In this document: positions 1-64,000 of the stretch, in pieces | Position numbering within the stretch: position 1 is the stretch's first letter | Layout: each line of letters opens with the position of its first letter | Assembly: GCA_005776725.1 (NCBI GenBank) | Contig: SXOO01000158.1 | Location: 2,769 to 66,768, forward strand | Source of the DNA: Pseudomonadota bacterium | GTDB taxonomy: Bacteria; Myxococcota_A; UBA9042; GCA-2863065 | DNA length: 64,000 bases | Direction of reading: 5' to 3' | Program-made: the position numbers and the translations under genes | The notes under the pieces: model-generated | Seen by the model: the letters and a program-made list of their open reading frames with translations, nothing else | Database searches by the model: none | Told to the model about the DNA's origin: nothing

Positions 1-417
1 CACCACGAGGCCGTGGTGTCCCTCGAGGAGCGTGTGTGCCAGGTCATCGATCGACGCGTCTTCCGGGAGGACGTGGCGTACGTGAAAGCGGTTGATCGCG
101 CGCATGAGCACGTTGCGGTCGTGGTGGCCGCCGATCAGGATCGGGCGACCCGGCAGTACCAGCTGCGCCACCAGCTCCAGCGCCGCGGTGCTGTTTTGCA
201 CATCCTCCGCGCTCAGCACCAGCAGGGCGGGGCGTTCGCCTGCGCTGTGTCGGTCGGCGTCGCGGATCTCGGCGTCCTCCGGGAGCGCATACGCCAGCCC
301 CGGCAGCAGCCGACGACCCAGCGACGGCGTGAGCAGTACCCGGAGTGGCGGCAAACCGCTCACGCCCACGGGCAGGACACTGCGACTGCGGCCGAGCGGC
401 GGCGGGTCAATCATCAT
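1..417 (-). CDS. hypothetical protein with degenerate receiver-like region, partial (C-terminus beyond left edge)
   Basis: Not in the ORF track because it runs off the window. The reverse-strand ATG at 417-415 opens a frame that stays open to nt 1 (139 codons): MMIDPPPLGRS...ERPALLVLSAEDVQNSTAALELVAQLVLPGRPILIGGHHDRNVLMRAINRFHVRHVLPEDASIDDL. The layout resembles beta3-beta5 of a CheY-like receiver, but the phospho-Asp and conserved Lys positions look substituted. The start overlaps the stop (407) of the upstream kinase gene by 11 nt. Confidence 0.45.
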   Translation of the reverse strand, partial: MMIDPPPLGRSRSVLPVGVSGLPPLRVLLTPSLGRRLLPGLAYALPEDAEIRDADRHSAGERPALLVLSAEDVQNSTAALELVAQLVLPGRPILIGGHHDRNVLMRAINRFHVRHVLPEDASIDDLAHTLLEGHHGLVV

Positions 418-1738
418 CGGGCACTGCACCCTGGTCGATGTCGGCCGTCGGCGGGAGGAAAAGGGCGGCCCGCGTGCCGCGCCCTGGTGACGACTGCAGC
501 TCGATGCGCCCACCATGGGCTTGCGCCACGAGGCGAGCGAGACCAAGCCCGAGGCCGAGCGCGGGAGGCTCGAAGCCGCTGAAGAACGGGTCGAACGCGC
601 GGTCCAGCGTGGACGGGTGCATGCCGATCCCGGTGTCTACGATCTCCAATGCGAAGCCCGGCTCGTCTCTGCCCACCACCCGCACCTCACCCCGCTGCGT
701 GACGGCGCGCGCCGCGTTCCGGAGGAGCGCCAGCAACGCCTGACGGGTCCGCGCCACGTCTACCGACGCGTACGCATCGGGCGGCAGGTCGACGGTGACC
801 TCGATGCCTGGCGTCTCGAGGGCTAGAAGCACGAGCGTCTCCCGTACAAACTCCAGGATATTGACGTTGCTTCTGCGGGTCTCGATATCGCGCCGCTTGG
901 CGAATGTGTTCACGTCGGACACGATGCGCAGGATGGACTCTAGGACGTCGGTGGCCTCGGCGGCGGCACTCTGGAGGGCGACTGGATAGCCGGGGGCAGA
1001 CATAGTGTCCGTGAGGAAGAGGAGGGCCGACAGCTGATTGTTGATGTCGTGCGTGATGCCGCTAGTGATGCGACCAAGTGTGCCCAGCCGCTCTGCTGCG
1101 ATCAGCTGGTTTTGCGCTCGTTCCAGCTCACTCAGCGTGCCCTCGAGCTCCGCGCGCCGGGCAGAGAGCAAGGTGACGGCGCTGGCCAGAAGCTGCCCTC
1201 GCGCCTTTAGCGCCAGTCCGTCCTGAACGGCGGTGCGCAGCGTGAGCGGCTCCCACGGCTTGAGGAGGAAGCGGTAGACGTTACCGCGGTTCACCGCGGT
1301 GAGGATGGGATCGACATCGGTGTACGCTGTTAGCAGGATACGGACCGTGTCCGGATACTGCACCACCATCTGCGCCAGGAACTCCGTGCCGGTCATGAAC
1401 GGCATTCGCTGGTCCGAGAGCACCAGATCCACCGGTCCCTCGCGCTCGAGGAGGGCCAGCGCGGCGCGCCCATTCGGGGCCCGCAGGACTTCGTAGTCGG
1501 CCTCCAGCAGCGCTTCCAACACCTCGAGGTTGGAGGGCTCGTCGTCGACGATAAGAAGTCGCCGACAGGTCGGGAGCTCGAGCCCCAACGCGCTCAGCGC
1601 CTTCAACACCGCGCCCTCGCTCCGACTACTGATGTGCACGCAGCCCCGACCAGACCGGGGCTCGCATGAAGCGAGCGCCGGGACACGGTTGGCCCAGCGC
1701 AGCAACGCAAAACCCCACCAGGACGCGCGCGGACGCAC
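407..1738 (-). CDS. hybrid response-regulator receiver / histidine kinase
   Basis: ORF 407..1738. Receiver domain: RRLLIVDDEPSNLEVLEALL...DLVLSDQRMPFMTGTEF...YRFLLKPW. Coiled linker, then H-box SGITHDINNQLSAL and HATPase_c boxes DTGIGM and GLGLGLGLARLVAQAHGGRIELQSSPGRGT. The true start could be the in-frame GTG at 1639 rather than ATG 1738. Confidence 0.85.
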   Translation of the reverse strand: MRPRASWWGFALLRWANRVPALASCEPRSGRGCVHISSRSEGAVLKALSALGLELPTCRRLLIVDDEPSNLEVLEALLEADYEVLRAPNGRAALALLEREGPVDLVLSDQRMPFMTGTEFLAQMVVQYPDTVRILLTAYTDVDPILTAVNRGNVYRFLLKPWEPLTLRTAVQDGLALKARGQLLASAVTLLSARRAELEGTLSELERAQNQLIAAERLGTLGRITSGITHDINNQLSALLFLTDTMSAPGYPVALQSAAAEATDVLESILRIVSDVNTFAKRRDIETRRSNVNILEFVRETLVLLALETPGIEVTVDLPPDAYASVDVARTRQALLALLRNAARAVTQRGEVRVVGRDEPGFALEIVDTGIGMHPSTLDRAFDPFFSGFEPPALGLGLGLARLVAQAHGGRIELQSSPGRGTRAALFLPPTADIDQGAVPDDD

Positions 1739-1959
1739 CCGCTAAGCGAATTGGATTCATGTATCCCGCGACCATTCGACCGACTCCGTGTGCCCCGAGG
1801 CGCCTTTGGAGCCTAATACGGACTGAGCGGGGCCGCAAAGGTGCGGTGGGTCTATTTAGACTCATGTCGATGGCCCAGAGGTGGACCCAGCTGCCCGAGA
1901 CGCGCTCGTGCCCGTTGCCGCTCCGCGGCTGCGTCGCGCAGCGGCTCCGGGGGTTGCCA

Positions 1960-1997
1960 ACATACGGCGGGCCGCGTCGCAGGCACCCGCCGTATGT
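1960..1997 (-). terminator. strong hairpin 13 nt downstream of the MC1-like gene stop
   Basis: 12-bp perfect stem acatacggcggg (1960-1971) / cccgccgtatgt (1986-1997) with a 14-nt loop. There is no clear U-tract on the minus strand (ttggcaa follows), so it is not a textbook intrinsic terminator. Confidence 0.45.
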
Positions 1998-2009
1998 GGC
2001 TGAGCCTAC

Positions 2010-2294
2010 CTACTTCTTCAGGTGCTCAACGCCGACCTTGGTCACCTTGGCCTTCCAGACTGCCGCAGGGAGCCACTTCGGGCGGTCCGACGGGGCCACG
2101 GCCTTCTCGCGGGAGCCGGTGAAGACGTGAACGCGGTCAGTGCCTCGCTCGCGCAGGCGGATGTCGGTGTGGCCCCGGCTCGCGGCCTTCAGTGCCGCAC
2201 CGCGGGGCTGGCGGCTCTGGAAGACCACATTCGTGTCCTCCCCCTTCTCCAGCAGTACGAAGTTCTTCTTCTTGACGTCATTCTCTTCAGCCAT
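2010..2294 (-). CDS. MC1-family (archaeal non-histone chromosomal protein MC1-like) small DNA-binding protein
   Basis: 94-aa ORF: MAEENDVKKKNFVLLEKGEDTNVVFQSRQPRGAALKAASRGHTDIRLRERGTDRVHVFTGSREKAVAPSDRPKWLPAAVWKAKVTKVGVEHLKK. It lines up end to end with my recollection of Methanosarcina MC1 (..RNFVLRDE..GVFTGKQPRQAALKAANRG..IRLRERGTKKVHVF..APKNRPAWMPEKI..KK..IEKLE). Codon third positions are G/C-rich like the host. Confidence 0.75.
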   Translation of the reverse strand: MAEENDVKKKNFVLLEKGEDTNVVFQSRQPRGAALKAASRGHTDIRLRERGTDRVHVFTGSREKAVAPSDRPKWLPAAVWKAKVTKVGVEHLKK

Positions 2295-2540
2295 CGTCGA
2301 ACCCCCATGGCATCGGGCGCTGCCCGTGCCGCTACGACCGGAACCCTGCCCAGTCGGATTGAACCAAGAAGCCCCCCCGCGACATCCGGACGGGCAACGA
2401 CCGTCGCGTAGCCGTTAAGCCGGACTACCTGGGTCACAACGTAACGCGGCGAACCACAGCCGCGCCTAAACCTCGAACCGCGCCAGGATAGCGCCACGGC
2501 GTGAAACGCAAGAAGAAATGTGGCGCTGTTGCGTGATTTT

Positions 2541-2562
2541 CTGCGCAAGCGCAGGTTTTTTT
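2541..2562 (+). terminator. orphan intrinsic-terminator-like hairpin plus T7 run, plus-strand sense
   Basis: ctgcgcaagcgcag (5-6 bp GC stem, 2541-2554), then g and ttttttt (2556-2562), inside a locally AT-richer patch. No plus-strand CDS ends upstream of it. Confidence 0.35.
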
Positions 2563-2676
2563 GGGGGACGTATTCCCAAAATGGATTGAACGCGCACCTG
2601 ACTGTTCGCCGGAGTTGACGCAGCGAGCGTCAGCGCCGCAGAGGGCGCCTCAACAGGGCCGCACGGCTCCCCCGCG

Positions 2677-4701
2677 CTACGGACTGCGCGCGTCCTTCGG
2701 GGCCGACGCCGAGCCGTTTGCCGGGGGCGTCTCGCCGCCCCAGAGCAGGAACGCCGCCACCGCCTGCTCCACCAACCCCGAGCGCACGGGGATGTTCGCC
2801 GGCAGGACCAACGGGTGCCCGCCAACCGTGAGTGCGGCCCGGCCCAGGGCGGAGATCGCCCCGGCGTCCCCAGCCAGGAGCGTCGCCGCACGGGGCGCCT
2901 CGGCGCATTGAGCCAGCTCTGGCAGCTGCTCGTCGAGGGAGGCGAGCGGCAGCGGGGCGTCGGCGGTCTTCTCGCCCTCCTTGACGGCTCGCGGCGCTGC
3001 GGCGGCGATGAGCGCCAGGGCGCTGACGCGCGCGTCCAGCCCGCTCGCGCGGGGCGGCGGGGCCTCGGCCGGGGCTGACCCGGGCGGCTCGCTCGGGCCG
3101 GCGAGCGCACACACGAGGCGCCTGGCCAGGGGACCCTCGCCCGACACGCGGAGGTGCAGGGTCACGAGGTCCGGAAGCTGGGCGGTGAGCGCGACGAGCC
3201 CGAGGAGCGGTTCGCTCGACACGTCCGGGGCCACCACCACCTCGACGTCGGTCTTCCCACGCCCGAGCGCGCGCGGGGATGCGAGCGGCTTGGGACCCGG
3301 ACTTGCCACCATCGTCTCGAAGGCCGAGAGCACCGGGGACGGAGGCGGCGGGGGGCTCAGCCGTTGAGGCAAGGACTCGGCGAGCCAGGCCAGGCTGTGC
3401 GTCCCGAAGCCCCCCTCGAAGAAGAGCCCGTTCACCACGGACGCGGGCGTGCCCTCCACCCCGACCATGCGGGCCAGGAGGATGTCGCGCTCGAGTCGTC
3501 GCGTGGTGGAGGGCGCGGCCTGACACGCCGCGAAGTGCTCCGGATCGAACCCCAGCGCCGCGCCGATGGAGGCGATCTGGGCGGCATCGAGCCCCGGCTG
3601 CGCGTTGAAGGCGGCTTCTGCGAACTCGAAGAGCTTCCCCTGGGCCTCGGCGCAAATCGCGGCCCGCGCCCCGCTGCAAGCGGCCTCGTGAAAGCGGCTG
3701 GGGATAAAGCGGTTGCACTCGTTGGAGAGCGGGAAGTGACGGAACGACACCTGGATCGCGGGTTGCGCTGAGACCCTCATGGCCTCGATCGCGAGGAAGT
3801 ACTTGCGGCAATGGGGGCACTCGAGATCCGAGAACTTCGTGATCTTCAAGGCGGCGTGCGCTGGACCCACCGCTCCGGCGTTCAATTCATCGAAGGCCAC
3901 CAGCCCGGACGCCAGGGCCTTGTCTACCTGCTCTCGGTCGAACTTCTGGCGGAGCGGCAGCAACTTGGACAGCCTCCAGGCGGAGAACGCTTCGAGCGCG
4001 CCTCCCACGACCAGGATGCCAGCGACGGTCCAGAGCGCCGTGCGACTGCGTATCACCGCGACCTTCTCCCGAGTGCCGAGGCCGAAGACGAGCCGTCGCG
4101 TCGAGCCCCAGTGGGTGACGAATAGCAGGGTGTTCACCCCGTACAACAGCACGCATGCGGGGCACCACTGCCCCGTCGTGGCGGAGTAGGTGCCCAGGAA
4201 GGCCGACCAGCCTACGGCCCCGAGGACCAGGCCGGCGGAGACGCCCTCCGCCGGAGTGACGGTGGCCCGAGTGTGCGCGTCCGATGAGTCGCTGTCCGAG
4301 GGTCCGGGCGCAGCACGCCAGCCCTGGCGAAGCCGCACCAGCGCCAACGCGACGAGCGCGCTGTAGGCCGCCAAAGCAAACGTGGCGACGGGGATCCCGA
4401 AGACGTCCGCCACCGGGCTGGAGAGCGCCACGTCGCAGCCCGTGGCGCTGAAGCGCCTGCAGAGCGGCGAGTCGGCGACCCCGACCAAGTCCTTGCTCTG
4501 CTTGAGCGCCGTGAGGTACGCGGCGTCGGCGGCCCCGACGAGCGCGAGCAGCAGGGTGATCAGCGCTGCCGCCAGGCCTTGACGGGCTCGGTGGTGGCCC
4601 CCGTTGCCGGCGGGGTCTGCCAGAACTGGCGAAGTGAGCGTGGGGTCTCTGTCCAGCGGGACCGCCCCCGGCCCAGCGCCTGGGCGGGACTCGTCAGGCA
4701 T
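2677..4701 (-). CDS. VKOR (vitamin K epoxide reductase-like) / thioredoxin-DsbA fusion membrane protein
   Basis: Frame of ORF 2677..4890. Start moved to ATG 4701, which overlaps the stop of the upstream gene (4694) by 8 nt. VKOR-like N-terminal membrane domain: AADAAYLTALKQSK...SPLCRRFSATGCDVALSSP...FGIPVATFALAAY, later CPACVLLYGVN. Then a thioredoxin-fold domain with ITKFSDLECPHCRKYF (CPHC). The ~250-aa C-terminal Ala/Pro-rich region lacks redox cysteines. Confidence 0.8.
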   Translation of the reverse strand: MPDESRPGAGPGAVPLDRDPTLTSPVLADPAGNGGHHRARQGLAAALITLLLALVGAADAAYLTALKQSKDLVGVADSPLCRRFSATGCDVALSSPVADVFGIPVATFALAAYSALVALALVRLRQGWRAAPGPSDSDSSDAHTRATVTPAEGVSAGLVLGAVGWSAFLGTYSATTGQWCPACVLLYGVNTLLFVTHWGSTRRLVFGLGTREKVAVIRSRTALWTVAGILVVGGALEAFSAWRLSKLLPLRQKFDREQVDKALASGLVAFDELNAGAVGPAHAALKITKFSDLECPHCRKYFLAIEAMRVSAQPAIQVSFRHFPLSNECNRFIPSRFHEAACSGARAAICAEAQGKLFEFAEAAFNAQPGLDAAQIASIGAALGFDPEHFAACQAAPSTTRRLERDILLARMVGVEGTPASVVNGLFFEGGFGTHSLAWLAESLPQRLSPPPPPSPVLSAFETMVASPGPKPLASPRALGRGKTDVEVVVAPDVSSEPLLGLVALTAQLPDLVTLHLRVSGEGPLARRLVCALAGPSEPPGSAPAEAPPPRASGLDARVSALALIAAAAPRAVKEGEKTADAPLPLASLDEQLPELAQCAEAPRAATLLAGDAGAISALGRAALTVGGHPLVLPANIPVRSGLVEQAVAAFLLWGGETPPANGSASAPKDARSP

Positions 4702-5704
4702 GGACCCGGACACGGACGGCCACCAGGGCTGCCGCGCCAATCCCCAGGCCTGCGATGAGCGGCCAGAACCAGAGGTGGGCCGAGCTCGCAGCGGCAGCGC
4801 GGGCCACCACGGTGCCGACAGCGCCGCTCCGCGCGCCCTCGCCGTGGCAGCCGGCGCACGTCGGCTCCCCCGAGACCGGGGCGCGCGCATAGACCGTGCC
4901 GCCGTCGCGCCACGTCAGCTCGTCATCCGTGGGCAGCTTCACGGACCAGGCGGGGGCGGGCCGTTCCGGTGTGCTGTCGCTATCGCACGGGGCGGCGCCG
5001 AGAACGCCGACAAGCCGCGGCGAGGCCAACCAGTGCGTCGGCACGGGCAGGCGTGAGGCACACGCCGCTTCGACTCGCTTCCACAGCCGCTCCGGGGCCG
5101 GCGCTTCGCCCGCGGGGCTCAAGGCCACCGCGTCGAGGGCGCTCAACGCCTCGAGCCCGGCCTCTGGAGCACCCGCCAGCATGGCCCGCTTCACCAGATC
5201 GGCGCCCGCGTTCGCCCGAGTCAGCGCCTCACGCTCAGGATCCGGACCCGGAGACGCGAGGAGCGCTGCCAGGGTCATAGCCGCACCGACAACCGCGAGC
5301 GCGAGGACACCTAAGGGTGACGGCGACAGCGGCAGCGTATACGACGGGGAGGTGTTGTCCTCTGAAGGCGGGGCGATGGGCTGGGTGGCCGCGCTCGGGA
5401 GGCCATGGTCTCCGAGCAGCACCGTCCGCGCCCGAGAGGGCGCAGGCCGGGGAGGGGCGTCCCCCACGATCACCGTGGGCAAGCGAGCACGTGCCGCTGA
5501 CGGGGGGGAGTGTTCCGCCGCCGCGCGCTGGCTCCTCGTGTCGATCACCGCGGTCTCGGTCTGACTGCGTCGTGCAGACTCCTCCGCATCCGGCAGCGCG
5601 AACGGCGCCTTGCAAGCCGGACAGGCGACCACCCCGTCGTTCACGGTCGACGGATCGATTCGGCTCTTCCGGCCGCAGTGAGGACAGACGTAGGCGCGCG
5701 CCAC
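4694..5704 (-). CDS. zinc-ribbon membrane protein with C-terminal CXXCH (possible c-type haem site)
   Basis: ORF 4694..5704. N-terminus MARAYVCPHCGRKSRIDPSTVNDGVVACPACKAPF is an MJ0042-type CxxC...CxxC ribbon. Central TM: LGVLALAVVGAAMTLAALLA. Periplasm-like domain ending ...TVYARAPVSGEPTCAGCHGE, followed by a second TM LWFWPLIAGLGIGAAALVAV. Confidence 0.65.
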   Translation of the reverse strand: MARAYVCPHCGRKSRIDPSTVNDGVVACPACKAPFALPDAEESARRSQTETAVIDTRSQRAAAEHSPPSAARARLPTVIVGDAPPRPAPSRARTVLLGDHGLPSAATQPIAPPSEDNTSPSYTLPLSPSPLGVLALAVVGAAMTLAALLASPGPDPEREALTRANAGADLVKRAMLAGAPEAGLEALSALDAVALSPAGEAPAPERLWKRVEAACASRLPVPTHWLASPRLVGVLGAAPCDSDSTPERPAPAWSVKLPTDDELTWRDGGTVYARAPVSGEPTCAGCHGEGARSGAVGTVVARAAAASSAHLWFWPLIAGLGIGAAALVAVRVRVHA

Positions 5705-5876
5705 GTTCGCCTTCTACCAGGGAGCCGCGCGGAGCGCCATGCGGCAGGAGCGCTCGTGTGCGGTATCGCGCGTATATGACGTTTTTCGTCAGTGAGCGGC
5801 GGGCGCGGTGTCCCCTGCGCCATTACTTGCGCGGCGGCCGCGCCGTCGAGGTAGTACTATTACGTTCTTAGCGTGA

Positions 5877-5892
5877 TGGCACGGTTCGTGCT
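5877..5892 (+). promoter_or_regulatory. sigma-54 (-24/-12) type promoter candidate
   Basis: TGGCACGGTTCGTGCT versus consensus TGGCACG-N4-TTGCW. GG and GC are at the correct 10-nt spacing, with one mismatch in the -12 box. It lies 33 nt upstream of the pilin-like ATG (5925), with GAGG at 5913-5916 as a likely RBS. Confidence 0.5.
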
Positions 5893-5924
5893 CTGATTCG
5901 GCCCGTCCAGCCGAGGTGTTCAAC

Positions 5925-6497
5925 ATGCGTCCGTCCCGCCGGGGCTTCACCCTCATCGAGCTCATGATCGTCGTTGCGATCCTGGCTATCCTGGCTGTCG
6001 TAGCGGTGCCGGCTTTCGTGAAATTCCTCCGCCGTGCCAAGACTGTGGAGGCCGTGGACCAGCTCGACAAGATCCACAAGGGCGCGGTCAGCTACTACAT
6101 GCGAGGCAAGGTCGCGCATGGCACCGGGGCTCCGGTGAGGTGTCAGTTCCCCGAGGCGCAGGGCATGACCCCCGACATCACCGGGAAGAAGTGCTGCGGA
6201 GGCGCCGCCGATGCGGACGGCGACGATCGCTGCGATGTGGACCCGCCCATCTGGAACGCGAAAGTGTGGTCGGCCCTCTCGTTCGAGCTTCGCGACCAAC
6301 ACTACTTCGGCTACTCGTTCGTAAGCTCCGGCACGGTCGAGACTGCGAAGTTCACCGCCACCGCAAACGCGGACCTGGACTGCGACGGCGAGGTCTCGAC
6401 CTTCGAGCGATACGGATACGGAACCTCAGGCAACGCGAGCGGCGATTGCGAGGCCTCGCAGGCGTCCGCGTACTTCAGGAAGGGCGATACTGAGTAG
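5925..6497 (+). CDS. prepilin-type N-terminal cleavage/methylation domain protein (type IV pilin/pseudopilin-like)
   Basis: Frame of ORF 5916..6497; ATG at 5925 chosen. MRPSRRGFTLIELMIVVAILAILAVVAVPAFVKFL is a class-III signal (G/FTLIE). The C-terminal half contains 4+ Cys. Confidence 0.85.
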   Translation: MRPSRRGFTLIELMIVVAILAILAVVAVPAFVKFLRRAKTVEAVDQLDKIHKGAVSYYMRGKVAHGTGAPVRCQFPEAQGMTPDITGKKCCGGAADADGDDRCDVDPPIWNAKVWSALSFELRDQHYFGYSFVSSGTVETAKFTATANADLDCDGEVSTFERYGYGTSGNASGDCEASQASAYFRKGDTE

Positions 6498-6549
6498 GTC
6501 GAGGACGCGTTCGAGCTCCAGCGGCACCCGCTTCGGAGTGCCGCGGCCG

Positions 6550-7956
6550 CTAGAGGCCTCCCACCACATGGATGCGCTCGATCAAGAACTGCGCGTCCAT
6601 CGCGGGGTTCATGCTGGGCGCGAGAGGCGCGGCGTCGATGGCGAGCACCACCTCGGTTCCTCGCTGGCCCGAGAGCGGAATGATGAGATCCGTCCACGGC
6701 GTGGCGAACCACGTGGCGTCTGGGCCCAGGATCTCTTCGCGTGGCGCCTCGGTGGGCCCGCAGTCGACCGTCCACGGAATTCCCGAGGGCTGCGCGAGCA
6801 CCACGGTCAAGCAGGGAGTTGACTGCTCCCTGAGGCGCGTCAGCTTCCGCACCCGAATCCTCAGCTCGCTGGCGTTGCCGGGCGGCATCAGCCGCGTGAC
6901 GATCGCGCTGGTGGTCCCGCCCACTGCTAGCGGGGGCTTGAGCCTCACGTAACGACCCAGCGCGCGCTCGAGCCCGAACTGCGTGAGGTACTCCACGTCG
7001 CCGATCCGTTGAATGGCGTCGTCGCCGCGTGCGAACCCGAAGTCGGTCTCGTGCCCGACGAGCAGCGGCGGCGCTGTGCTCGTGTTGAAGACCGTGATCG
7101 TCGGCTTGTCGAGCCGCCTGCCGATGAGGTCGGTCAGCTCGCTCCCCACGGCCACCGAGAGCTTGGCGTCGAACGGCAGCAGCGCCCGTGGCTTGAGCGT
7201 GACGTGCGTCGTGGCGTCTGGGAGGTCGGTCTTCTCAACCTCGATGTTCATCTCCAGCGGGTTGCGCGCGGCGTCCCGTATGAAGAGGCGCTCGGGCAGG
7301 CGCTCCGTCTTCACGGGCTCGTCGAAGAACACCTCCACCTTCCCGGTCACGATGCCCGCGGCGGGGGCCACCACCTGGACCTCCGGCGGCGAGCTGTCGC
7401 GCCCCCCCATCCAAGTCCCCGTGATGCTGCCCGAGATCCGGGTATCGCCAAGCGCCAGCGAGAACCCGCCTCGGGCCTCGAGCTGCACGTCCTTGTCGAG
7501 CTCGCCGTCCGGCGGAGAGCCCCCACCGGGCAAGGTGAGCCGCGAGGACGAGATCTCGAGCTCCAGGCGGCGCCCGTCCCGCAGCTGCATCCCCACGGCG
7601 AATGGCTCGAGCCGCACGGCGACCGGGTCGTTTTGGCGCTTCACGCGGGTGTATCGGCTGGTCGCGTAGCTCCCGGGAGCGCCGGTGAGGCCCACGACCA
7701 CCAACGACGCCTCGCGCTCGGGCGTCCAGATCAAGAGCCCGTGGTCGCCGAGGACGTTCTTCAGCGTCTGCGCCGATCCGCCCGAGCCCACGACCTTGTC
7801 GACCTTGAGCGTGTCGAGCTCCAGTCGAAACATGTGGCCGCGGGCGAGCTGGGGTTCGGGGACCGGAGTCCCGCCGCCGCTCCCGAGGGGTGCCTCCTCC
7901 TTACAACCGGCCCCGGCGACGATGGCGACGCAACACCAGACGAGTAGTCGATTCAT
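6550..7956 (-). CDS. lipoprotein, function unknown (possible Ig-like SbsA/Big-type domain)
   Basis: Frame of ORF 6550..8016; start moved to ATG 7956, giving MNRLLVWCCVAIVAGAGC (lipobox). Central segment VQVVAPAAGIVTGKVEVFFDEPV is typical of Ig-like surface domains. Confidence 0.6.
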   Translation of the reverse strand: MNRLLVWCCVAIVAGAGCKEEAPLGSGGGTPVPEPQLARGHMFRLELDTLKVDKVVGSGGSAQTLKNVLGDHGLLIWTPEREASLVVVGLTGAPGSYATSRYTRVKRQNDPVAVRLEPFAVGMQLRDGRRLELEISSSRLTLPGGGSPPDGELDKDVQLEARGGFSLALGDTRISGSITGTWMGGRDSSPPEVQVVAPAAGIVTGKVEVFFDEPVKTERLPERLFIRDAARNPLEMNIEVEKTDLPDATTHVTLKPRALLPFDAKLSVAVGSELTDLIGRRLDKPTITVFNTSTAPPLLVGHETDFGFARGDDAIQRIGDVEYLTQFGLERALGRYVRLKPPLAVGGTTSAIVTRLMPPGNASELRIRVRKLTRLREQSTPCLTVVLAQPSGIPWTVDCGPTEAPREEILGPDATWFATPWTDLIIPLSGQRGTEVVLAIDAAPLAPSMNPAMDAQFLIERIHVVGGL

Positions 7957-8035
7957 TCCGCCGGAGATAACACAGCCCGAAGACCGGCGGGAGACAGTTG
8001 AACGAAGCGGCCCCACGGGCTAGCCTGCGCGGCCC

Positions 8036-8482
8036 ATGCGCCCCGCCGTCCCGGTCCTGTTCCTCGCCCTCGCTTGCCGCGAGGTCCCCACCGAGACCGT
8101 ATCGCGGTGTCACCCTGCGGGCGCCGACTGCGACGCCTTCCTCACCCGGAGCGCCGAGAGCGCCGCCACCGTGGGAACCGGCGAGGCGGTCTACGCCAGC
8201 CAATGCGCCTCCTGCCACGGCAAGGACGGTCGCGGGATGGGCATCCCCTCGCGCGGCGATTTCACGGTGTCCGATTGGCAGGGCCGGTGGACCGACGCCG
8301 ATCTCCAGGGGATCGTCACTGCGGGGCGCGGTGGGAAGATGCCAGCGTTCAGGCTACCGCCGATCGAGCTCCGAAGCGTGGTCCTCTTCATCCGGAGCCT
8401 CGACCCCGCCCGCGGCGCCTCCGACGCGCCGATCAAGGCCCAGGAGGGCCAGTTCCCGTACGCCACGGAGGAGACGCCATGA
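8036..8482 (+). CDS. class I c-type cytochrome lipoprotein
   Basis: ORF 8036..8482. Lipobox LFLALAC. Haem site GEAVYASQCASCHGKDG. Distal Met context GGKMPAF. Confidence 0.85.
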   Translation: MRPAVPVLFLALACREVPTETVSRCHPAGADCDAFLTRSAESAATVGTGEAVYASQCASCHGKDGRGMGIPSRGDFTVSDWQGRWTDADLQGIVTAGRGGKMPAFRLPPIELRSVVLFIRSLDPARGASDAPIKAQEGQFPYATEETP

Positions 8483-8997
8483 GCCAGCGCCGCGTCGTCA
8501 TCATCTCCACCGGCGGGACCATCGAGAAGACCTACGACGAGCTCGCGGGCGTGTTGACCAACCGCGTGGCCAACCTCGACGTCATGTTGGCCAGCCTCCA
8601 GCTCCGCGGGGTCTCCGTGGTGCGCGTGCCGCTCATGAACGTCGACAGCCTCGACATGACGCCAAAGGACCACGAGCTCATCGTGCGCACCGCCGGCGCG
8701 ATGGCCGAGGGGCACGACGGCGTAGTGGTAGTGCACGGCACTGACCGCCTGGCGGTCACGGGCGAGCTGATGGTGGAGCTCCTCGGGGTTCCGCGGGTGC
8801 CCATCGTGCTCACCGGGGCCATGCGACCTTACGAGCTCCGGACGACGGACGCGGTCCAGAACGTGACCGAGGCGCTCCTGGCCGTGCAGCTCATCGCTCC
8901 GGGCGTGTACGTGGCCATGCACAACCGCGTGCTGCGGTTCCCGGGGGTTCGGAAAGACCCGGAGCTCGGTACCTTCGTGGGTGGAGTCTCCGCGTGA
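8479..8997 (+). CDS. asparaginase/glutaminase-family protein, N-terminal domain only (172 aa)
   Basis: Internal ATG at 8479 in the frame of ORF 8074..8997 (ATGA overlap with the cytochrome stop). Motifs: VVIISTGGTIEKTYD, VVVVHGTDRLAVTG, PIVLTGAMRPYELRTTDAVQN. No C-terminal asparaginase domain. Confidence 0.75.
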   Translation: MSQRRVVIISTGGTIEKTYDELAGVLTNRVANLDVMLASLQLRGVSVVRVPLMNVDSLDMTPKDHELIVRTAGAMAEGHDGVVVVHGTDRLAVTGELMVELLGVPRVPIVLTGAMRPYELRTTDAVQNVTEALLAVQLIAPGVYVAMHNRVLRFPGVRKDPELGTFVGGVSA

Positions 8998-11447
8998 GCC
9001 AGGATCTGCATCCCGACGTCGCTCCTGCCGGCGAGCGGCCGATCGCGTTGCTGGAGGACGACGTCGCGCGGCTCCCCGTACTCCCCGCGCGCCGCACCCG
9101 CACCCCCGAGTGGCTGGTCCGGGTGTTCGTGCTCTTGTTCGCATCGGGTCTCTATCTACCCAACATCGGAGGTTTCGGGCTCTGGGATCCCTGGGAGACG
9201 CACTACGGCGAGGTCACTCGCTACATGATCGAGACGGGGGACTGGGTCCACCCGTGGTGGGGCTGGAAAGGCGAGAAGATCGGACCCGAGTCCGGACCGG
9301 GCGAACACTTCCACTCGAAGCCCATCCTCCTCTTCTGGATGGAGGCGGCCACGATCAAGGTGATCGGCCTATCGGAGACCGCGATCCGGTTTCCGGTGGC
9401 GCTGATCGCCATCGTGGGGTTGTTCGCCACGTACTTCGCGTTATCGAAGTTAGTCGGGAGGCGGCGCGCCTTGCTCGCGACGCTCGTCCTGGCCACGTGC
9501 CCGCTGTGGTTCTTCCTCGCGAGACAGTCGCAGACCGACATGCCCTTCGTGGGGATGCTCACGGCCGCGATGGCGTTCTTCGCGCTCGCGGCCTTCGGGC
9601 CACGGGAGCCTACGTCCGACCGACGGTTCGGCTGGCTCCTCGGAGTCACCCTGTTCTTCGTGCTCGCGCTCGTGGTGCCGCAGCTCGGCATCCTCATCGC
9701 CGACATCAACCACAACCCCCTACCGCGCCCCGACCAGCGGCCCCCAGGTCTCTTCGATCACTGGCGCGTGACCGGTTGGATGCAGGCCACCGTCTACATC
9801 GGGATCCTGGCCCTGGTGCTGCTCTCGGTCGCCGCGCCGGTGCTGCGCGAGCTGCGCACCCACGGTGGGCTCACCGACGCCTTCAAGGATCGGTGGCGGC
9901 GACGCTGTTACCTCTGGCTGTTCTACGCGTTCGCCGGGCTCGCGTTGCTCGGCAAGGGCCTCCTCGGCTTCATGCTCCCGGGGGCCGTGATCTTCGTCTA
10001 TCTCCTGCTCACCAACGAGTGGCGGATGCTCGGGCGCGTCGAGCTGCACCGCGGCCTCGCGATCTTCGCGTGTGTGGGCTTCCCCTGGTACGTCGGGTTG
10101 CTCGCCGGCCCCGACGGACAGGCGTTCTGGACCCGGTTCTTCATCCACGACCACTTCAATCGCCTCGGGTCCGGCGTCCACTCGATCGACGACGGCACTT
10201 ACGAGCACTTCATCAAGTGGCTCGGCTACGGTATGTGGCCGTGGTCCGCATTGATCCCGGCGGCCTTCATCGGGCTCTCGCGTCTCAGCCTGCGAGCGCG
10301 CGACGCGATGTCTCGCACTCGGGTCTTCCTCTTCCTCTGGGCCTTCCTGGCCTATGTGCTGTTCTCCATGTCCAGCACGAAGTTCCATCACTACATCTTC
10401 CCGTCGCTGCCACCGCTGGCCATGCTGGTGGGCCTAGGACTCTACGAGCTGCGCGTCGACCGGTCGCTGGCCGCGCGGGCGCTGGTGGTGGCGGGGATCT
10501 TCCTCGCGGGCGTGATGGCCTGGGACATCAACGCGAACCCTCAGCACCTGCGCAACCAGTTCACCTACAAGTACGACCGCGAGTGGCCCTCGGAGGCCCA
10601 GCGCCCGCACGATCCCAACGGCGAGATCTGGTTCGACAAAGATCCCAAGGGAGGCCTCGAGCGCCGCCAGGTCTGGGCCGACAGCACGTTCTACCGGCAC
10701 ACCCCGGTGGTGCAGCAGGAGGTGCTGGCCACGCCGTTCTTCCGACTCGAGCGATGGATCCCGTTCGTCGCGGGCGTGGCGGGGCTCGGGCTCCTCCTCA
10801 TGGTGTTCGCAGGCGCGCTCCGCACCGCCGGCATCGCGGTCATGGGCGTCACCGGCGTAGCGATGTGCCTCTGGACGCTCAACTACTACATGCCGATGCT
10901 CGCCTCGCACTGGAGCCAGAAGTACATCTTCGATCGGTACTACGAGCTGTGTGTGCCCGATCGGGTCCCGAACGAGATCGTCGACGCCTTCACGCCGGCG
11001 ATCGCCCACGTGCCGCGGCTGATGGAGTTCTTCGAACCGCGCCCGAAGAGGCAGTGCAAAGACCAGGTGGTCAGCTGGCTGCTGACGTGGCGTGGCGAGA
11101 CCTTCTATTCGGACAACACGATCGTCCCGCTGCAGAAGGACAATACGCAGTTCGAGCCCTACCTCACGCAGCTGAACAAGGGGGCGCGCTTCTTCGTGTT
11201 CATCGAGCGCACCCGGATGAAGGGCTTCAAGGCCCGCGCCGACGCTGCGATGAAGAAGCTCGCGCCCCGCCCGGAGTTCGCGGGTATCAAGGAGTACGAG
11301 GTCACCCTCGAGTACAACGAGAACTACTGGTTCGTGCTCCTCGAGGCTGACCCCATTTGCAAAGACGGCTATACGAAGGACACGGTCGGCAGGTGCCGGG
11401 CGGCCACGGCTGCGCTGCCCCCTCGCGCGGCGGCGCCTGAGGGGTGA
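8994..11447 (+). CDS. GT39/ArnT-like (GT-C fold) glycosyltransferase, polytopic membrane protein
   Basis: ORF 8994..11447 (GTG start, GTGA overlap with the upstream stop). GFGLWDPWETHYGEVTRYMIETGDWVHPWW...FHSKPILLFWMEAATIKV, then more than 10 hydrophobic spans and a ~330-aa soluble C-terminal domain. Confidence 0.75.
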   Translation: MSQDLHPDVAPAGERPIALLEDDVARLPVLPARRTRTPEWLVRVFVLLFASGLYLPNIGGFGLWDPWETHYGEVTRYMIETGDWVHPWWGWKGEKIGPESGPGEHFHSKPILLFWMEAATIKVIGLSETAIRFPVALIAIVGLFATYFALSKLVGRRRALLATLVLATCPLWFFLARQSQTDMPFVGMLTAAMAFFALAAFGPREPTSDRRFGWLLGVTLFFVLALVVPQLGILIADINHNPLPRPDQRPPGLFDHWRVTGWMQATVYIGILALVLLSVAAPVLRELRTHGGLTDAFKDRWRRRCYLWLFYAFAGLALLGKGLLGFMLPGAVIFVYLLLTNEWRMLGRVELHRGLAIFACVGFPWYVGLLAGPDGQAFWTRFFIHDHFNRLGSGVHSIDDGTYEHFIKWLGYGMWPWSALIPAAFIGLSRLSLRARDAMSRTRVFLFLWAFLAYVLFSMSSTKFHHYIFPSLPPLAMLVGLGLYELRVDRSLAARALVVAGIFLAGVMAWDINANPQHLRNQFTYKYDREWPSEAQRPHDPNGEIWFDKDPKGGLERRQVWADSTFYRHTPVVQQEVLATPFFRLERWIPFVAGVAGLGLLLMVFAGALRTAGIAVMGVTGVAMCLWTLNYYMPMLASHWSQKYIFDRYYELCVPDRVPNEIVDAFTPAIAHVPRLMEFFEPRPKRQCKDQVVSWLLTWRGETFYSDNTIVPLQKDNTQFEPYLTQLNKGARFFVFIERTRMKGFKARADAAMKKLAPRPEFAGIKEYEVTLEYNENYWFVLLEADPICKDGYTKDTVGRCRAATAALPPRAAAPEG

Positions 11448-13888
11448 ACCCACTCGTCGGCCGCGCGGACGTCTTGGACGCGGTTCGGGCGCTCCTGAGC
11501 CCGGGCCGGGTCGTCACGCTGCACGGGCCGGCGGGGGTCGGGAAGTCGGCGATCGCCCGGGTCTTCGAGTCCGAGCCGGGCGTCGACGTCTTTCACGTCA
11601 GCGACGCCTTGTCCGAGGAGAGCGCTGCGCTCACGGAGACCGGCGCGGCGGCCGAGCTGTCCCTCGCCGAGGCCGTGGTGGCCGCGCAGAGAGCGGCGGC
11701 TGCCGGGCGTTGCGCCCTCGTGGCCTCGCGCTGTCGCTTGCACCTCCGGAGCGAGCACGCGGTGGCCGTGGCGCCGCTCGCGCCTGCCCTCGGGGCCCAG
11801 CTCTTCCTGCGAGTGGCGGGCGGCGAGGCGCTCTCGGGCGCGGTGGATGGCCCCACTGCCGACCTGGGCGCGTCCACCGAGGTGGCTCAGGCCATCGCCG
11901 AGGCCCTCGATGGCCTGCCCTTTGCCCTAGAGCTGGCGGGATGGCGCGCTCGGACCTTGTCGCCCGAGCAGCTCTTGGCGCGAGTGCGCGAGGCGCCCCT
12001 TGGGCTCACGCATCCCCTGCGCGATGTCCCACACCGCCACCGGTCGGTGGGCGCGGCCTTCCTGGCGGGTTGGTCGCACCTCGCGGAGCCACAACGCGCG
12101 GTCCTTCGCGCTCTGGGCGCTTTCCCACGCGGCGACGTCGCGCTCGCGGACCTGTCAGAGTCCTTGCCGCTGCCCCTCTACGAGCTGGCCGACCGCGTGG
12201 ACGCGCTCGTCGATGCCTCCTGGGTGTCGCTGGCGCCGTCCTCGGGGTCTCCCCGCCTACGCCGCGGGGCGCTGCTCACCCAGTGGCTCGCCACGCAGGT
12301 GCCCCCCGAGGTCTTCGCTGCGCACGACGTGTGGGTCGCGCGTCGCGCCGACGCCCTGGGGGCGCGCGCCGATGAGGGCGATCTCGTGGCGCTTCGGGCG
12401 CTCGAAGAGCTTCGGCCCGCGCTCCTCGCGGCGCTCGCGCGCAGCCGGTCGGCTGTGCCCTGCCACGAGGCCTCGCTCATTCGGGGGCTCGGCCCGCTGC
12501 TCGTCGCCCACGGCCCCTTCGAGGTCGAGCCGTTCATCGCGGCCGGCGAACCCGGCGCGCTCTATCACGGCTCGATCCTCAGGATCCGGGGCCAGCTGCC
12601 GGAGGCCCGCACCGTCCTGGAAGGCGCGGTCCGTACCGCGGCCGCACATGGGGACGTCCGCGCGGAAGGGCGCGCCACGGCCGAGCTCGGGATCGTCCTG
12701 CACGAGCTCGGGGCGTTGTCCGAGGCTGCCGAGCACCACCAACGCGCGCTGGATCTGGCGCGCGCCGTGCGCGACCGCAGAGGCGTTGGCCGCGCACTCG
12801 GGAGCCTCGCGATCCTGCATCAAGATCAGGGACGACCGGACGACGCGCAGATCCACTACGAAGAGGCGCTGGCGGTGCTCGACGACGTGGGCGACCCGCG
12901 CTCCGTCGCGATCTTCCGCATCAACCTCGCGGAGCTGCACCGCGAGAGCGGGCGCTTCAAGGCGGCGCGTGAGGTGCTCGAGGCCGTGGTCGCGCACGGG
13001 CTCGAGGCGGTGGGCGACGACCGGCTGCGCGCCGTGGCGCTGGGCAACCTAGGGGCCGTCCAACAAGAGCTCGGAGACCTGGAAGGGGCGGTAGCCCAGC
13101 GGCGCGCCGCCGTCGCATTGCTCACGCAGCTGGGCGAGAGCCGCCTGCGCGGCGTGTTCCTCGGGGGCCTCGCCGCGGCGCGGCTGGAGCTGGGCGAGAT
13201 CGGCGGGGCGCTCGGGGCGCTCGACGAGGCGCTCGCGCAGGTCGAGTCGGCCGGGGATCGCCGCTACGCTGGCCTCTTCCGCGCTTATCTCGGCGTCATC
13301 GAGGCGGGGCGAGGGCGCGAGGACGCGGCGCGTGCCGCCTTCGACGCGGCGCAGTCCAGCCTCGAGGCCGTGGGGGATCCGGCCCTGCTCGTGGCGCTTG
13401 GCGTCCACCGGGCCCACCTCGGGCGCACGGGCGAGGGGGATCGGGGCCGCGCGCGTGAGGTGCTCACCGAGGTGGCGGCGTCCGCGTGCCGCTCGGACGA
13501 GGTCCGGCTGGCCGTGCGACTCCTCGAGCGCGCCATCGGCTGGTCGCGCGGCGAGGTCGGGCCCCGTCGCGTGCTCCGAATCGCCCGCCTCGGCGACTCG
13601 TTCGCGCTGGACGACGGCGAGACCGTGGACCTCTCGCGACGCAAGACCCTGAAGCAGATCCTGAGCCGCCTCGCGTCGAGTCGACTCTCGGCCCCCGGCG
13701 TGCCGCTCAGCGTGGAGGCGGTGCTCGAAGCCGGGTGGCCGGGCGAACGAGTGATTCAGGAGGCGGCGCTGAACCGCGTCTACGTCGCCGTGGCCACGCT
13801 GCGCAAGCTGGGGCTTCGCGACGTCCTCGCCAGCAGGGACTCGGGCTACTACCTCGACGACGACGTCCAGCTCGACTACGAGGGCTGA
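11444..13888 (+). CDS. P-loop ATPase - TPR - C-terminal OmpR/PhoB-type winged-helix regulator
   Basis: ORF 11444..13888 (GTGA overlap with the GT39 stop). Walker A: VTLHGPAGVGKSAIA. Long run of TPR-like repeats: GRALGSLAILHQDQGRPDDAQIHYEEALAV... C-terminus GETVDLSRRKTLKQILSRLA...LSVEAVLEAGWPGERV...NRVYVAVATLRKLGLRDVLASRDSGYYLD matches the trans_reg_C pattern. Confidence 0.7.
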   Translation: MNPLVGRADVLDAVRALLSPGRVVTLHGPAGVGKSAIARVFESEPGVDVFHVSDALSEESAALTETGAAAELSLAEAVVAAQRAAAAGRCALVASRCRLHLRSEHAVAVAPLAPALGAQLFLRVAGGEALSGAVDGPTADLGASTEVAQAIAEALDGLPFALELAGWRARTLSPEQLLARVREAPLGLTHPLRDVPHRHRSVGAAFLAGWSHLAEPQRAVLRALGAFPRGDVALADLSESLPLPLYELADRVDALVDASWVSLAPSSGSPRLRRGALLTQWLATQVPPEVFAAHDVWVARRADALGARADEGDLVALRALEELRPALLAALARSRSAVPCHEASLIRGLGPLLVAHGPFEVEPFIAAGEPGALYHGSILRIRGQLPEARTVLEGAVRTAAAHGDVRAEGRATAELGIVLHELGALSEAAEHHQRALDLARAVRDRRGVGRALGSLAILHQDQGRPDDAQIHYEEALAVLDDVGDPRSVAIFRINLAELHRESGRFKAAREVLEAVVAHGLEAVGDDRLRAVALGNLGAVQQELGDLEGAVAQRRAAVALLTQLGESRLRGVFLGGLAAARLELGEIGGALGALDEALAQVESAGDRRYAGLFRAYLGVIEAGRGREDAARAAFDAAQSSLEAVGDPALLVALGVHRAHLGRTGEGDRGRAREVLTEVAASACRSDEVRLAVRLLERAIGWSRGEVGPRRVLRIARLGDSFALDDGETVDLSRRKTLKQILSRLASSRLSAPGVPLSVEAVLEAGWPGERVIQEAALNRVYVAVATLRKLGLRDVLASRDSGYYLDDDVQLDYEG

Positions 13889-13960
13889 GACGACCACCGG
13901 CCGCGAAGGGGCCGCCCCCAACAGTAAATAGTAACAAGCGGTTCGAGCCCTACGGGGGAC

Positions 13961-14353
13961 TCAGAAGCGGAGCTCGAGCGTGCTCCCGGTCAGCTCGAAC
14001 TGGCGATTGGCGGGGACGGTGATCACGGCACCCGAGGGCGCCACCAGCGCGGCCGTGAGCTCCGCGGAATACCGTCCGCGGGGCAGCGTCAGTGGGGCGC
14101 CGGGAACGACCGCCGCGCCGCCCCGGGCTTTCACCGTGGCCACCACCTCGCCCTCGTCGTTCCGAATCACCGCCTGCACCGCGCGCACTGACTCGAATCG
14201 GAGCAGCCTGCCCTCGGCGGGCACCTCGAGGCCGGTCATGATCAGGACGACGGGGCTCTCGACCGGGCCGCTGCGCTCCTGCCAAAAGAACAGGGCGCCT
14301 GCCAGCACCAGCGCGAGGACGACGGCGCCCTTCGTGAGCGGACTACGTTTCAA
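13961..14353 (-). CDS. hypothetical membrane-anchored protein
   Basis: ORF 13961..14353. N-terminal anchor KGAVVLALVLAGALFFW, then a ~100-aa beta-rich domain. No recognisable motif. Confidence 0.5.
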   Translation of the reverse strand: MKRSPLTKGAVVLALVLAGALFFWQERSGPVESPVVLIMTGLEVPAEGRLLRFESVRAVQAVIRNDEGEVVATVKARGGAAVVPGAPLTLPRGRYSAELTAALVAPSGAVITVPANRQFELTGSTLELRF

Positions 14354-14435
14354 TGGGGCGACCTACTCGCTTACGAGACCCGTTGCGGCATGGCTCGCGG
14401 GATGGTAACCCACGGCCCTTCGGGGGTGAACAGAA

Positions 14436-16925
14436 TTGCAGGGGAACGCACTCCGTAGCGCATCCGTGCCGGCGTCCAGGGAGCTCACGCGCGTGCTCGA
14501 TCACGCGCACGACCTCGCCCTCGACGACACGCTCGACAGCGGCCACATGCTGCTCGCGCTCTTCATCGACGACAACCGCGCCAAGGCGATCCTCGAGGAG
14601 CGGGGCGTGGAGTTCCCGCGCCTCGCCGACGTGGTGCGGCAGCTCCAGAAGAGCGACGCGGAGCCGCTCGACACCGTGGCAGTGGTCCACCACAAGACGG
14701 TCCAATTCGCCGAGGCGGTTGGCGCCGAGCTCGCGGGCACCCTGCATCTCCTCGCGGGCATGGCTCGGGTGCAGCGCGCCGTCGCGTTCCAGGCCCTCGA
14801 GGCCTGCGGGATCCGCCCGGTCGAGCTCCGCAGCGCGCTCATGCGGACGCTCTCGGGGACCATGCCGAAGCAGTGGTCCAGTCCGTCGGCCGTACCGCAC
14901 GCCGACCGAGTCCGCCCAGCTCGGCCGGCAGACGCCCGGGTCGCCGTGCTCGAAGCGCAGGCGCCCGAACCGCCGCAACGCCCCCTGCCGAAGGTCGAGG
15001 AGCAGGTCATCGAGGTGCGAAAGCCGCCTCCTCCCGAGCGGCCCGCGCCCGTCGTCGAGGAGCCCCGCCGGGCCGAGCGAGACCTGAACGGCCTCGTTGT
15101 CAGCCCGCCGCCTCCGGCGCGTCGGCCGGAGCGCAAGAGCCGGTTCGCGCTGGATCCGGAGATCTTCCCCAGCCTCACGCGCCTCGGGCGTAACCTCACG
15201 CTGCTCGCCGAGCGCGGCGAGCTGGACCCGCTCGTGGGGCGCGCCAGCGAGGTCGAGCAGCTGGTCGACATCCTGAACAAGCGGCGCTCCAACAACCCGT
15301 GCTTGCTGGGCGAGCCCGGTGTGGGCAAGACCGCGCTCGTCGAAGGCCTTGCCCAGCTCATCGTGCGCAAGGACGCCCGTGTCGGCGCGCTGGGCGAGAA
15401 GGTGCTGGTCGAGCTCGACATGGGCACCCTGGTGGCCGGGACGCAACTTCGAGGGGCGTTCTCCGAGCGGCTACGCGCCGTCAAGGAGGAGGTGGCCAAC
15501 TCCGCCGGGCGCATCATCCTGTTCATCGACGAGCTCCACACCCTCATGGGCGCGGGAGCGGGAGACGGCGCGCTCGACGCCGCGAACGAGCTCAAGACCG
15601 CGCTCGCGCGGGGCGAGCTCCCGTGCATCGGGAGCACCACGGAGCGGGAGTACCGTCGCCACGTCGAGGGCGACGCGGCGCTCGCGCGGCGCTTCCAGGT
15701 GGTGCTGATCGACGAGCCCAGCCCAGAAGAGGCGCTCACGGTGCTGGTGGGGGTGGCGCCGACCTACGCCAAGCACCACCGCGTCGAGTACCCGGCGCCC
15801 GCCCTCGAGGCCGCCGTGCGGCTCTCCGGTCGCTGGATCTTCGATCGGTACCTCCCCTCCAAGGCGATCGACGTGCTCGATCTGGCTGGGGCCCACGCGG
15901 CGCGCAACGGCCGCGCGGCGGTCGAGGTCAACGACGTGGCCCGCGTGGTGGCGCTCAAGGCCGGCGTCCCGGAGGCGCGCCTCCTGGAGACCGAGCCCCG
16001 GCGCCTCCTGAAGCTGGGCGAGCACCTGAAGTCGCGGGTCATCGCGCACGACGAGGCCATGGAGCGCGTCGCGGCGGTGATCCGGCGCAACGCTGCGGGG
16101 TTCGTGTCGCACCGCCCCATGGGCAGCTTCCTGCTCCTCGGGCCCACCGGCGTGGGCAAGACGGAGTGCGCCCGCGTCCTGGCCGAGTTCCTGTTCGGGA
16201 GCCGCGAGGCGCTCACGCGGATCGACATGAGCGAGCACATGGACGCCCACTCCGTGTCGCGCCTCATCGGCGCCCCGCCGGGCTTCGTCGGGCATGAAGA
16301 CGGCGGTCAGCTCACCGAGGCGGTCCGCCGGCGGCCCTACCAGATCGTGGTGTTCGACGAGGTCGAGAAGGCCGCGCCGGAGGTGCTGAACCTCCTCCTG
16401 CAGCTGCTCGAGGAGGGCGTTCTCACCGACGGTCGGGGACGCAAGGTGCGCTTCCGCAACACGGTGGTGCTCCTCACCTCCAACCTCGGGCAGGCAGAGC
16501 TGGACGCGAAGGGCCGCGCCGTCGGCTTCGGGGCGGCGGAGGCGGCGCCGGATCGCGTCGGCCGCGCCATGAAGGCCGCGGAGCGTGGCTTTTCACCCGA
16601 GCTCTGGAACCGGATCGAGGACAAGCTGGTGTTCTCGCCGCTGGGCCAAGAGGCCGTGCGCCGCATTGCCCACCTCCTGGTCGAGGAGAGCGCTGCGCGT
16701 ATCCAGCGCGAGCGCCAGCTCACCTACACGGTCACTCCGGCGGTGATCGACCTCCTGGTCGACCGCGGCTTCGACGCACGCCTCGGCGCCCGGCCGCTGC
16801 GGCGGGTGCTCCAGCACCTCGTGGAGAACGCGCTGGCCGACGCGTTGCTGGAAGACGACCTGCCGCCGGGGGCGGCGCTTCGAGTCGACGTGGTCGACGG
16901 ACAAGTCCAGGTCACTGTCGCCTAG
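14436..16925 (+). CDS. Clp/Hsp100 family double-AAA+ ATPase (ClpA/ClpC-like)
   Basis: ORF 14436..16925 (TTG start; in-frame TGA at 14427 just upstream; alternative GTG at 14466). Clp_N-like repeats. ~100-aa Pro-rich linker. D1 Walker A GEPGVGKTALVEGLA and GSTTEREYRRHVEGDAALARRFQ. D2 LLLGPTGVGKTECARVLA and SRLIGAPPGFVGHEDGG. No long coiled-coil M-domain between D1 and D2. AVGF loop after TSNLG. Confidence 0.9.
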   Translation: MQGNALRSASVPASRELTRVLDHAHDLALDDTLDSGHMLLALFIDDNRAKAILEERGVEFPRLADVVRQLQKSDAEPLDTVAVVHHKTVQFAEAVGAELAGTLHLLAGMARVQRAVAFQALEACGIRPVELRSALMRTLSGTMPKQWSSPSAVPHADRVRPARPADARVAVLEAQAPEPPQRPLPKVEEQVIEVRKPPPPERPAPVVEEPRRAERDLNGLVVSPPPPARRPERKSRFALDPEIFPSLTRLGRNLTLLAERGELDPLVGRASEVEQLVDILNKRRSNNPCLLGEPGVGKTALVEGLAQLIVRKDARVGALGEKVLVELDMGTLVAGTQLRGAFSERLRAVKEEVANSAGRIILFIDELHTLMGAGAGDGALDAANELKTALARGELPCIGSTTEREYRRHVEGDAALARRFQVVLIDEPSPEEALTVLVGVAPTYAKHHRVEYPAPALEAAVRLSGRWIFDRYLPSKAIDVLDLAGAHAARNGRAAVEVNDVARVVALKAGVPEARLLETEPRRLLKLGEHLKSRVIAHDEAMERVAAVIRRNAAGFVSHRPMGSFLLLGPTGVGKTECARVLAEFLFGSREALTRIDMSEHMDAHSVSRLIGAPPGFVGHEDGGQLTEAVRRRPYQIVVFDEVEKAAPEVLNLLLQLLEEGVLTDGRGRKVRFRNTVVLLTSNLGQAELDAKGRAVGFGAAEAAPDRVGRAMKAAERGFSPELWNRIEDKLVFSPLGQEAVRRIAHLLVEESAARIQRERQLTYTVTPAVIDLLVDRGFDARLGARPLRRVLQHLVENALADALLEDDLPPGAALRVDVVDGQVQVTVA

Positions 16926-17033
16926 GCGGCCCGGGTGCGGGGCGCGCACACCTGCAAAATTCCCCTGCTCTCTTGGTCCGGAGTTGTGCGATGATCCCGC
17001 GCCCGCGGGCTTCGCCCGCTTTCGGAGGTCGTG

Positions 17034-20000
17034 ATGCGTCGAGTCGTGTGTCTGGTGGTGTTGTCCGCGCTGAGCTGCTGCCCCGATGACGAGGGGAGCT
17101 CGGCCTTCAGCGTCGCGCAAAGCCCAATCATTGGCGTCGACCCCGACCCCGTAGCGTTCGAGAGCGTGCTCAAGGGCGACTCCGCCACCATCACGGTCAC
17201 GATCGGCAACTCGCTCGAAGCCAGCGGCGTGCTCGCGCTAGAGACCGTACAGCTCGCGGCCACGCGCGACCTCACGATCACGCAGCCCGAAGCGCTCACG
17301 CTCGAGCCCGGTCAGTCCACCACCATGACGGTCACCTACGCCCCCACGGACGACGAGGCCGACGGTGGTCAGCTGCTCTTCCGCTGGCGCAACAGCGTGG
17401 AGACCAAGGCGGTGAACATCATCACGGCCGCGCAGAGCGGCGCGCTCCTGATCGAGCCCTCGCCGATCGCCTTTGGGCTCGTCCCCTCGGGCCAGTCCAA
17501 GGTCCGGAATGTGCGTATCCTCAACAACGGCACCGGCGACATCCCGGTGGGTAAGTTCACCATTACGGCCGGCACCTCGGACTTCACGATCGTGGGCGTC
17601 TATCACCCCGTCGAGAAGGTCTGCCCGGGCCTCCCCGAGGGCGCGGGGCTCGAGGGCAACCAGGTCGTCCCGGCCGGCGGTGGTTTGTGCGTCGACGTGA
17701 GCTACACCCCAAAGGGCTCCAACGCAGATAACGGCGTCTTCGCCGTCAACCCGCCGTTCGACCCGGAGAACATCCAGACGGAGCCCCTGCTCACCGCGGC
17801 GATCACCGGCGACGAGTCGGCGCCGAGGGTCGTGCTCAACCCGGAGAAGCTGGAGTTCGGCGCCCTCGACATCGACGAGGCGAAGGAGCTCGAGTTCACG
17901 ATCAAGAACGCGGGTAACGCGAACCTCGTGCTGTCGTCGGTCGCCAAGAACGGCAGCACCCTCGAGATCTGGAACGACGTCACGGTCGTCACGCAGGTGG
18001 CGGCCGACACCGTCGTCGTCCCGCACGAAGGCAACGACGACAACGCCATCGCCGTGACCGTGCGCTTCAAGCCCACGAAGTCGTATGCGGCCACCAATGG
18101 GACGATCGGGTCCATCGTGGTGGCGTCCAACGACCCGCAGAACCCCGCCGCCGAGGTGAAGATCTTCGGCGATCCGAAGGCGCCGAAGCTGCAAGTGACG
18201 CCGCCGGAGCTCGTGGACTTCGGGGTGGTCGCCCAAGGTCACACCTCCAAGCGGAGCCTGATCTTCACGAACACGGGGACGTCGGCCCTCCAGGTCACTG
18301 GCGTGGCCCTCGCTGACGCGGCCGGCGGCGAGTTCTCGATCCTGGATGCTCCCGAGGACCCCATGGTGATCGGTGCTGGCGACTTCCGCACCGTCGACCT
18401 CCAGTACAAGAACACCGGCGGCGCCGTGAACGAGGTGGTCAATGGCAAGCTCGCCTTCGCCTCCAACGACCCCGGCGGGGCCACCTCGGTGGCGCTTCGC
18501 GCTCAGCGCACCGACAAGGCCACCTGCAAGCTCAAGCTGGACCCGGCCACGGTCAACTTCGGCGTAGTGGGCTACGGCGGCGAGAAGGTGGTCACGGTGA
18601 ACGTGACGAACATCGGGTCGTCGCCGTGCTCGCCGTACAAGGTCGCGCTGGCGGACGGCTCGAGCGGGATCATCCCCGGCTCCCCGGCCACGTGCACCGC
18701 GCCGGTCGCGCTCGTGAACCACTCCGACAACTTCGCCGTGCTCAACGAGCCGCCGGGGATCAAGGACTTCCTCCAGCCGGGGCAGACCATCCCGCTCCAG
18801 GTGAAGTACGTCCCGCAGGTCAACCTGTTCAGCGAAGCCTTCTCATTCGGAGAGCTCGTGACGGTCTCCGGGCTCCTGCAGGTGTTCATGTACGACTACG
18901 CCAACCTCACGGCCGAGGGCGACCCCACCGAGGTGCGCGTGCCCGACGTCGCGGGAGCCCAGCCGGCCGCCTGCAACCTCACCGGCAAGTCCGGTCCCGC
19001 GGCCATCGCGGCGATCCCCGGTAACGTCGAGTTCGATCTCACCACCGTGGGCTGCTTCTCGAAGACCGAAGAGGTCAAGGTCTACAACAACGGCAAGGCG
19101 CCGGTGCACCTCTGCGGCATCGAGCTCGACGGCAGCTGCCCCGAGTTCAAGCTCAAGAACGTTCCGCCCATCCCCAGCTGCGCCAACGGCGGCGCTGGGT
19201 ATGTGCTGAGCCCCGGCAACCCCATCACGTTCGGCGTGGTCTACGGGCCCCAGGATCTCAACCCCGACGGATGTACGATCCTGGTCACCTCGGACCAGCC
19301 GGATCTCACGATCCCGCTCTCCGGCGCCGGCACCTACGACACACACCAGACGGACATCTACACGCAGCTGTCCGGCCAGGTGGTCGACGTGCTCTTCGTG
19401 GTGGACGACTCCGGCTCGATGAGCGAGGAGCAGGACAACCTCGCGTCCAACATCAGCGCTTTCGTCGCCACCGCGGCCCAATGGCAGACCGACTTCCACA
19501 TCGGCGTGGTCTCCACGGACATCGACGACGCCAACGCCACGAAGGGCGAGCTCCTCACCGACGGCGGCACGCAGCCGCGCTTCTTCACCACACAGAGCGG
19601 CATCAACGGCTTCGCCCAGACGGTCAAGGGCATGGGCACCAACGGCTCCGGCACGGAGCAGGGCCTCGAGGCCGGCAAGATGGCGCTGTCCTCGCCGCTC
19701 ACGATCGAGAAGGGGGCCGCGCCGAAGGCGTGCGCCACGGACACGGAGTGTGTGAAGCCGCTGAAGTGCACCCCGAGCGTGCTCGAGACCAACAAGAAGT
19801 ACTGCATGGGGTGGAACGCCGAGTTCATCCGCGACGACGCGGTGCTCGAGGTGGTCTTCGTGAGCGACGAGGAGGACCAGAGCAGCGCGGGCGTCACGTT
19901 CTATCAGGACTTCTTCCGCAGCATCAAAGGCTTCGCCAACACCGGGCTCTTCCATGCCCACGCCATCGTCGGCGACTCCGGCGGCGGCTGCTCCTCGGCC

Positions 20001-20324
20001 GATGGCGCGGCCGACGCCGGCGAGCGGTACATCGACCTGGCCAACCTCGTCGGTGGCAAGGTCAAGTCGATCTGCGACAACGACTGGGCCGCCATCCTCG
20101 AGGACCTGGGCAACATCGCGTTCGGCCTCAAGGTGCAGTTCTTCCTGAGCCGACCGCCGATCGTCGACACGATCACCGTGGAGGTCGACGGCCAGAACTG
20201 TACGACGGGCTGGTCCTACGACGAGGCCGCCAACGCGATCCTGTTCGAGAACCCCGGCCCCTGCATGCCGCAGGAGGGCCAGGAGATCGTGATCGACTAC
20301 GACGTCTTCTGCTTCGGCGGGTAA
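17034..20324 (+). CDS. giant secreted lipoprotein: multiple Ig-like/ASH-type beta-sandwich repeats plus VWA-like domain
   Basis: Frame of ORF 17031..20324; ATG at 17034 preceded by GGAGG. Lipobox VLSALSC. Repeated ~100-aa units: ...PSPIAFGLVPSGQSKVRNVRILNNGTGDIPV..., ...LEFGALDIDEAKELEFTIKNAGNANLVL..., ...VDFGVVAQGHTSKRSLIFTNTGTSALQV... VWA/MIDAS-like: VDVLFVVDDSGSMSEEQDNLA. Confidence 0.75.
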   Translation: MRRVVCLVVLSALSCCPDDEGSSAFSVAQSPIIGVDPDPVAFESVLKGDSATITVTIGNSLEASGVLALETVQLAATRDLTITQPEALTLEPGQSTTMTVTYAPTDDEADGGQLLFRWRNSVETKAVNIITAAQSGALLIEPSPIAFGLVPSGQSKVRNVRILNNGTGDIPVGKFTITAGTSDFTIVGVYHPVEKVCPGLPEGAGLEGNQVVPAGGGLCVDVSYTPKGSNADNGVFAVNPPFDPENIQTEPLLTAAITGDESAPRVVLNPEKLEFGALDIDEAKELEFTIKNAGNANLVLSSVAKNGSTLEIWNDVTVVTQVAADTVVVPHEGNDDNAIAVTVRFKPTKSYAATNGTIGSIVVASNDPQNPAAEVKIFGDPKAPKLQVTPPELVDFGVVAQGHTSKRSLIFTNTGTSALQVTGVALADAAGGEFSILDAPEDPMVIGAGDFRTVDLQYKNTGGAVNEVVNGKLAFASNDPGGATSVALRAQRTDKATCKLKLDPATVNFGVVGYGGEKVVTVNVTNIGSSPCSPYKVALADGSSGIIPGSPATCTAPVALVNHSDNFAVLNEPPGIKDFLQPGQTIPLQVKYVPQVNLFSEAFSFGELVTVSGLLQVFMYDYANLTAEGDPTEVRVPDVAGAQPAACNLTGKSGPAAIAAIPGNVEFDLTTVGCFSKTEEVKVYNNGKAPVHLCGIELDGSCPEFKLKNVPPIPSCANGGAGYVLSPGNPITFGVVYGPQDLNPDGCTILVTSDQPDLTIPLSGAGTYDTHQTDIYTQLSGQVVDVLFVVDDSGSMSEEQDNLASNISAFVATAAQWQTDFHIGVVSTDIDDANATKGELLTDGGTQPRFFTTQSGINGFAQTVKGMGTNGSGTEQGLEAGKMALSSPLTIEKGAAPKACATDTECVKPLKCTPSVLETNKKYCMGWNAEFIRDDAVLEVVFVSDEEDQSSAGVTFYQDFFRSIKGFANTGLFHAHAIVGDSGGGCSSADGAADAGERYIDLANLVGGKVKSICDNDWAAILEDLGNIAFGLKVQFFLSRPPIVDTITVEVDGQNCTTGWSYDEAANAILFENPGPCMPQEGQEIVIDYDVFCFGG

Positions 20325-20382
20325 GTCCTCGCCGGCGGGGCCCTGCCGCGGAGCCTGGTAGGCGAGGGCACCCGCGCCATCG

Positions 20383-20403
20383 GCCGCCTGCTAGGCGGCT
20401 TTT
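20383..20403 (+). terminator. weak intrinsic-terminator candidate after the giant lipoprotein gene
   Basis: gccgcc tgcta ggcggc tttt (6-bp stem, T4), 59 nt past the stop at 20324. It overlaps the last codons of the convergent nadA. Confidence 0.3.
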
Positions 20404-21740
20404 GCGCCCTCGACGATCGCGATCATCTGCTCCAGGGAGCGCCGCGCCTCCTCCACCAGGCGCGCTTGAGCGGCCTCTGAGAGGCGCTCGCGCCAGCCCG
20501 TTCGCTCGTTGACCACGTCGCCGGGTGCCACGCGGTTCAGGTCGGGCGCGCGGCCCTTCGCGAGCAGATCGACCAGGGCCACGAGGTGCGGCGGGTCGTT
20601 CCGGCTCATCGTGGCGCAGCCGCAGCCCTGGCCGCGCAGGTGGGGCACGTCGGCCATATTGACCACCATGACGCCGCGGGCCGCGGCGGCGACGCGTGCG
20701 TTGGTCACGAAGTGCCCCTCTGTGGCCACCGCGACTCGCGACCCCGAGGGCGCGTCCATCACGGCGCTCCACAGATAGCTGGTGGAGCCGTGCCCGTCTG
20801 CCGCGTCCACGACCGGCTTTGGGCACTCGGGGTGAACGACCACGCGATACCCCTGCGCCTGCCAGTAGGCCACCTGCTCCACGGTGAACGCGGTGTGCAC
20901 GCCGCAGTAGCCGCCCCAGAGGATGAGCTCGGCCCCGTCGCAGCGCGCTCGGTCAGCGGCCGTGAGGTCTCCCCAACGGAGCCCGGGGCGCTCCTTGGGA
21001 CCCGGCCAGACAAACTGCTTCTCGGGTGGGATGCCCACGGCGGCGGCTGAGTTCTCTCCCAGGTGGCGATCGGGGACGAAGAAGACGCGCTTGCCCTGCC
21101 GGCGCGCCCACGCGAGTACGTCCTTGGCGTTGGAGCTGGTACAGACAGCGCCGCCGGTGCGACCCGCCAGGGCCTTGATCCGCCCCGAGGTGTTCATGTA
21201 GGCCACCACGACCAGCTCGCCGTCGTAGCGCTCGAGCAGGGCGTCGGCCACCGGCTCGAGCATGTGGTCCTTGGCCATCATCTCCATCGTGCACCCGGAG
21301 CGCGGGTTGGTGATGAAGACCTCCTGGTGGGGGTGCTTCAGGATCGCGATCGACTCCGCCATGAAGTGGACGGCGGACTCCACGAAGTAACGCGTGCCGG
21401 GGTTCTTCCGCGTCTCCAAAGCCAGCTGGTAGCTGTCGGCGATGCGCCCGCCGTACCGCTCCACCAGCTTGACGATCTCGCCGCCCATGTAGAAGTGGGC
21501 CAGCAGCATGAGGTCGGGGCCCAGCTGCCGCAGGGCAGGGCGCATGCGCTCGTCCATCCAGGGGAGCACCGTGGCGGGCAGCCGATCGGGCAGCGCGAGG
21601 TATTCCTCTGCGTACGGCTTGAACTCGGGCTGATACCAATCCAGCGGCAGGTCTGTCTGGCAGATGGGCATGTCGGGCTCGATGATGAGCCCCGAGGGAG
21701 TGAACGACCGATCGGTGACGGCCGTGGTGTACGCCGTCAT
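20391..21740 (-). CDS. nadA: quinolinate synthase
   Basis: Frame of ORF 20391..22034; start moved to ATG 21740 (ATGA overlap with the upstream stop at 21737). Motifs: LLAHFYMGGEIVKL, FVESAVHFMAESIAIL, NPRSGCTMEMM, VAYMNTSGRIKAL, VCTSSNAKDV, FFVPDRHLG, LWGGYCGVHTAF, VHPECPKPVV, VATEGHFV, GCGCATMSRN. Confidence 0.9.
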   Translation of the reverse strand: MTAYTTAVTDRSFTPSGLIIEPDMPICQTDLPLDWYQPEFKPYAEEYLALPDRLPATVLPWMDERMRPALRQLGPDLMLLAHFYMGGEIVKLVERYGGRIADSYQLALETRKNPGTRYFVESAVHFMAESIAILKHPHQEVFITNPRSGCTMEMMAKDHMLEPVADALLERYDGELVVVAYMNTSGRIKALAGRTGGAVCTSSNAKDVLAWARRQGKRVFFVPDRHLGENSAAAVGIPPEKQFVWPGPKERPGLRWGDLTAADRARCDGAELILWGGYCGVHTAFTVEQVAYWQAQGYRVVVHPECPKPVVDAADGHGSTSYLWSAVMDAPSGSRVAVATEGHFVTNARVAAAARGVMVVNMADVPHLRGQGCGCATMSRNDPPHLVALVDLLAKGRAPDLNRVAPGDVVNERTGWRERLSEAAQARLVEEARRSLEQMIAIVEGAKAA

Positions 21741-22351
21741 CCCGTCTTCTCGCGCTGCGCGGAGACCTCCGACAGGTCCTGCACGGCGCCTTCGATCGGG
21801 CGGATCTGGATCTCGTCGTCCGACGACTCGTAGGCGTCGGAGAGGGAGCGCTGGATGTTCACGCAGGCGGCGTGCAGCTTCAGGATGGTCTCGGTAGGCC
21901 GCGAGTACAGGGTGTAGAGCTGCCGGTTGGCCTCGCGGAGTCGGCTCGACAGGTGGATCAAGATCTGGTCGAGCACCTTGAACGCGAACGGGCTCCCCGC
22001 GTTGAAGAGGCGCTCGAAGTCGTCGCGCGAACACTCGAGGGTGGTCACGTCTTCGAGGGCGGTGATCGTGGCCGAGCGGGGCTTGCCGTCGATCAGCGAG
22101 ACCTGGCCGATCATCGCGCCGCGAGTGAGCACGCCCAAGCGCTCTGGGGCGCTAGCGCGTACGGCCTTCGACACCTCGACCGTGCCCCGGCACAAGATGA
22201 AGAACGTGAACGGGCGGTCCCCTTCGCGGCAGAGCTGCTCACCTGCTTCGTATTGCCGGCGCTGGAAGATGGCGAGCAAGGTCTGGCGCTCGCGCTCGGA
22301 GAGCCCGGAGAACGCCGCGATGCCGTCGATTAAGGTGCTTTCTGTGGCCAT
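21737..22351 (-). CDS. cyclic-nucleotide-binding domain protein (stand-alone CNB plus helical tail)
   Basis: ORF 21737..22351: FSGLSERERQTLLAIFQRRQYEAGEQLCREGDRPFTFFILCRGTVEV...GAMIGQVSLIDGKPRSATITALEDVTTLECSRDDF. Confidence 0.8.
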   Translation of the reverse strand: MATESTLIDGIAAFSGLSERERQTLLAIFQRRQYEAGEQLCREGDRPFTFFILCRGTVEVSKAVRASAPERLGVLTRGAMIGQVSLIDGKPRSATITALEDVTTLECSRDDFERLFNAGSPFAFKVLDQILIHLSSRLREANRQLYTLYSRPTETILKLHAACVNIQRSLSDAYESSDDEIQIRPIEGAVQDLSEVSAQREKTG

Positions 22352-22354
22352 GGC

Positions 22355-22900
22355 TCAGGTCCCCCCTGTGGGGGCGTCGTCGTGGGCGCCGCTCTCCGCG
22401 AGCACGCGGATCCGCTTCTCCATGATGCGTAGGTGCCGCTCTGGCTCGCTGAACATGTCTTCCATACGCGCGTTGATGCCGCGGAGGCGGTCGCAGATCA
22501 TCGGGGCGATCGCGCGGAGCACCTTGAACGCGGCGGGGCGAAGCTTGTCGCGCAGCTCGATGAACGCCGTGCGCTCAAGGAAGTAGAGGATGCAGTCGTC
22601 CACCGCGGTGACGGTGGCGCTGGTGGGCTGACCATCGATGAGCGACAGCTCTCCGAGCACATCGCCCTTCTGGAACGTGGCAAGGAAGGTGTCGTCGCCC
22701 TGGAAGAGCCGGAGCCGGGCCTGGGCGCGACCGTGCACGATGACGTACATGCCCCGTCCGGCTTCGCCCTCCTTCACGATGACCTTCCCGGCCTCGGCCT
22801 TTACGAGCCGCGCGATCCGCACGATCTCGTCCATCTCGATGGGGGTGAGCGCCCGGAAGAGGGGCACGGCGTTGGTGAGGGGCTCGTAGTCGCGGCTCAT
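22355..22900 (-). CDS. cyclic-nucleotide-binding domain protein (paralogue of the previous gene)
   Basis: ORF 22355..22900: FRALTPIEMDEIVRIARLVKAEAGKVIVKEGEAGRGMYVIVHGRAQ...GDVLGELSLIDGQPTSATVTAVDDCILYFLERTAF. Confidence 0.8.
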   Translation of the reverse strand: MSRDYEPLTNAVPLFRALTPIEMDEIVRIARLVKAEAGKVIVKEGEAGRGMYVIVHGRAQARLRLFQGDDTFLATFQKGDVLGELSLIDGQPTSATVTAVDDCILYFLERTAFIELRDKLRPAAFKVLRAIAPMICDRLRGINARMEDMFSEPERHLRIMEKRIRVLAESGAHDDAPTGGT

Positions 22901-23017
22901 GGAAGCAGCAGCATACCGCTCGCGAATTCGCTAAGCCAAGCAAGTCAGGGGGTTTCGGCGTCGTCGACTGCCTGATAGCCTCCGCTTCGGCTGGCACACC
23001 CGAGGAGCGAGGTACTC

Positions 23018-24934
23018 ATGCGTCTCACCACGAAGTCCGCGGCGCTCATTGCGCTGCTCTCCACCGGGCCTGCCGCGGCGTGCGGCGGCTTCTTCTGCAG
23101 CCAGGTCCCGGTGGACCAAGCCGGCGAGCAGATCCTCTTCGCCGTCAACGGCAACGAGGTCACGGCGCACATCCAGATCGCCTACACGGGCGAGGCCGAG
23201 AAGTTCTCGTGGGTCCTGCCCCTGCCGTCGGTCCCCACGCTGGGAGTCGGCACGGAGGACGTCTTCACCTTCCTCCGTCAGACCACGGATCCGCGGTTCA
23301 CGCTCCAGTGGAACTGGCTCGACGGCTGCAGCGCGGGCGACGAGTGTTTCCCCTCGGCCGAAGACGGCGGCTTCCAGGACGGCGGCGACGACGGGACCGA
23401 AGGCACAGACGGGGGAGGCGTCTCCGTGGTGGCCGAGGGCAGCGTGGGCCCCTTCGACTACAAGGTGGTCGAGTCCACGTCGGGCGACGCGCTGTTCGAG
23501 TGGCTCAACGACAACGGCTACGACCAGCCCGAGTCATCGAAGCCCATCGTGGGCCACTACGTGAACCAGGAGTTCAAGTTCCTGGCGCTGCGTCTGCAGA
23601 AGGACAAGTCCGCGGGCGATCTGCAGCCGGTGGTCATCTCCTACACGTCTGAGACCTTTGCCTGCGTGCCGCTGAAGCTCACGTCGATCGCGGCGGCCCC
23701 GGACATGCCCGTGCGCACGTGGGTGCTGGCCGGAGCCCGCGCGGTCCCCATGAACTTCTTCCACGTCACGCTCAACCCGAAGGCCTATCCGTGGCTCGAC
23801 TGCGGCAGCTGGTGGGGCGGCAGCGGCGTGGACTGCGCCAAGGCGTACACCGACATGGTCACCGAGGCCGCGAACGCCGCGAACGGCCACGCTTTCGTCA
23901 CCGAGTACGCCGGTCCCTCTTCGATCATGTCGGGCGTGCTGTTCCAACCGGGGCAGTGGAACCTCTCGCCGCTCAAGGGGATCTCGGATCCTTCGGCCTA
24001 CCTCGACGCGCTGATGGAGCAGGGCTTTCCGCGCACCAGCCTCATGCAGGAGGTCATCCGCAAGTGGATCCCGAAGCCGGCCGACGCCTCTGAAGACTGC
24101 GACGAAGACGCCGAGTTCTACACGTGGAACCGCGAGGCGTGCTTCGCGCAGCTGCCGGACGACTTCGTCTTCGACCCGGCCGGCATGACCCTAGACCTCG
24201 AGCAGCGCGTGGTGGAGCCGGCGAAGGCGGCACAGGCGCTGTTCGACGCCCACACCTACCTCACGCGCGTCTTCACCACCGTGTCCCCCGACGAGATGAC
24301 GAAGGACCCGATCTTCTCGTTCAACCCGGACCTGCCGGACGTGACGAATCAGCACACCACGTTCGCCACGCCCGTCTGCGCCGCCGGCGAGTCGTTGGCG
24401 AAGCAGCTGAAGCTCGAGTACCCGGATGGCTCGGAAGAGACCGTCGACATCACGCCGGGACAGGGCTGCAGCGGCCCGATCCTCGGGGGGAGTGACGGCG
24501 GCGACATCGCGGCCGTCTCGGAGATCCAGACCTTCGACGAGTCGGGCACCGCAACGGCGGTCCCGGCGGACGAGGTGGACGCGGCCGAGGCGAAGCTCGA
24601 GCTGCGTACCCCGAAGAGCGGGCAGTCCAAGGTCACGCAGGATCCCGCGAAGGCGGGCGCGAAGGACACCGTGAGCGGTCTGTTCGGAGCTCCCAGCGAC
24701 GCGCCCGCCCCGCCCGACAACACGGACGGGACAGACGCCACCGATGGCGCCGACGGCGCTGACGGCGTGGACGGCGTGGACGGCGTGGACGGCGCGGCCG
24801 GCGCGGAGGGCGGCACGTCGGACGGCGGTTCGTCGGGCGGCGGCTCGTCCGGTTGTTCGTCGTCCGGGGAGAGCACCTTCCCTGGCGTGGGCCTCCTCGC
24901 GTTCGTCCTGGCGTTCGCGCTGCGACGCCGCTAG
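23018..24934 (+). CDS. DUF2330-like secreted protein with MYXO-CTERM-type tail
   Basis: ORF 23018..24934. Signal peptide ending AAACGGFFCSQVPVDQAGEQILFAV...FSWVLPLP (N-terminal pattern as I recall for DUF2330). Gly/Asp/Ser-rich linker and C-terminal sorting tail. Confidence 0.65.
   Translation: MRLTTKSAALIALLSTGPAAACGGFFCSQVPVDQAGEQILFAVNGNEVTAHIQIAYTGEAEKFSWVLPLPSVPTLGVGTEDVFTFLRQTTDPRFTLQWNWLDGCSAGDECFPSAEDGGFQDGGDDGTEGTDGGGVSVVAEGSVGPFDYKVVESTSGDALFEWLNDNGYDQPESSKPIVGHYVNQEFKFLALRLQKDKSAGDLQPVVISYTSETFACVPLKLTSIAAAPDMPVRTWVLAGARAVPMNFFHVTLNPKAYPWLDCGSWWGGSGVDCAKAYTDMVTEAANAANGHAFVTEYAGPSSIMSGVLFQPGQWNLSPLKGISDPSAYLDALMEQGFPRTSLMQEVIRKWIPKPADASEDCDEDAEFYTWNREACFAQLPDDFVFDPAGMTLDLEQRVVEPAKAAQALFDAHTYLTRVFTTVSPDEMTKDPIFSFNPDLPDVTNQHTTFATPVCAAGESLAKQLKLEYPDGSEETVDITPGQGCSGPILGGSDGGDIAAVSEIQTFDESGTATAVPADEVDAAEAKLELRTPKSGQSKVTQDPAKAGAKDTVSGLFGAPSDAPAPPDNTDGTDATDGADGADGVDGVDGVDGAAGAEGGTSDGGSSGGGSSGCSSSGESTFPGVGLLAFVLAFALRRR
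24743..24796 (+). repeat. degenerate 9-nt coding tandem repeat (6 units; gacggcgtg x3 perfect)
   Basis: gatggcgcc gacggcgct gacggcgtg gacggcgtg gacggcgtg gacggcgcg, encoding DGADGADGVDGVDGVDGA. Confidence 0.8.
24851..24931 (+). other. MYXO-CTERM-like C-terminal sorting signal
   Basis: GCSSSGESTFPGVGLLAFVLAFALRRR: Gly-Cys motif, hydrophobic helix, Arg cluster at the extreme C-terminus. Confidence 0.65.
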
Positions 24935-25043
24935 AGACCCGCCCGCGAGGGCGGTCTGGCTGCACCGGTAGCCGCCGGTCGCTGCGGTCGCCGCGGCCTC
25001 TGGCTTGGTATTTCGCCACCGGTGGGCTAGGGTCTGCCCCCGT

Positions 25044-25745
25044 ATGTCGGCCTCCCACCGCCTCCCTGTAGCGCTCCTCGGCCTCTCGGCGGCGCTGTTC
25101 TTCCTCACGCTGTACTGGACGTTCTTCCGGGCGCCCCTCGAGGCCGAGATGGGCATCGTGCAGAAGATCTTCTATCTGCACGTGCCCGCCGCGATCTCGA
25201 TGCAGCTCCTCTTCGTGGCGTGCGGGATCGCCAGCCTGGTGGTTCTGGTCAAGGGCTCCCAGCGTGCGGACGCCTTCGCCGTTGCGGCGGCCGAGGTCGG
25301 CGTGGCGCTCGCGTTGTGCGTCCTCATCTCCGGGCCGCTCTGGGCGCGCAAGGCGTGGGGTCACTACTGGGAGTGGGAGCCCCGCCTCACGCTCACCCTG
25401 GTGCTCACGCTGCTGTTCATGGCCTACACGGCGCTTCGAGGCTTCGGCGGCGCCGATCCGCTCACTACCCGGATCGCCGCCGGCATCGCAATCGCCGGGA
25501 TCCCGGCGATCTACCTTGTCCGCGTCGCAGTCGAGTGGTGGGGCGGCACACACCCGCAGGTGGTCTGGAAGGGCGGCCTCGAGAACCTCGACATGCGCAT
25601 CGCGTTCGGCCTGGGCATCGCCACCTTCGTGACGCTCGCCGGGGGCCTGGTCATTCTCAGGACCCGCATCGAGCGGGCCCGACAGGATCTGGAGTCTCTC
25701 GCGCTCGACGCCGCCGCTCGTTACGACCTGGAGGACTCCGCATGA
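25044..25745 (+). CDS. ccmC: haem exporter / cytochrome c maturation protein CcmC
   Basis: Frame of ORF 25005..25745; ATG at 25044. KIFYLHVPAA (His), WWD-type motif AWGHYWEWEPRLTLTLVL, C-terminal WWGGTHPQ (His). Confidence 0.85.
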   Translation: MSASHRLPVALLGLSAALFFLTLYWTFFRAPLEAEMGIVQKIFYLHVPAAISMQLLFVACGIASLVVLVKGSQRADAFAVAAAEVGVALALCVLISGPLWARKAWGHYWEWEPRLTLTLVLTLLFMAYTALRGFGGADPLTTRIAAGIAIAGIPAIYLVRVAVEWWGGTHPQVVWKGGLENLDMRIAFGLGIATFVTLAGGLVILRTRIERARQDLESLALDAAARYDLEDSA

Positions 25746-26029
25746 TCCGCGCGTTCTGTCTCGCCCTTGTCTTCGCCGCGTCCGTCGCCGCCGCCCAGGC
25801 CCCGGCCCCCACGGCCGACGAAGCACCCAGCACCACGTTCCGTGCGGCCGATCCGTCGAAGTTCAAGGAGGACCTCGACGGCGTGCCGTTCATGGTGGGT
25901 GCGTACGCCGCGATCTGGGCGGTGCTCTTCGGCTACGTCGTGCTGCTGGTGCGGCGCTCCAAGAGCCTCGAGGGCGAAGTCGCGGCGCTGCGCGCCGATC
26001 TCGCCAAGGCGCAGCAGTCCGCCCGATGA
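25742..26029 (+). CDS. CcmD-like small membrane protein (alternative CcmD family)
   Basis: Internal ATG at 25742 in the frame of ORF 25220..26029 (ATGA overlap with the ccmC stop). Signal-like N-terminus MIRAFCLALVFAASVAAAQA. C-terminal TM VGAYAAIWAVLFGYVVLLVRR followed by a coiled tail. Confidence 0.55.
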   Translation: MIRAFCLALVFAASVAAAQAPAPTADEAPSTTFRAADPSKFKEDLDGVPFMVGAYAAIWAVLFGYVVLLVRRSKSLEGEVAALRADLAKAQQSAR

Positions 26030-26199
26030 CCGGTGACCACGTCTTCTTCATCCCCGCGGTGCTCATGGTCGGCTTCGTTCTGGGCGTGATCGTGGGCCGG
26101 CGGTCCGCGCTGGCGCAGGAGGCCGCTCGGCGTGAGGCGATCCGCCGGCGCAAGGCGCGCGCGGCCGACGGGCAGCAGGAGAGCTCGGAGGCGGGTTGA
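26026..26199 (+). CDS. 57-aa single-pass membrane protein (below ORF-track cutoff)
   Basis: ATG 26026 (ATGA overlap with the previous stop): MTGDHVFFIPAVLMVGFVLGVIVGRRSALAQEAARREAIRRRKARAADGQQESSEAG, stop at 26197-26199. Called mainly because of translational coupling and a clean TM helix. Confidence 0.4.
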   Translation: MTGDHVFFIPAVLMVGFVLGVIVGRRSALAQEAARREAIRRRKARAADGQQESSEAG

Positions 26200-26246
26200 A
26201 GCGCCCAGAGCCCGATGACCAGGGCTCAGCGGTCGGGTGACGCCGC

Positions 26247-29200
26247 TCAGTGCCGGTCGTGCACGTGGAAGCCGTGCACGAACGCGTTCCAGATATAGCG
26301 ACCTACGGCGTGCGCTCGGTGCCGGACCGACGCTTCGTCCCAGCTCGCCTGCGCCGAGGGCTCCAGCGGTGGCGTGGACGGCGCCACGGTCATAGCCGCC
26401 GTGAGGCTGCCCTCCGTGGTCTCTGGCGCCACGAACGCCAGCCCGCACTCTCCGGGGATCGGCCGCCCGCAGGTGCCGCCAGTTCCCGGACGCCCAACGG
26501 TGGTGTTTGGCCAGCAGACCTCGCCCTCGGGGCACGTGGACTGGCTGTGGAAGCCGTCTGCACCCTTCTCCCCGGGCTCGCAGTCTACGGGGCAGAAGGG
26601 CGGCGGGCCCTTGGTGGCCAGGTAGCCCCCGCCGTCCACGTCCACGAAGATCGGGTTCGTAATCGCGTACGGGATGACGGGGAAGTAGTCCGGTAGCGGC
26701 TGCTCGGACCCGATGAGCGTGCCGATGAAGCCGAGGTTCTTGAACGCCAGCGACGTGATCTTGTCGAGGCCCAGGTCTCCGAGCGCCACGGTCACATAGA
26801 CCGGATCCATGAAGTCCTCGTCGTCGAGGCCCATGACCGCCACGCTGAACCACGCGTCGCCCTGGCCGGCGTCGACCTCGATCGTGTCGTCGAAGTCCAC
26901 CACCTGCGAGGCGGGCACATCGAGGTCGCGCGTGGCGACCACGCGGCCGTTTCGATAGACCTCGATCCGGCTCACACCGAACCAGGACGGGGTTTGGACG
27001 CGCACCTTGAGGCCCAGCTTCGCGTCGACGCTGGCCGTGACCGTCTCGCCCATGCCCTTGCCCGAGATCGCCACCTCGACGAAGGGCCCCGTGGACGGCA
27101 GCACCTTCATGTCTTTGATGTTCCTCGCCACCTCGGCCCGATCGACCCGCGTGGGATCGTCGTTGGCGGCCGCCACGAAGTTTCGCGGGAGCCCTGGCTC
27201 GAGCGTGGTGCCGTGCGAGTCCGAGTTGCCCATGGCGGTGACCTCGAGGCCGAAGTTCAGCAGCTGGAACCAGTCCTCCAGCACCCCTTGGTGCTGCGCG
27301 CACGGGGCGATCGTCGCGCTCTCCCCGGGCTTGTTGGACTCGACGTACTTGAGCGTCTCGGCGCACTCGGCCTCCACCTCGGCCACGGGCTTCGCAGGGT
27401 CCGCCGCGCGGCCGTCTCTGGCGCACGCCACGAGCGACTCGAGGAACGCCGGCGTGCACTTCGTGTCGTCTTCGTTCTTCTGTGTCGCAGTGGCGTCGTA
27501 CCAGGCGTCTTGCTCCTCCGGGGTGCGGTGGAGGAGGCGGCGGACCATGAGCTTCGTCACGCCGTTGCGCGCCTTGTCCTTGCACAGCGGCACCGAGTCC
27601 TCGTCCGCGCAGCGAGCGAGATCGGCCTCGAGCTCTCGGAACCACTGACACGGCAGGCCGCGGTAGGTGCCGGTGGCCGTGCAGTCGCTGGGGAGCAGCC
27701 AACCGCAGACCGCGCGAACCTCGGACTGAGTCCGGGCGGTGTTCAGCTCTGTGAGGCAGCGCCCCGTGTCGTTGAGCTCGCTGGTGGTGGGCGTGTGCAA
27801 GAGCTCGAAGCGCTTCCCGTTGAACACCTCGATCGAGTCGAAGTCGCACGAGAGCGTGCGGAACAGGGGGTTTTGGGCCTCGAGCCCGCCTTCGCCGCGC
27901 GCCAGAGTCCAGGGATCCAGCTTGAACTGGTCGAAGTACCCGAGGAAGCCGTCGCGAGGGTGGGCCACGGTGAGCACGGTGCTCTCGGGCCCGAACTCCC
28001 CCAGGGCTCGCGCGTCTCGCCACATCGCGTCCCACGCCTTGCACACCCAGTCGACCGCCCCGTGTACCGGGATGGCCGTGTTGTCGTACGCCAGCGGGAA
28101 CGCCAGGGTGTGGCCGAGCTCCAAGGTGGAGACCTCGAGGCCCACCTGCGTGGTCGCGAAGCGCTCGAGCCCGAGCTCCAAGAGCTTCGGGCGGTAGTCG
28201 GTGATCGAGTCGTGGTCTGAGCTCGAGATGAGCTCCACGCCCTCGACCACGTTGGTGAGCACGCGGAGGCCCAGGTCGATGCCCGCGTCCATGCTCGGCT
28301 CGGCGTGGAGGTGGAAGTCGCCCGCGATGAAGCCGGACGTGTCGACCTCGCGCACCACGGACGCCGTAAGCGTTGCGACCTCGCCCGCTCGTACGGTGAC
28401 GCGCCGCCGGGCGATCGAATACTCGACGCCTCGGCTGACGGTGACGGCGTAGTCGCCCGGGGCCAGGGGCTCCCGACCGGCGCCCTTCGCGCTGTAGATG
28501 ATCGTGTAGACGCCGTCGTCGAAGCGCCCATCGCCCATCTCCACCCGCCGGTTGCCGTCGGCGTACAGGGGCTTGCCGTGGGCGCCCAGCGCCTGGAGCG
28601 TGAGCTTGACCGGGACCTGCTGGCCCGACTGATCGGTGACGAGGTATTCGAGGAACGCGGGCGAGCTGACCGTGAGGGGCATGATGTCGTCGCGGCCGGC
28701 CACCACGATCACGCGCTGGGGTGTGCCCACTACGCCGGCCTGCGACCGCGCCACGAGGTACCAGCTGCCCTCGGGCAACGTGAGGCGGTATCTCCCAGAC
28801 TCCGCCGTGTCGGTCCCGAGATCGGCGACGGCGTGGTTCTCCACGCCAAAGGTGCCGAACTTCGCCACGTTGGCCTTGAGCAGCGAGTCGTACGTGGTGT
28901 GTGTCCCGCCCGGATCTCGGAGGACGAACACGTCCGCGCCGGCCTCGGCGCGACCGAGCGAGGTGTCGATCACCACGCCCCGGAACGTGCCCGTGGGGAT
29001 GCCGCGCGCGGCGTAGATAGGCGCCGTGGCGCTAGAGATGTCTCCGTCGCCGACCACGAGATAGCGCTTGAAGCGGAAGATGCGGTGCTCGTCGCAGGTG
29101 TCGTCGTCGCTGGGGTCCGTGAGGCACGAGGTGCCGCTTCCCGCCAGCATCGTGGCGGACGACGTGAAGAGCGGGACGAGCACCTTGGGATCGCGGCAGT

Positions 29201-30443
29201 CGCCATCGAACTCAGTGCCCGCGGTGACGCCGTCCGGCAAGGTGGCGCGCACCTCGGCCAGCCGCGCGGACAGATCGTCGGCCGACACTCCGAACGCAAC
29301 GGCGAATGGGATGCGCTGCTCGATGAGCGCCGGCAGCCCGATCGCGCTGCGACCCGGGTCGATGCTGAGCGCGGTGGACAGTGTGGCGGTGAGCGCCTTC
29401 GTGTCGACGTCAGGCCCCACGTGGGTGAGGACGACGCGGTGCAGGCACACGTCGGGCTTCGACTCGCGCAGTGTGTACATGGCGTACGAGATGTCCTTGC
29501 CCCGGGCCGCGACCCAGTCGAACGTGAGCGGGCTCGTGATCGTGTCGACTCCCCGATAGAAGTTGTCGAAGATCGGGCCCTTGACGTCGAAGCCGAAGCC
29601 CGGCGCGAACACGTCCGTGGAGCCCCCGAAGAACAAGAAGTCGCCGCCGATGAAGCCGGCCTGGAGGCTCTGGGGAGAGCCCGTGGGGGCCAGCGCGTCC
29701 CCAAGGATCCGGGCGAGGAGCGGCACGGACTCGGTGAAGAGAGGGAGCTCGACCCCACGGGGGTCTTCACACTCACACATGAGACACCCCGTCACGGCGT
29801 CGCGGCGATAGGCCTCACACGCGGCCGGGCAGGTGGCGAGGTCGATGCACACGTTGCCGGGCAGCGGGCTGTCGGGGCGCCGAACGATGGTCTCGATCTC
29901 GAGCGCGCGCGTGCCGGGGCGCAGGGTGTAGGTGGTCTCGAAGTCGTAGCGCGTCTTCAGGTCCAGCAGCTGGAGGAGGTCCTTGAACTCCGACCGCTGC
30001 GGGTCGAGGAGGGCGAGCCCGTCGAGGAAGAAGAAGCCGGTGCCCGAGGCGCTGATCTGCGCCTCCTTGCCGTCAGCCCCTGACTTCGTGACCTTCACCT
30101 GGGTCTCGCTCGGGTCCGAGACGAGCAGGTTCACGGTGGGGAACAGCTCGGCGAAGTGATCGTTCCCCGTCATGGGACCCCGATTCTCGGGGTTGCCGCG
30201 CTGCAGGTCTGCGTCCACCACCGTGCCGCCGAAGAGGCCGGGGCCCCAGGAGTGGTGGGCCCCCGAGATGATGAAGCGCACCTGATCGTTCTCGAGGCGG
30301 AAGTCGCCGACCTGACCGTGAGCCAGCACGCCGCCGATGAGATCGTTCTCGTTGGCGACCACACGCGCCGAGAGGGTCTCCTTGCGTTCGTCTTCGCGGC
30401 TGCAGCCCAGCGCGACCGCGAGCAGGAGGAGCGAACGTCGCAT
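26247..30443 (-). CDS. giant lipoprotein with PHP/CehA-like metallohydrolase motifs
   Basis: Frame of ORF 26247..31085; start moved to ATG 30443 (MRRSLLLLAVALGCSRED, lipobox; 1-nt overlap with the upstream stop). His-rich PHP-like motifs: GDFHLHAEPSMDAG, ISSSDHDSITDY, VAHPRDG, GNSDSHGTTLEPG. Carboxypeptidase-regulatory-like beta domains: GTFRGVVIDTSLGRAEAGADVFV. Confidence 0.65.
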   Translation of the reverse strand: MRRSLLLLAVALGCSREDERKETLSARVVANENDLIGGVLAHGQVGDFRLENDQVRFIISGAHHSWGPGLFGGTVVDADLQRGNPENRGPMTGNDHFAELFPTVNLLVSDPSETQVKVTKSGADGKEAQISASGTGFFFLDGLALLDPQRSEFKDLLQLLDLKTRYDFETTYTLRPGTRALEIETIVRRPDSPLPGNVCIDLATCPAACEAYRRDAVTGCLMCECEDPRGVELPLFTESVPLLARILGDALAPTGSPQSLQAGFIGGDFLFFGGSTDVFAPGFGFDVKGPIFDNFYRGVDTITSPLTFDWVAARGKDISYAMYTLRESKPDVCLHRVVLTHVGPDVDTKALTATLSTALSIDPGRSAIGLPALIEQRIPFAVAFGVSADDLSARLAEVRATLPDGVTAGTEFDGDCRDPKVLVPLFTSSATMLAGSGTSCLTDPSDDDTCDEHRIFRFKRYLVVGDGDISSATAPIYAARGIPTGTFRGVVIDTSLGRAEAGADVFVLRDPGGTHTTYDSLLKANVAKFGTFGVENHAVADLGTDTAESGRYRLTLPEGSWYLVARSQAGVVGTPQRVIVVAGRDDIMPLTVSSPAFLEYLVTDQSGQQVPVKLTLQALGAHGKPLYADGNRRVEMGDGRFDDGVYTIIYSAKGAGREPLAPGDYAVTVSRGVEYSIARRRVTVRAGEVATLTASVVREVDTSGFIAGDFHLHAEPSMDAGIDLGLRVLTNVVEGVELISSSDHDSITDYRPKLLELGLERFATTQVGLEVSTLELGHTLAFPLAYDNTAIPVHGAVDWVCKAWDAMWRDARALGEFGPESTVLTVAHPRDGFLGYFDQFKLDPWTLARGEGGLEAQNPLFRTLSCDFDSIEVFNGKRFELLHTPTTSELNDTGRCLTELNTARTQSEVRAVCGWLLPSDCTATGTYRGLPCQWFRELEADLARCADEDSVPLCKDKARNGVTKLMVRRLLHRTPEEQDAWYDATATQKNEDDTKCTPAFLESLVACARDGRAADPAKPVAEVEAECAETLKYVESNKPGESATIAPCAQHQGVLEDWFQLLNFGLEVTAMGNSDSHGTTLEPGLPRNFVAAANDDPTRVDRAEVARNIKDMKVLPSTGPFVEVAISGKGMGETVTASVDAKLGLKVRVQTPSWFGVSRIEVYRNGRVVATRDLDVPASQVVDFDDTIEVDAGQGDAWFSVAVMGLDDEDFMDPVYVTVALGDLGLDKITSLAFKNLGFIGTLIGSEQPLPDYFPVIPYAITNPIFVDVDGGGYLATKGPPPFCPVDCEPGEKGADGFHSQSTCPEGEVCWPNTTVGRPGTGGTCGRPIPGECGLAFVAPETTEGSLTAAMTVAPSTPPLEPSAQASWDEASVRHRAHAVGRYIWNAFVHGFHVHDRH

Positions 30444-31597
30444 CAGAACCGACCCTCTGCCTGGAGAAGGAGCACGTCGTTGTCGAGGTTGGACCCGTGC
30501 AGCTCCAGGTGGTGCTCGTAATAGAGCTGGACCTTCAGGCGGTTCTCGAAGTGGAAGGTGGAGAGGGTCCCGGCGATGCCGAGGAGATCTCCCTCGTCCT
30601 CGACCTCGGTGTTGTCGTCGAGGTAGTCCACCCGCGCCGCGAGCTCGAGGCAGCCCTTCAGGATCGTGTAGCCGAGCTGAACCGTGAGGCCGCGCGACGT
30701 GGTCTCGAGCGGGACGGCCGTGGCCTGCGTGGGCTTCTCCTCGGGCTCGGTGCTCAGCTCCAGCCACTCGGCGAGGAAGCCCACGCCCCACCCCTTGAAG
30801 GCGAGGTCCGCCGACCACGCCATGGAGGTGGTGGAGGGGCCGTCGTTGTAGAGGAAGCCGCCGCCGAGCCCGAAGGCCGCCGTGGTGCGCTTGTCGAGGT
30901 CGGCGGTGCCGTCGCCCAGCAGCGAGGTGCCCGGGATCGGCTCGAGGTCCAGGCGCGAGGCCACCGCGAAGCCGCCGAAGCGGTTGCCGTCGCCCGGATC
31001 CAGCCGTGCCCACCCGCCGGAGAACGTGACGTCGCGCTCCAGGCCGTTGAACGCGCCCACCTGGACGCGCACCCGGTCGTCCCACACCTCACCCGCCGCC
31101 TTGAACCCCAGCTGATACTCGGGGGCGAGCCCCCGCACCACGACCGAGCGATCGCCGTCCTGAAGCGCCTCGGACGACATCAGGGCGCTGCGCGACATGG
31201 GGACCTTGATGACGCCGGCGCTGGCGAGAAAGTCGCCGTCTGCCCAGTCGCCCTTGAAGCCCACGTAGGCCTCGTGCAACACGGAGGAGTCGGCCTCGAG
31301 CAGGTCGGCCTCGACCGCCACGACCAGCCCACGAAACTCGGTCGCGAGGCCCAGGCGGGCGCGGCGCAGCCGGAAGCCCTCGTCCTCGGCGACCTCGCCG
31401 TTCGACAGCCGCGCGTCGTCGCCGACCCACAGGGCGGCCTGCACTTGCGCGCGGCCCATGAGCGTGAGCGTGACCTCGCCCAGCTTGAACTCGAGCGGGG
31501 GAGGGCGACCGCTGCCGTCGATCCCGCCATTGGGCACTTCGGCGGTGGCGTAAGTGGCAGAGAGCAGCGTGGTGAAGAGGAGTGTGCGGCGAATCAT
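30443..31597 (-). CDS. outer-membrane beta-barrel, phosphate-selective porin O/P-like
   Basis: Frame of ORF 30443..31819; start moved to ATG 31597 (MIRRTLLFTTLLSATYATAEV signal peptide). GFRLRRARLGLATEF motif, alternating beta pattern, C-terminal LLLQAEGRF. Confidence 0.6.
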   Translation of the reverse strand: MIRRTLLFTTLLSATYATAEVPNGGIDGSGRPPPLEFKLGEVTLTLMGRAQVQAALWVGDDARLSNGEVAEDEGFRLRRARLGLATEFRGLVVAVEADLLEADSSVLHEAYVGFKGDWADGDFLASAGVIKVPMSRSALMSSEALQDGDRSVVVRGLAPEYQLGFKAAGEVWDDRVRVQVGAFNGLERDVTFSGGWARLDPGDGNRFGGFAVASRLDLEPIPGTSLLGDGTADLDKRTTAAFGLGGGFLYNDGPSTTSMAWSADLAFKGWGVGFLAEWLELSTEPEEKPTQATAVPLETTSRGLTVQLGYTILKGCLELAARVDYLDDNTEVEDEGDLLGIAGTLSTFHFENRLKVQLYYEHHLELHGSNLDNDVLLLQAEGRF

Positions 31598-31911
31598 GGG
31601 CGCGACCTTAGCGCCACCCGGCCGGCCTGTCATTCTCGTGGAAGGGCGCTGCGAGTGGCGCTTCTCGCGCGTCACCCAGTGGGCTTCCGGGCGCTGAGGA
31701 GCGGTCCGCGAGAGCGAGGACCGTCCAGCAGGGCATGTGCTCGACCGACCGCGTTTGTGTCGTGCGGATCGGGACTGATTCGCCCCCTTGCGGGGGTCTC
31801 CCCGGGTCCCTCGCACCATTGCGAGGGCGCCCGGGCGGGCCAGTCGAGCTCAGACGCCGGCAAGCGGGCTCGGATTCCCGAGGATCGCCCGTCAGCGCCC
31901 GGAAGGGGGGC

Positions 31912-32295
31912 TCAGAGGTAGTGGATGGCGATGCCGCGGGCGCGAACCCGCTCGCGGACCGTGGTGTAGCCGTAGGCGTCCGTGGTGACCTCCTCCTCGC
32001 CCCAGTGGTCCGTGATGATCACGGCGTCGGCGCCCAGCTCGCGGGTCTGGTCCTCCAGCACCAGTATGACGTCGTGGAGGCTGGCGAAGCTGTCGGTCCC
32101 TTCGGCCTCGACGCGGCCGATCTCCTCCCACGGGCCTCGCGGGTTGGAGTCGAGGTAGACGTCCACCGGGGCGTGAGGTGGCTTCGGGGGCAGGTACCGA
32201 CCGGTGCGCACTGCGGAGCCTTCGAGGCATCCTGCGAGGAAGAGGAGGGCGCCGAGGAAGAGACCGAGGGCGAGGCGTCGTGTGTGCGTGTTCAT
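31912..32295 (-). CDS. small lipoprotein, function unknown
   Basis: Frame of ORF 31912..32436; start moved to ATG 32295 (MNTHTRRLALGLFLGALLFLAGC). Confidence 0.55.
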   Translation of the reverse strand: MNTHTRRLALGLFLGALLFLAGCLEGSAVRTGRYLPPKPPHAPVDVYLDSNPRGPWEEIGRVEAEGTDSFASLHDVILVLEDQTRELGADAVIITDHWGEEEVTTDAYGYTTVRERVRARGIAIHYL

Positions 32296-32474
32296 CGTGT
32301 TGGCTCCCGTGGTTCCGTTTCGCTCGGGGGAGACGCACTTCAACCACCGTGCCAGAGGTCGATGTTGGTGCAACACGATGTAATCACAGGGGCTATTTCG
32401 GATGCTGTGCGATGTGCCCGTGTGGCGCATTCGCATCGGGGCGTGGCGTCAGAGCCACTTCGCGCGGGGCGGCT

Positions 32475-32987
32475 CTAGTCGGGGGTGAACCGACGGCGGC
32501 GGCGTACGGCGTCGGTGACGTCGCGCTGCACGTAGCCGCCGCTGGTGGGCGGCGCCTCGGAGAACGTGGCAACGAGCCGCGCGAGCTGCGCGGTGTCGAG
32601 CTGCGTCAAGTGGTCAGCGGGGCGGCGGTAGCCGATCGCCGGCAGCCGGCTGATGAGATCGGCCACCGGCACGGACAGCGCCTGCGCCACTTCGAAGAGC
32701 CGCGCCACACGGCCTCGGAGCGCCTCGGGCACCTCCATGGGCCGATGGACGACCGGCGGCAACCCGAAGTCTTCGACCTCGAGACGCGGGGGCACCGGCT
32801 CCGAGACCGGCGCCTGCCGCTGCGGCTTGAGCAGGTGGGCGGCCGCTGCCGCCTGGTCGAGCGTGAGCCGCGCGTCGGGGCTCATGACCGCCACGCCCAG
32901 CGACCACAAGACATCCATCACTTTCTCGGGCGTGACGCCCAGCGCCAACGCCACCTCGGAGACCCGCTGCCCTGTGGTGGTGCTCAT
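32475..32987 (-). CDS. hypothetical protein with two IF2_N-like helical modules
   Basis: Tail of ORF 32475..33806 from ATG 32987 (ATGA overlap with the trpS stop). RVSEVALALGVTPEKVMDVLWSLGVAVMSPDARLTLDQ and RVARLFEVAQALSVPVADLISRLPAIGYRRPADHLTQLDTAQ look like duplicated IF2 N-terminal-type modules. Confidence 0.5.
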   Translation of the reverse strand: MSTTTGQRVSEVALALGVTPEKVMDVLWSLGVAVMSPDARLTLDQAAAAAHLLKPQRQAPVSEPVPPRLEVEDFGLPPVVHRPMEVPEALRGRVARLFEVAQALSVPVADLISRLPAIGYRRPADHLTQLDTAQLARLVATFSEAPPTSGGYVQRDVTDAVRRRRRFTPD

Positions 32988-34030
32988 CGAGCGGACCGCC
33001 GGCGTGGGAGCCCAGTGGCCTCGCGGACCCGATCGATCACCGGCAACGCGACCTCGCGCGCCCGGCGGGCCCCGTCGACGAGGACGTCTTCGAGCGTGTC
33101 GGGCTCCGCGATCAAGCGATCGTAGCGCTCCTGCATCGGCTCGAAGTGGGACCGGGCCTTCTCCAGCAGCGCCAGCTTCGCGTGCCCGTAGCCGTAGCCG
33201 CCAGCGCGATACCGATCGCTCAGCTCCTCGACCTCGGCGGTGGTGGCGAAGAGCTTGTAGAGCGCCACCACGTTGCAGGTGGTCGGGTCCTTCGGGGCCT
33301 CGAGCGGCTTGGAGTCGGTGACCACGGCCATGACGCGCTTCTTGAGGGCACCGGCGCTGCCGAAGATAGGGACGACGTTGTCGCGGCTCTTGCTCATCTT
33401 CTCTCCGTCGATCCCCGGAACAACCGCGGTGGCTTCGCGCACCATCGCCTCCGGGCGCTTGAGGCCGCGACCGGTCCACCGGCCGGCCTCGTCGGTGCAG
33501 GGCTCGCCCAGGAACTGCATGTTGAAATAACCCGCCATGTCGCGGGCCATCTCGAGGTGCTGCACCTGGTCCTTGCCCACCGGGACGACGTCGGTGTCGT
33601 AGAGCAGGATGTCTGCCGCCATGAGCACCGGGTAGGTGACCGTGCCGAAGTTGAGCTCGACGTTCTTCGCCTGCGCGTCCTTGTAGGCGTGCGCGCGCTG
33701 CACGAGGCCGAGGCCGGTGACGCACGACAGCATCCACGACAGCTCGGTGACCTCCGGCACGTCCGACTGCCGGAACAGCACCGAGCGCCTCGGGTCGAGC
33801 CCGCACGCGAGGAAGATCGCGGTGATCTCCCGCGAGTCCCGCTGCAGAGCTGCGGCCTCGCGCACGGTGGTGAGCGCGTGGTAGTCGGCGATGAAGTAGA
33901 AGGCGTCGGTGGACTCGGCCAGCTCGATGGCGGGCCGGATCATGCCGAAGTAATTGCCCCAGTGCGGGGTGCCCGTGGGCTTGATCCCGGTGAGGGCGCG
34001 GCGGCGTTGCGGTTGGGCGGGTTGGCTCAC
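32984..34030 (-). CDS. trpS: tryptophan--tRNA ligase
   Basis: ORF 32984..34030. TGIKPTGTPHWGNYFG (HIGH-type), VPVGKDQVQHLEMARD, GEKMSKSRDN (KMSKS). Confidence 0.93.
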   Translation of the reverse strand: MSQPAQPQRRRALTGIKPTGTPHWGNYFGMIRPAIELAESTDAFYFIADYHALTTVREAAALQRDSREITAIFLACGLDPRRSVLFRQSDVPEVTELSWMLSCVTGLGLVQRAHAYKDAQAKNVELNFGTVTYPVLMAADILLYDTDVVPVGKDQVQHLEMARDMAGYFNMQFLGEPCTDEAGRWTGRGLKRPEAMVREATAVVPGIDGEKMSKSRDNVVPIFGSAGALKKRVMAVVTDSKPLEAPKDPTTCNVVALYKLFATTAEVEELSDRYRAGGYGYGHAKLALLEKARSHFEPMQERYDRLIAEPDTLEDVLVDGARRAREVALPVIDRVREATGLPRRRSAR

Positions 34031-34139
34031 GACGCCCTAGTGCAGGCCCTGCCGGCGCTTGTCAAGCCGGCCCGCCTCCCGCGGAACGCGGCGTGGCCGC
34101 TCGGGAAGTCCCTGCGGGCTCACGCCGACGACGGGCGCG

Positions 34140-37100
34140 TCACTCCTGGGCGCGAGCCGACACCTGAAGCGTCCCGACGTCGCTGCTGGCGCGCTGCTCG
34201 GGCAGGTACATGAGCCACGCGACGGCGGGCGAGGCCCGGACGGCACCGGCTACCTCGGCGCGCAGGCGGTAGCTCACCACGGAGTCTCCCTTGGGCAGCG
34301 CCGTGGCGAAGAAGGCCACTCGATCGTCGCGATCGGTGCGGTTGACCATGTACCCCGGGAGGTCGCCCGGGACCACCTCGAAGCCGGAGGGCAGGAGGTC
34401 TTCGATGGCCACGAACTGCTGCGTGCCCGGCGTAGACAGAGTGAGTCGGACCTCGACCTGGTCGCCCACGTCGAGGCCCGCCGCGTCGAGCGGGGTCACC
34501 TTCTCCACCAGGGAGCCATCGGCCGCCGTCACCCGCGCGACGCGCAGGTATTGCCGAGCGACCGTAAGGCTACCCGTGGCGCTCTTCACCGGCGCGTCAC
34601 CGTAGGTGAGGGCGCCGGTCCAGAACGCGCGGCCCGTGCCCGAGCCGCTGAGGCTGAGCGTGTGCTCGCCCGCAGCCAGCGCGACGCCCGCGTCGAAGCC
34701 CGCGGTGGCGGCCGTGGCCGGGGTGACCGTGAGCTTGCCCAGCGCCTTGCCGTCCACCTCGAGCGACGCCCAGTAGTCACCCGTGAGCTGCCCCTCGGCC
34801 ACGATGACGTCCACGATCGCCTCGAGGGCGGCTGCGGTGTCCTTGGTGGTGTCCCACATGCCGCCGCGACGATTCGCCATCAACCACGCGAGCGTGGCCT
34901 GCTGCAGCTCCGGCGCCGTCTCCGTGGCCACGAGGGCGCGGAGGGCGTAGGCCGTGGCCTCCTTCGGGTTGTCGGACCAGCCGTAGTGGTCCGCGTGCGG
35001 CGGGAACATCGCGAAGGGTGCGGCCGGCGTCCAGACCTCCCGGTTGGTCACCGGACCCACGGATGGGCCAGCGCTCGCCGAGACGGCCCGCGCGGCCAGG
35101 CGCTTCGCCAAGGCGGCGGCCCCCTCGGTCTTACCCGCCGCCTGGTGCGCCAGCGTGAGCACGGCCAGGCCCCAAGCGTCCAGCGCGTCGGGCACCATCT
35201 TGGCGAGGCCGGCGGTCAGCGCCGCCTCTACGGTCTCCCCCGAAGGCAGCGTGACGCCGGCCTCGTGGGCTGTGGCCAGGGCGTAGAGCGCGAAGGCCTC
35301 GGCCTCCTGGCTCTCCGCGGAGCCGAGGATCTTCACCAGCGCCTCCATGGCGCGTCCGAGGCGCTCCTCGTCGAGCTCCCACTCCAGCGCAGCCGCCTTG
35401 GACCAGCCGTAAACCACGTAGGCGGTGAGCCACGGGCTGGCGCCCTCGGTGAACCAGCCGAAGCCGCCGTCCTCGAGCTGCATCTCGCCCAGCCGCCTCA
35501 GCCCCGTTCGGACCATCTCCGGGAGCGCCGCCAGCCCCGCGGGCCGCGGAACGCCCAGGGACTTCAGCACCTTGTCGGCCACGAGATCGGGGAGGAAGCT
35601 GTTCATCGTCTGCTCGACGCAGCCGTACGGGAACTCGGCCAGGGCCTCGACGCCCGCCATCACGGTGCCAGCCAGGCTGCCCACCGCCTTCACGTCGAGG
35701 CGCGCCGTGCCCTCCACCGCGGTGGCCGGGACCACGAAGCTGCGCGACAAGTTGCCGGTCTCCAGCGCGTGGCTGCCGCTCACCGCCAAGAGCCGCTCCA
35801 CCGACACCGCGTGGACTGGCACCGTGCGCTCCTCGGCGTCGCGCAGCTTCCCGGCACTGGCCGACAGGGTGAACGTGGCCGCGGGTCCCGATCCGAACGA
35901 CACCGGGAAGCGGACGCTCGCCGAGCCGCCGGCCGGGACGTCCAGCGAAGCGACCGCGCTGCCCTCGACGCTGGCGGCGCCGGCGGCGGTGAGCGCCACC
36001 TTCACGCCCGAGAGCGCCTCGCCCCGCGCGTGGATCATCGCCACCAGCTCGAGGCGGTCGCCTCGACGCGCGAAGCGGGGGAGGGCCAGGGACGCCATGA
36101 GGGGCTTCGAGGTCTTGATGGCGTGCGTGGCGCCGCCCACGAGCGTGTCGGCCGTGGCCGCGCGGAGGGTGAGCCGCCACTCCGTGAGGTTGTCGGGCAG
36201 GGGAACCTCGAAGCTGGCGGTGCCGTCGGCGCCGGTCACGACCTGCGCGTTCCAGTACGCGGTGTCTTTGAATGTGCGCCGCACACTCCCGCTTTCCTGC
36301 CCATCCTTGTCAGCCCCTCCGAGGTAGCGGGTGGGGTAAGAGAACGCGGTCTGCACCGGGTTGGGCCGGTGCCCGTAGAAGAAGGCGTCGATGGATGGCG
36401 CCAGCTCGGGAGAGATCGAATACACGGACTCGTCCACCAGCGCGGCCGACAGCTCGGCCTTGACCGGCTGGCCGCGCCGGTCCTTCACCGTCACCGTGTA
36501 CTTGGCGGTCTCGCCCGGCTCGTACCCGGGCTTGTCGGAGGCCACCGACACCGTGAGGAGGCGGGCCGCCGGCGAGACCGCGATCGACCGCTGGAGTGAG
36601 CTGAACTGCTTGCCGCGGGTGAACACTACGCTCGCGTACACATTGGGGGCATGCCGGTCCGCCAGCGTCACCTCGAACAACCGGCTGTTGCCGTCGATCC
36701 GGGCCACCGTGGGCTCGAAGAGGCCGTCGCCCTCTATGGAGAAGAGCACCCACGGGCTGTCCGTGGCGGCGTTCACGAGGATGCGCGCCGTGTCGCCGGG
36801 CTCGTAGCTCTTGCGGTCCGTGAGAATCTCCAGCGACTTCTTCTTGTAGCCGCCCGAGATCCCCGCGCTCTTCGTGGCCCACACGAACGCGGACTCCACG
36901 ATGGGCTGGCCCCACTTGTCCTTGCCGGCGGCCTCGATGCGCAGGAAGCCGTCGCGCTTCACGCTCAGCACATACCGCGTGCGGCCCTCGCCGTCGGTGG
37001 TGAGGGTCTTCGTATCGACGGTCTCGTAGGTCCACATCTTGTGCTCTTTGGACCAGGCCTCGAGCGACGCGGTCAGCGTCAAGGAGCGCACCGACGTGGC

Positions 37101-38843
37101 CCCGTCGAAGCCGGACGCGGTCACGTCGAAGACGGCGTCTTCGCCCACCTGGAAGATCTTGCCCTGCGGGCGCAGCTCCAGGCGGAAGTCGCCTCGGGTG
37201 ACCATCACCTTCTTACGCGCGCTCACCTCGCGATTCGACGCGTCCGTGACCGTGGCTTCGATCGTGACCCAGCGGTCGTGGCTGGCCCGCTCGACCTCGA
37301 TCTTGGCGGTGGCTCGCCCCTTCGCGTCGAGCTTCTGCGTCCCGGAAGACGCCATCACGCCGTAACCCTGGGAGGGATCGAGGTCGTCAGAGCCCTCGTA
37401 GAAGTCGTACCACCAGGGGACGAAGGGCGTCTCGTACACCGTCCAGCTCACCTGGGCGCCAGCCAGTGGCGAGCCGAAGAAGTAGCGGGCGTCGAAGGTC
37501 ACCTCGATCGGGTCGTCACCCTGGACGAAGCGGTCATGCGCCGTGCCGATCTCAAGCCGGTACTCGGGCTTCTTGTACTCCAGCACCTTGAACACGCCGG
37601 CCTGCGTGCGCTCGCCGGAGGTGGCCGTGACCGTGTACTCGCCCAGCGCAGGCGTGCGGGGCAGGGTGAGCGCGCCGGCGAAGGTGCCGAACAGGTTCGT
37701 GCTGTGCGTCTCGCGGTGGACCACGGCGCCCTCGGGATCGCGGACCACCACGTCCCAGGCTTCATCGGGGGCCACCCGATAGACGCCGCCGTCGCTCGAT
37801 CGCGCGATGACCTTGTACGACACGCGATCCGCGGGTCGGTAGGCCGGCCGGTCTGTGTAGACGTAGGCGCGGAAGCTCAGGGCCTGCGCGGCGCTGGCGG
37901 GAGTGGCGTCCACGTAGGCCAGCTCGTCCTTCGCGCGGAACCCCCAATACCGGACGTTGGTGGTGCCGCTGTGTGCGAACCGCACGAGGCCGCGCTTGTC
38001 GGACTTTCGAGCGGGGCTCGCGTCTCCCTCCGCGGAGATCGCCACACCCTCCACCGGGGCGCCGGTGGAGAGGTCGGTGGCCCACACCCACACGGCGTCG
38101 GGCGTGCGCTTGGTGATCAGCGCGAGCCGCGTGACCACCACCGGGATGAGCTTCGGGGCCACGCCCTCGGCGCTGACGCGGATGACGTACACGCCGGGCT
38201 CATTGAACGCCGGCTCGATGCGGCTGGTCCGCCAGTCCAGCTGGTGCCCGCCGTTGACCGGCTGACGGAACGACAGGATCGGCTGCTGATCCTGGCCGAT
38301 CACCAGCGTCTTCCGGTCGATCGCGTGCGTCTTCCCGCTGGCGACGGCTGCGGGATCGAGGCGGAAGATGTCGGCCTTCACGGCGGTGACCCGGATCGAC
38401 CGGACCATCACGGCGACGTTCTCGCCCGGGAGGTACGTGTCCGAGTAGGTGTAGGGCGCGACCTGCGCGTCAACCGGGACCGCTTGGAAGTCGACCTCGC
38501 TCGTCTTCCCGGCGTCGACCGTGATCGGCCCGTGGGCCCGCTTGGCGTAGCCGTCGTGGTAGAAGCTGAGCTGGTAGCCGGTCCCGGGCGGCAGCGTGTC
38601 CAGCCGGAACCGACCGAACGAGTCCGTGGCCGTGGAGCGCTGCACGTCCCCGCGCTGGAGGGTGAGCCACGTGCGCCCGATCGGCTCGCCGGTGTCCGAG
38701 CGCGTGAGCTTGCCGGTAATGGCCCCCCGCGGGATGTCGAAGCCGGGCGGGTCGTCGGCGTTCGCGCGCAGGGCGCCCAGGGTGACGGAAACGACCACGA
38801 GGGCCGCGACTATCCAGCGTTCAAAGAGAGGGAGCGGGATCAT
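34140..38843 (-). CDS. bacterial alpha-2-macroglobulin family protein with intact thioester motif
   Basis: ORF 34140..38843 (1567 aa). Signal peptide VVSVTLGALRANA/DD. N-terminal carboxypeptidase-regulatory-like domain, multiple MG domains, thioester FPYGCVEQTMNSFLP, alpha-helical TED and C-terminal receptor-like domain. Confidence 0.88.
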   Translation of the reverse strand: MIPLPLFERWIVAALVVVSVTLGALRANADDPPGFDIPRGAITGKLTRSDTGEPIGRTWLTLQRGDVQRSTATDSFGRFRLDTLPPGTGYQLSFYHDGYAKRAHGPITVDAGKTSEVDFQAVPVDAQVAPYTYSDTYLPGENVAVMVRSIRVTAVKADIFRLDPAAVASGKTHAIDRKTLVIGQDQQPILSFRQPVNGGHQLDWRTSRIEPAFNEPGVYVIRVSAEGVAPKLIPVVVTRLALITKRTPDAVWVWATDLSTGAPVEGVAISAEGDASPARKSDKRGLVRFAHSGTTNVRYWGFRAKDELAYVDATPASAAQALSFRAYVYTDRPAYRPADRVSYKVIARSSDGGVYRVAPDEAWDVVVRDPEGAVVHRETHSTNLFGTFAGALTLPRTPALGEYTVTATSGERTQAGVFKVLEYKKPEYRLEIGTAHDRFVQGDDPIEVTFDARYFFGSPLAGAQVSWTVYETPFVPWWYDFYEGSDDLDPSQGYGVMASSGTQKLDAKGRATAKIEVERASHDRWVTIEATVTDASNREVSARKKVMVTRGDFRLELRPQGKIFQVGEDAVFDVTASGFDGATSVRSLTLTASLEAWSKEHKMWTYETVDTKTLTTDGEGRTRYVLSVKRDGFLRIEAAGKDKWGQPIVESAFVWATKSAGISGGYKKKSLEILTDRKSYEPGDTARILVNAATDSPWVLFSIEGDGLFEPTVARIDGNSRLFEVTLADRHAPNVYASVVFTRGKQFSSLQRSIAVSPAARLLTVSVASDKPGYEPGETAKYTVTVKDRRGQPVKAELSAALVDESVYSISPELAPSIDAFFYGHRPNPVQTAFSYPTRYLGGADKDGQESGSVRRTFKDTAYWNAQVVTGADGTASFEVPLPDNLTEWRLTLRAATADTLVGGATHAIKTSKPLMASLALPRFARRGDRLELVAMIHARGEALSGVKVALTAAGAASVEGSAVASLDVPAGGSASVRFPVSFGSGPAATFTLSASAGKLRDAEERTVPVHAVSVERLLAVSGSHALETGNLSRSFVVPATAVEGTARLDVKAVGSLAGTVMAGVEALAEFPYGCVEQTMNSFLPDLVADKVLKSLGVPRPAGLAALPEMVRTGLRRLGEMQLEDGGFGWFTEGASPWLTAYVVYGWSKAAALEWELDEERLGRAMEALVKILGSAESQEAEAFALYALATAHEAGVTLPSGETVEAALTAGLAKMVPDALDAWGLAVLTLAHQAAGKTEGAAALAKRLAARAVSASAGPSVGPVTNREVWTPAAPFAMFPPHADHYGWSDNPKEATAYALRALVATETAPELQQATLAWLMANRRGGMWDTTKDTAAALEAIVDVIVAEGQLTGDYWASLEVDGKALGKLTVTPATAATAGFDAGVALAAGEHTLSLSGSGTGRAFWTGALTYGDAPVKSATGSLTVARQYLRVARVTAADGSLVEKVTPLDAAGLDVGDQVEVRLTLSTPGTQQFVAIEDLLPSGFEVVPGDLPGYMVNRTDRDDRVAFFATALPKGDSVVSYRLRAEVAGAVRASPAVAWLMYLPEQRASSDVGTLQVSARAQE
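35610..35621 (-). other. thioester site codons (CVEQ)
   Basis: Plus strand ctgctcgacgca is the reverse complement of tgc gtc gag cag (C V E Q), within GCVEQ. Confidence 0.8.
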
Positions 38844-39486
38844 CGGATCTCCTGTGGGTCTGCGACGGGGTCTCGTACAAGGTCACGGTTTGAAAACGGA
38901 ACAGTTCGTAGGGCTCGCCGCGCCGGATCCCGGCCTGCCGGAGGCTCCGGCGGAGCTGCCAGGTGGCGGTCTTGGCTTCGCCGGGGAGGAGCACGGAGCG
39001 CCGGTCGCCCGCGCGGACCAGGAGGCCCTGGCGCTTCGGGTCCACCTCCGAGACCGTGAGGATGGGCACCGTGGGACCCACCAGCGACACGATCACCTGG
39101 AGCCCGGGGAGCTCCCGCGCGGCGATCGGGCGAACGCGGGGGTCGAAGCGCGCGGCGCCCAGCGCGGCCTCCTCCACGAGCTCGTCGAGCGTCCTCCCTC
39201 GGCTCTCCATGTTGCCGAAGCAGCCGCGGGTCTCGCCGGGCCGCCCATCGGGGCCGGGCGCCACCACGGTGACGAAGACGCCGAACGGGGCCAGATCCCC
39301 CACGCGGTGGGCGACTCGCGGCTCAGTGTCGCCCGTGAGGACAGCGCGCTCCAGCGTGACGCGGGCCAGCTGAACGAGCGCGGGCCCCCGCTCGGCCACG
39401 ACCACGCGCGCTGCGCCCTCGAACGGTGTCTCGACCGGCGCGGACGCGACCGCGAGCGCGGCGAGTGTGGCGAGGGCGGAGATCAC
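38821..39486 (-). CDS. AMMECR1-domain protein with N-terminal signal peptide
   Basis: ORF 38821..39486 (GTG start, GTGA overlap with the VanW stop; its own stop lies 23 nt inside the A2M start). MISALATLAALAVASAPVE..., FGVFVTVV...ETRGCFGN...EEAALGAARFDPRVRPIAARELPGLQVIVSLV. Confidence 0.7.
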   Translation of the reverse strand: MISALATLAALAVASAPVETPFEGAARVVVAERGPALVQLARVTLERAVLTGDTEPRVAHRVGDLAPFGVFVTVVAPGPDGRPGETRGCFGNMESRGRTLDELVEEAALGAARFDPRVRPIAARELPGLQVIVSLVGPTVPILTVSEVDPKRQGLLVRAGDRRSVLLPGEAKTATWQLRRSLRQAGIRRGEPYELFRFQTVTLYETPSQTHRRSDDPAPSL

Positions 39487-40235
39487 GGCGCGGTCTCCGG
39501 GCGCGCGAACGGGTAGAACGCCGCGTCTCCGATCCGCTCGACCTCGTACACGCTGCCGTCGCGGACGCGCTTCCGGTAGAGCTTCACCCAGAAGCCATCC
39601 ACGGCGAGCTCATCGGGGCGCTCGAGCACCTGGAACTCGCGCCGCGGGCTCGCGCGCTCGATGTCTCCCACCTCCACGCGCACCTCATGGTCGAAGCGCG
39701 CGGGCGCGCGGACCTGCACGACCAGGCGTCCCTGCTCCGCGCGCGCCGCGAGGCGCACCGGGAAGGGATGCGGGTTCAGCATCTCGAGGTCTTTCCCCGG
39801 CCAAGCCACGGCGGCGTCGCGCCCCATCGGAAGGTAGCTGACCGCGCGGCTATGGGGGTGGTGCTCGGCCACCGTCAGGTCGGCCAGCAGGAGCGCGTTG
39901 AACACCGTGGAGCTGACCTGACAGACGCCGCCGCCGAGTGCGGGCTCCTTGCCCTCGAGGGTCAAGGTGGGTGCGTTCCGGTAGCCGCTCTCGAGCGAGC
40001 GCTTGCCCACCCTGGCGTTGAACGAGAACGCGCCGCCCGGCTCGATGACGGCCCCGTCGAGGGCGCCGGCCGCCGTGGCGATGTTGTGGCTGCGGTCGGC
40101 CTCGTGAGCGCGGTACTGCGTGGTGAAGGACGCGATCACCGTCCACTCGGGTTCCTCGGGGGCGGCCGTGGGCCGCACGCCTCCCGAGGCACAAGCGGAG
40201 AGCAGCAGGATGAAGACCGGGAACGGCAATCGCAC
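39483..40235 (-). CDS. VanW-domain lipoprotein
   Basis: Frame of ORF 39483..40427; start placed at GTG 40235, giving (M)RLPFPVFILLLSAC (lipobox). GGAFSFNARVG...GGGVCQVSSTVFNALLLADLTVAEHHPHSRAVSYLPMGRDAAVAW. Confidence 0.75.
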   Translation of the reverse strand: MRLPFPVFILLLSACASGGVRPTAAPEEPEWTVIASFTTQYRAHEADRSHNIATAAGALDGAVIEPGGAFSFNARVGKRSLESGYRNAPTLTLEGKEPALGGGVCQVSSTVFNALLLADLTVAEHHPHSRAVSYLPMGRDAAVAWPGKDLEMLNPHPFPVRLAARAEQGRLVVQVRAPARFDHEVRVEVGDIERASPRREFQVLERPDELAVDGFWVKLYRKRVRDGSVYEVERIGDAAFYPFARPETAP

Positions 40236-40592
40236 GACGGCGCACCTTAGCAAGGCAGGTGCCAGGGCGTATCGCCCGGTCTCAGCGCGGTGACACCGGC
40301 CCTCACGAGCTCCGGATCCAGAGGTGGGTTTGCGCGTCCCGGCCGGCCAGAGCGGCTCGAGTCGCCGGTTGAGCGGGTGGCCTGGGCTGCGCAACGTTCG
40401 GCCGGCTGCCTCGGCGCGCCCGTGCATTCCGGTGAGGGGCGCGTGTCAGCGTGTACACGGCGTTGTGTCTCAGCGGGAACGCGCGCGGCGTGCGCCCCGA
40501 CACGCGGTGCGACCATGCATGCCACGCGGCGTCACTCTTCGCTTGCGCAAGTCGAGTCTTGGGTGGAGCTTGCGGCGGCCTTGGAGGAGCCT

Positions 40593-42482
40593 ATGCGCCG
40601 CGTTCTACTCGCTCTGACTCTTGCCTGCGCCGAGAGCGCCGACCCGCCGGCGTCCCAGGCCGACGTTGCCGGAGACACCGCATCAGCCGTGGACACGGGG
40701 GCCCCGGACGTTGCCGGCCCGGCTGAGGACATGGCCTCGCCGGCCGAGGACATGGCCTCGCCGCTCGAGGACACGGACCTGGCGGACCCGTCAGACATGA
40801 CCGAGCCGCTCGCGGACGTCGCGGCGGACGACGCTGCCGCTGACGCCTCGGCCCCGTGGACGCCCGCGGTCTACAGCTATCCGTCGTGCTCGAGCGCGCC
40901 CGCGACGGCCGTCGCGGGCTGCGTGGACAGCGCGCGCCTCGAGGAGCACCTGATCGCGATCGTGGGCTCTCGTTTCCCGGGCGAGCCGAACCACGCCGAG
41001 GCGCGCGCTCGTTGCCGCTCGGTCTTCGAGGAGAACGGCTTTGCCGTCGTCGAGAGCCCGTCCCTGCTCGGCGGCAACGTGGTGGGGACGCGCGCCGGCA
41101 CGGGCGCCCCCGACGAGCTGGTGGTCGTGGGCGCTCACATCGACGGCCGCCGCGGCTGCGACTCGGCCAACGGCAACGGGACCGGCGTGGCGGCGCTGCT
41201 CGAGCTCGCGTCCGCGCTGCCGACCACTCATCGCCGCACCCTGGTGCTCGCGTGTTGGGACGAAGGTGAGCTGGGACGCGCAGGCGCCACCGAGCACGCC
41301 GACGACCTCTTCGTGTCGGGCGCGAAGGTGGCGGTGGCCTTTGGACTGGATGCGCTGGGCTTCACCGACGAAACGCCCCTGAGTCAACAGACGCCGATCA
41401 CGTCGGCGAACTTCCCGGCCGCCAAGGCGACTCTGACCGCCCTCGAGTATCGAGGGGTCACGCTCGCGTTCATCGGGGGCAAGGACGCCTCGGGCGCGAT
41501 GACCGCGCTGAGCGCTGGCGCGGATGCGGTGGGCCTCCCCTCGGTGACCTACGACCTCGCGCTGGCGTGGTTGAACGATCCCACGTTCAGCGACTACCAG
41601 CGCTCGAACCACGTCGTATTCTGGGCGCGCGGGATCCCCGCGGTCACGGCCACCGATACCGGCAGCCAGCGGAACCCTCAGCACCGCTGCCGACAGGGCG
41701 GCCTCGACAGCCTCGAGCGCATCGATCTCCAGTTCTTCCACGCGGCCACCGCCGCCGTCGCCGCTGGCGTGAGCGCCGCGCTGGCGGACACCGCGGTGGT
41801 GCCGGCGAACCCCTTGCGCCCGGCGTGCGATGTGGTGGCGCAGGACTGCGCCGCTGGGGCGCGGTGCGTTCACCAGCGCAGCGCCGACGGGCAGAGCGAG
41901 TCGCGCGTCTGCATCGCCGAGGACGCCGCGCCCGTGAGCGCGGGGGCCCTCTGCGTGCGCCCCAACGACGTAGTGGGTGAGGATACGTGCGCCAAGGGGC
42001 ACTTCTGTTCGTTCTACGGCGGCGCGGTCACCGCGGGGAGCGAGCCGGTTGGGTACGATCGGGTGTGCTCGGCGTATTGTCGCCACCCCAAGGACTGCGG
42101 CGCGGGCGAGCTCTGCGTGGGCATCGGGAGCGGCCTCCTCCGCAGCGGCTTGTGCCGTCCGCGCTGCACCCTGCTGGCAACCGAGGCGTGCCCGCCTGGC
42201 CAGAAGTGCTCTCTGGTGGGCCTGACCACCGGCATCACGGACGGCGCGGTGTGTATGCCCGCTGGGACTCTGGCGTTGGGCGCGGCGTGCCCCGATACGG
42301 TCTCTTGCGGCCCTGACGCGACCTGCCTGCCCACGGCGGACGGCGCCAGCACGGCCTGCCGTCCCGCGTGCTCCGAAGCGCTCCCGTGCCCAGACGCGCT
42401 CCAGTGCTACGGGCTCAGTGGCGGTTTCGGGTTCAAGCTCCTCGACGATCCGAGCTACGGGGTCTGCGCCGAGGGCCAGTAG
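40593..42482 (+). CDS. M28-family metallopeptidase lipoprotein with Cys-rich C-terminal region
   Basis: Frame of ORF 40290..42482; ATG at 40593 (MRRVLLALTLAC). VVVGAHIDGRRGCDSANGNGTGVAALLELASAL...LACWDEGELG. The last ~230 aa hold about 30 Cys in irregular spacing. Confidence 0.7.
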   Translation: MRRVLLALTLACAESADPPASQADVAGDTASAVDTGAPDVAGPAEDMASPAEDMASPLEDTDLADPSDMTEPLADVAADDAAADASAPWTPAVYSYPSCSSAPATAVAGCVDSARLEEHLIAIVGSRFPGEPNHAEARARCRSVFEENGFAVVESPSLLGGNVVGTRAGTGAPDELVVVGAHIDGRRGCDSANGNGTGVAALLELASALPTTHRRTLVLACWDEGELGRAGATEHADDLFVSGAKVAVAFGLDALGFTDETPLSQQTPITSANFPAAKATLTALEYRGVTLAFIGGKDASGAMTALSAGADAVGLPSVTYDLALAWLNDPTFSDYQRSNHVVFWARGIPAVTATDTGSQRNPQHRCRQGGLDSLERIDLQFFHAATAAVAAGVSAALADTAVVPANPLRPACDVVAQDCAAGARCVHQRSADGQSESRVCIAEDAAPVSAGALCVRPNDVVGEDTCAKGHFCSFYGGAVTAGSEPVGYDRVCSAYCRHPKDCGAGELCVGIGSGLLRSGLCRPRCTLLATEACPPGQKCSLVGLTTGITDGAVCMPAGTLALGAACPDTVSCGPDATCLPTADGASTACRPACSEALPCPDALQCYGLSGGFGFKLLDDPSYGVCAEGQ

Positions 42483-42614
42483 GAGCCTCGCGCCCGGCGC
42501 GTCAGATGGCACGGGCCCCGGCCGGTTCTCCACTCGCTGCTGGCGCCGGCCTGCGAGCCGTGCGATAGGCGGTCGCGCTTCTCGGCGTCAGCCCCCGAGT
42601 CGTCGGGAGCTCCC

Positions 42615-43295
42615 TTGAAGGCCAGCGGCTACGCCGTCCGGGTCGACCGCGTTCGGGTCGGCGCGCAGCAGTTCTCCATCCGCGCGCTGGCGGATCTCAA
42701 CCAGTTCCACGACCCGGAAGGGATCGCAGAGGCCCTGGGGATCTCGTCGGCCCAGTGGCCTCTCTTCGGCAGGCTGTGGCCCTCCGGTCGGGTGCTCGCC
42801 GAGGCGATGGCCGATCTTCCGCTGGAGCGGGCGGACGGGCATGGCGCCAAGCGGTTCCTGGAGCTCGGTTGCGGGCTCGGGCTCGCCAGCATCGTGGCGC
42901 ACGAGCGCGGCGGCTTCGTCACCGCCAGCGACCTGCACCCCCTCGCGGGGGCGTTCCTGCTCGCCAACACGGCGCTGAACCACCTCGCGCCCATCGCGTT
43001 CCAACACAACGACTGGTCCGGCACCACCGCCATGCCCGGGGTGTTCGACGTGATCATGGGCAGCGACCTCCTGTACGAGGAGCGCCACCCGGATGCGCTC
43101 GCCGCCTGTGTGGCGCGGCACGGACACATTGGCACGGAGGTGCTCATCGTCGATCCGGGCCGCGGGCACGGCCCCAGGTTCCGCCGTGCGCTCGAGGCCT
43201 ACGGCTACGAGGGCGACTCCACCCCTGTGTCACCGCGGTCTTATGCCGGGATCGCCTATCGCGGCGCGATGTTCCGCTACCGCCGACTCACCTGA
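42615..43295 (+). CDS. class I SAM-dependent methyltransferase (Methyltransf_16/protein-lysine MT-like)
   Basis: ORF 42615..43295 (TTG start). GRLWPSGRVLAEAM...KRFLELGCGLGLASIVAHERGGFVTASDLHP...FDVIMGSDLLYE. Confidence 0.7.
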   Translation: MKASGYAVRVDRVRVGAQQFSIRALADLNQFHDPEGIAEALGISSAQWPLFGRLWPSGRVLAEAMADLPLERADGHGAKRFLELGCGLGLASIVAHERGGFVTASDLHPLAGAFLLANTALNHLAPIAFQHNDWSGTTAMPGVFDVIMGSDLLYEERHPDALAACVARHGHIGTEVLIVDPGRGHGPRFRRALEAYGYEGDSTPVSPRSYAGIAYRGAMFRYRRLT

Positions 43296-43355
43296 CCTCA
43301 ACAGTTGGTCTCAGAGGCCCGCTCCGGAGCACGGACATCGCATGAGCCCGCGCGC

Positions 43356-43745
43356 TCACGCGGGCAACATCAACCCGCCGTAACGCAGTACGTTCGGGTC
43401 AGCGGTCACGAGGGTCATTCCCTCGGCGCGGGCTTGCGAGACGAGGATGCGGTCGAACGGGTCGGAGTGGAGGGGGGGCAGGTCGGCGACACCCAGGGCA
43501 TGGTGCAGCTCCACTGGGAGCGTTCGCAACCCGTGGCGCGCCAGACGCGTGCTGACGTAGGGCATCGGAGGGCAGGGGAGCGCCAACTTCCCAAGGGCAT
43601 GCTTTATCGCGATCTCCCAAGCGCTCGCCACCGACAACACAAGCGCAACGCCAGGGTCCTCGAGCTTGGCCAACGTGCTGGGGGCGAGCTTCTCCGGCGT
43701 TGCCTGCAGCCAAAGCCACACGTGAGTGTCGAGGAGAAGGGTCAA
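43356..43745 (-). CDS. vapC: PIN-domain type II toxin (VapC family)
   Basis: ORF 43356..43745. LLLDTHVWLWL...SVASAWEIAIK...DPFDRILVSQA...LVTAD. Confidence 0.85.
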   Translation of the reverse strand: MTLLLDTHVWLWLQATPEKLAPSTLAKLEDPGVALVLSVASAWEIAIKHALGKLALPCPPMPYVSTRLARHGLRTLPVELHHALGVADLPPLHSDPFDRILVSQARAEGMTLVTADPNVLRYGGLMLPA

Positions 43746-43990
43746 TCGGGCGTGTCCGAGTCAGATCCGAGGACCCAAGCGGGGGGAAGCGGTTCGTTGA
43801 AGTCAAGAGCCAGCTCCACGAGGCCAGCGTCCTGGCCGAAGCGGCGCCGAGGCGGCTCTTCGGTGTACGCGGAGAGGCGCGCTATGGGTCGGCCCGCGCG
43901 GGCGATGATCACCTCGCCTCCCGCCGCCACGGACTCCAGCAGCCTCGAGAGGTGCGTCTTCGCTTCGTGGATGTTCACCGTTGTGGGCAT
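43742..43990 (-). CDS. Phd/YefM-type antitoxin
   Basis: ORF 43742..43990; 4-nt overlap with the toxin start. VNIHEAKTHLSRLLESVAAGGEVIIARAGRPIARL. Confidence 0.8.
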   Translation of the reverse strand: MPTTVNIHEAKTHLSRLLESVAAGGEVIIARAGRPIARLSAYTEEPPRRRFGQDAGLVELALDFNEPLPPAWVLGSDSDTPD

Positions 43991-44183
43991 AGGACTAGAC
44001 TAACCTCGCGCATGACTTAGTCAACGTGGCCGACGCCGGGCTCTTGGTGAGCCTGAGAACGGCAACGCGGTCCCCGGCCGCCACCCCGTTCGCCGCTCGT
44101 GCGAAACGGGGCGCAGCCGCGGCTTTCGCCCTGGGTGAGCGGGGCGGTTGCGCGGCGGCCGCGAGTCGGCGCACCATCGCGGC

Positions 44184-47100
44184 ATGAACGACCTCGTCTC
44201 CCGCGCCCGCCGGCTCGGCTTCGTCCTGCCCGGTTCTGTGGCGCGCCCGATCCGCCGGGCGCTTGCTGCTCGAGAGCTCGGTGGCCCGTCGAATCCGGAG
44301 TCCACGCTGCCGGCGGCGTCGCTGGCTGAGGCTCGGGACGCGGCGAGAACGCTGCTGACCGAGGCCGGAGCGCGTGGGGGCCTTCGCGGTCGCAATGATC
44401 CCCTGCGCCTCGGCGAGGTCGCTGAGGCGCTGGAGGGGGCGTCCGATCCCGCGGAGATCCTCGGAGCGCTGGAGCTTCTTCCAGCGGACCTCTGGGTCGG
44501 CGAGGGGCGAGAGATCGCCGCTCAGGGCATCGGGCGCCTCGACATGGACCGCGGCCTCCCGCGCCTCGCGCCGGTCTGGCTGCCCGCCCACCTGGCCTCC
44601 GTGATCGGCCTCGAGGAGGCCGAGACCTCCTGGCTGGCGACCCGTCCCGGGCTGGGCGCGGTGGTGCGCGAGGCCGGCGTCCCCGTGCGGTGGGTCGACG
44701 TCCGGCTCGACAGCCCGGTCGCCGACCGGATCGCGGGCCCTCAGGGCGCCACCCTCATCCTCGTGGGCTCGTACGGCGCCGGCGAACAGCTCTACTGGAG
44801 CGCCGACGACGACGCGCTGTGGGTTGCGCTCTCACCGGAGTCCTCGGCCGAGGCCTGGGTGGAGGCCGTGCTTGGCTCTACGCGGTGGGTGCGCCTGGGA
44901 TCGCGTCTCCACAGCGTCCTCGACGCGGTGTCGGCCTCCGCGGCGGCGGCCTCGCGCGTGGCCTCGAGGCTGGCGCGTATGGCCACGCTCCCGGCGGACC
45001 CGTCCCGGCTGTTCCTGGGTGCCTCCTCCGTGGTCACGGCTCCCGGCGGCCAGCCTGCGGCCACCTCGACCGGATCCGTGGTGGGTGGCTGGCTCGTCGA
45101 GTGGTTTCGCGCGCTCAGCGGGCCCGTCGACCCTGACCTCCGGCAGGTCGCCGAGGCGGCGGCCTCTGGCGCCTTCAGCGCGGCGGAGCTCGAGGCCGGC
45201 CTCTCGTCGCTCTTGGACAGCGAGCGGACGCTGCAAGAGGTCGTGGCGCCGAAGAGGCAGCCGTGGGGCGACGCGCGCCGAAGCGGCCTCGTCACCGGCC
45301 CCGTCGATCCCGCCGCCATCGCTCGCGCGCGGGCCGCTCTCCTTGCCAAAGACAGAGGCGGCGTGGACGCAGGTTCAGTGGCCCAGAGCTCGCCCGAGCG
45401 TTCGACTGCAGACGTGACCCGGAGTGACGGCGCTGCCTCCTCCGCGAGCCCTGGGCGCGGGGCCCAGGCCGAAGGGGCTACGGGGCGCGTCACGCCTGCG
45501 CCGGCCTCCCTTCGTCCGGACGAAGTCGCCGCCCGAGCGGAAGCGGCGGGGAACGTGGACGAGGCCCTGGCGGCGTGGCTTCGCGCCGCAGAGACCGCTA
45601 CCGACCGCCTCGAGACCTTCGGCGCCTGGGTGCACCTTGCGGACCGGCGCGCCGCGCTGCAGCCCGGCCCCGGCGTGGCCGAGGCGCTCGGTCGGGCGCA
45701 CGTCCTGGCGCCGGAGAACAAGGCCGTCGTGGTGAAGCTGGTCGAGGCCTCGCGCAGCTACGGGACCCCGTCGGAGACGGCGCGGTGGCTCGAGGCGCTC
45801 GTGGCGCTCGAGACCCAGCCCGATCGCCGCGCGAGGGCGCTGTTCACGCTGGCTACGCTCTACAGCGACACTCTGATGCGACCCGTCGACGCGCGGGTGT
45901 GCGCTCTCCGGGCGTTCGAGGGCCACCCCGACGACGACTCGTTCGCGCTCCTCGAGCGGCTCAGCGAGCCGGCTGACCTCGATCGACGCGTCGAGGCCGC
46001 CCTGGCAGGGACGCTCCCCGAGGCGCTGCGCACTCGCCTCTTGCGACGCCGCTTCGAGCGCTCGTCGGGCACCCCGGACGCGCTCTTGGCCCTCCGCGCC
46101 GCGCTCGAGGCCTCGCCGCGCGATCCGGAGCTGCTGGAGGCCGCCGCAAGGCACGAAGAGTCTGCGGGCCACGACGAGGCGGCGTGGGCGCTCTACCATC
46201 GCGTGCTCTCGGACGCGCCGCGTCGGGTCTCTGCGTATCGGGGCCTGGGGCGGATCGTGGCGCGCCGGCGAGACCGGGACGCCGCCTGGTGTGTAGCCAC
46301 GGCCCTGGTGGAGCTGGACGCCGCGGACGTGGCCGAGCGCGACTTCGTCGAGAAGCACCGCAAGGGGCTGCTCGCCGTGCGTCGGACCTTCGCCGGCGAC
46401 GCTGACTGGGAGCGCGTGCTCGAGCCGCAGTCGCTGGACCGGGCCACCAGCGCGCTCCTGGAGCTGGCGGGATCCGTCCTCGGGGCTGTTGGCTTCCCCG
46501 CGCCGCTCGTCGGGGTGGGCGAGCGACTCCCGGTGGACGCGCGGCTACACGAGCTGGCCGCCACGATCTCTCGCATCTGGGGCGTGGCTGCGCCGGTGAT
46601 CTACCGAACGGCTCAGGTGGGGACGCACCCGGTCCCGCTGGTCGCGAAGCTGGCGTCGAGCCCGCCGATCCTGCTCGTGAACCCGCAGCTCGATGTGCTG
46701 AAGGGCAAGGAGCAACGCTTCCTCCTCGGGAAGGCGCTCACCTTCTTCCGGCGGCGGTTCGCGCTGGCGGGGCTCGCCTCGGGCGGCATCGCGGGTACCA
46801 CGGCGCACGTCCGGCGCGTCCTCTTCGGTGCGCTCTCCGCGGGGACGGAGGAGCCGGCCACGATCGCCGAGATGGGCGTGCTCGAGGTGCGCGACGCGCT
46901 CCTGGCTCGGCTCTCCGGTGATGGCGAGGACGCGCTGCGACGATGTGTCGCCGACGTCGAGGCCTCGGGGGGGGACCTCAGCGCGGGCCAGTGGCTTCAG
47001 GAGGCCGAGCGGACGGCCAACCGCGCCGGATTGTTGCTCTCGAACGACCTCGGTGTGGCGGTCCGTATGGTCGCCCGCGAGCACGAGCTGGGCGTCCGCT

Positions 47101-47207
47101 GGTCCAAGCTGAGCTGCGACGAAGCCGTGGCCGATCTAATCCGATACGCAGCGTCCGAGCCGTACTTCGACGCTCGGCGCTCCCTCGGCGCCTCGGTGGA
47201 TGGCTGA
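44184..47207 (+). CDS. large hypothetical protein (1007 aa), Ala/Leu/Arg-rich with TPR-like helical region
   Basis: Frame of ORF 44148..47207; ATG at 44184 (MNDLVSRARRLGF). No catalytic motif recognised. The helical-repeat region is around ALRAALEASPRDPELLEAAARHEESAGHDEAAWALYHRVL. Confidence 0.55.
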   Translation: MNDLVSRARRLGFVLPGSVARPIRRALAARELGGPSNPESTLPAASLAEARDAARTLLTEAGARGGLRGRNDPLRLGEVAEALEGASDPAEILGALELLPADLWVGEGREIAAQGIGRLDMDRGLPRLAPVWLPAHLASVIGLEEAETSWLATRPGLGAVVREAGVPVRWVDVRLDSPVADRIAGPQGATLILVGSYGAGEQLYWSADDDALWVALSPESSAEAWVEAVLGSTRWVRLGSRLHSVLDAVSASAAAASRVASRLARMATLPADPSRLFLGASSVVTAPGGQPAATSTGSVVGGWLVEWFRALSGPVDPDLRQVAEAAASGAFSAAELEAGLSSLLDSERTLQEVVAPKRQPWGDARRSGLVTGPVDPAAIARARAALLAKDRGGVDAGSVAQSSPERSTADVTRSDGAASSASPGRGAQAEGATGRVTPAPASLRPDEVAARAEAAGNVDEALAAWLRAAETATDRLETFGAWVHLADRRAALQPGPGVAEALGRAHVLAPENKAVVVKLVEASRSYGTPSETARWLEALVALETQPDRRARALFTLATLYSDTLMRPVDARVCALRAFEGHPDDDSFALLERLSEPADLDRRVEAALAGTLPEALRTRLLRRRFERSSGTPDALLALRAALEASPRDPELLEAAARHEESAGHDEAAWALYHRVLSDAPRRVSAYRGLGRIVARRRDRDAAWCVATALVELDAADVAERDFVEKHRKGLLAVRRTFAGDADWERVLEPQSLDRATSALLELAGSVLGAVGFPAPLVGVGERLPVDARLHELAATISRIWGVAAPVIYRTAQVGTHPVPLVAKLASSPPILLVNPQLDVLKGKEQRFLLGKALTFFRRRFALAGLASGGIAGTTAHVRRVLFGALSAGTEEPATIAEMGVLEVRDALLARLSGDGEDALRRCVADVEASGGDLSAGQWLQEAERTANRAGLLLSNDLGVAVRMVAREHELGVRWSKLSCDEAVADLIRYAASEPYFDARRSLGASVDG

Positions 47208-47284
47208 GCCGCGTCAATCTGGCCCCCAGTGCCCGGAATGAAGGCCGTGGGGCTCGTGTTGATGGGCTCGACACGGAGAGGCAT

Positions 47285-47932
47285 GTGATTTTCGGAAAGA
47301 GCACCCCCCGCAGGCAAGACAGCTTCCACACCGAGGCGCTCCCGCACCTCGACGCGCTGTTCAACGCCGCCACCTACCTCACCCGGGACACCCGAGAGGC
47401 CGAGGATCTCGTCCAGGAGACCTTCCTCAAGGCCTACCGATTCTGGAGCCGCTACAAGGCAGGGACCAACTGCAAGGCGTGGCTGTTCCGGATCCTGACC
47501 AACACCCACATCAACCGGAACCGGAACCGCCGGCGCGACCTCGTCTACCTCGACTCGGTAGACGGCGAAGGCGCCGCCGACGACGTGGGACTCGCAGATA
47601 CCTCGGGCTTCTATCGGGACCCCGAGGCCGACTACCTCTACGGTCTGGTCCACGACGACGTCCGTAACGCCGTCGAGGCGCTCCCCGAGGACTTCAGGGT
47701 CCCCGTGGTGCTCGTGGACCTCCAGGACTTCTCCTACAAGGAGGTGGCCGAGATCATGGAGTGTCCGATCGGCACTGTGATGAGTCGCCTCCACCGCGGG
47801 AGGAAGCTGCTTCAGAAGAAGCTGAGGGGCCGCGCGGTCGAGGCCGGGATCGTGGCCGATTCGCCCGAGACCGAACCCGTGGAGCCGGCGTCGCTCGACG
47901 CCTACAGACAGCGACGCTCGCGAAGGGACTGA
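47285..47932 (+). CDS. ECF-type RNA polymerase sigma-70 family factor
   Basis: Tail of ORF 46943..47932; GTG at 47285 proposed. Region 2: EDLVQETFLKAYRFWSRY...WLFRILTNTHINRNR. Region 4: LPEDFRVPVVLVDLQDFSYKEVAEIMECPIGTVMSRLHRGRKLL. Confidence 0.85.
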   Translation: MIFGKSTPRRQDSFHTEALPHLDALFNAATYLTRDTREAEDLVQETFLKAYRFWSRYKAGTNCKAWLFRILTNTHINRNRNRRRDLVYLDSVDGEGAADDVGLADTSGFYRDPEADYLYGLVHDDVRNAVEALPEDFRVPVVLVDLQDFSYKEVAEIMECPIGTVMSRLHRGRKLLQKKLRGRAVEAGIVADSPETEPVEPASLDAYRQRRSRRD

Positions 47933-47935
47933 GTC

Positions 47936-48736
47936 ATGGATTGTCAGAACCTACGCCGTTACCTCGATCTCTACATCGACGACGAGCTCGACCTTCGCGA
48001 CCGGGTCGACGCGGACGCGCACATCGAGGGGTGTCCCTCCTGCAAGGGCGTCGTCGGCCGCGAGCGGTCGTTCCGTCTCGCGCTTCGTGGTCAGCTCCGC
48101 CCGGTCAGCGCGCCCGACACGCTCCGGCGGGCGATCCTGGAGTCGGTCTCCGCGCCTGAGGTCGCGGCGCCGGATTGGCGTGCGGCCCTGCGGCGTGGGG
48201 GTGCCTGGTTCGCCCCGGCCGCGCTCGCCGCGGCGATCGCGCTCGTGGTCGTTTGGCCCTTCGAGCGCACGGCCGACGGCCAGGTGCAGGCCTCAGTGAT
48301 GCCCTCGAGCCCGCCGCCGCAACCGGTCGCGGCGCGCCTGCGACCCGGCATGGCCCTGGCCTCGCTCTCCAGCATGCCCGCCGACGTTGCGGGCGCCGCG
48401 TCGGACATCTCGCGCTACATGGCCGGCCGTGTGCCGTTCTTCGTGATGCCCTCCCTGGCCGAGCGCGACGGGCTGCGGCTGGTTGGCGCCCGCGAGGTCG
48501 TGGTCAACGACGCCCACGGCGCCATGCTGATCTACCGGCTGGGCGCGCAGCGGCTGTCGGTGGTGCAGACCGCGGCCACCGCGGACGACGAGAGCGCTCC
48601 CGAGCTGGTGGTCACGCGCGACGGTCGCGTCTCCACGGCCCGCTTCGTTCGCGATGGGGTGGTGCACACGGTGGTGAGCGAGCTCGACCCCGCCGCGCTC
48701 GCCCGCCTGGTCGAGTCCGCCACCCGCGTCGATTGA
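47936..48736 (+). CDS. zf-HC2 anti-sigma factor, single-pass membrane
   Basis: ORF 47936..48736, 3 nt after the sigma stop. MDCQNLRRYLDLYIDDEL...HIEGCPSCKG. TM: WFAPAALAAAIALVVVW. Confidence 0.8.
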   Translation: MDCQNLRRYLDLYIDDELDLRDRVDADAHIEGCPSCKGVVGRERSFRLALRGQLRPVSAPDTLRRAILESVSAPEVAAPDWRAALRRGGAWFAPAALAAAIALVVVWPFERTADGQVQASVMPSSPPPQPVAARLRPGMALASLSSMPADVAGAASDISRYMAGRVPFFVMPSLAERDGLRLVGAREVVVNDAHGAMLIYRLGAQRLSVVQTAATADDESAPELVVTRDGRVSTARFVRDGVVHTVVSELDPAALARLVESATRVD

Positions 48737-48766
48737 TGCCCCGGGCGTGATAGGGTCGGGGCGGTC

Positions 48767-51700
48767 ATGGTCGCCCTCGCCCTCACTGTCGCCTTGGTGC
48801 TGCCCGCGCAGGCCGAGCCGTGTGAAGGGCTCCCGGTGGGCCTGGTCGAGGTGGGCGCCTGCGAGTCACCCAGCAGGCCGTGTGAGCCAGACACCCGCGC
48901 CAGCCTCGTCTCTCTCACAGACCTCGCGATCGGCCAGACCTGGCTGCCCGCGAACGTGGCACGCGCGTCGCGGCGCCTGCTGGAGACCGGCTATTTCGCC
49001 CAGGTCACGCCGCGTTGTGCGCCCGACGCCACCGGTATCTGGGCTGAGGTGCGCTTCGACACCGTCCTCAACCACCGCATTCGCCGGGTCCGCTTCGTCG
49101 GCAACGCCAACCTCTACGACTCCGATCTGCTTCGGCGTCTGTTCCTGCGACCGGGGACCGTGTTCAACCCGGGGGACCCGCGCACCGAGGTCGAGCGGAC
49201 GCGTCAGGAGGCGCTGCTCGCCAGGCGGTACGCGAAGGAGGGCTTCGGCGCCGCGAAGGTGATGTTGTCTGCCGAGGTTCTGAGCCCCGAGGCCGTCGAC
49301 CTGGAGGTGATCATCGACGAGGGGCGGCGCCGAAAGGTTGGCGGCGTAGACGTCGTGGTCGACCGCGCCGTGGGCAGCCAGGCGCCGTTCGGGCCCGACA
49401 TTCGCTGCCCCGACTTCAGCGCCCGCATGATCCGCTCCGCCTCGAAGCTCGAGGCGAGCGAGCCGTACACGGAGCGCCGGCGCCGTGAGGCCGAGCGGAC
49501 GCTGGGCGTCTACCTCCGCAGCCGCGGCGTGCTGGACCCCAGCGTGACAATCACGGCGTCGGATGAGGCCGAGCGGACCAAGGTCTCCATCCGCTTCGAG
49601 CGTTGTGCGGTGCTCCGGGTGCTCGAGCGTGACGAGCCGCAGCCGGGTCGCTCGGGCACGGTCGAACGGACCGAGGCGGAGGTGCTCGACGCGCTCACCT
49701 TCGGAGAGTCCGGCAGCTTCGACCTCGAGGAGGCTGACCTCTCCCGCGCGGCGCTCGAGCTCTACTACCAGCGGCTCGGCTACCTGTTTGCGGACGTCGA
49801 GCTCGACTACCGCGTGGCGCCCGAGGGATCGCGAGCCCCAGGCGTCGTCGCCGTGATCACCTACGTCGTGAGCACGCGGTGGCCCAAGGAGATCCGGCGG
49901 ATCGACCTCGTGGGCGACCTGGGGCTGCCGCGGGAGACCCTCGAGGGCCTCATGAAGACCAAGGTCTACGACTTCTTCGGGACCGGCGGGTACCTGCTGG
50001 TCGAGCAGCTGTTCGCCGATCTGGCGGCGATCCAACGCCACCTCGTCGAGGCCGGGTACCACGAGGCGCGGTTCCCCGGGGCGCCGCCGGGCGCGCGCGA
50101 GCTGCTCGAGGTGCGCCAGTCGCTGCGCGGGACGGACGATGTCTACGACTACGTCTACGGAGACCTCCACTTTCGCGTGGTCTCCCCACCCGGGGAGAAC
50201 GTGCTGTACCTCGAGGTCCCCATCGCCGCCGGGCCGGCGTCGCGCGTTGGAACCGTGGACGTCACGCTCACGCCGGGGCTCGCGGGCCCCACCGTGGCCG
50301 AGCTGCGGACGGCGCTCCGCACGCTCCCCGGCGACCCGTTCTCCGCCGCGGGTGTGGCCGACGACGCCGCGGCGCTCGAGCTCATGTGGCAGGCCCTGGG
50401 ACACCACGAGACGCGAGTGGAGGTGCACTGCGTCGCGCGCGACGTGGCGCCCGCAGACGGTGCGGGGGCCGAGCGTCGTGGCGATGGCCCGCTGGCGGCG
50501 CGCTGTGGGCCTGACCGCCGTGAGCCCTGCGACCGCGCCCGCTGCGACTTCCGGACGGTGCGCGCCGGCGAGGTGGACCTGGCCTTCGACGTGGTGCCTG
50601 GGCCCCTGTTCTCGGTGGGTGAGGTGTTCGTCCTCGGCCTGGAGACTACGTCGGAGGCGCTCGTTCGCGAGGCGCTCCCGCGGCCGGGCGAGCCGCTGTC
50701 GCAGCCGGGGATCGACGCGGCCAACCGCGAGCTGCGGCTGCTCGGGGTGTTCGCCGACGTGCGGCTCGACCTCATCGGGCTCGACGAAGAGCCGCCCCGG
50801 GAGCGTCCGGCGGTGGCGGTGCACCTCCAGGAGGCGCCGTATCAGTTCTTCGAGCTACGCACCGGCATCCAGACGCTGGTCGCGCGGTCGGGTGACGAAG
50901 GGGTCCCGGAGCTGGGCGGCGCGGTCTCGTCCAGCCTGGGCGCCTCCGACGCGCTGGTGATGGGCGGTTCGGCCGCCGTGCCGCTGGAGATCCCGAACTT
51001 CCTGAACTTCTGGGGCGCGGCCTACCGCAACTCGAACCTGTTCGGTCGTGCGATCGAGCTGGAGGTCCCCATCCGGTACGGCCTCTCGATCCCCGAGTCG
51101 GCCACCGACCCGGACGCCTGGAGCGACGCGTTCTCCCGGCTCGTGGAGCTGCGGCCCACGCTCTCCGTGGCGCGGCTTCGCGGGACCGAGCTCGGGCTGC
51201 GCGTGAGCCCCTTCGTGCGCTACGACCGCTCCACCCGCGAGTTCGACGAGTTCGAGTCCGGAGTGGCCACGGCGCTCGACGCGGCGCTCACCGCTCGCCT
51301 GCGTAGCTCGACCACGCTCACCGTCAGCGGCATCGCCTCGGGCGACGCCTGTGACGTGGAGCCGTGCACCCTGCCGGAGATGCTCGGGCGGGAAGCGCCG
51401 CTGAGCCCCAAGGTGGACCTGGACGTGGGGCTCGCCTACGACCGGCTCGACAGCCCCATCCACCCGACGCAGGGCTGGGCCGTGGGCGGGCGGCTCCGCT
51501 ACGTGTTGTCCGAGGGCACCGACGAGCGCGGAGACACGGGCGACATCGGGAACTTCCTGCTCTACGAGCTGAACGCGCGCGGCGTGGTCAACGTGAGGAA
51601 GCGGCTGATCGTGGCCGCGTTCGCGCGCTTCGCCAGCGCCCTGTCGTTCGGCGGCGAAGAGAACCTCCCGAACCGCTACCGCTATCGGTTGGGCGGCATC

Positions 51701-52096
51701 AGCGGGCTGCGCGGCTTGGCCGACAACTCCGTGCGAACGTTCTCGGTCGACGGCACGCCGAACCTCGTTCAGGAGGGCGGCGACACGTTGCTCATGGGCA
51801 CCCTGGAGCTGCGGGTGCCCCTGCTCGAGCGGGGCCTCGGCGGCCTGTGGCTCGGGATGTTCGTGGACTTCGGCGGGCTCGCGGAGGACGTGATCGACTT
51901 CAACGAGGAGTCCTTCCGCCTCACCGCGGGTGTGGGGCTTCGTTACCTGATCTCCGGGATCGCGGTGCGCCTCGATGTGGGCTTCAACCCGCTGCGACGG
52001 TGCGAGATCGCCACGGGCGTCTCAGAGCCCACCTGCGACGCCAACGTCCTGGAGCCAGTGAGCCAGACCCACTTCGGGCTGCTCTACACGTTCTGA
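48767..52096 (+). CDS. BamA/Omp85-family outer-membrane protein, oversized paralogue (1109 aa)
   Basis: ORF 48767..52096. Signal peptide MVALALTVALVLPAQA. POTRA-like repeats: IRRVRFVGNANLYDSDLLRRLFLRPGTVFN, IRRIDLVGDLGLPRETLEGLM. Barrel motifs YRYRLGGISGLRGL and RLTAGVGLRY. C-terminal HFGLLYTF. Confidence 0.8.
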   Translation: MVALALTVALVLPAQAEPCEGLPVGLVEVGACESPSRPCEPDTRASLVSLTDLAIGQTWLPANVARASRRLLETGYFAQVTPRCAPDATGIWAEVRFDTVLNHRIRRVRFVGNANLYDSDLLRRLFLRPGTVFNPGDPRTEVERTRQEALLARRYAKEGFGAAKVMLSAEVLSPEAVDLEVIIDEGRRRKVGGVDVVVDRAVGSQAPFGPDIRCPDFSARMIRSASKLEASEPYTERRRREAERTLGVYLRSRGVLDPSVTITASDEAERTKVSIRFERCAVLRVLERDEPQPGRSGTVERTEAEVLDALTFGESGSFDLEEADLSRAALELYYQRLGYLFADVELDYRVAPEGSRAPGVVAVITYVVSTRWPKEIRRIDLVGDLGLPRETLEGLMKTKVYDFFGTGGYLLVEQLFADLAAIQRHLVEAGYHEARFPGAPPGARELLEVRQSLRGTDDVYDYVYGDLHFRVVSPPGENVLYLEVPIAAGPASRVGTVDVTLTPGLAGPTVAELRTALRTLPGDPFSAAGVADDAAALELMWQALGHHETRVEVHCVARDVAPADGAGAERRGDGPLAARCGPDRREPCDRARCDFRTVRAGEVDLAFDVVPGPLFSVGEVFVLGLETTSEALVREALPRPGEPLSQPGIDAANRELRLLGVFADVRLDLIGLDEEPPRERPAVAVHLQEAPYQFFELRTGIQTLVARSGDEGVPELGGAVSSSLGASDALVMGGSAAVPLEIPNFLNFWGAAYRNSNLFGRAIELEVPIRYGLSIPESATDPDAWSDAFSRLVELRPTLSVARLRGTELGLRVSPFVRYDRSTREFDEFESGVATALDAALTARLRSSTTLTVSGIASGDACDVEPCTLPEMLGREAPLSPKVDLDVGLAYDRLDSPIHPTQGWAVGGRLRYVLSEGTDERGDTGDIGNFLLYELNARGVVNVRKRLIVAAFARFASALSFGGEENLPNRYRYRLGGISGLRGLADNSVRTFSVDGTPNLVQEGGDTLLMGTLELRVPLLERGLGGLWLGMFVDFGGLAEDVIDFNEESFRLTAGVGLRYLISGIAVRLDVGFNPLRRCEIATGVSEPTCDANVLEPVSQTHFGLLYTF

Positions 52097-52211
52097 AGCC
52101 TCGGGCGGGCCGCGGACCGCGCGCCGGCTCGGTGTGCGGCCGAGCGGGTTACTCGCCCGGTGGGCACACCGACGCGCCCTCATCGGGGCTGACCACGGCG
52201 GTCGCCTCGCC
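52082..52211. repeat. direct repeat copy A (left boundary of insertion)
   Basis: ctctacacgttctga (52082-52096) is identical to 54179-54193. The middle ~50 nt is about 70% similar with indels. Core 52153-52211 versus 54242-54300 is 57/59 identical (tcgcccggYgggcacaccgacgcgccctcatcggggctgaccacggcggtcgcYtcgcc). Confidence 0.9.
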
Positions 52212-53189
52212 GGAGTCGATCCTCGACAGGATCTTGGTCGCCAGCGCGTCGAAGTCGTCACGGCAACGCCGGACCGCGTCCAGGTGGGCACCGATCGCCC
52301 CATCCGCGGGTCGAAGGTGGAACATCGGCTTTTGAACATCCTGTGCCAGCGGCATGAGGCTCTGGTAGTGGCGCATCAGGCCCAGGCACCAGGGGTCGGT
52401 CTCGATCTCTGCGGGCGGCTGGCCCGACCGCACGACCGACTGGTTGTACTCGGTCGGCATCCTGCTCACCCAGCTCTGGTACGCCTTCACGGGCCGGGAC
52501 AGCCGAATTCCGGCCTGCATGACGACGTAGCCGAGCGGCCCCATCGACCCCCTGGGCAGATCCAGGTCCTCCGCCGGGTTTCGGTCCAGCCGGTCCCTCC
52601 ACCCCCGACGCCAGTCGATGAGGGTGGGCCCGAGGTTTCGGAGGCCCTGCGCAGAAAACAGGTCCGGAGCGAGAGGCGTGACCACGTAGTCGCACGCCAG
52701 CAGCGCGGCCCGGTTGATCGCCCCGAGATTGGGGCCGACGTCCATCAGCACAATTTGAGCCCGCTGGGCGGTGCCCGCTCGATTGGCGAGCCGGTGAAAC
52801 GCCGACAGCGTGCGGAAGGCAGCTTCGTCGCGGTCCAGGGCCCTCGGCCAGCTGTCGGAGAGTTTGTCCTCGAAGGTGGAGAGCCCAAGGTCTCCCGGCA
52901 CCAACGCGAGGCCGTCACGGATGGTCTCGGCATGCGGCTCGCGGATGTCACCGATACCGCGCAGGATCGGGCGTACGCAGCCGAGTACGGTTTCCGGGTG
53001 GTCGGAGCTGTCGGGCCACAGCGACTCCAGGCGCTCTTCAGAGAGGCACATCGCCGTCAGGTTGGACTGCGGGTCGAGGTCGACCATGAGCACGCGGCGG
53101 CCCTTGTCGGCCATCATGAAGGCGAGGTGGTAGACCAGCGTGGTCTTCCCGACGCCTCCCTTGTTGTTGAAGAAGGCGATCTTGATCAT
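52149..53189 (-). CDS. ParA/MinD-superfamily P-loop ATPase (346 aa) with repeat-derived C-terminal tail
   Basis: ORF 52149..53189. MIKIAFFNNKGGVGKTTLVYHLAFMMADKGRRVLMVDLDPQSNLT (deviant Walker A). The last 21 residues SGEATAVVSPDEGASVCPPGE are encoded by repeat copy A and nearly equal the C-terminus of the esterase gene (SGEATAVVSPDEGASVCPPGD). Confidence 0.85.
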   Translation of the reverse strand: MIKIAFFNNKGGVGKTTLVYHLAFMMADKGRRVLMVDLDPQSNLTAMCLSEERLESLWPDSSDHPETVLGCVRPILRGIGDIREPHAETIRDGLALVPGDLGLSTFEDKLSDSWPRALDRDEAAFRTLSAFHRLANRAGTAQRAQIVLMDVGPNLGAINRAALLACDYVVTPLAPDLFSAQGLRNLGPTLIDWRRGWRDRLDRNPAEDLDLPRGSMGPLGYVVMQAGIRLSRPVKAYQSWVSRMPTEYNQSVVRSGQPPAEIETDPWCLGLMRHYQSLMPLAQDVQKPMFHLRPADGAIGAHLDAVRRCRDDFDALATKILSRIDSGEATAVVSPDEGASVCPPGE

Positions 53190-54178
53190 TTGCGCGCCCT
53201 CACGACGACGGCGAACGAGGCAGGCTCGAACAGGAACTCAGGCGCCGGGTTTCCATTGTCGGCGCACGCCTTCCGCGCGAGGGGCACGCCGAGCCCGAAC
53301 CGTTGGACGAACCCGAGCTGGTACAGCGCCGCCGCCAGCGCAGGGTTCCGGTAATCATTCCCTCCCGGTCGCCCGAAGGTCGCTGGCGTCGCGCGGCCGA
53401 ACAGCCCCCCCGGGTTGTGGATCTCCATCCGGTCAGAGAACCAGTACCACTGCACCGGGGCGTTGCTCGTCTCGTAGTTGCGATGGATGACCGCGTTCCG
53501 GAGCAACTGCTGCATCGCGGCGATGGGGTAGTCCGGAGTCCTGGTCTCGACCGTGCCCCCGGCCACGCTGGTCGCCACACGGATGTGGGCGCTCGTGACT
53601 CGTCCATCTGGCGGAGCACCTGGGGGAGCGGTCCTGCAAGCTCCTTCCGATCGACTATCGGGCCGGTCAATTCCGTGCCGTCGACCCGGAGGAACTGCAC
53701 ATACGCGCCCTTGAGCCAGGTGGTCGGGTTGAAGCCAAGCAGGAGCAGACCGGCGACGGTAACGACGGCGTCGGGGCTGGCGAGGTGGAGGGCGGCAAGT
53801 TGCTCCGGAACACTCCTCCCGTTGCCCGGCAGGTCGTTGGCGAACGCACAGATCGCCGCTTCGACGTCGCTCTTGTTCGAGAGCGACGCCTTTCGCTCCA
53901 CGTGGTGGCTCTCCAGATCGGCGGTGAGCGCAGCGAGTTCGGGTTCGGTCAGCATGGGGCTCCGGCCATTTGATCTCCATGGTGCTTCCGGTAGCGCCTC
54001 ATCGATGCATCAAGCCATCGACTCACCGCGCCGCCACGCGGTCCACAAGAGGATGGGGATAGCGTCTCCGAACCACTGACGGAGGGTAACGGCCTGCGCC
54101 GGGGCTGTCGAGGCGGCCCTGGCAGCCTCTGGCAGCCTCTCGCGACGTCTTCTGCGTGCGACTTCTGGGCGGAAACGT
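52212..54178. mobile_element. ~2-kb inserted two-gene segment between direct repeats (remnant island; no integrase/transposase seen)
   Basis: Bounded by repeat copies A and B, which duplicate the bamA-like 3' end, the intergenic spacer and the esterase 3' end. Contents are the ParA-like gene plus a frameshifted AlbA_2/HATPase_c_4 gene. Confidence 0.4.
53186..53955 (-). pseudogene. frameshifted and internally shortened AlbA_2 / HATPase_c_4 (RecG-C-terminal-like) putative DNA-binding ATP-binding protein
   Basis: The N-terminal part is in the frame of ORF 53200..53955: MLTEPELAALTADLESHHVERKASLS...AICAFANDLPGNGRSVPEQLAAL...AYVQFLRVDGTELTGPIVDRKELAGPLPQVLRQMDE. The C-terminal part is in the frame of ORF 53186..53980: VTSAHIRVATSVAGGTVETRTPDYPIAAMQQLLRNAVIHRNYETSNAPVQWYWFSDRMEIHNPGGLFG...DYRNPALAAALYQLGFVQRFGLGVPLARKACADNGNPAPEF. 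The frames switch at about 53597-53601 (gag|gtc reads gagtc, an apparent 1-nt loss). The stop (53186) overlaps the ParA start as ATGA. Confidence 0.7.
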
Positions 54179-54300
54179 CTCTACACGTTCTGAGGTGAGC
54201 GCGGGCCGCGCGCCGGCGCGTGCACGGCCCAGCGCGGTCAGTCGCCCGGCGGGCACACCGACGCGCCCTCATCGGGGCTGACCACGGCGGTCGCTTCGCC
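54179..54300. repeat. direct repeat copy B (right boundary of insertion)
   Basis: See copy A. It covers the last ~21 codons of the esterase gene plus the downstream spacer, and a 15-nt copy of the bamA-like gene end (ctctacacgttctga). Confidence 0.9.
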
Positions 54301-55791
54301 CGACGTCCACCGGGCCAGGGCCTCGAACATCGTGGTGGGTGCTCCGCTGGCGCTGGCCGGGTCTTCGATTGTCACCTCGTAGACGTCCTCGTCGCTTCGG
54401 AGCGTCTCGTGCTTCGGGCACCACGGACCGAAGGCCCCCGGGGGCTCTGCGATCGTCTCCTCGGCGGTGCCGCCGGGCCCGCCGATTGCGGGCAGCGCCC
54501 TGAGCCCGGCCGCGACCATCTCGGCAAACAGGGCGAGATCGTAGGTGGCGCCGCCCGGCCCGGTGAGCACACCGGCCGCGAACGGATCCGAGACGAGTGA
54601 GTCGATGAGCCCCATGCGGACGAAGAACGGGGCTGTGATGTGGTTCTCCATCACGTGGGTCTCGTTCGAGCAGCGCCACGCGTCGCCGGCGTGCGCCTCG
54701 AGGCAGCTCTCGTCGCGCACGGCCCCCCAGTTCGAGGCTTCCTCGGCCGCGCCGGCTTCGAGGAAGGCGGCGCCGGTGCAGAGTCCGGCCTCATCGCAGA
54801 AGGGTGAGTTCTCGAAGCCAACCTCCTCGAGGTCGGGCCGATACGCAGAGTCGATGATGACTCGGTAGTCCGCGAGGTCGGCGTTGGAGGCTCGTAGGAG
54901 CCCCTCGACGTAGTCGGCGTTCTGGACCGTGCCAGCCCCGCCTGCCGACGCGCCAGCGAGGACCACCGCCGTGGCGTCGTCGAGGTCGGGCAGGGTGTTT
55001 GCGCCGGAACCGACGGTGCCCGCCTCGCGGCGGAGCGTGGCGAGGGTGGCCTCGAGGATTCGGCGCCCCAGGAAGTGCACCTTGTAGGTGACCGCGGCGT
55101 CCGTGTGCGGGTGGTGGCCTTCGAGCACGGCGTTGCGGTGGGTCCCGATCCAGTTGTCTGACGAGCAGTACTTCACGAAGACTTGGTTGTACTGACGGAA
55201 GGGGCTGGCGACGGACTTCGCGAAGCTCGCGGGGCGCGCGAGGATGCCCTTCCCATCGATCCCCACCTTCGGCGCCGGGGTGATCGACATCCCGAGCAGC
55301 GAGAACGCCGTCCCCACGTTGCACCAGCGGCCGGCGCAGCTGTCGCCGTTGTTACAGTTGCCCCCTCCCTGGAGCTGGATGATCCAGCGCGTGTCGTCGG
55401 CGCCCGCTGGTGCCGGGCGATAGTAGAAGACGGCCCCGGTGCCGTCGTTGCACAGCGCGTCCGGATAGACGGTGAGATCGAGGTCGTGCCTCGACAACAC
55501 CGAGTCGTCCTTCCCTTCGGCGAGCCCGCCCGCGCTGCCCTTCTTGCCGCAGTCGAGGACGTCTTGGATGAAGGGCACGGCGGCGTGCACGTCCGCGCCT
55601 GCGTCGCTGCCGGACGCATCTTCGGTGGGTGCGTCGGCGCCGTCTTCCTGGGCCTCCGCGCCGGCGTCGCCCTCGGGGACCTGGGCGTCTCTTGGCGCCG
55701 TCGACGCGTCGGGCACCGAAGTTGCCGCGGAACCCGCGCAGCTGGACGCGACGCCGAGGAGGAGCGGAACGAACAACAGCGATGGCCTCAT
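54238..55791 (-). CDS. pectin-acetylesterase/Notum-like alpha/beta hydrolase lipoprotein
   Basis: ORF 54238..55791. Lipobox LLGVASSC. LCNDGTGAVFYYRPA...WIIQLQGGGNCNNGDSCAGRW (GGGxC motif) and nucleophile context VVLAGASAGGAG. Confidence 0.65.
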   Translation of the reverse strand: MRPSLLFVPLLLGVASSCAGSAATSVPDASTAPRDAQVPEGDAGAEAQEDGADAPTEDASGSDAGADVHAAVPFIQDVLDCGKKGSAGGLAEGKDDSVLSRHDLDLTVYPDALCNDGTGAVFYYRPAPAGADDTRWIIQLQGGGNCNNGDSCAGRWCNVGTAFSLLGMSITPAPKVGIDGKGILARPASFAKSVASPFRQYNQVFVKYCSSDNWIGTHRNAVLEGHHPHTDAAVTYKVHFLGRRILEATLATLRREAGTVGSGANTLPDLDDATAVVLAGASAGGAGTVQNADYVEGLLRASNADLADYRVIIDSAYRPDLEEVGFENSPFCDEAGLCTGAAFLEAGAAEEASNWGAVRDESCLEAHAGDAWRCSNETHVMENHITAPFFVRMGLIDSLVSDPFAAGVLTGPGGATYDLALFAEMVAAGLRALPAIGGPGGTAEETIAEPPGAFGPWCPKHETLRSDEDVYEVTIEDPASASGAPTTMFEALARWTSGEATAVVSPDEGASVCPPGD

Positions 55792-56039
55792 GAGACGGGC
55801 TCCTGGCTTGTGGAAGCCTTTGTTTAGCCACGTGACACGGCGAACGCAACGTCACGCGTCTTGATGACTTGGCGGGCCGGGCGCCCGTAACCTGCGCAGC
55901 ACTGGCACGTAGAGCGCGCTGCGACCCGTGAGAACACGGTGAGCCCGCAGTCCATCGCCTGGATTATCGCTTGGACGTTCAACTTCCAAATAAGGTGGCA
56001 TCCCCGTATTGACGATAGGGCTGCGCCGCCGGAGGTCCC

Positions 56040-59000
56040 ATGCCGTCTCGTTACGCCGTCCTGTTCGCCCTCGTGATGCCGCTCCGCGCCCTGGCCGACT
56101 GCTGCGCGCCCAACGCCAACCCAGGCTGCCCGGACAGCGGCGCCGTGCAGTCCTGCGTCTGCGCGAAGGACGCCTTCTGCTGCAGTACGGCGTGGGACGA
56201 GACGTGCATCGCCCTCGCCAAGAGCCAATGCAGCCTGACGTGCACGCTGCCCAAGGCCGAGACCTGCTGCCAGACGAACACCAATGCAGCGGGCTGCGCC
56301 GATCCGGTGGTGGAGAGCTGCGTCTGCGCGAGTCACCCTCCCTGCTGCACCAGCGCCTGGACGCCGGTCTGCATGCAGCTCGCGCGCAATACCTGCGGCG
56401 CCGACTGCCCCAAGGGCCAGTGTTGTCTGGGCAACATGGGCCTCGGCTGCGACGACCCGGCCGTCGAGAGCTGCGTGTGCGCTACGGACCCCTACTGCTG
56501 CACCACGAACTGGGACATCGCCTGCGCCAACGTGGCTCACGGGTGTGGCTGTGGCGGCTCGCAGGGCTGTTGTGAAGCCTCCTCCGCGTCCGGCTGCAGC
56601 GATGAAGACGTCCAGCTGTGTGTCTGTGAAGAGGATCCCGCTTGCTGCTCGGGCCAGTGGCACGCCGGCTGCGTCGCGCTCGCCGACCAGGCGTGTAACG
56701 CCCAGTGCCCGGCCGCGCTCGAGCCCTGCTGCAGCGCTCACGACTCCAAGTCGTGCGACGAGCCAGGCGTGGCCGCCGCGGTCTGTGCCAAGCGCCCCGA
56801 GTGCTGCTCGGGCCCGTGGACCCAGGAGTGCGCGGACCTCGCCGTGATCTCCGGCGACTGCCCGGCGCCGAAGGCCGACCCATGCACGCCGTCGCAGGTG
56901 GCTCGCGGCACCGTCGACCCCGAAGTCGAGGCGTGCGTGTGCGGGAAACGCGCCAGCTGCTGCACGCAGCGCTGGGACGCCGCCTGCGCCGTGCTCGCCA
57001 CGGCCTGCGGCGCTGTATGCACCACCGCCGGCTCGAACGACTGCTGCGTCGGCGACGTAGGAGCCACCGGCTGCGGGAGCTTCCCGGTCCAGGCCTGTGT
57101 CTGCGACGCGATTCCGAGCTGTTGCACCCTCGGCTGGGGTCTCACCTGCGCGTTCTACGCCGAGACGCACTGCGGCGTCCCGTGCCCGGCCACGAAGTGC
57201 TGCGAGGTGGATGGACGCCCCGGCGGCTGCGACGACGCCGAGATCACCCAGTGTGTCTGCGCCGCGGACCCCCACTGTTGCGAGGAGTGGGGGGGCGCCT
57301 GCGTGGCGCTCGCCGACGGCTGCGGCGCCGGGTGTTCGGGCCCGCCGCCGAAAGGGGCCTGCCTCGAGGCCCACTCGAGCAGCGGGTGCGCCACGGGCAC
57401 GATTGAAGGCTGTGTTTGTGCCGCGCTGCCCGAATGCTGTAGCGGCCCATGGGGCGCCGCCTGCGTGGATCGGGCGCAGGCCTGTACGCCGGACGTGTGC
57501 GGCGATGACCTCTGCACGCCTGGGGAGGGCTGCAGCGACTGCGCCGCCGACTGCGCCTGCGGGACCGGCGCGCAGTGTCTTTCAGGAGCGTGCGTGCCTC
57601 GCGACCTCTACTTCTTCGGCGGCATCCCCCTCCCTCAGGGCTGGGGTCAGCTCGGAGAGGTGGTGTTCGGCTGCGGCGCGCCCACCCTCCAGCGCTGCAC
57701 GGACCCTGCCTACCTGGATCGGCCGTGCGGGCGCGCGCTCCTCGTGGCGGCGCGCCAGGATCCGGACCATCCCTGCCACGCGTTCGCGCAGACGAACGGC
57801 AACGATGCCGCGGAGGCGATCACGGAGGCTCCGGAGCGCACGCTCCTGCCTAACCTTGCGTCCCGGCTGGTATCCCTCACTGCCCCGCCCCGGCCGCTGA
57901 CCGAGACGGCGGCGATCCCGGTTGCGCCAACGGAGCCTGCCCGGATACGGCGCGACACGCCCTGGGCGCAGGTCCCACCGAACTCGGAGGCCTTCGTCAA
58001 GGGGCTCTTCGAGGTCAACGGGGCAAGGGTCGCGTCGTGTGTCGAGGCGCTGTACGAGCGGCACTTCGACTATCACCGCTTCGAGGACGCCGCCGCCTCC
58101 GTCGAAGACGCCCGAGCGGTCTACCAGCTGGCCTACGGGCCCGTGGGCACGGCGTCCAGCATCGCTACGCGCACGATCAACGGCAGTGGGCTCCGGGCGC
58201 GCGATGGCTCCGTGTCCCGTCAGCTGGTGCTCGATCGCCGAGGGGCACGGAGCCCGTTCTTCGACATCCCGCCCACACTGTACGTGGCGCTTAGCCAGCG
58301 GCCCGATCTCAACCCGGCGGCGCCCTTCGCCAGCCTGGGCATCGGGACGACGCTGCCCCCCGGTTGGGCCGCGTGGCCGAAGCTGAGAGCCGGAATGCAG
58401 ACGGTCACCACGCGCTCATTCGTCTGGCACAGGGCGCGGAACGACGCGGCGATCGCAGCGGGTTACGACGACGTGCAGCTCCTGTCGTATGAACCCTTCA
58501 AGGAGCGGTTCCGCCAGCTCGTAGCGGCGGCTGAGGGCGCGCTTCAGCGCGCTGCGTTCCTTAACCGGCAGATCCCCAGCTTCCAGCCGCCCGTCGGGGT
58601 CGGGCCCGAGGAGCCCGAGCTCGAGGACCTGCCGGGTGCGCCCACAGCCCAGGATCTGGCCCGCGCCGACGCGCTGGCGGAGCGCCTGGTGGGGCGCGTC
58701 GTGGAGGCCCTCGTGGACGCGCGCGCACTCGGCTGCCTCGAGCCCGGGGTCACGCCATGCGACTGGTCGCCCGAGGACTTCGTGCGAGACGTTGCGTCCG
58801 CGGCGCTGCCGGGGCGCGAGCGCGATCTGCTGCGGTGCTACGAGGCCACGTCCACGTTCACGTTCTCGCAGCTGGCCAACTTCGCGCTCCCCACGCTGGG
58901 CACCAAGACCTACCCCGCGCGGGACTACCTCGCGAGCGCCTCGGCGTTGGACGATCTGACGGTCGAGAAGGAGGCCTGGGTGCGCGACGTCGTGGCGCAC

Positions 59001-59921
59001 GTGACGGGGCTTGGCCTCGCGGTGGTGGACGGCGTCCCGACCTTGGGCCAGGTCATGGATATGTTCCGGGACGCCCTGCCGGACCGGTGGTTCGGCTTCG
59101 ACACGGCGTTCCACTACGACTGGTCGCTGGTCGACGTGGCGGGCTCCGATCCGAACGAGCCGAGTGTGGACGTGCAGGCCTTCGCAGCCTTCGACGCCAC
59201 CGTTGTGGTGCTGGGCCGAACCGTGCCCCTGGCCGGGTTCCGGGCGGACTTCGGCGGGACCGTGGAACCGGCGGAGTCGTCCGTCCACGTCGAGCTTCTG
59301 GGAGCTACGCTCTACGCTGAGACCTTCAGTACGCGGGTGCCCCAGAGGTGGGACCTCGTGCGCACCCGGTACGAGGACAACGCCGAAATCCGCGCCGACG
59401 GCCCGATCTTCGTCATCGCCGGTGTCCCGATCCGTATCAGCGGAGGGATTGGGGGCTCGATCGCTTTCGACTTCGACATGACGGCGGCGGCACCGACCGC
59501 GGAGGTCCGCGCCGACCTTCGCACCACCTTCCGCCCATCCGCCGAGGTGTACGGTTTCCTTGAGGCGGCCGTGGACTACGCGATCGTCCGCGCGGGCATT
59601 CGCGGCGAGCTGGTGCTCATCGGCGCCGACATCCCGACCAACTTCTGGGCGCGCGTGAGCCTCGAGGACAACGCGTTCGTGGCGCGCGCCGCGGCCAGCT
59701 CAATCGCAACGCTGCGCAGCCTCAACGGCCGCTTCAAGTTGTTCGCCGAGATCAACCTCGGGATCACGAAGGAGCGCTACGAGAAGCGGATCGCGAGCTG
59801 GCGTGGCGTCGAGACCCGCGGGACGCTCTTCGCTACGGACTTCGAGGTGCCGCTCTTCGGGCTGATCGAGGCGTGTGCCATCCCCGGCGCGCTCGTCTGC
59901 GAGTCCAGCGATGCGCCGTAG
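56040..59921 (+). CDS. secreted 1293-aa protein: 9 x ten-Cys repeat module plus ~800-aa unassigned C-terminal region
   Basis: ORF 56040..59921. Signal peptide MPSRYAVLFALVMPLRALA/D. Repeat array at residues 20-487. CGDDLCTPGEGCSDCAADCACG motif. The remainder has no motif I recognise. Confidence 0.8.
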   Translation: MPSRYAVLFALVMPLRALADCCAPNANPGCPDSGAVQSCVCAKDAFCCSTAWDETCIALAKSQCSLTCTLPKAETCCQTNTNAAGCADPVVESCVCASHPPCCTSAWTPVCMQLARNTCGADCPKGQCCLGNMGLGCDDPAVESCVCATDPYCCTTNWDIACANVAHGCGCGGSQGCCEASSASGCSDEDVQLCVCEEDPACCSGQWHAGCVALADQACNAQCPAALEPCCSAHDSKSCDEPGVAAAVCAKRPECCSGPWTQECADLAVISGDCPAPKADPCTPSQVARGTVDPEVEACVCGKRASCCTQRWDAACAVLATACGAVCTTAGSNDCCVGDVGATGCGSFPVQACVCDAIPSCCTLGWGLTCAFYAETHCGVPCPATKCCEVDGRPGGCDDAEITQCVCAADPHCCEEWGGACVALADGCGAGCSGPPPKGACLEAHSSSGCATGTIEGCVCAALPECCSGPWGAACVDRAQACTPDVCGDDLCTPGEGCSDCAADCACGTGAQCLSGACVPRDLYFFGGIPLPQGWGQLGEVVFGCGAPTLQRCTDPAYLDRPCGRALLVAARQDPDHPCHAFAQTNGNDAAEAITEAPERTLLPNLASRLVSLTAPPRPLTETAAIPVAPTEPARIRRDTPWAQVPPNSEAFVKGLFEVNGARVASCVEALYERHFDYHRFEDAAASVEDARAVYQLAYGPVGTASSIATRTINGSGLRARDGSVSRQLVLDRRGARSPFFDIPPTLYVALSQRPDLNPAAPFASLGIGTTLPPGWAAWPKLRAGMQTVTTRSFVWHRARNDAAIAAGYDDVQLLSYEPFKERFRQLVAAAEGALQRAAFLNRQIPSFQPPVGVGPEEPELEDLPGAPTAQDLARADALAERLVGRVVEALVDARALGCLEPGVTPCDWSPEDFVRDVASAALPGRERDLLRCYEATSTFTFSQLANFALPTLGTKTYPARDYLASASALDDLTVEKEAWVRDVVAHVTGLGLAVVDGVPTLGQVMDMFRDALPDRWFGFDTAFHYDWSLVDVAGSDPNEPSVDVQAFAAFDATVVVLGRTVPLAGFRADFGGTVEPAESSVHVELLGATLYAETFSTRVPQRWDLVRTRYEDNAEIRADGPIFVIAGVPIRISGGIGGSIAFDFDMTAAAPTAEVRADLRTTFRPSAEVYGFLEAAVDYAIVRAGIRGELVLIGADIPTNFWARVSLEDNAFVARAAASSIATLRSLNGRFKLFAEINLGITKERYEKRIASWRGVETRGTLFATDFEVPLFGLIEACAIPGALVCESSDAP
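56097..57500 (+). repeat. coding tandem array, 9 copies of ~50-aa Cys-rich module (period ~150-160 nt)
   Basis: Each unit follows CC-x5-8-C-x7-8-CVC-x5-CC-x2-3-W-x3-C-x6-8-C-x1-4-C. DNA landmark tgYgtNtgYg recurs at about 56156, 56326, 56471, 56624, 56933, 57097, 57252 and 57411. Confidence 0.85.
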
Positions 59922-61629
59922 GCTCGGGCTGGCCGTCATCGTCGGCCTGGCGGTGGTGGGTGCGGCGTGGCGCGCCTGGGAGCTGCCGGTGGACGCACCC
60001 TCCGTCGCTGGCGATGCCTCCGCGGCGCGAGTCGGCGCAACGGCTCCACCGTCGCCTGGCCCGTTGGCCGCCAGCGTTCCGGCGTCGACCGACTGGCGGG
60101 TGCGCCTCGCCGTGGAGTCGTCGCTCCGCGTCGGCGAACAAGCGCTGGACGGTCGTGTCGTGTTGGACGCCGACCTGAGGCTCACGCAGGAAGGCCCGGG
60201 AGTTTTCCGCGCGGGGTTCTCCGCCGTGCGTGCCGCCAGTGCCGCCGTCATGGGCGTGCCCTTCAGCGGCCAACTCACCCACGCCGTGGCGCGCCTCACG
60301 CTGGGCTCGGACGGCGCCCTGGTCGGCCTCTCCGTCTCCAAGGGCGCCTCGCCGCTCTTCACGCACCTCATGGGCATGCTGGCGCGCGAGACCTTCCCGC
60401 CCACCGGCGGCGGCCGCACTCGTCAGGAGGTCAGCGCTGTGGGGGAGGCGCAAGCGGTCTATAGGTTCGGCCCCGCAGGTTTCACGCGCGCCCGACGGTA
60501 CAAGGCGCCGGGGACCGCCGCCGCAACGCTCACGCTGGCGTGCCCCCCGGGCGTCGACCCGGGAGCGCTCATCTGTGTGGAGCGCTTCCACGCCACCGAG
60601 CGCCTCGACGACGGGCGGGGCTTCTCGGCGAGCCTCGACGCCGAGCGCGTGCGCATCGGGACCACGGAGGTGGCGGTGATGTCGCTCGCCACTCCCACCG
60701 CCGTGGCACCGCCCGCTGCGCCCGCCACGCCGATGCCGGCGCTCACCCAGACTGCGCTGCTGGGGACGCTCGCCGCGCCCCCCGCCCCGGGGGCGGAGCG
60801 CGCCCGCTTTGCCTGGGACGCCACACGCACGCTCGCGCTGGATCCTGCGGCCGTGCGCGCGACTGAGGCGCAGCTACGCCGATCGCGAGGCCCCGATCGC
60901 GACCTGGGCCTCGACCTCCTCGCTCAAGCGGGCACGCCGGCAGCGCAGGCGGCGTTCGTTCGCCTCGTGGAGGACGCGGTCCACGAGGAACGCCCTGAGG
61001 CCGCGGCCGAGCTCCAGCGTTCGGTGCTGATCCCGGCGCCCACAGCGGAGACACGCGCGGCGCTCGATCGATGGTGGACGAACGGGCCCTCGCGCGACGT
61101 GCGCCTCGCCGCGGCGCACGCGCTAGGCGCGGCGTCGGCGGGCGACGAGGCGGTGGCGAAGCGGCTCGCTGACGCGGCGCGCGGGAGCGACCGCCCGGCC
61201 CTCTTGGGGGCGCTCGGCAACACCGACACGACCACCGCCGCCGCTGTCCTGCAAGCCGCACTGGCGGAGGGAGGGGAGGCCGCGGTCTCGGCTGCCCGGG
61301 GCCTCCGACACCACCCGGTGGCGCTGCCGGCTCTCGTGGCGCGACTGGCGGGCGAGCTTGCACTGGCGCGCGCCGCGCTCGATGCGCTCACCACGCTCGC
61401 CCGCTCGTCGCCCGAGGTGGTGCCGTCCGTGGCGGCGGCAGGGGTGGCTGGGGCGATCAACCCCAAGCTGGCGGGCCAGCTCCTAACGTTCTTTCAGCGA
61501 CATCTCGCCGGGCCAAACCGCCCGGCGCTCGTCGCGGCTGCAGCCGTGATCGCGGAGCTCCCCGGGGTGGACCCGGTGACGCGCGGCCGGATGCGTGACT
61601 TCGTCATCCTCGCCGGAGCCCCCTCATGA
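59911..61629 (+). CDS. membrane-anchored hypothetical protein with Ala-rich HEAT/ARM-like C-terminal repeats
   Basis: Frame of ORF 59875..61629; ATG at 59911 (11-nt overlap with the upstream stop). MRRRLGLAVIVGLAVVGAAW anchor, a beta-rich ~250-aa region, then helical repeats (DVRLAAAHALGAASAGDEAVAKRLADAARGSDRPALLGALGNT...). Confidence 0.65.
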   Translation: MRRRLGLAVIVGLAVVGAAWRAWELPVDAPSVAGDASAARVGATAPPSPGPLAASVPASTDWRVRLAVESSLRVGEQALDGRVVLDADLRLTQEGPGVFRAGFSAVRAASAAVMGVPFSGQLTHAVARLTLGSDGALVGLSVSKGASPLFTHLMGMLARETFPPTGGGRTRQEVSAVGEAQAVYRFGPAGFTRARRYKAPGTAAATLTLACPPGVDPGALICVERFHATERLDDGRGFSASLDAERVRIGTTEVAVMSLATPTAVAPPAAPATPMPALTQTALLGTLAAPPAPGAERARFAWDATRTLALDPAAVRATEAQLRRSRGPDRDLGLDLLAQAGTPAAQAAFVRLVEDAVHEERPEAAAELQRSVLIPAPTAETRAALDRWWTNGPSRDVRLAAAHALGAASAGDEAVAKRLADAARGSDRPALLGALGNTDTTTAAAVLQAALAEGGEAAVSAARGLRHHPVALPALVARLAGELALARAALDALTTLARSSPEVVPSVAAAGVAGAINPKLAGQLLTFFQRHLAGPNRPALVAAAAVIAELPGVDPVTRGRMRDFVILAGAPS

Positions 61630-63218
61630 TCAGACGACTGTTCTCCCTGTGCCTTGCCAGCGTGCTCGTGGCTTGCGGTGCTGCTTCGCCGGACGCGACG
61701 CCTGCAGACACCCTCACGTCCTCCGAAGAGGTGGGCCCCGCCGACTCCTCCTCCCCGGACGACGTGCTCGGGACCGAGGACGTGCTCGAGGCGGACGCGC
61801 CTCCTTCCGAGGACGCTGGGTCGGAAGACATCACGGCGTCGGACGACGTCCCGGCGCCGGAGGACGCGCCAGCCCCCGACGACGCGCCAGCCCCCGAGGA
61901 CGCGCCCGCTCCCGAGGACCTCGGGACGCTGGACGACGTCGCGGTGCCCGAGGATGGCGGAGCACTGGACGACGCCCCGTCGCCGGACGACGTCCCTGCG
62001 CCAGACGATGGGGGGGCGCTGGACGACGCCGCGTCGCCGGACGACGTCACGGCACCGGACGACGCGCCCCTACCTGAGGACGTGGGTACGCCGGACGACC
62101 TGACCGCACCGGACGACGTAGGCACTCCGGTGGGCGAGGCGGCCTGTAACGACGGCCTCGACGACGACGGGGACGACGCCATCGACTGCGCCGATTCGGA
62201 TTGTGCGGAGGTCAGCCCGTGCGACGCGCCCAGCACGTGCTGCACCGAGGGTGGGGCATGCGCCGAGCTCGCCGTGGCGGCGTGTGTTTGCGCGGAAGAC
62301 CCCGCGTGCTGCGCGGGCCCCTGGGACGCCTTCTGCGCCGCGCGGGCCGCCACCTGCGGCGGGCGCTGCGGCGCCACCGCGAGCTGCTGCGCGCCCGCGC
62401 CCACTTCGGGCTGCGCTGATGCGGACGTCACGAGCTGCGTGTGCGCGCTGCGGCCCCAGTGCTGCGAAGGCGCTTGGGACCTCGGTTGCACCGCAGCAGC
62501 GGCCGGGTGTGGCGCGTCGTGCCCCGGGGTTGTCCCCCCAGAGAACTGCACGAACGACGCCGACGACGACGGCGACGGGGCGATCGACTGCGAGGACGCC
62601 GGGTGCATCGCTCAGGCCGCCTGCGCGGCGCCCGCGCCGAACTGCTGCACCCCGCACCCGGGCGGAGGATGCTCCACGTCGGCAGCGCAGGAAGCCTGCG
62701 TCTGCGCGCTGGAACCTGCGTGTTGCCAGGAGTCGTGGGACCTGATCTGCGTGGCGAGAGCCCTCGACACGTGCGGCGCCACCTGCGCTCCTCCGGACGA
62801 GGACTGCACCGGAGGCGTGGACGAGGACCTCGACGGGCTCGCGGACTGCCTGGATCCCAGCTGCGCCGACGTGTTCCCGTGCTCGCTGCTGGCGCCGCCT
62901 TGCTGCGAGCCCAGCGTATTCCCGGGTTGCGCGCTCCCGGCCGTAGAAGCGTGCGTCTGCGCCGAGGCGCCAGAGTGCTGCACGGGCCCGTGGGGGCCGG
63001 ACTGCGCCGCCGCGGCAGGAACGTGCGGGATGCCCTGCCCAGTGGGGCCCGCCGACGGGCCGTGCTGCGCGGCAACGCTCGGGCTGCCCGGTTGCGGGGC
63101 CGCGCCAGCGGTGGAGGCGTGCGTCTGCGCGCTCGACAGCACGTGCTGCTCCATCGGCTGGGATGCCGCGTGCGTCGCCTTGAGCGTGGCGGCCAGCTGT
63201 CAGACGTGCGCTGACTGA
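61626..63218 (+). CDS. lipoprotein: acidic Pro/Asp spacer plus 5 x ten-Cys repeat module interleaved with Asp-rich Cys motifs
   Basis: ORF 61626..63218 (ATGA overlap with the upstream stop). Lipobox ASVLVAC. Residues ~36-170 are DDVPAPEDAPAPDDAPAPEDAPAPED... Repeats run from residue 205 to the C-terminus. Confidence 0.8.
   Translation: MIRRLFSLCLASVLVACGAASPDATPADTLTSSEEVGPADSSSPDDVLGTEDVLEADAPPSEDAGSEDITASDDVPAPEDAPAPDDAPAPEDAPAPEDLGTLDDVAVPEDGGALDDAPSPDDVPAPDDGGALDDAASPDDVTAPDDAPLPEDVGTPDDLTAPDDVGTPVGEAACNDGLDDDGDDAIDCADSDCAEVSPCDAPSTCCTEGGACAELAVAACVCAEDPACCAGPWDAFCAARAATCGGRCGATASCCAPAPTSGCADADVTSCVCALRPQCCEGAWDLGCTAAAAGCGASCPGVVPPENCTNDADDDGDGAIDCEDAGCIAQAACAAPAPNCCTPHPGGGCSTSAAQEACVCALEPACCQESWDLICVARALDTCGATCAPPDEDCTGGVDEDLDGLADCLDPSCADVFPCSLLAPPCCEPSVFPGCALPAVEACVCAEAPECCTGPWGPDCAAAAGTCGMPCPVGPADGPCCAATLGLPGCGAAPAVEACVCALDSTCCSIGWDAACVALSVAASCQTCAD
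61731..62135 (+). repeat. low-complexity coding repeat (Asp/Glu/Pro/Ala; 15-18-nt units such as gacgcgccagcccccgaS)
   Basis: gaggacgcgccagcccccgacgacgcgccagcccccgaggacgcgcccgctcccgaggac..., plus longer ~54-nt units (ggRgcRctggacgacgccScgtcgccggacgacgtc). Confidence 0.8.
62238..63215 (+). repeat. coding array, 5 copies of the same ten-Cys module as 56097-57500
   Basis: CCTEGGACAELAVAACVCAEDPACCAGPWDAFCAARAATCGGRC; CCAPAPTSGCADADVTSCVCALRPQCCEGAWDLGCTAAAAGCGASC; CCTPHPGGGCSTSAAQEACVCALEPACCQESWDLICVARALDTCGATC; CCEPSVFPGCALPAVEACVCAEAPECCTGPWGPDCAAAAGTCGMPC; CCAATLGLPGCGAAPAVEACVCALDSTCCSIGWDAACVALSVAASCQTC. Confidence 0.85.
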
Positions 63219-63297
63219 CCCTCGATAGAGCGCCAGCGCTTCTGTCTGCTGCTGGGGCGCCTCGCGGGCGCCGACTGGCCCGTGCGACACCCGGACG

Positions 63298-64000
63298 TCA
63301 CCTCCGGTAATAGGGCAGGCCGGTCCCGCGCTCGACGACCGCCCCGGAGGTCCTCCGGCATCGCGAGTCAACGAAGCTCCGGGGGCGGAGCTCGGATGGC
63401 CAGAGGGTCGTGGCGTCGCGATGACCGGCCCCCACGGTGGGGAACAAGTCGAGGCCAGAGACGCGCTCCACAGCCGCCAACGTCACCACCCCCCGCTGCA
63501 GCGCCCCGCGGAGCTCGTGTGCGCGCACCTCGCTCTGATTGTGTGGCAGCAGAATGGAGACCGTCTCCACGGTCCCCTCCGCCGTCTTGCGCGCAAGGAC
63601 CTTGAAGAACGCAGAGGGCACGGCGACGCGCCGCTCGCGGTCCCCGCGGGCCATACGCACGACCGTATCGGGTGCGTCTGGAGCGGCGTCGCGGTCGTAG
63701 TCGAAGACCGCGCCGGTGACCACGAAGACCGGAGAGGACTGGGCGTAGTCTCGGACCAGGGCCTCGAGCATCATCCAGACGCCGCGATTGAACTGGCAGA
63801 ACTGCGGCGCCATGTTCGACATGACGAAGGTGTTCAGCATCCCCACGGAGTCGATCGCGTCGGCGCTGGGCACCATGTGGCCCTGGTCGAACAGCGGCTC
63901 CCGATAGTCCGAGGGCCGTGACGCCTCCACGCCTCTGAGGCGTGGATCCGCCCGAAAGCAGTCGCGGCGCCGCACGCCGTCCCCCGCCGTCACCTGATTC
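63298..64000 (-). CDS. DNA/RNA non-specific endonuclease family protein, partial (N-terminus beyond right edge)
   Basis: Frame of ORF 63298..63993 stays open to the window edge. FDQGHMVPSAD (DRGH-type catalytic His) and SNMAPQFCQFNRGVWMMLE (Asn/Glu metal site pattern). Confidence 0.7.
   Translation of the reverse strand, partial: NQVTAGDGVRRRDCFRADPRLRGVEASRPSDYREPLFDQGHMVPSADAIDSVGMLNTFVMSNMAPQFCQFNRGVWMMLEALVRDYAQSSPVFVVTGAVFDYDRDAAPDAPDTVVRMARGDRERRVAVPSAFFKVLARKTAEGTVETVSILLPHNQSEVRAHELRGALQRGVVTLAAVERVSGLDLFPTVGAGHRDATTLWPSELRPRSFVDSRCRRTSGAVVERGTGLPYYRR

Follow-up and report, generated by a model that had tools for sequence, protein, structure and literature searches.

The junction at which an Omp85/BamA-like gene and a pectinacetylesterase-family (PAE) esterase gene converge is split, in the 64,000-nt stretch of DNA analysed here (the window), by an insert of two genes, one of them broken, and copies of the junction itself stand on both sides of that insert. 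This arrangement may represent a horizontally acquired two-gene cassette, of a family that never had a recombinase, which arrived by insertion-duplication from a related-genome donor, an account to which we give about an even chance of being correct.

Structure of the insertion

The two repeat copies (Table 1) align with 83.6% identity with gaps (blastn, E 2e-34), and thus are the imperfect direct repeats that a preliminary description of the sequence had proposed, although its right copy, correctly placed at 54179, was closed at 54300 and extends 3 nt further. As had been described, the first 15 nt are the same in both copies (CTCTACACGTTCTGA, the final four codons and stop of the Omp85/BamA-like gene, with which the left copy starts), and the intergenic middle, with 36 matches, 7 mismatches and 10 gap positions, is about 68% similar over all columns, close to the former estimate of about 70% with indels. 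The esterase-tail block is identical at 63 of 68 positions, the 57/59 core reported before being recovered at 52153-52211. Taken by block, the coding parts differ at 5 of 81 nt with no indels, and the intergenic part at 7 of 43 aligned nt plus 3 indels. The core has two matches in the window versus none expected (100 shuffles), while the whole repeat occurs in two copies only in the 64 kb (blastn); no significant similarity was found past either repeat boundary, and no terminal inverted repeats at the insert.

Table 1. Features of the insertion and of its flanks (positions in the window)
Feature	Position	Strand	Remarks
Omp85/BamA-like outer-membrane protein gene	48767..52096	+	1109 aa; Pfam POTRA 1e-29, Omp85 3e-16
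Left repeat copy	52082-52214	.	133 nt; blastn
ParA/Soj-like ATPase ORF	52149..53189	-	346 aa; Pfam AAA_31 1e-27, CbiA 1e-15
ParA ORF, chimeric tail	52149-52214	-
ParA ORF, native part	52215-53189	-
Exact core of the repeats, left and right	52162-52205 = 54251-54294		44 nt
Decayed prokaryotic Schlafen gene (SLFN_AlbA_2 + HATPase_c_4)	53186..53955	-
Schlafen gene, aa 261-397	53599..53189	-
Schlafen gene, frameshift	about 53590-53599	-
Schlafen gene, deletion junction	53823/53824	-	in-frame, 423 nt
Schlafen gene, aa 1-47	53955..53815	-
Spacer	53956..54178	.	223 nt; Schlafen start codon to right repeat copy
Right repeat copy	54179-54303	.	125 nt; blastn
PAE esterase gene	54238..55791	-	517 aa; Pfam PAE 6e-24

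In the left copy the true Omp85 gene end is followed by a GC-rich hairpin in the intergenic part and by a duplicate of the esterase's last 21 codons and stop, now translated as the C-terminus of ParA. The right copy has an orphan version of the final 15 nt of Omp85, a variant of the hairpin and the true last 21 codons and stop of the esterase. Between them lie the ParA-like ORF, the broken AlbA_2/HATPase_c_4 gene and the spacer, so that the earlier inventory of two genes overlapping as ATGA is completed by the spacer alone. With about 130 bp of the junction present on both sides, the proposal that an insertion into the convergent Omp85/esterase junction duplicated its target is supported. As regards the flanks, the Omp85/BamA-like protein scored 9e-36 against the NCBIfam BamA model, which is under the family cut-off.

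The ParA gene is intact, though its last 8-10 codons are gone and it reads through into the duplicated esterase tail. In an alignment with 12 relatives (about 333 aa), which stop about 8-10 residues past ...KILSRID, the native last 8-10 residues were replaced in the window by SGEATAVVSPDEGASVCPPGE and the stop, and the DNA homology of the gene to other cassettes ends at 52212-52215. The esterase ends in ...PPGD, and 11 homologues share the motif columns W495, G498 and C513 of its tail; the tail W..G..VV.S....CP is native to the PAE family and the esterase tail is the original of the duplicated coding block, from which it follows that the ParA tail is a chimera. Both protein ends, as well as the chimeric nature of the ParA tail, had been read correctly in the preliminary description, which also recognised that one gene was decaying.

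That gene was inactivated after insertion by a deletion of 141 codons, removing most of the RNase domain and corresponding to aa 48-185 of intact relatives, together with a frameshift which was seen in all three sample assemblies. The intact relatives measure 394-397 aa, SLFN_AlbA_2 occupying 15-129 and HATPase_c_4 307-391, and it is the Schlafen stop that overlaps the ParA start. The spacer carries a 10-nt tandem, TGGCAGCCTC, twice at 54120-54139; no similarity to the upstream regions of other cassettes, the rest of the window or any fetched locus was found in it, nor a sigma-70-like promoter or an Rfam match.

The cassette family

A ParA alignment search of one-genome-per-species reference contigs gave at least 599 confirmed matches, and 80 loci were retrieved, spanning Myxococcota, Gamma- and Betaproteobacteria, Chloroflexia, Acidobacteriota, Planctomycetota, Verrucomicrobiota, Chlorobi and others, with ParA amino acid identities of 55-71%. 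In almost all 80 loci a Schlafen gene of about 395 aa lies directly upstream of ParA on the same strand, and the unit conserved across them and several metagenome contigs comprises two genes only. The Schlafen protein (SLFN_AlbA_2 + HATPase_c_4) and the ParA/Soj-like ATPase form a conserved dyad. Its 141 immediate neighbours in the 80 loci (98 + 79 Pfam families) are mostly housekeeping and mutually unrelated, including gyrA, tRNA synthetases, metH, glgB, aroC, mutS and polA; a subset are SNF2 helicase/DUF1156 (Hma-like) genes, and some loci are BREX. In fact, the closest ParA (88% identity) stands with an intact 397-aa Schlafen gene within a BREX type 2 cluster.

Among these 141 neighbours no recombinase family is seen more than once, no integrase was found by Pfam in or beside the window insert, and plasmids (best match 36%) and phages (best match 26%) lack the pair. 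The idea that the element has since lost a recombinase is therefore not supported, the two genes being the whole conserved unit. Cassettes that are 94-96% identical in different contexts share a stretch reaching from -6 to -22 nt before the ATG to +1 to +13 nt after the stop, and in the window the part homologous to other cassettes begins at 53957 and stops at about 52212; the conserved boundaries lie close around the two ORFs.

Flanking repeats at other insertions

Direct repeats bracketing the pair (E < 1e-14) were found in 7 of 62 other loci versus 1 of 201 shifted control positions, and neither inverted-orientation nor cross-locus controls gave a comparable match, the sole one below 1e-4 involving the artefactual locus L022. 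Flanking duplication is therefore a recurring trait of cassette insertions, present at about one in ten. The repeats duplicate local sequence, namely the 5' end of an APS-kinase gene in L025 (whose downstream copy is itself truncated), the 3' end of a PilZ gene in L039 and the 3' part of the RNase D gene in L087, in blocks of 49-366 bp each, with about 560 bp of target in L087. Repeat sequence, length and target gene all vary by locus, which argues against a dedicated att site, and no tRNA is involved at the repeat-flanked loci, so that the earlier label of att-like repeats is not supported.

The order in L087 is permuted (rnd'-HAD'-cassette-rnd, with a second HAD copy of 737 bp), and in L052 the ParA 3' end is present a second time, upstream of the Schlafen gene, which is a circle or tandem junction. 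Codon differences between repeat copies, pooled over four loci, were 32 synonymous versus 20 nonsynonymous (P = 0.0014, neutral decay of one copy being expected to give roughly 40% synonymous changes), the window copies alone giving 4:1, a weak bias with only five coding differences. The other repeat-flanked loci are mostly on short-read MAG contigs; L046 and L081 lie in repeat-rich Chlorobiaceae regions, and the L073 repeat is non-coding.

Origin of the insert

In homology-assisted insertion-duplication, the most likely route, a fragment from a related genome, already bearing the cassette beside its own version of the Omp85/esterase junction, would have circularised, and the circle would have integrated through a single homologous crossover in the junction (also called Campbell-type integration), requiring only host RecA and leaving a hybrid junction copy on each side of the cassette. 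The synonymous bias between copies points to a homologous donor copy rather than to duplication in situ, the better conservation of the coding blocks than of the intergenic block in the window supports the same origin, and the permuted order of L087 with its second HAD copy fits a circularised fragment; the additional ParA end in L052 speaks for a donor copy as well. For the window junction neither an empty site (the best match to the esterase, 56% identical, is not syntenic) nor a donor sequence was found, so that the direction and mechanism of this event are drawn from the other loci. Against insertion-duplication it counts that gene conversion between the copies could mimic the conservation of the coding blocks, that the insert is only mildly deviant and near host-like in composition (ParA GC3 0.87 vs a host mean of 0.88), and that at about 90% of cassette loci no flanking repeat was detected; the points made above on the other repeat-flanked loci (short-read contigs, repeat-rich or non-coding surroundings, the truncated APS-kinase copy) and on the weak bias in the window count the same way. 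Moreover, the original, non-homologous insertion of the cassette in the donor lineage is left unexplained.

The sharp repeat boundaries, where similarity ends, fit equally well a target duplication in situ, which we regard as rather unlikely overall. Here opposite-strand nicks about 130 bp apart at the Omp85-esterase junction, followed by fill-in, would have allowed a linear foreign fragment (spacer, Schlafen gene and truncated ParA gene) to be ligated between the ends, e.g. by non-homologous end joining, the two copies being identical at first and diverging later. The lack of terminal inverted repeats and of a recombinase, a ParA truncation resembling an arbitrary fragment end, and repeat lengths that differ by locus as random staggered breaks would give, all agree with this; nevertheless, a neutrally decaying copy does not account for differences leaning towards synonymous, nor for non-functional coding copies better conserved in the window than the intergenic part, and neither the rnd'-HAD' junction of L087 nor the upstream ParA-end copy of L052 can be so produced. 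It is improbable that the insert is, as the preliminary description held, the remnant of a site-specific integrative element, whose integrase would have joined a junction-bearing attP with the chromosomal attB before being deleted along with everything else except two cargo genes, now enclosed by attL and attR. Integrase-borne islands typically have imperfect direct repeats by which target-gene ends are duplicated and restored, and the ortholog-like divergence of the copies would fit an attP brought from a former host, but the missing integrase, the failure of any recombinase family to recur, the differences in repeated sequence, length and target gene at every repeat-flanked locus without a tRNA, and boundaries so close to the ORFs that a conserved attP has no room, all oppose it; it would also require that each time, independently, these two genes alone had survived.

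The chance of a false insertion scar, either a dispersed REP-like element or a metagenome assembly artefact merging two strain variants, is very small indeed. The window is a MEGAHIT-style metagenome contig (its record name begins k141), and in an independent Logan assembly one contig stops within the left copy's 44-nt core; nevertheless, three ENA samples yielded assemblies with this identical arrangement, with 2-3 SNPs only and none within the repeats, the exact core is far below k = 141, and the repeat is made of the ends of both flanking genes. Against a REP-like dispersal of the repeat stand its two copies only in 64 kb and JGI metagenome contigs that gave no match to a degenerate pattern.

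Comparison with known systems

The predicted product of the upstream gene is a prokaryotic Schlafen RNase joined to a minimal histidine-kinase-like ATPase; that of the downstream gene, whose translation is coupled to it, is a ParA/Soj-like ATPase. Judging by Schlafen defence proteins and RNase + ParA/Soj dyads in the literature, the former may be a toxic effector and the latter its regulator or antitoxin. Among prokaryotic Schlafens, some of which protect against phage, Schlafen-HisKinase(-HTH) is the most frequent architecture, the HisKinase-type proteins assayed in the same study being without protection (PMC13056530), while a Schlafen RNase with minimal histidine kinase and wHTH is an auxiliary effector embedded in BREX and BREX-related loci of at least 1017 taxa (PMC12839542). 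Like these pSlfn proteins, the window gene family has SLFN_AlbA_2 followed by HATPase_c_4 and an N-terminal E-x4-E-x-K motif (ESHHVERK in the window, ESWHVERK in L086), and relatives of the dyad are embedded in BREX type 2 and helicase/DUF1156 (Hma-like) loci. Unlike them, the dyad Schlafen is always paired with a ParA/Soj-like ATPase through overlapping stop and start codons, a partner unmentioned in the main text of PMC13056530 and in the main text and supplements of PMC12839542; in contrast to those in defence islands, most dyad copies adjoin housekeeping genes, and the window copy is a pseudogene.

Anantharaman et al. 2013 (PMC3710099) suggested that dyads of an RNase and a ParA/Soj-like ATPase are toxin-antitoxin systems with the ATPase as the postulated antitoxin; the RNase there is a HEPN domain (MAE_18760 family), to which a Schlafen domain is fused in some cases. 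The present dyad likewise pairs the gene of a predicted RNase with that of a ParA/Soj ATPase, function being predicted in both cases, but its intact Schlafen partner has no HEPN domain (Pfam) and ends in HATPase_c_4. As expected of a decaying toxin-antitoxin pair, the putative toxin gene of the window is destroyed and the ATPase gene survives.

With regard to mobility, the cassette resembles those of integrons in being compact, bounded at ORF ends, apparently promoterless, devoid of its own recombinase and found in many contexts. Nevertheless, its homology stops 1-13 nt past the ParA stop, which leaves no room for an attC site, no integron integrase is present among the 141 neighbours, and integron cassettes, unlike the window insert, do not duplicate their target. 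Integrase-borne islands and cis-mobilizable elements share the imperfect direct repeats that include flanking gene ends and leave the genes intact, but the cassette lacks a nearby integrase and a common att core, its repeats vary in length (about 50 to 560 bp) and its boundaries lie at ORF ends. Insertion-duplication, in which circular DNA integrates through one region of homology, and homology-facilitated illegitimate recombination in naturally transformable bacteria are known mainly from laboratory experiments, in Streptococcus pneumoniae and Acinetobacter. As in that mechanism, the insert is bracketed by direct copies of a homologous target segment, an element-encoded recombinase is unnecessary, the copies differ as donor and recipient alleles would, and the L087 junction is permuted; unlike the laboratory process, this would be a natural and recurrent route for one cassette across phyla, passing through a putative circular intermediate.

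Duplicated junction of the flanking genes

The window carries a cassette of two genes, a prokaryotic Schlafen gene and a ParA/Soj-like ATPase gene downstream of it, inserted between an Omp85/BamA-like gene and a PAE esterase gene and bracketed by two copies of the junction of these neighbours. This arrangement is best read as the capture, aided by homology and without a recombinase, of a widespread Schlafen + ParA-like dyad. The direct repeats reported in the preliminary description were upheld by pairwise alignment, the two copies matching at 83.6% identity with gaps (E 2e-34) and being the only ones within the 64-kb window. Both copies open with the identical 15 nt CTCTACACGTTCTGA, in which the Omp85/BamA-like gene has its final four codons and stop, pass through an intergenic middle where 36 positions match, 7 mismatch and 10 are gaps, the gaps forming three indels, and close with a block of 66–68 nt (63/68 identical) which encodes the last 21 codons and the stop of the esterase. 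This last block contains an exact core of 44 nt (52162-52205 = 54251-54294), found twice in the window against 0 occurrences expected by chance. Past either boundary no significant similarity continues, whether into the coding sequence of Omp85 or into the body of the esterase gene, and the intergenic hairpins of the copies folded no better than shuffled sequence. Together, the coding blocks show 5 differences in 81 nt and no indels, and of the five codons affected four are changed silently or from stop to stop; the intergenic block has 7 differences in 43 aligned nt besides its three indels. Eleven esterase homologues share the C-terminal pattern W..G...VV.S....CP, in which W495 and C513 are invariant and G498 nearly so, and the duplicated tail is therefore native to the esterase. 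Both the Omp85 and the esterase genes are intact after the insertion.

Features of the insertion and its surroundings (window positions)
Feature	Position	Strand	Remarks
PhdYeFM antitoxin / PIN toxin pair	43356-43990	-	about 8 kb upstream of the insert
ECF-type sigma factor gene (Sigma70_r2/r4) and zf-HC2 anti-sigma gene	47285-48736	+	directly upstream of the Omp85/POTRA gene
Omp85/BamA-like gene	48767-52096	+	POTRA and Omp85 domains
Left repeat copy	52082-52214 (133 nt)		direct repeat, from pairwise alignment
ParA-like ORF	52149-53189	-	AAA_31 and CbiA; between the repeat copies
Broken AlbA_2/HATPase_c_4 (Schlafen) gene	53186-53955	-	overlaps the ParA-like ORF as ATGA
Spacer	53956-54178 (223 nt)		between the Schlafen start codon and the right repeat copy
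Right repeat copy	54179-54303 (125 nt)		direct repeat, from pairwise alignment
PAE-family esterase gene	54238-55791	-	PAE domain
1293-aa ORF	56040-59921	+	past the esterase; DUF8252 the only domain listed, a faint match

The window is contained in the ENA contig ERZ27257034 k141_27769 (206.8 kb), and the same arrangement is present in two other samples of the same study, with 2–3 SNPs, none of them in the repeats, and with an identical frameshift. An independently assembled Logan contig of the same organism, from a different sequencing run (L091, 9331-9425, SRR8894379) holds the Omp85 gene and the left copy and then ends within the 44-nt core, which is a typical assembler stop at a repeat.

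As regards the surroundings, the PhdYeFM/PIN pair gives this neighbourhood at least one other small toxin-antitoxin module. The Omp85/POTRA gene is unusually long (1109 aa) and co-directional with the sigma factor and anti-sigma genes, suggesting that the three form a regulated operon. The 1293-aa ORF has three to four copies of a 51–61-nt module (56145-56195, 56292-56360, 56445-56513 and 56907-56975), 64–79% identical in DNA, which encodes a cysteine-rich motif (..CVCA..D..CC...W).

State of the inserted cassette

The ParA-like protein holds all the residues that are invariant in an alignment of 13 sequences, including a P-loop, NNKGGVGKTT at residues 8–17, of the deviant Walker A form KGGxGK[ST], and is matched by the Pfam models AAA_31 (1e-27) and CbiA (1e-15). 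Its nearest solved structure is 3pg5 (full length, residues 3–319, E 1e-38), while 3lmm is the nearest to the C-terminal half of the Schlafen protein; both were deposited as 'uncharacterized protein' and are presumably structural-genomics targets from neighbouring loci of Corynebacterium diphtheriae. Twelve relatives of about 333 aa align through ...KILSRID and finish after 8–10 further, variable residues; the window protein runs on past KILSRID with SGEATAVVSPDEGASVCPPGE instead of a native end, and the DNA similarity of the window to other cassettes ends at 52212-52215. Thus, ParA has lost its last codons and reads into the second copy of the esterase tail, with the pattern of the esterase family, so that the chimeric ParA tail proposed earlier is confirmed.

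With regard to the Schlafen gene, comparison with intact relatives showed that aa 1–47 are kept, including the E-x4-E-x-K motif ESHHVERK, that aa 48–185 are gone by an in-frame 423-nt deletion (junction 53823/53824) which removed most of the RNase domain, and that the frame changes at about 53590-53599. SLFN_AlbA_2 is undetected by Pfam in either frame, and HATPase_c_4 is found in one (1e-16). The remainder of the gene is 78–80% identical to its relatives without any further stop, which makes the damage recent relative to the divergence of the cassettes. Given the deletion and the frameshift, the preliminary description was right in speaking of a decaying gene, and the window's copy is a dead cassette. 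The spacer matched nothing in any sequence compared; it includes a perfect 10-nt tandem, TGGCAGCCTC twice, at 54120-54139. Structured RNA, tRNA, promoter and intrinsic terminator searches of the insert were all negative. The deviant composition suggested as a check was encountered in part, since GC content (0.669 vs 0.703, 5th percentile) and tetranucleotides (distance 4th of 63) deviate mildly, but ParA GC3 is host-like (0.87 vs a host mean of 0.88 +/- 0.035). This mild deviation fits a donor of similar composition, the closest cassettes being from Myxococcota, and is not proof of foreign origin.

Spread and neighbours of the cassette family

Protein searches with ParA returned thousands of matches, the best 120 of which are 65–88% identical, about 330 aa in length and mainly metagenomic. 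A scan with the ParA alignment, using one genome per species, confirmed at least 599 among the 600 matched stretches listed, and the 80 loci retrieved from it, at 55–71% identity, span Myxococcota, Gamma- and Betaproteobacteria, Chloroflexia, Acidobacteriota, Planctomycetota, Verrucomicrobiota, Chlorobi, Spirochaetia, Latescibacterota, Nitrospirota and others. In almost all of them ParA is immediately preceded, on the same strand, by a gene of about 395 aa, an intact example (locus L086) having SLFN_AlbA_2 at 15-129 (1e-12) and HATPase_c_4 at 307-391 (2e-16). When the flanking ORFs were clustered, only the Schlafen and ParA genes were common to the loci; moreover, cassettes 94–96% identical in different contexts share merely 6–22 nt before the start codon and 1–13 nt after the stop, and hence the conserved unit is the two ORFs and almost nothing more. 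The length of ParA varies between 317 and 346 aa, its last 8–10 residues being unconserved, which points to a 3' cassette junction that often lies inside the final ParA codons or directly after them. Most of the loci compared are MAG contigs with crude ORF calls (longest ORF, greedy choice), of which the apparent 416- and 603-aa forms at L007 and L038 are a product.

The closest ParA (P0002, GCA_041443025.1; 88% identity) stands beside an intact 397-aa Schlafen gene in a BREX type 2 cluster, in the order PglW, PglX, PDDEXK_4 gene, pair, PglY, PglZ, BrxD, helicase, and on three more Myxococcota-like contigs the pair is alone among unrelated genes. The 141 immediate neighbours counted at the 80 loci comprise 98 + 79 Pfam families. 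Housekeeping genes are represented by gyrA followed by serC-serA, a glcD-like oxidase, glgB and metH, and other conserved neighbours by tRNA synthetases, mutS and polA. At five to seven loci, an SNF2/DUF3883 helicase is found upstream and a DUF1156 methylase with a DUF499-like ATPase downstream, a set which is a Hma-like or 'BREX-related' system; at several Hma-like loci (L035, L054, L058 and L071) the pair sits between the helicase and the DUF1156 methylase.

Several known classes could be discarded for this pair. It is not a ParA/Soj partition system, the partner in almost all 80 loci being Schlafen/HATPase_c_4 and not a ParB-type gene, and for the window ParA all NCBIfam partition models scored far below their cut-offs. 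A plasmid partition system in particular was rejected because the pair is absent from 72,556 plasmids, except for a best match of 36% identity, and a phage origin because the best phage match is 26% identical. The PADLOC library of 2023 has no model for the pair and gave weak P-loop or partial matches only, such as PDC-M28B (8e-09 over 40 residues) and Aga_SIR2-PNTD (4e-08).

Flank duplications at other loci

Direct repeats bracketing the pair (E < 1e-14) were found at 7 of 62 testable loci, compared with a single case among 201 control positions displaced by 3.8 or 5.2 kb, and controls in inverted orientation or across loci gave no comparable match, the sole one below 1e-4 coming from the artefactual locus L022. 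The repeats are local sequence, different at each locus: those of the window, L025, L039, L087, L052 and L073 are unrelated and of differing lengths. L046 and L081 were discounted because of their repeat-rich surroundings. On the ParA side, the repeat starts between -71 and +141 nt from the stop codon in all repeat-flanked loci but L081, and on the Schlafen side 59–1379 nt of unrelated DNA lie in between.

Direct repeats at cassette loci of other genomes
Locus	Repeat	Duplicated sequence
L025	146 bp	5' end of an APS-kinase gene; start codon in each copy
L039	54 bp	3' end of a PilZ gene
L087	171 + 48 bp	RNase D gene, 3' part; a HAD hydrolase gene is also present in a second copy, of 737 bp
L052	92 bp	ParA 3' end itself, copied 950 nt upstream of the Schlafen gene
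L073	191 bp	non-coding stretch
L046, L081		repeats in Chlorobiaceae regions rich in other repeats

Locus L087, on a Myxococcota MAG contig, reads HAD, x, rnd', HAD', pair, rnd, where x is an unannotated minus-strand gene, and its rnd'-HAD' junction is permuted relative to the chromosomal order; the junction of the ParA end to upstream sequence at L052 is of the same kind. Immediately upstream of the Schlafen start of L087, adjoining the duplicated HAD gene and the RNase D fragment, there is also a 176-bp tandem duplication (6421-6596 / 6598-6773, 88% identical). The downstream APS-kinase copy of L025 (4795-5262) is truncated as well, matching only positions 2-77 of the 152 in the Pfam model before an apparent frameshift, so both APS-kinase copies may be damaged there, or the contig may be in error. 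Between the copies at the window, L025, L039 and L087, codon differences are 32 synonymous and 20 nonsynonymous (4:1 in the window alone), whereas about 40% synonymous would be expected with one copy decaying neutrally (P = 0.0014). This ratio would fit copies that both evolved as functional genes, and gene conversion may be another source of the bias.

How the cassette arrived

The insert is bracketed by two copies of the target segment, as a Campbell-type integration requires. The simplest mechanism common to these loci would be insertion-duplication, in which a fragment with the cassette and a homologous stretch of flank circularises and the circle integrates through one RecA-type crossover. 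In the case of the window, such a fragment would have comprised the spacer, the Schlafen gene, a truncated ParA joined to an esterase tail, the hairpin of the intergenic region and 15 nt from an Omp85 gene; at L087, a circularised HAD'-pair-rnd' donor and one crossover in rnd would give the permuted junction. The frequent location beside very conserved genes (gyrA, tRNA synthetases, metH, mutS, polA) would favour such transfers. An origin of the second copy in another, related genome is favoured over duplication in place, on account of the 32:20 synonymous bias, the conserved coding blocks in the window and the permuted junctions, which are known from L087 and L052 and absent from the window. 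The first, non-homologous step, which brought the cassette to this junction in the donor lineage, is outside the reach of the insertion-duplication model.

An empty site was sought in several ways. A scan of genome contigs with the esterase found no relative, the nearest esterase in protein searches was 56% identical, and the contexts of four protein-search matches (P0122-P0125) showed no synteny with an Omp85 gene. An exact look-up of the Omp85 protein returned only the same population and a contig ending inside the repeat core, matching the left copy, and a codon-degenerate pattern of the esterase tail had 0 matches in JGI metagenome contigs. Neither empty site nor donor was found, the host lineage having no close relative in the collections searched.

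Other explanations were weighed against the same evidence. The preliminary description had seen here a small element with att-like repeats whose recombinase was since lost, i.e. a degraded integrase-borne island, and direct repeats that include the target-gene end at both ends of the insert are indeed as in an att-flanked island, an integrase being also expected to yield ortholog-like att repeats. However, a domain search found no integrase between the repeat copies, and none of the integrase, transposase or resolvase families is represented more than once among the 141 neighbours, in a census naming single-member families within the top 25. tRNA genes are a frequent target of site-specific integrative elements. 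No tRNA is present here, nor do the independent insertions have a common att core or target, their repeats being unrelated and of varied lengths. Such an island would need a different integrase and target per locus, the loss of all but the same two genes every time, and a conserved attP, whereas the boundaries lie so close to the ORFs that no space is left for one; neither a lost recombinase nor att-like repeats could thus be sustained, and we consider this origin very unlikely. A transposon or insertion sequence was also rejected, as there is no transposase domain, the duplications measure 125–133 nt here and about 50–560 nt elsewhere, and no convincing terminal inverted repeats were found at 52215/54178 (best 71% over 24 nt). 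The same applies to an integron cassette, since the conserved sequence of young copies stops 1–13 nt past the stop codon and no integrase is among the neighbours.

A staggered break in situ, with fill-in and capture of a linear fragment, would account for the sharp repeat boundaries and for the arbitrary truncation of ParA, but it leaves both the silent-site bias and the permuted junctions without account, and is judged rather improbable, though it may apply to the window taken alone. A dispersed repeat or an assembly artefact is scarcely credible, being contradicted by the copy number (two in 64 kb), the content of the repeat and three independent assemblies; for a REP-like element in particular, the codon-degenerate pattern of the core had no match in JGI metagenome contigs. 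Returning to homology-assisted capture, it is possible, as a tentative generalization, that the pair is a distinct two-gene defence or toxin-antitoxin module, so far undescribed, which spreads without recombinase as circularised ORFs with host flank, by insertion-duplication at a homologous gene. Spread of this kind would explain the housekeeping neighbours, the ORF-hugging boundaries and the ortholog-like flank duplications at roughly 1 in 10 insertions.

Significance and relation to known systems

For the window alone the practical yield is modest, a dead defence cassette and two intact flanking genes. The finding is nonetheless real and of more interest than a generic insertion scar. That defence genes can pass from one genome to another by insertion-duplication is known chiefly from the laboratory, and this scar would be, if our inference holds, a natural record of recombinase-free, homology-assisted gene capture. 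In addition, it singles out a Schlafen + ParA-like pair of very wide distribution and high conservation (at least 599 confirmed reference-genome matches, 55–71% identity across phyla), and this pair provides a concrete hypothesis, namely control of a Schlafen RNase by the ParA-like ATPase. The pair may be viewed as a toxin-antitoxin-like defence module, a reading which the window fits, as its putative toxin gene is broken and its ATPase gene preserved. The known kinds to which the finding is related are prokaryotic Schlafen defence genes, RNase-ParA dyads and insertion-duplication.

Schlafen with a histidine-kinase-like ATPase (+HTH) is the commonest architecture among 5,930 prokaryotic Schlafens, and some Schlafen fusions shield E. 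coli from phages via tRNA cleavage, the protective constructs being DUF262- and Ig-like fusions and not HisKinase fusions (PMC13056530). In at least 1017 taxa, an auxiliary effector of this architecture is reported from within BREX and BREX-related loci (PMC12839542). The ATPase partner has no mention in these recent surveys, as far as the main text of the Schlafen survey (PMC13056530) and the main text and supplements of the BREX survey (PMC12839542) are concerned, and literature searches for the Schlafen + ParA dyad gave nothing specific. With the HisKinase(-HTH) type the window family shares SLFN_AlbA_2, with its E-x4-(E/D)-x-K motif, followed by HATPase_c_4, although the window's own gene is neither intact nor translatable. 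The other relevant precedent is the dyad of an RNase (HEPN domain, at times fused to Schlafen) with a ParA/Soj-like ATPase, the latter proposed as antitoxin (PMC3710099). The window pair is likewise adjacent and co-directional, with an ATGA overlap, and its order is kept in almost all 80 loci; it differs in that Pfam, which may lack a model of that family, does not find the MAE_18760-family HEPN domain in the intact Schlafen partner.

Follow-up and report, generated by a model that had tools for sequence, protein, structure and literature searches.

The large lipid transfer proteins (LLTPs), to which the animal lipid carriers vitellogenin/lipovitellin, microsomal triglyceride transfer protein (MTP), apoB and also apolipophorin belong (PF01347 Vitellogenin_N and PF09172 Vit_open_b-sht), are built from an N-terminal beta-barrel plus helical module and a divergent C-terminal two-sheet lipid-binding domain (PMC6717300). 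Literature searches turned up no report of bacterial LLTPs. In this study, we analysed a 64,000-nucleotide stretch of bacterial DNA (the window), in which three genes, here called p1, p2 and p3, form an operon. We propose, with a probability of about 0.55, that the operon core, consisting of p2 and the C-terminal domain of p1 (p1C), is a two-gene, split counterpart of the LLTPs (vitellogenin/lipovitellin, MTP, apoB).

The ORF listing and the sequence confirmed the three same-strand ORFs with 11-nt and ATGA overlaps described in an earlier sequence-only reading (Table 1). The p1 ATG is preceded, at a distance of 5 nt, by GGAGG, and p1 is identical to P0001 (ENA contig k141_27769). The p1 N-terminus is MPSRYAVLFALVMPLRALA, with DCC after the cleavage site, and its orthologues P0005 and P0006 carry equivalent signal peptides. 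Residues 2-22 of p2, which begins with MRRRLGLAVIVGLAVVGAAW, were modelled as a helix by AF2; this helix probably stays uncleaved and serves as a signal anchor in the inner membrane. The p3 N-terminus is MIRRLFSLCLASVLVAC, and Cys17 therefore lies in a lipobox (LVAC). The p1-p2-p3 order was found in one other genome (GCA_041687695.1; locus L123), where p2 is 31% identical to the window p2 over 578 aa, the p3 orthologue is 48% identical, and the two genes likewise overlap, by 4 nt; the p1-p2 pair was also present in a Myxococcota JABWCM01 MAG. This recurrence of gene order at 31-48% protein identity speaks against chance adjacency and supports the earlier view of one exported unit, which is also co-inherited. 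Across loci, the spacing from the p1C gene to the p2 gene ranged from -11 to about +180 nt, and translational coupling of the two is not conserved.

Table 1. Features of the three-gene operon (positions in the window)
Feature	Position	Strand	Basis or remark
p1 ORF	56040..59921	+	1293 aa from ATG; signal peptide, nine modules, CGDDxC spacer, p1C
p1 signal peptide, aa 1-19 (...RALA/DCC)	56040..56096	+	read from translation
p1 module array, nine copies, aa 21-487	56100..57500	+	regex, alignment, nine HMM domains
p1C, p1 aa 521-1293 (773 aa)	57600..59918	+	LLTP-resembling fold, AF2 model and Foldseek
p1C helical subdomain, disulfide-bearing	about 57687-59009	+	AF2 model
p1C all-beta subdomain, long strands	about 59034-59852	+	AF2 model
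p1 stop/p2 start overlap	59911..59921	+	11 nt; p1 TAG ends at 59921, p2 ATG at 59911
p2 ORF	59911..61629	+	572 aa from in-frame ATG; 584 aa if GTG at 59875 is used
p2 N-terminal hydrophobic helix	59914-59976	+	AF2 model
p2 beta region with internal helix	about 60085-60654	+	AF2 model
p2 17-helix HEAT-like solenoid	about 60748-61617	+	AF2 model
p2 stop/p3 start overlap	61626..61629	+	ATGA, read in sequence
p3 ORF	61626..63218	+	530 aa from ATG; lipoprotein
p3 18-nt tandem repeat, 13.5 copies, acidic P-[ED]-D-[AV] linker	61822..62064	+	TRF
first p3 NF033662 repeat	62136..62222	+	NCBIfam
second and third p3 NF033662 repeats	about 62538-62624, 62796-62882	+	by eye, from translation
p3 modules 1-3	62238-62369, 62385-62522, 62643-62786	+	module alignment and HMM
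p3 modules 4-5	62901-63038, 63063-63209	+	module alignment and HMM

The sequence-only reading could name no family for the long regions outside the modules. Direct scans bore this out for the window sequences themselves: p1, p2 and single modules had no Pfam match even at E<=10, and NCBIfam returned only NF033662 in p3. With the families and the models, these regions can be assigned. Among p2-family members, 14/20 matched PF01347 Vitellogenin_N (best E 3.8e-11, 42.7 bits); 6 of the 10 members scanned individually exceeded its gathering score (24 bits), and the closest p2 orthologue, with 23.3 bits, fell just below it. Positions 357-522 of the p2-family profile aligned with 328-505 of the lipovitellin 1lsh chain (E 2.2e-6), and positions 380-553 with 355-535 of MTP (E 2.2e-3); both matches were colinear, shifted only by roughly as many residues as the N-terminal anchor has. 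All these Pfam and PDB sequence matches were confined to the helical, HEAT-like part. The p2 AF2 model, built from an alignment of 14 sequences, had a pLDDT of 70.8 overall and above 90 in the solenoid, but confidence was low in the beta region (50-80, and below 50 at aa 196-276). Its 11 best Foldseek matches in the PDB were all LLTPs, with E-values of 4.8e-9 for MTP, 6.6e-9 for lipovitellin, 3.9e-8 for apoB100, 1.8e-5 for honey-bee vitellogenin and 5.7e-4 for the apoB beta-barrel fragment 9bd8. The alignments covered 372 (9bd8) to 731 columns, most of them 581-644.

The p1C family is unannotated. An exhaustive HMMER search recovered 340 cluster representatives at E<=1e-3, and 189 at the stricter E<=1e-10, mostly of 700-900 aa and most with signal peptides; cysteine conservation of at least 90% fits an exported protein. 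Five other representatives carry 1-11 module copies at the N-terminus, and further members are fused to Laminin_G_3, PKD, Lcl_C, Big_9 or DUF11 domains. No Pfam family was matched by more members than Vit_open_b-sht, with 3 of 62 (best E 0.007), and the p1C profile had no LLTP match among PDB sequences. The p1C AF2 model (pLDDT 84, pTM 0.69) shows very long beta-hairpins, whose strands run for 20-24 residues. Foldseek placed MTP 6i7s first (E 3.3e-7, probability 1.00), followed by lipovitellin 1lsh (1e-4), MTP 8eoj (1.1e-4) and honey-bee vitellogenin (3.8e-3), and all non-LLTP folds had E>=5.7e-3 and probability below 0.5. Global TM-scores against LLTP structures were low, at 0.12-0.19 for p1C and 0.21-0.32 for p2, and the rmsd was 17-35 Å; the LLTP resemblance therefore rests on local 3Di alignment and ranking in Foldseek, not on rigid superposition.

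MTP, lipovitellin, apoB and vitellogenin come first for the p2 and p1C models. In p2, the beta region and the roughly 17 helices come in the same order as in the LLT module and match it in size, and the terminal ~280-aa sheet domain of p1C, about the size of the MTP C-terminal lipid-binding domain, resembles in its model the lipid-binding sheets of MTP and lipovitellin. Unlike LLTPs, the window system is bacterial, is encoded by two genes in reverse order (sheet-bearing protein first) and has no vWD domain; p2 carries an N-terminal hydrophobic anchor, and p1C has an extra N-terminal helical domain of ~450 aa, disulfide-bearing and without an established LLTP counterpart.

Besides the window, 25 non-redundant loci had a p2-family ORF downstream of a p1C-family gene on the same strand. 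Such an ORF was present at every p1C locus with at least about 800 bp downstream, the sole exception being L157, where the p1C-family match ends at profile position 677. No fused p1C-p2 form was found among 149 representatives. Modules were present in p1 at five of the 25 paired loci (L123, L124, L126, L193, L195) and missing at the other 20, and none of 120 module-bearing genome loci had a p1C or p2 relative. The conserved core is p1C plus p2, and the proposal of an operon built around the module does not hold.

A regex search and an HMM derived from the module copies confirmed nine modules in p1, five in p3 (aa 205-528) and none in p2. The copies are ~47 aa long and 35-50% identical to the first, with the consensus CCx6-8GCx6-7CVCAxxPxCCxxxWDxxCxALAxxCGxxC; 11 of the 14 contain ten cysteines, and three degenerate p1 copies contain 8 or 9. 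The module was rightly called unrecognised, as it had no match in Pfam-A, NCBIfam or PDB sequences. It is widespread but uncatalogued, not private to this locus: 262 copies were found, spread over 98 ORFs from 92 loci, which are nearly all from Myxococcota, with some from Planctomycetota. NF033662 acid_disulf_rpt, TIGR02232 myxo_disulf_rpt and DUF4215 are likewise short, acidic, disulfide-rich extracellular repeats typical of Myxococcota, but none matches the module's own pattern, CC..GC..CVC..CC...W...C..C..C. In p3, an acidic linker is followed by three NF033662 acidic double-disulfide repeats (55.4 bits vs cutoff 41 in NCBIfam, best at aa 171-199), interleaved with the five modules, which reach the C-terminus; in other proteins the module alternates with CGDGxC-type repeats. 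p3 is not conserved across the p1C/p2 family.

It is possible, though we consider it unlikely, that the locus encodes a disulfide-knotted adhesin or matrix, in which the p1 and p3 arrays are the working parts and p1C and p2 are scaffolds or assembly factors without a lipid role. Many secreted multidomain proteins combine the module with FG-GAP, beta-helix, TSP3, BNR and dockerin domains. It stands at the C-terminus of 47 of the 98 module-bearing ORFs and recurs in p3-like lipoproteins (linker plus array) common in Myxococcota; adhesion-type domains are also fused to p1C relatives. The pairing data and the LLTP ranking of both core proteins argue against this, and of the envelope or extracellular assembly first suggested, adhesion or matrix formation survives as a possible role of the arrays but not of the core. 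The thiol-rich metal-handling system also suggested earlier is not supported and seems most improbable: only the cysteine content speaks for it (102 Cys in p1, 64 in p3), whereas the proteins are exported, p2 has two cysteines, and His- or Met-rich motifs and metal-related neighbours are absent. Ten cysteines at fixed spacing, also found in 181 of 239 copies elsewhere, fit disulfides, presumably five per copy.

The LLTP likeness could also be coincidental, if p2 were simply a HEAT-repeat scaffold and p1C some unrelated protein rich in beta structure. This seems doubtful to us, despite the low TM-scores and the restriction of the p2 sequence matches to the helical part. At the C-terminal end of the p2-family solenoid, ~110 residues strongly match HEAT_2 (PF13646) and alphaRep, designed HEAT proteins match the family far better in sequence (E 1e-55), and the only name that NCBI gives to members is 'HEAT repeat domain-containing protein'. 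However, HEAT proteins (PBS-lyase HEAT among them) have neither the ~250-aa beta region ahead of the solenoid nor the signal anchor, and no obligate p1C neighbour. In Foldseek generic ones appeared below the LLTPs, from E 8.6e-4 (the best HEAT design) against 4.8e-9, and over ~250 columns against 581-731 for most LLTP matches, which include the apoB beta-barrel fragment. The sequence matches fall, colinearly, where the helical domain lies in LLTPs, and p1C, modelled separately, also puts LLTPs first. Myxococcota are predators, and the long hairpins of p1C, with second-tier Foldseek matches to MAC, perforin-2 and pleurotolysin pores (E 6e-3 to 0.2), would suit an array-targeted, secreted MACPF/CDC-type beta-pore-forming toxin with p2 as chaperone or immunity partner. 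We regard this as very improbable: the pore matches have probabilities of 0.05-0.44 over only ~200-260 columns, the LLTP matches are better by 2-4 orders of magnitude (probability 0.94-1.0), none of 62 p1C members has a MACPF Pfam match, and the obligate partner p2 resembles the LLT module.

In the split LLTP reading, p2 would supply the LLT module, in which a beta-barrel-like region precedes the 17-helix solenoid, and p1C would supply the disulfide-stabilised helical domain and the long-stranded sheet domain. The two may assemble as a heterodimer outside the cytoplasm, with a cavity that would bind or shuttle hydrophobic cargo, candidates being phospholipid, neutral lipid, sterol or another lipophilic metabolite. 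Mla/MCE, Lpt, AsmA/TamB/YhdP bridge-like and Lol systems may offer an analogy in moving hydrophobic molecules across the Gram-negative envelope or out of it; their folds are unrelated, and the operon has no ABC or MCE component and no such Pfam matches. In this lineage, p1 would have gained its nine N-terminal module copies, and the downstream lipoprotein p3 would display five more on a long acidic stalk. The arrays probably serve to tether or target the carrier; their ligand could be one common to them in the envelope or at the surface, or they could bind one another. Such module decoration would have its parallel in the fusions of p1C to Laminin-G, PKD, Ig-like and DUF11 domains in other lineages.

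The ORF listing placed three exported same-strand genes, p1, p2 and p3, exactly where the sequence-only reading had put them, and the proposed junctions, an 11-nt overlap between p1 and p2 and an ATGA overlap between p2 and p3, were read in the sequence, with GGAGG 5 nt 5' of the p1 ATG. The export signals assigned to the three proteins also held. The N-terminus of p1 reads …RALA/DCC, a predicted cleavable signal peptide; residues 2-22 of p2, the proposed hydrophobic anchor, were helical in its AlphaFold (AF2) model; and p3 has a putative lipobox, LVAC with Cys17, after a hydrophobic N-terminus, and would thus, as read from sequence, be a bacterial lipoprotein. The p3 orthologue at locus L123 (GCA_041687695.1) has the lipobox LILAAC and a comparable, PEDV-rich stalk. 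When p1, p2, p3, their subregions and single repeat modules were scanned directly against Pfam and NCBIfam, the one match was NF033662, the NCBIfam acidic double-disulfide repeat, in p3, where it scored 55.4 bits (cutoff 41) in three stretches that cover only about 90 of 530 residues. Scans for promoters and terminators gave no signal above shuffled background. The window has a GC content of 70% and is identical to the ENA metagenome contig ERZ27257034 k141_27769 (206.8 kb).

Features of the operon and its surroundings in the window
Feature	Position	Strand	Description
p1	56040-59921	+	1293 aa
p2	59911-61629	+	572 aa from the ATG; 584 aa from an alternative GTG start at 59875
p3	61626-63218	+	530 aa
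p1 spacer (aa 487-520)	57498-57599		CGDDLCTPGEGCSDCAADC…, between the last module and p1C
p3 acidic stalk	61822-62064		18-nt tandem repeat, 13.5 copies, 68% match, encoding P-[ED]-D-[AV]
PAE gene	54238-55791	-	517 aa, putative lipoprotein, divergent from p1; Pfam match to PAE (pectin acetylesterase family)
Upstream row	about 47285-52096	+	ECF-type sigma factor (Sigma70_r2/r4), zf-HC2 anti-sigma factor, 1109-aa Omp85/POTRA protein
Endonuclease_NS family gene	63298 to window end	-	convergent with p3

The PAE gene is separated from p1 by an intergenic region of 248 bp and is not kept beside the p1 orthologues at L123 or at L124, a locus of the Myxococcota JABWCM01 MAG. The sigma factor, anti-sigma factor and Omp85 row may be a separate envelope module. 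Beyond the Endonuclease_NS gene, the parent contig continues with T2SSF, an acyltransferase, an 848-aa protein without assignment, and TruD.

An HMM built from the repeats found nine copies of the ~47-aa ten-cysteine module in p1 (aa 21-487), five in p3 (aa 205-528) and none in p2, in agreement with the earlier count. The consensus is CCx5-8GCx6-8CVCAxDPxCCxxxWDxxCx6-7Cx2-4C, and the pattern that defines the module, represented by 14 copies in p1 and p3, is CC-x(5-8)-GC-x(6-8)-CVC-x(5)-CC-x(3)-W-x(3)-C-x(6-7)-C-x(2-4)-C, the tryptophan and the central cysteines being invariant. The module was as unrecognised as had been supposed: Pfam-A matched neither single copies nor arrays nor nine module proteins of other genomes. 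NCBIfam likewise left it unmatched, including in proteins of RefSeq genomes (Enhygromyxa salina, Paraliomyxa miuraensis, Sorangium), and its profile had no match among PDB sequences. A word-indexed search with the profile returned two short metagenome fragments. The degenerate DNA pattern CVCAxxxxCCxxxWxxxC had at least 120 matches in species-representative genomes, and those listed were nearly all from Myxococcota (Nannocystaceae, Polyangiaceae), with some from Planctomycetota. With the module HMM we found at least 262 full copies, spread over 98 ORFs and 92 loci. Across the 239 copies outside the window the cysteine columns were at least 91% conserved and the tryptophan was invariant, the retrieval pattern itself having demanded CVCA....CC...W...C of one or more copies at every locus; ten cysteines were present in 181 of these copies. 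The module formed the end of the ORF in 47 of the 98 module-bearing ORFs, its partners elsewhere were FG-GAP, beta-helix, TSP3, BNR and dockerin domains and CGDGxC spacers, and p3-like lipoproteins, with a lipobox, a low-complexity linker and a module array up to the C-terminus, were common. No relative of p2 or of p1C, the C-terminal 773 aa of p1 (aa 521-1293), was found at the module-bearing loci retrieved. These results make the module a real extracellular domain that the databases lack, and an accessory in this operon. The earlier view of an operon built around the module was right about an unrecognised repeat, but the repeat is far from private to these genes.

The spacer between the last p1 module and p1C had no match in Pfam or NCBIfam; its motif, CGDGxCxxxExCxxCxxDC, alternates with the module in large proteins of Myxococcota and Planctomycetota. 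We also observed a shorter eight-cysteine variant (…C..CC..C.xDPFCCxxxWDxxC…) in Planctomycetota-type proteins at L120, L094 and L026, where it adjoins full modules and dockerin-like C-termini.

Searches with p1C led to a separate family. A word-indexed search returned the query itself only, and a PDB sequence search with p1 gave nothing useful. Exhaustive HMMER searching, seeded by the window's own p1C, extended this to 340 cluster representatives at E<=1e-3, of which 189 reached E<=1e-10 and 20 reached E<=1e-30; the family has at least 340 clusters at 50% identity and a profile of about 760 positions. The best 149 of the 340 matches had E values from 1.9e-186 to 4.4e-13, and many were nearly full-length. 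Members are mostly 700-900 aa long, most have a signal peptide, about 18% have a lipobox, and where a name is given it is 'hypothetical protein'. Their cysteines are at least 90% conserved, and the motif GC...CDWSP..F, common to many members, is joined by C413, P646, G666 and G710; the window's p1C carries these features. None of the 62 members scanned had a significant Pfam match, the family matched by most of them being Vit_open_b-sht (PF09172), in 3 of 62 and weakly (best E 0.007). A faint precomputed tag, PF26780 (DUF8252), on p1 and on the family members P0009 and P0015, all three of them module-bearing, was treated as noise after our own Pfam scan at E<=10 failed to reproduce it. Two members are true p1 orthologues: P0005, of 1426 aa with 11 modules, and P0006, of 1242 aa with 8. 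Two modules are present in each of P0009 and P0015 and one in P0008. In place of modules, other long members bear Laminin_G_3, PKD, Lcl_C, Big_9, DUF11 or a lactonase-type propeller.

The sequence-only reading had asked whether the three genes co-occur in related genomes, and the order p1-p2-p3 did recur at L123, where the p2 orthologue shares 31% identity over 578 aa (E 2e-20) and the p3 orthologue 48% identity, the same architecture and a 4-nt overlap with p2. At L124, p1 and p2 recur. A metagenome search with a DNA pattern encoding the CDWSP motif yielded 63 loci. Using the family HMMs, we found a p2-family ORF 3' of a p1C-family gene, on the same strand, at 25 non-redundant loci; the pairing was complete wherever at least about 800 bp of downstream sequence was present, with the sole exception of L157, whose p1C family match ends at profile position 677. 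The spacing of the two genes ranged from -11 to about +180 nt; their adjacency is conserved, their translational coupling is not. All-against-all BLAST of the downstream ORFs revealed no conserved third gene across the family. A further p1C-p2 pair, paralogous to the first, lies in the L123 genome (L193:8001-12538); it has two modules but lacks p3. At L195, a two-module p1C-p2 pair is followed by a different acidic PD-linker lipoprotein (L195:9477-11624), which has no modules and apparently Ig-like repeats in their place; a stalked lipoprotein may thus be a recurrent partner of the pair, with a variable domain at its tip. The idea that p3 substitutes for a lost lipid anchor of p1C was dropped, as only about 18% of the family has a lipobox. 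Nor are p1C and p2 paralogues of each other (hhalign probability 0.7%), and no fused p1C+p2 protein was present among 149 family representatives.

For p2, the sequence-only reading had named no family, and this did not survive comparison with structures. In the AF2 model (14-row alignment, pLDDT 70.8), the anchor helix is followed by a beta region with one helix (aa 59-248, low confidence) and 17 confident helices (aa 280-569). Its top 11 Foldseek matches in the PDB were all large lipid transfer proteins (LLTPs), namely MTP, lipovitellin, apoB100, honey-bee vitellogenin and an apoB beta-barrel fragment (E 4.8e-9 to 5.7e-4), in alignments of 372-731 columns with TM-scores of 0.21-0.32. HEAT proteins came after them (E>=8.6e-4, ~250 columns). 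A word-indexed search with p2 found the query itself only, and a genome scan gave no confirmed relative. The p2 family has members in cultured Myxococcus eversor, M. qinghaiensis, Corallococcus terminator and Hyalangium, and these are all named 'HEAT repeat domain-containing protein'. Pfam Vitellogenin_N (PF01347), the N-terminal LLT module of LLTPs, matched 14 of 20 family members (best E 3.8e-11, 42.7 bits), and 6 of 10 scanned individually exceeded its gathering score of 24 bits; the window's p2 itself had no direct Pfam match. The match covers profile positions ~340-540 of 590 and in most members begins ~100 residues before the HEAT_2 match. Against the PDB, besides designed HEAT proteins, the family profile matched two LLTPs colinearly, lipovitellin at E 2.2e-6 and MTP at E 2.2e-3. 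The sequence evidence for the LLTP link is confined to the HEAT-like helical part of the family. These results make it likely that p2 has the LLT-module fold, the beta-barrel and helical part of LLTPs.

The AF2 model of p1C (67-row alignment, pLDDT 84, pTM 0.69) consists of a helical domain (aa 30-470) and a long-strand sheet domain (aa 479-751). Its five best Foldseek matches were MTP, MTP, lipovitellin, MTP and vitellogenin (E 3.3e-7 to 3.8e-3; TM 0.12-0.19), and MACPF pores and porins ranked below them (E>=5.7e-3, low probability). The sheet domain is a candidate for the C-terminal amphipathic beta-sheets that form the lipid cavity of LLTPs. The rmsd values were large in the comparisons of both p1C and p2 with LLTP structures, and the p1C family profile found no LLTP among PDB sequences, only chance-level influenza polymerase matches. 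LLTPs consist of an N-terminal beta-barrel and helical module followed by a divergent C-terminal two-sheet lipid-binding domain (PMC6717300). Together p2 and p1C would reproduce this plan, but on two polypeptides: an LLTP is a single chain with the LLT module N-terminal, whereas here the sheet-bearing p1 comes first of two genes. LLTPs have no known equivalent of the p1C helical domain.

We read the locus as a bacterial LLTP-like pair that is split over two genes and carries modules as decoration. The signal anchor would hold p2 to the inner membrane on its periplasmic side, since the N-termini of its family lack AXA-type cleavage sites. Exported p1C would be its partner, and the two would enclose an LLTP-like cavity in which hydrophobic cargo is bound or shuttled. 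The module array at the N-terminus of p1 and p3, the lipoprotein on a stalk, may in this lineage tether or target the carrier, either through a ligand common to both arrays or through binding of one array to the other. We infer the assembly of the pair, its lipid binding and its localisation, and put the probability of this whole mechanism at about 0.55. Lipid transfer as the function of the pair stands at slightly below even odds.

In our incomplete coverage of the full-text literature, we found no report of bacterial or prokaryotic homologues of LLTPs, vitellogenin or MTP. To our knowledge, the other members of the superfamily are animal proteins. Pfam thresholds already place several p2 relatives in Vitellogenin_N, and therefore some database-level recognition probably exists. 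Two unannotated families, p1C and the ten-cysteine module, are defined independently of the LLTP reading and deserve models of their own in the databases; as a domain family, the module would be new, extracellular and widespread. Relatives in cultured Myxococcus, Corallococcus and Hyalangium make the LLTP idea directly testable, and with a bacterial LLTP the loading and release of lipid by such cavities could be studied in a simple system. A bacterial LLTP would also be a candidate carrier for unusual myxobacterial lipids, including sterols, and would supply a concrete hypothesis on how the eukaryotic family arose. That Myxococcota encode true homologues of eukaryotic LLTPs, as an ancient and widespread two-gene pair, is a tentative proposal that we consider rather less probable than not. 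If it is true, lipoprotein-type lipid carriers would join sterol synthesis among the lipid traits that tie this phylum to eukaryotes, and fusion of a p2-like with a p1C-like gene could have given rise to the single-chain LLTP of eukaryotes.

Follow-up and report, generated by a model that had tools for sequence, protein, structure and literature searches.

The question raised by this locus is what kind of domain has been repeated along the N-terminal part of a large predicted protein, P1, and what an array of this kind might do. The window, i.e. the whole stretch of DNA analyzed, is 64,000 nucleotides long, and the source DNA is Myxococcota-like, with a G+C content of 70%. A blastn comparison of the window with the loci retrieved gave no match. 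The P1 gene has also been called on three public assemblies. From the sequence alone the first-pass annotation had described nine tandem modules at nt 56097-57500, each with ten Cys and one Trp. A profile HMM of the unit finds nine consecutive, full-length Cys-rich units of about 48 aa, arranged head to tail over aa 20-488 (nt 56097-57503) and separated by linkers of 2-6 aa as judged from the HMM envelopes. The Trp is present in 14 of the 14 units of the window, and the description holds. So does the loss of Cys noted in three of the modules. Units 5, 6 and 9 have 8, 8 and 9 Cys, compared with 10 in each of the other units of P1, and are thus the degenerate members of the array. The coordinates of all features are summarized in Table 1.

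Table 1. Features of the P1 locus, numbered from the first nucleotide of the window.
Feature	Coordinates (nt)	Strand	Description
Gene P1	56040-59921	+	1293 aa; signal peptide, nine units, 7-Cys connector, ~770-aa C-terminal domain
Putative Sec-type signal peptide MPSRYAVLFALVMPLRALA	56040-56096	+	Read by eye: basic n-region, hydrophobic core, A-L-A site
Unit 1	56097-56246	+	aa 20-69; 10 Cys; HMM envelope; AF2 pLDDT 95.3
Unit 2	56262-56411	+	aa 75-124; 10 Cys; HMM envelope
Unit 3	56418-56555	+	aa 127-172; 10 Cys; CGC provides the final two Cys; HMM envelope
Unit 4	56565-56711	+	aa 176-224; 10 Cys; HMM envelope
Unit 5	56724-56864	+	aa 229-275; 8 Cys; lacks both model C19 and C43
Unit 6	56880-57023	+	aa 281-328; 8 Cys; lacks C11 and one Cys of the N-terminal CC
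Unit 7	57039-57188	+	aa 334-383; 10 Cys; HMM envelope
Unit 8	57195-57338	+	aa 386-433; 10 Cys; HMM envelope
Unit 9	57357-57503	+	aa 440-488; 9 Cys; only one of the two CC cysteines present
7-Cys connector GDDLCTPGEGCSDCAADCACGTGAQCLSGACVP	57501-57599	+	aa 488-520; kept in P0005 and P0028
P1 C-terminal domain	57600-59918	+	~770 aa; 10 Cys; predicted helical, then long beta-strands
Gene 2	59911-61629	+	572 aa; Ala-rich, HEAT-like, N-terminal hydrophobic anchor; gene call
Gene 3 (P2)	61626-63218	+	530-aa lipoprotein; lipobox LVAC; five Cys-rich units
P2 units 1-2	62235-62525	+	aa 204-249 and 253-300; 10 Cys each; HMM
P2 unit 3	62640-62789	+	aa 339-388; 10 Cys; HMM
P2 units 4-5	62898-63212	+	aa 425-472 and 479-529; 10 Cys each; HMM

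A six-frame regular-expression scan of the window found the core of the motif only in the open reading frames of P1 and P2. The nine units of P1 and the five of P2 make up the 14 that had been counted previously. Tandem Repeats Finder (TRF) found no tandem repeat at the DNA level in 56097-57500, and the units within P1 share 30-50% pairwise identity. The array is therefore old and maintained by selection at the protein level, rather than the product of a recent DNA expansion.

Two orthologues of P1 have the same architecture, P0005 (43% identity) and P0028 (38% identity). The P0005 unit that best matches unit 6 of P1 (57% identity) retains both of the Cys that unit 6 lacks. The terminal unit has the same form, with one Cys of the CC missing, in all three proteins, beginning ACLEAH in P1, PCLEAN in P0005 and SCTQDN in P0028. 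It is followed by the connector, for which the consensus in the orthologues is GDGxCxPGExCxxCAADCAC. When the connector is included the mature N-terminal region of P1 contains 92 Cys, an even total. Judging from the signal peptide as read by eye, P1 is probably exported, with cleavage expected immediately before DCC.

The C-terminal domain of P1 gave no match in Pfam or PDB sequence searches. It is shared with only two other clusters, and P1 and P0005 were the only proteins recovered when homologues were searched for. An AF2 model built from three sequences has a pLDDT of 46 and is not reliable. Foldseek matches of this domain to microsomal triglyceride transfer protein, gasdermin and membrane-attack-complex pores were dismissed, having TM ≤ 0.16 and E ≥ 0.009. 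A 'faint' DUF8252 mark on record for P1 was not reproduced by hmmscan, and we found no paper that mentions DUF8252.

P1, gene 2 and P2 constitute a conserved three-gene operon. The first 11 nt of gene 2 lie within the end of P1, and the start of P2 overlaps the gene 2 stop (ATGA). The product of gene 2 is 31% identical to that of the gene in the same position beside P0005, which has a faint match to HEAT_2. An orthologue of P2, a 488-aa lipoprotein with four units, is encoded at another locus (L123). In addition to its units P2 contains an acidic, PEDV-type region of low complexity and three acidic double-disulfide repeats. Matches to NF033662 lie at aa 171-199 and in two further stretches, all of them outside the units.

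Does the unit belong to a known family? The first-pass annotation considered that its Cys spacing fitted none, and this is borne out by the searches. When the 14 units were compared with Pfam-A (24,736 models, hmmscan) no family was found at E ≤ 10, nor was any found for the whole of P1 at E ≤ 1. No Pfam family is shared across the repeat regions of 130 homologues. NCBIfam gave no family on P1, none on any unit and none common to 90 homologues. In the PDB the unit has no sequence match and no fold match (0 Foldseek hits), and a profile of 89 units gave only chance matches there, with E > 0.2. Foldseek comparison of the unit with BFVD gave nothing significant, and we found no paper describing this motif.

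The unit is nevertheless widespread. We built a profile from the 14 units, as had been proposed, and used it in an exhaustive search of the representatives of protein clusters at 50% identity. This retrieved 2994 clusters at E ≤ 1e-3, of which 1210 reached E ≤ 1e-10, and the largest number of units in one protein was 33. A word-indexed protein search, which depends on shared 5-mers, gave with the unit profile a single match, a 75-aa one-unit protein (P0001). Conservation in the Cys and Trp columns of the core is 92-100% over 1357 retrieved units, so the positions of the Cys are kept in homologues. Given this conservation and the 1210 clusters at the stricter threshold, the repeat is not a chance pattern. 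The ten-Cys consensus originally written for the unit stands in part. Six Cys (model positions 2, 11, 21, 27, 28 and 36) and W32 are near-invariant in the whole family, but the remaining four Cys sit at alternative positions that depend on the sub-type, of which there are three. In the 1357 units the Trp is 99% conserved, and position 26 is F or Y in 65%. The positions conserved at above 60% are the Cys, the Trp, a Gly or Pro before Cys, V20, V/A37 and A40 within or flanking helices, and the Asp preceding helices; all others vary freely.

Among the matches listed, the carriers are mostly Myxococcota and Planctomycetota, with a few phage-like contigs; this taxonomy comes from a degenerate DNA pattern that is stricter than the family, and is a sample rather than a census. 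Cultured carriers include Nannocystis exedens, Enhygromyxa salina and Sorangium sp. So ce131. Database proteins that contain the unit and have a name on record are called 'hypothetical'. A hydrophobic N-terminus is present in 126 of 152 homologues by a crude test. Partner domains include Dockerin_1, Astacin, Reprolysin, Trypsin_2, SASA, FG-GAP, CHRD, cupredoxin, LTD, TSP_3, CBM96 and a T9SS tail. Attachment on the C-terminal side of hydrolases, as in P0134 and P0139, is equally typical of substrate-binding modules.

The first-pass annotation noted that ten Cys would fit five disulfides, and left open a metallothionein-like alternative. We have analyzed the co-loss of Cys in 1052 units. In 39-40 units, belonging to 8-9 proteins, C11 is missing along with one of the N-terminal Cys, and only 0-1 units have lost C11 but retain both N-terminal Cys. 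A second pair, C19/16 with C43/44, is missing from 28 units of 16 proteins, and a third, C21 with C28, from seven units of six proteins, neither C21 nor C28 being lost singly. The Fisher p-values for these associations overstate independence since units within one protein are related, and the protein counts are the safer numbers. Units 5 and 6 of P1 each show one of the pair losses. A correlation between C3 and C47 also bears on the pairing of the N-terminal Cys. The number of Cys is even (8, 10 or 12) in 690 of 763 repeat periods, i.e. 90%. Thus the unit has both the even Cys count and the pairwise loss that characterize disulfide-rich extracellular repeat domains in general. Taken with the signal peptides and extracellular partners, these properties favor five disulfides over metal-thiolate clusters. 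Numbering the Cys from I to X, the pattern of losses suggests that one of I and II would pair with III and the other with X, with IV-IX and V-VII as further probable pairs; VI-VIII is a putative pair assigned by elimination.

AF2 prediction of the structure of a single unit, another of the checks proposed, gave a confident, compact model with three helices, having pLDDT = 95.3 and pTM = 0.77. In unit 1 the helices are located at residues 15-24, 26-29 and 35-44. Together with the occurrence of proteins that have only one unit, the model points to an autonomous compact fold. The conserved D13, D25 and D34 (unit 1 numbering) each immediately precede a predicted helix and would act as helix caps, although the three could instead bind Ca2+. 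Foldseek is weak on domains of 50 residues, so that any description of the fold as new is provisional.

A number of known systems share some of these properties. TIGR02232 myxo_disulf_rpt/DUF4215 and NF033662 resemble the unit in being short, tandem, disulfide-rich extracellular repeats of the same phyla in secreted proteins or lipoproteins, and P2 interleaves three NF033662 repeats with its five units. However, the myxobacterial acidic repeats are about 25-30 aa with four Cys in the form CxxGxxDDxGxxxDC, compared with 48 aa, 8-12 Cys and an invariant Trp in the unit. The proteins of the window have no match to PF13948 or TIGR02232, and DUF4215 and TIGR02232 are found only in 2 of 90 homologues, as domains distinct from the units.

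Granulin (PF00396) also forms secreted beads on a string; its tandem modules are about 50 aa long, have 10-12 Cys that include CC doublets, and are joined by short linkers. Granulin consists of stacked beta-hairpins and follows the pattern C-x5-6-C-x5-CC-x8-CC-x6-CC-x5-CC-x4-C-x5-6-C. By contrast the unit is predicted to be helical, with CxC and an invariant Trp; rather than the 12 Cys and four CC doublets of granulin it has two CC and one CxC, and no match to Pfam. The eukaryotic LDL-receptor class A, TSP1 and EGF-like domains, with their conserved Trp or Asp, are likewise small autonomous modules with three to five disulfides and a few invariant residues other than Cys. Like the unit they are shuffled among extracellular proteins that include astacin and reprolysin proteases, but they are beta or irregular where the unit is predicted to be helical, and the unit matches none of them in sequence or fold. 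Small disulfide-stapled three-helix proteins such as the Euplotes pheromones, and the helical 8-Cys-motif proteins of plants (nsLTP/2S albumin), are compact helical bundles with a core composed largely of disulfides, and the 8-Cys motif contains CC and CxC. Their Cys differ in order and number, they are single-domain rather than tandem, and Foldseek and HMMER searches of the PDB found no match. Lastly, CysRRep, the one candidate to emerge from the literature, flanks enzymatic domains in secreted proteins and has the spacing Cx6-9Cx5-7Cx8-11Cx7-8CC, with bacterial and phage counterparts discussed (Daugavet et al. 2026, bioRxiv 10.64898/2026.06.07.730663). It has six Cys, a terminal CC and no Trp, and a spacing that does not fit the unit consensus. 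The unit is best read as an extracellular, disulfide-rich repeat domain that forms a family of its own, not described before.

What might the array do? The explanation we prefer, with a probability of about 0.6 for the whole, is that the unit is an extracellular helical mini-domain with five disulfides, and the array a scaffold or stalk. Each unit of about 48 residues would fold independently, as three helices that pack about the invariant Trp and are preceded by a short hairpin at the N-terminus, and would be locked by its five disulfides on oxidation in the periplasm following Sec export. The nine units with their linkers of 2-6 residues would then form beads on a string, resistant to protease and denaturation, that carry the C-terminal domain of about 770 aa outside the cell. 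The exposed part of the lipoprotein P2 would be built from the same module, and in the wider family the unit would serve as a promiscuous extracellular building block on proteases, esterases, dockerins, FG-GAP and CHRD domains. We favor a scaffold over a specific binder because the number of units varies between the orthologues (9, 11 and 8 in P1, P0005 and P0028 respectively) and the non-structural positions vary freely. A purely structural role is our default reading.

The alternative to which we give most weight, though it is still improbable, is that the module binds a ligand such as a glycan, peptidoglycan or protein, by analogy with hevein, and that the tandem copies would provide multivalent adhesion. 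The targets could be prey, polymeric substrates or the matrix of the cell itself, and the shared modules could tether P1 to P2, consistent with the presence of the same module in two proteins of one conserved operon. The module stands C-terminal to catalytic domains (astacin in P0134, the SASA esterase in P0139), and is found together with dockerin, CBM96, GBD and BACON domains and, on a phage-like contig, with an RCC1 propeller protein. The invariant Trp and the mostly aromatic position 26 are six residues apart, and W32 and F/Y26 could form an exposed aromatic platform. Yet the Trp is as invariant as the Cys (99%), which is more typical of a residue of the core. Moreover the surfaces of the units are essentially unconstrained except for the Cys, Trp, Gly and the Asp before helices, units of one protein are only 30-50% identical, the copy number drifts across orthologues, and there is no similarity to known CBMs in sequence or fold. 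The fuller proposal, in which the unit is both a structurally new helical domain and a specific recognition module for glycan or self, so that the arrays would mediate adhesion and P1 would dock on P2, we regard as doubtful.

It is very improbable that P1 is a polyprotein precursor like progranulin, from which proteolysis of the linkers would free 48-aa peptides acting as toxins, antimicrobials or signals. Myxobacteria are predators with many secreted effectors, the units are head to tail with short linkers containing Pro, Gly or Lys, and P0001 is an example of a single-unit protein of 75 aa. But no cleavage motif is conserved in the linkers, some of which are as short as 1-3 residues, most homologues embed the units between other domains or behind enzymes, and in P1 a large, conserved C-terminal domain is joined to the array.

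Least probable of all is a metallothionein-like sink in which the thiolates of CC and CxC would form clusters around Zn, Cu or Cd: the Cys density of about 20% with CC and CxC motifs, and the few homologues that also bear cupredoxin or MopE-type copper motifs, are outweighed by the signal peptide of P1 and lipobox of P2, which direct these proteins to an oxidizing compartment and not the cytosol, by a helical fold with an invariant Trp that is confidently modeled without metal, by loss of Cys in fixed pairs with even counts in most repeat periods, by the extracellular partner domains, and by the lack of any match of the units to metallothionein or MopE families. By its predicted export the unit does not share the cytosolic location, with reduced thiols, of metallothioneins, nor does it share their absence of aromatics and of metal-independent secondary structure. 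The Cu-binding MopE motif PF11617 has no match on the units and is carried by 1 of 90 homologues.

Returning to the extracellular mini-domain, the significance of the finding lies chiefly in the family. The annotation resources searched failed to recognize a domain that is present in some 3000 clusters (50% identity). Among its carriers are many very large proteins, secreted or at the surface, from predatory and polymer-degrading bacteria. As defined here, the family has a profile, a core of six Cys plus Trp and three sub-types, together with a disulfide map that can be tested and a confidently predicted fold for which no structural neighbor was detected. It is suited to a new domain-of-unknown-function entry, and leaves existing concepts standing. 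The finding also draws attention to the conserved three-gene operon of P1. If the unit proved to be a recognition module, it would bear on the adhesion to their targets of myxobacterial and planctomycete surface proteins, of hydrolases and even of phage receptor-binding proteins, and P1, once secreted, would be docked at the cell surface by the P2 lipoprotein. As a compact, hyper-stable helical scaffold the unit may be of interest for protein engineering, and definition of the family would improve annotation of the secretomes of Myxococcota and Planctomycetota.

The cysteine-rich module is real, and is in every particular as the first-pass annotation described it. An HMM built from the units of ~48 amino acids found nine full-length consecutive copies in the secreted protein P1, just after its signal-peptide-like N-terminus (MPSRYAVLFALVMPLRALA followed by DCC), in agreement with the nine tandem units originally placed at 56097-57500. 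The linkers are 2-6 residues long, and units 1 to 9 contain 10, 10, 10, 10, 8, 8, 10, 10 and 9 Cys. The invariant Trp and the total of 14 units in the window were both borne out, by the unit alignment and a six-frame scan respectively; the motif core is confined to P1 and the lipoprotein P2, the latter having five units. TRF detected no DNA-level repeat in the P1 array and the pairwise identity between units is only 30-50%, so the array is ancient and has been held at the protein level. The identical P1 protein is called in three public assemblies, of which a 206-kb ENA metagenome contig is the longest, and G+C content is ~70% across the whole window.

Features of P1, P2 and their surroundings (window coordinates)
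Feature	Position	Strand	Remarks
Divergent neighbor	54238-55791	-	517 aa; signal-peptide-like N-terminus; pectinacetylesterase-family PF03283 domain, E=6e-24
Gene 1, P1	56040-59921	+	ORF, 1293 aa
P1 unit array	56097-57503	+	HMM envelopes; units 1-9 at aa 20-69, 75-124, 127-172, 176-224, 229-275, 281-328, 334-383, 386-433, 440-488
7-Cys connector	57501-57599	+	GDDLCTPGEGCSDCAADCACG...; directly after last P1 unit; conserved in both orthologues
P1 C-terminal domain	57600-59918	+	~770 aa
Gene 2	59911-61629	+	572 aa; Ala-rich, HEAT-like, N-terminal anchor; 11-nt overlap with P1
Gene 3, P2	61626-63218	+	530 aa; ATG overlaps gene 2 stop
P2 low-complexity stalk	61686-62129	+	~150 residues, acidic Pro/Asp/Glu/Val (PEDV-type)
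TRF array in PEDV region	61822-62064		18/54-bp tandem DNA repeat
NF033662 repeats in P2	62145-62222, 62547-62624, 62805-62882	+	three; CxDGxDDDGDGxIDCxDxxC
Convergent ORF past P2	63298-63993	-	231 aa; GHMVPSADA…NMAPQ stretch

P1 is the first of a closely packed set of three genes with overlapping stops and starts. The P2 product has the lipobox LVAC, then the acidic low-complexity region, which is encoded by a tandem DNA repeat, and then acidic double-disulfide repeats alternating with its units. The gene order is conserved around P0005, an orthologue of P1 in the Myxococcota MAG GCA_041687695.1 (L123:6148-13697). There, gene 1 is P0005 itself (1426 aa, 11 units), gene 2 encodes 600 aa with a faint HEAT_2 match and 31% identity to the window's middle gene, and gene 3 a lipoprotein of 488 aa that has four units as well as acidic repeats. 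This orthologue of P2 has an equivalent PEDV repeat region, and its NF033662 repeats are likewise interleaved with units. The pectinacetylesterase-family gene is absent beside the L123 operon. We take the GHMVPSADA…NMAPQ stretch of the convergent ORF to be reminiscent of non-specific DNA/RNA endonucleases.

Only three clusters at 50% identity were found for the C-terminal domain of P1, which makes it very rare; its other carriers are only P0005 (43% identity) and a second orthologue, P0028 (38%). It has no relative in Pfam or PDB, and hmmscan did not bear out a 'faint' DUF8252 (PF26780) annotation recorded for it. Its AlphaFold2 model, which is unreliable (pLDDT 46), suggests ~500 aa of helices followed by ~12 long β-strands. 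Foldseek matches of this model had TM ≤ 0.16 and were discarded as meaningless. An element similar to the 7-Cys connector, CGDGVCDxxxGExxxTCPEDC, occurs between units of the homologue P0003; no Pfam family matched the connector.

The module had been proposed to be uncatalogued, and database searches uphold this. None of the 14 window units matched Pfam-A even at E ≤ 10, the unit profile found nothing among PDB sequences, and P1 gave no match in Pfam or NCBIfam. The sole NCBIfam match of P2 is NF033662, in the stretches between units. Searching with a unit HMM had also been suggested. In an exhaustive search of 1.84 billion representative proteins, the 14-unit profile matched 2994 clusters at E ≤ 1e-3; of these, 1210 reached E ≤ 1e-10 and 223 reached E ≤ 1e-30, and the largest number of units in one protein was 33. 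No family covered the repeat in 130 homologues (Pfam) or 90 of those (NCBIfam). A source name was on record for four of ten homologues checked, and all four were 'hypothetical' or 'uncharacterized'; WP_272092174.1 of Nannocystis bainbridge is an example of a named homologue. A degenerate DNA pattern of the motif core gave at least 120 loci in species-representative genomes. Among the matches listed, almost all are in Myxococcota (Nannocystis exedens, Enhygromyxa salina, Paraliomyxa miuraensis, Sorangium sp. So ce131, Haliangium and many MAGs) or Planctomycetota (Phycisphaerae, Planctomycetaceae, Isosphaeraceae). With a looser DNA pattern, units turned up on IMG/VR contigs as well.

Family statistics were calculated from 1357 units of the 150 best homologues. 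The near-invariant core (92-100%) comprises W32 and six Cys, C2, C11, C21, C27, C28 and C36 (profile numbering), whose positions are thus conserved in homologues. Other conserved positions are G10 (84%), D13 (67%), V20 (89%), D24 (80%), P25 (60%), F/Y26 (65%), D33 (86%), V/A37 (89%) and A40 (80%). Cys occupies alternative positions (3 or 17; 19 or 16; 43 or 44; 47) that set three sub-types: (a) CC..GC..CVC..CC..W..C..C..C, the window's form; (b) CC..GC.D..C...VC; and (c) CF..GC.D..CC..VC. Sub-type (a) is the most frequent (427 of 1249 retrieved units), with a profile that is biased towards it. The homologue P0050 (units at 647-1672) has a reduced 4-Cys form, …DPFCCETxWDGxCQ…SDSC, from which the N-terminal half of the Cys framework is missing altogether; two disulfides may thus be enough for the CC-W-C core to fold.

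Among the top 150 homologues the median is 8 units per protein, and the median share of the protein that units cover is 55%; by a crude test 126 of 152 have a hydrophobic N-terminus. The partner domains are Dockerin_1, Dicty_CTDC, CHRD, cupredoxin, Astacin, Reprolysin, Trypsin_2, SASA esterase, FG-GAP, GEVED, CBM96, LTD, TSP_3, HYR and the T9SS sorting tail; every one is extracellular. Individual homologues have Astacin (146-322) then 4 units (P0134), SASA esterase then 7 units (P0139), 9 units then FG-GAP repeats (P0116), or Dockerin then 17 units (P0019). On phage-like contigs, two units lie in an RCC1-propeller protein also matching a PHROG 'tail protein' family, and in another protein one unit directly follows a BACON domain. 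IMG/VR 'viral' contigs encode large low-G+C proteins with 1-2 units each (L135:6802-10710; L139:1-3393 and L140; L124:3005-5272; L128; L131); sub-types (b) and (c) occur there adjacent within one protein.

We consider that the unit is a new, autonomously folding, five-disulfide, three-helix extracellular domain serving as a robust modular scaffold or stalk, with a probability of around 0.6. It might instead have a specific binding role, given its position after hydrolase domains, its association with dockerin, CBM, BACON and phage-tail proteins, the aromatic pair W32 and F/Y26, and its presence in both P1 and P2 of one operon. Yet unit number drifts between orthologues (9, 11, 8), a structural reading is obvious for each of the strongly conserved residues and other surface positions are free to vary, so we think binding doubtful. 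That P1 is a polyprotein precursor is very unlikely.

The evidence for the disulfides of the proposed scaffold domain is the way in which Cys content varies naturally among 1052 fully covered units of 150 proteins. One N-terminal Cys and C11 are both absent from 39-40 units in 8-9 proteins, with C11 lost beside two N-terminal Cys in 0-1 units. C19/C16 and C43/C44 are both absent from 28 units in 16 proteins; only C19/16 is kept in 27 and only C43/44 in 1. C21 and C28 are both absent from 7 units in 6 proteins, with no single loss. Because units of one protein are related, Fisher p-values exaggerate independence, and protein counts are the conservative measure. In the window, C19 and C43 are missing from unit 5, and unit 6 is without C11 and one N-terminal Cys, both of which are present in the best-matching unit of P0005. 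C3 and C47 correlate (phi 0.43), and C27-C36 would pair by elimination. Numbering the Cys I-X in order, this points to a map of I (or II)-III, II (or I)-X, IV-IX, V-VII and VI-VIII. Cys count is even (8, 10 or 12) in 690 of 763 repeat periods (90%), and units seeming to hold 11 Cys have a twelfth immediately after. The mature N-terminal region of P1 has 92 Cys because its 9-Cys terminal unit is followed by the conserved 7-Cys connector.

A structure prediction for a single unit had been suggested at the outset. The AlphaFold2 model of unit 1, made with an alignment of the 14 window units only, has a mean pLDDT of 95.3 and pTM of 0.77, with a short strand (6-9), three helices (15-24, 26-29, 35-44) and a bridge (32-33). 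Conserved Asp 13, 25 and 34 (unit-1 numbering) each directly precede a predicted helix, and are probably helix N-caps; alternatively they could be Ca2+ ligands. Foldseek gave no PDB match and nothing significant in BFVD, and as it is weak on such short domains the term new fold is only provisional. The paired Cys loss, even parity, signal peptide, invariant Trp and helical prediction favor disulfides over metal and are consistent with the five suggested in the first-pass annotation, making metallothionein-like metal binding by the units very unlikely.

The repeats most like the unit in kind are TIGR02232/DUF4215 and NF033662, the acidic disulfide repeats of myxobacteria. They are found in the same proteins, but their motif is unlike that of the unit and their models do not match it. 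Granulin arrays share the tandem layout and CC doublets, but the pattern differs, as does the granulin fold from that predicted. The analogy to LDLa, EGF and TSP1 modules is one of function. A resemblance to Euplotes pheromones and the plant 8-Cys motif, which are small helical proteins stapled by disulfides, found no confirmation in searches. The Cys spacing differs in the CysRRep of a preprint (2026, bioRxiv 10.64898/2026.06.07.730663).

The tests of membership that were run placed the unit in no known family, and we file it as a new family of extracellular disulfide-rich repeat domain. It does not offer a new biological principle. What is gained is a new and well-defined domain family, with a proposed disulfide map and a fold that is predicted with confidence and has no detected structural neighbor. 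The family is wider in distribution than the first-pass annotation could know.
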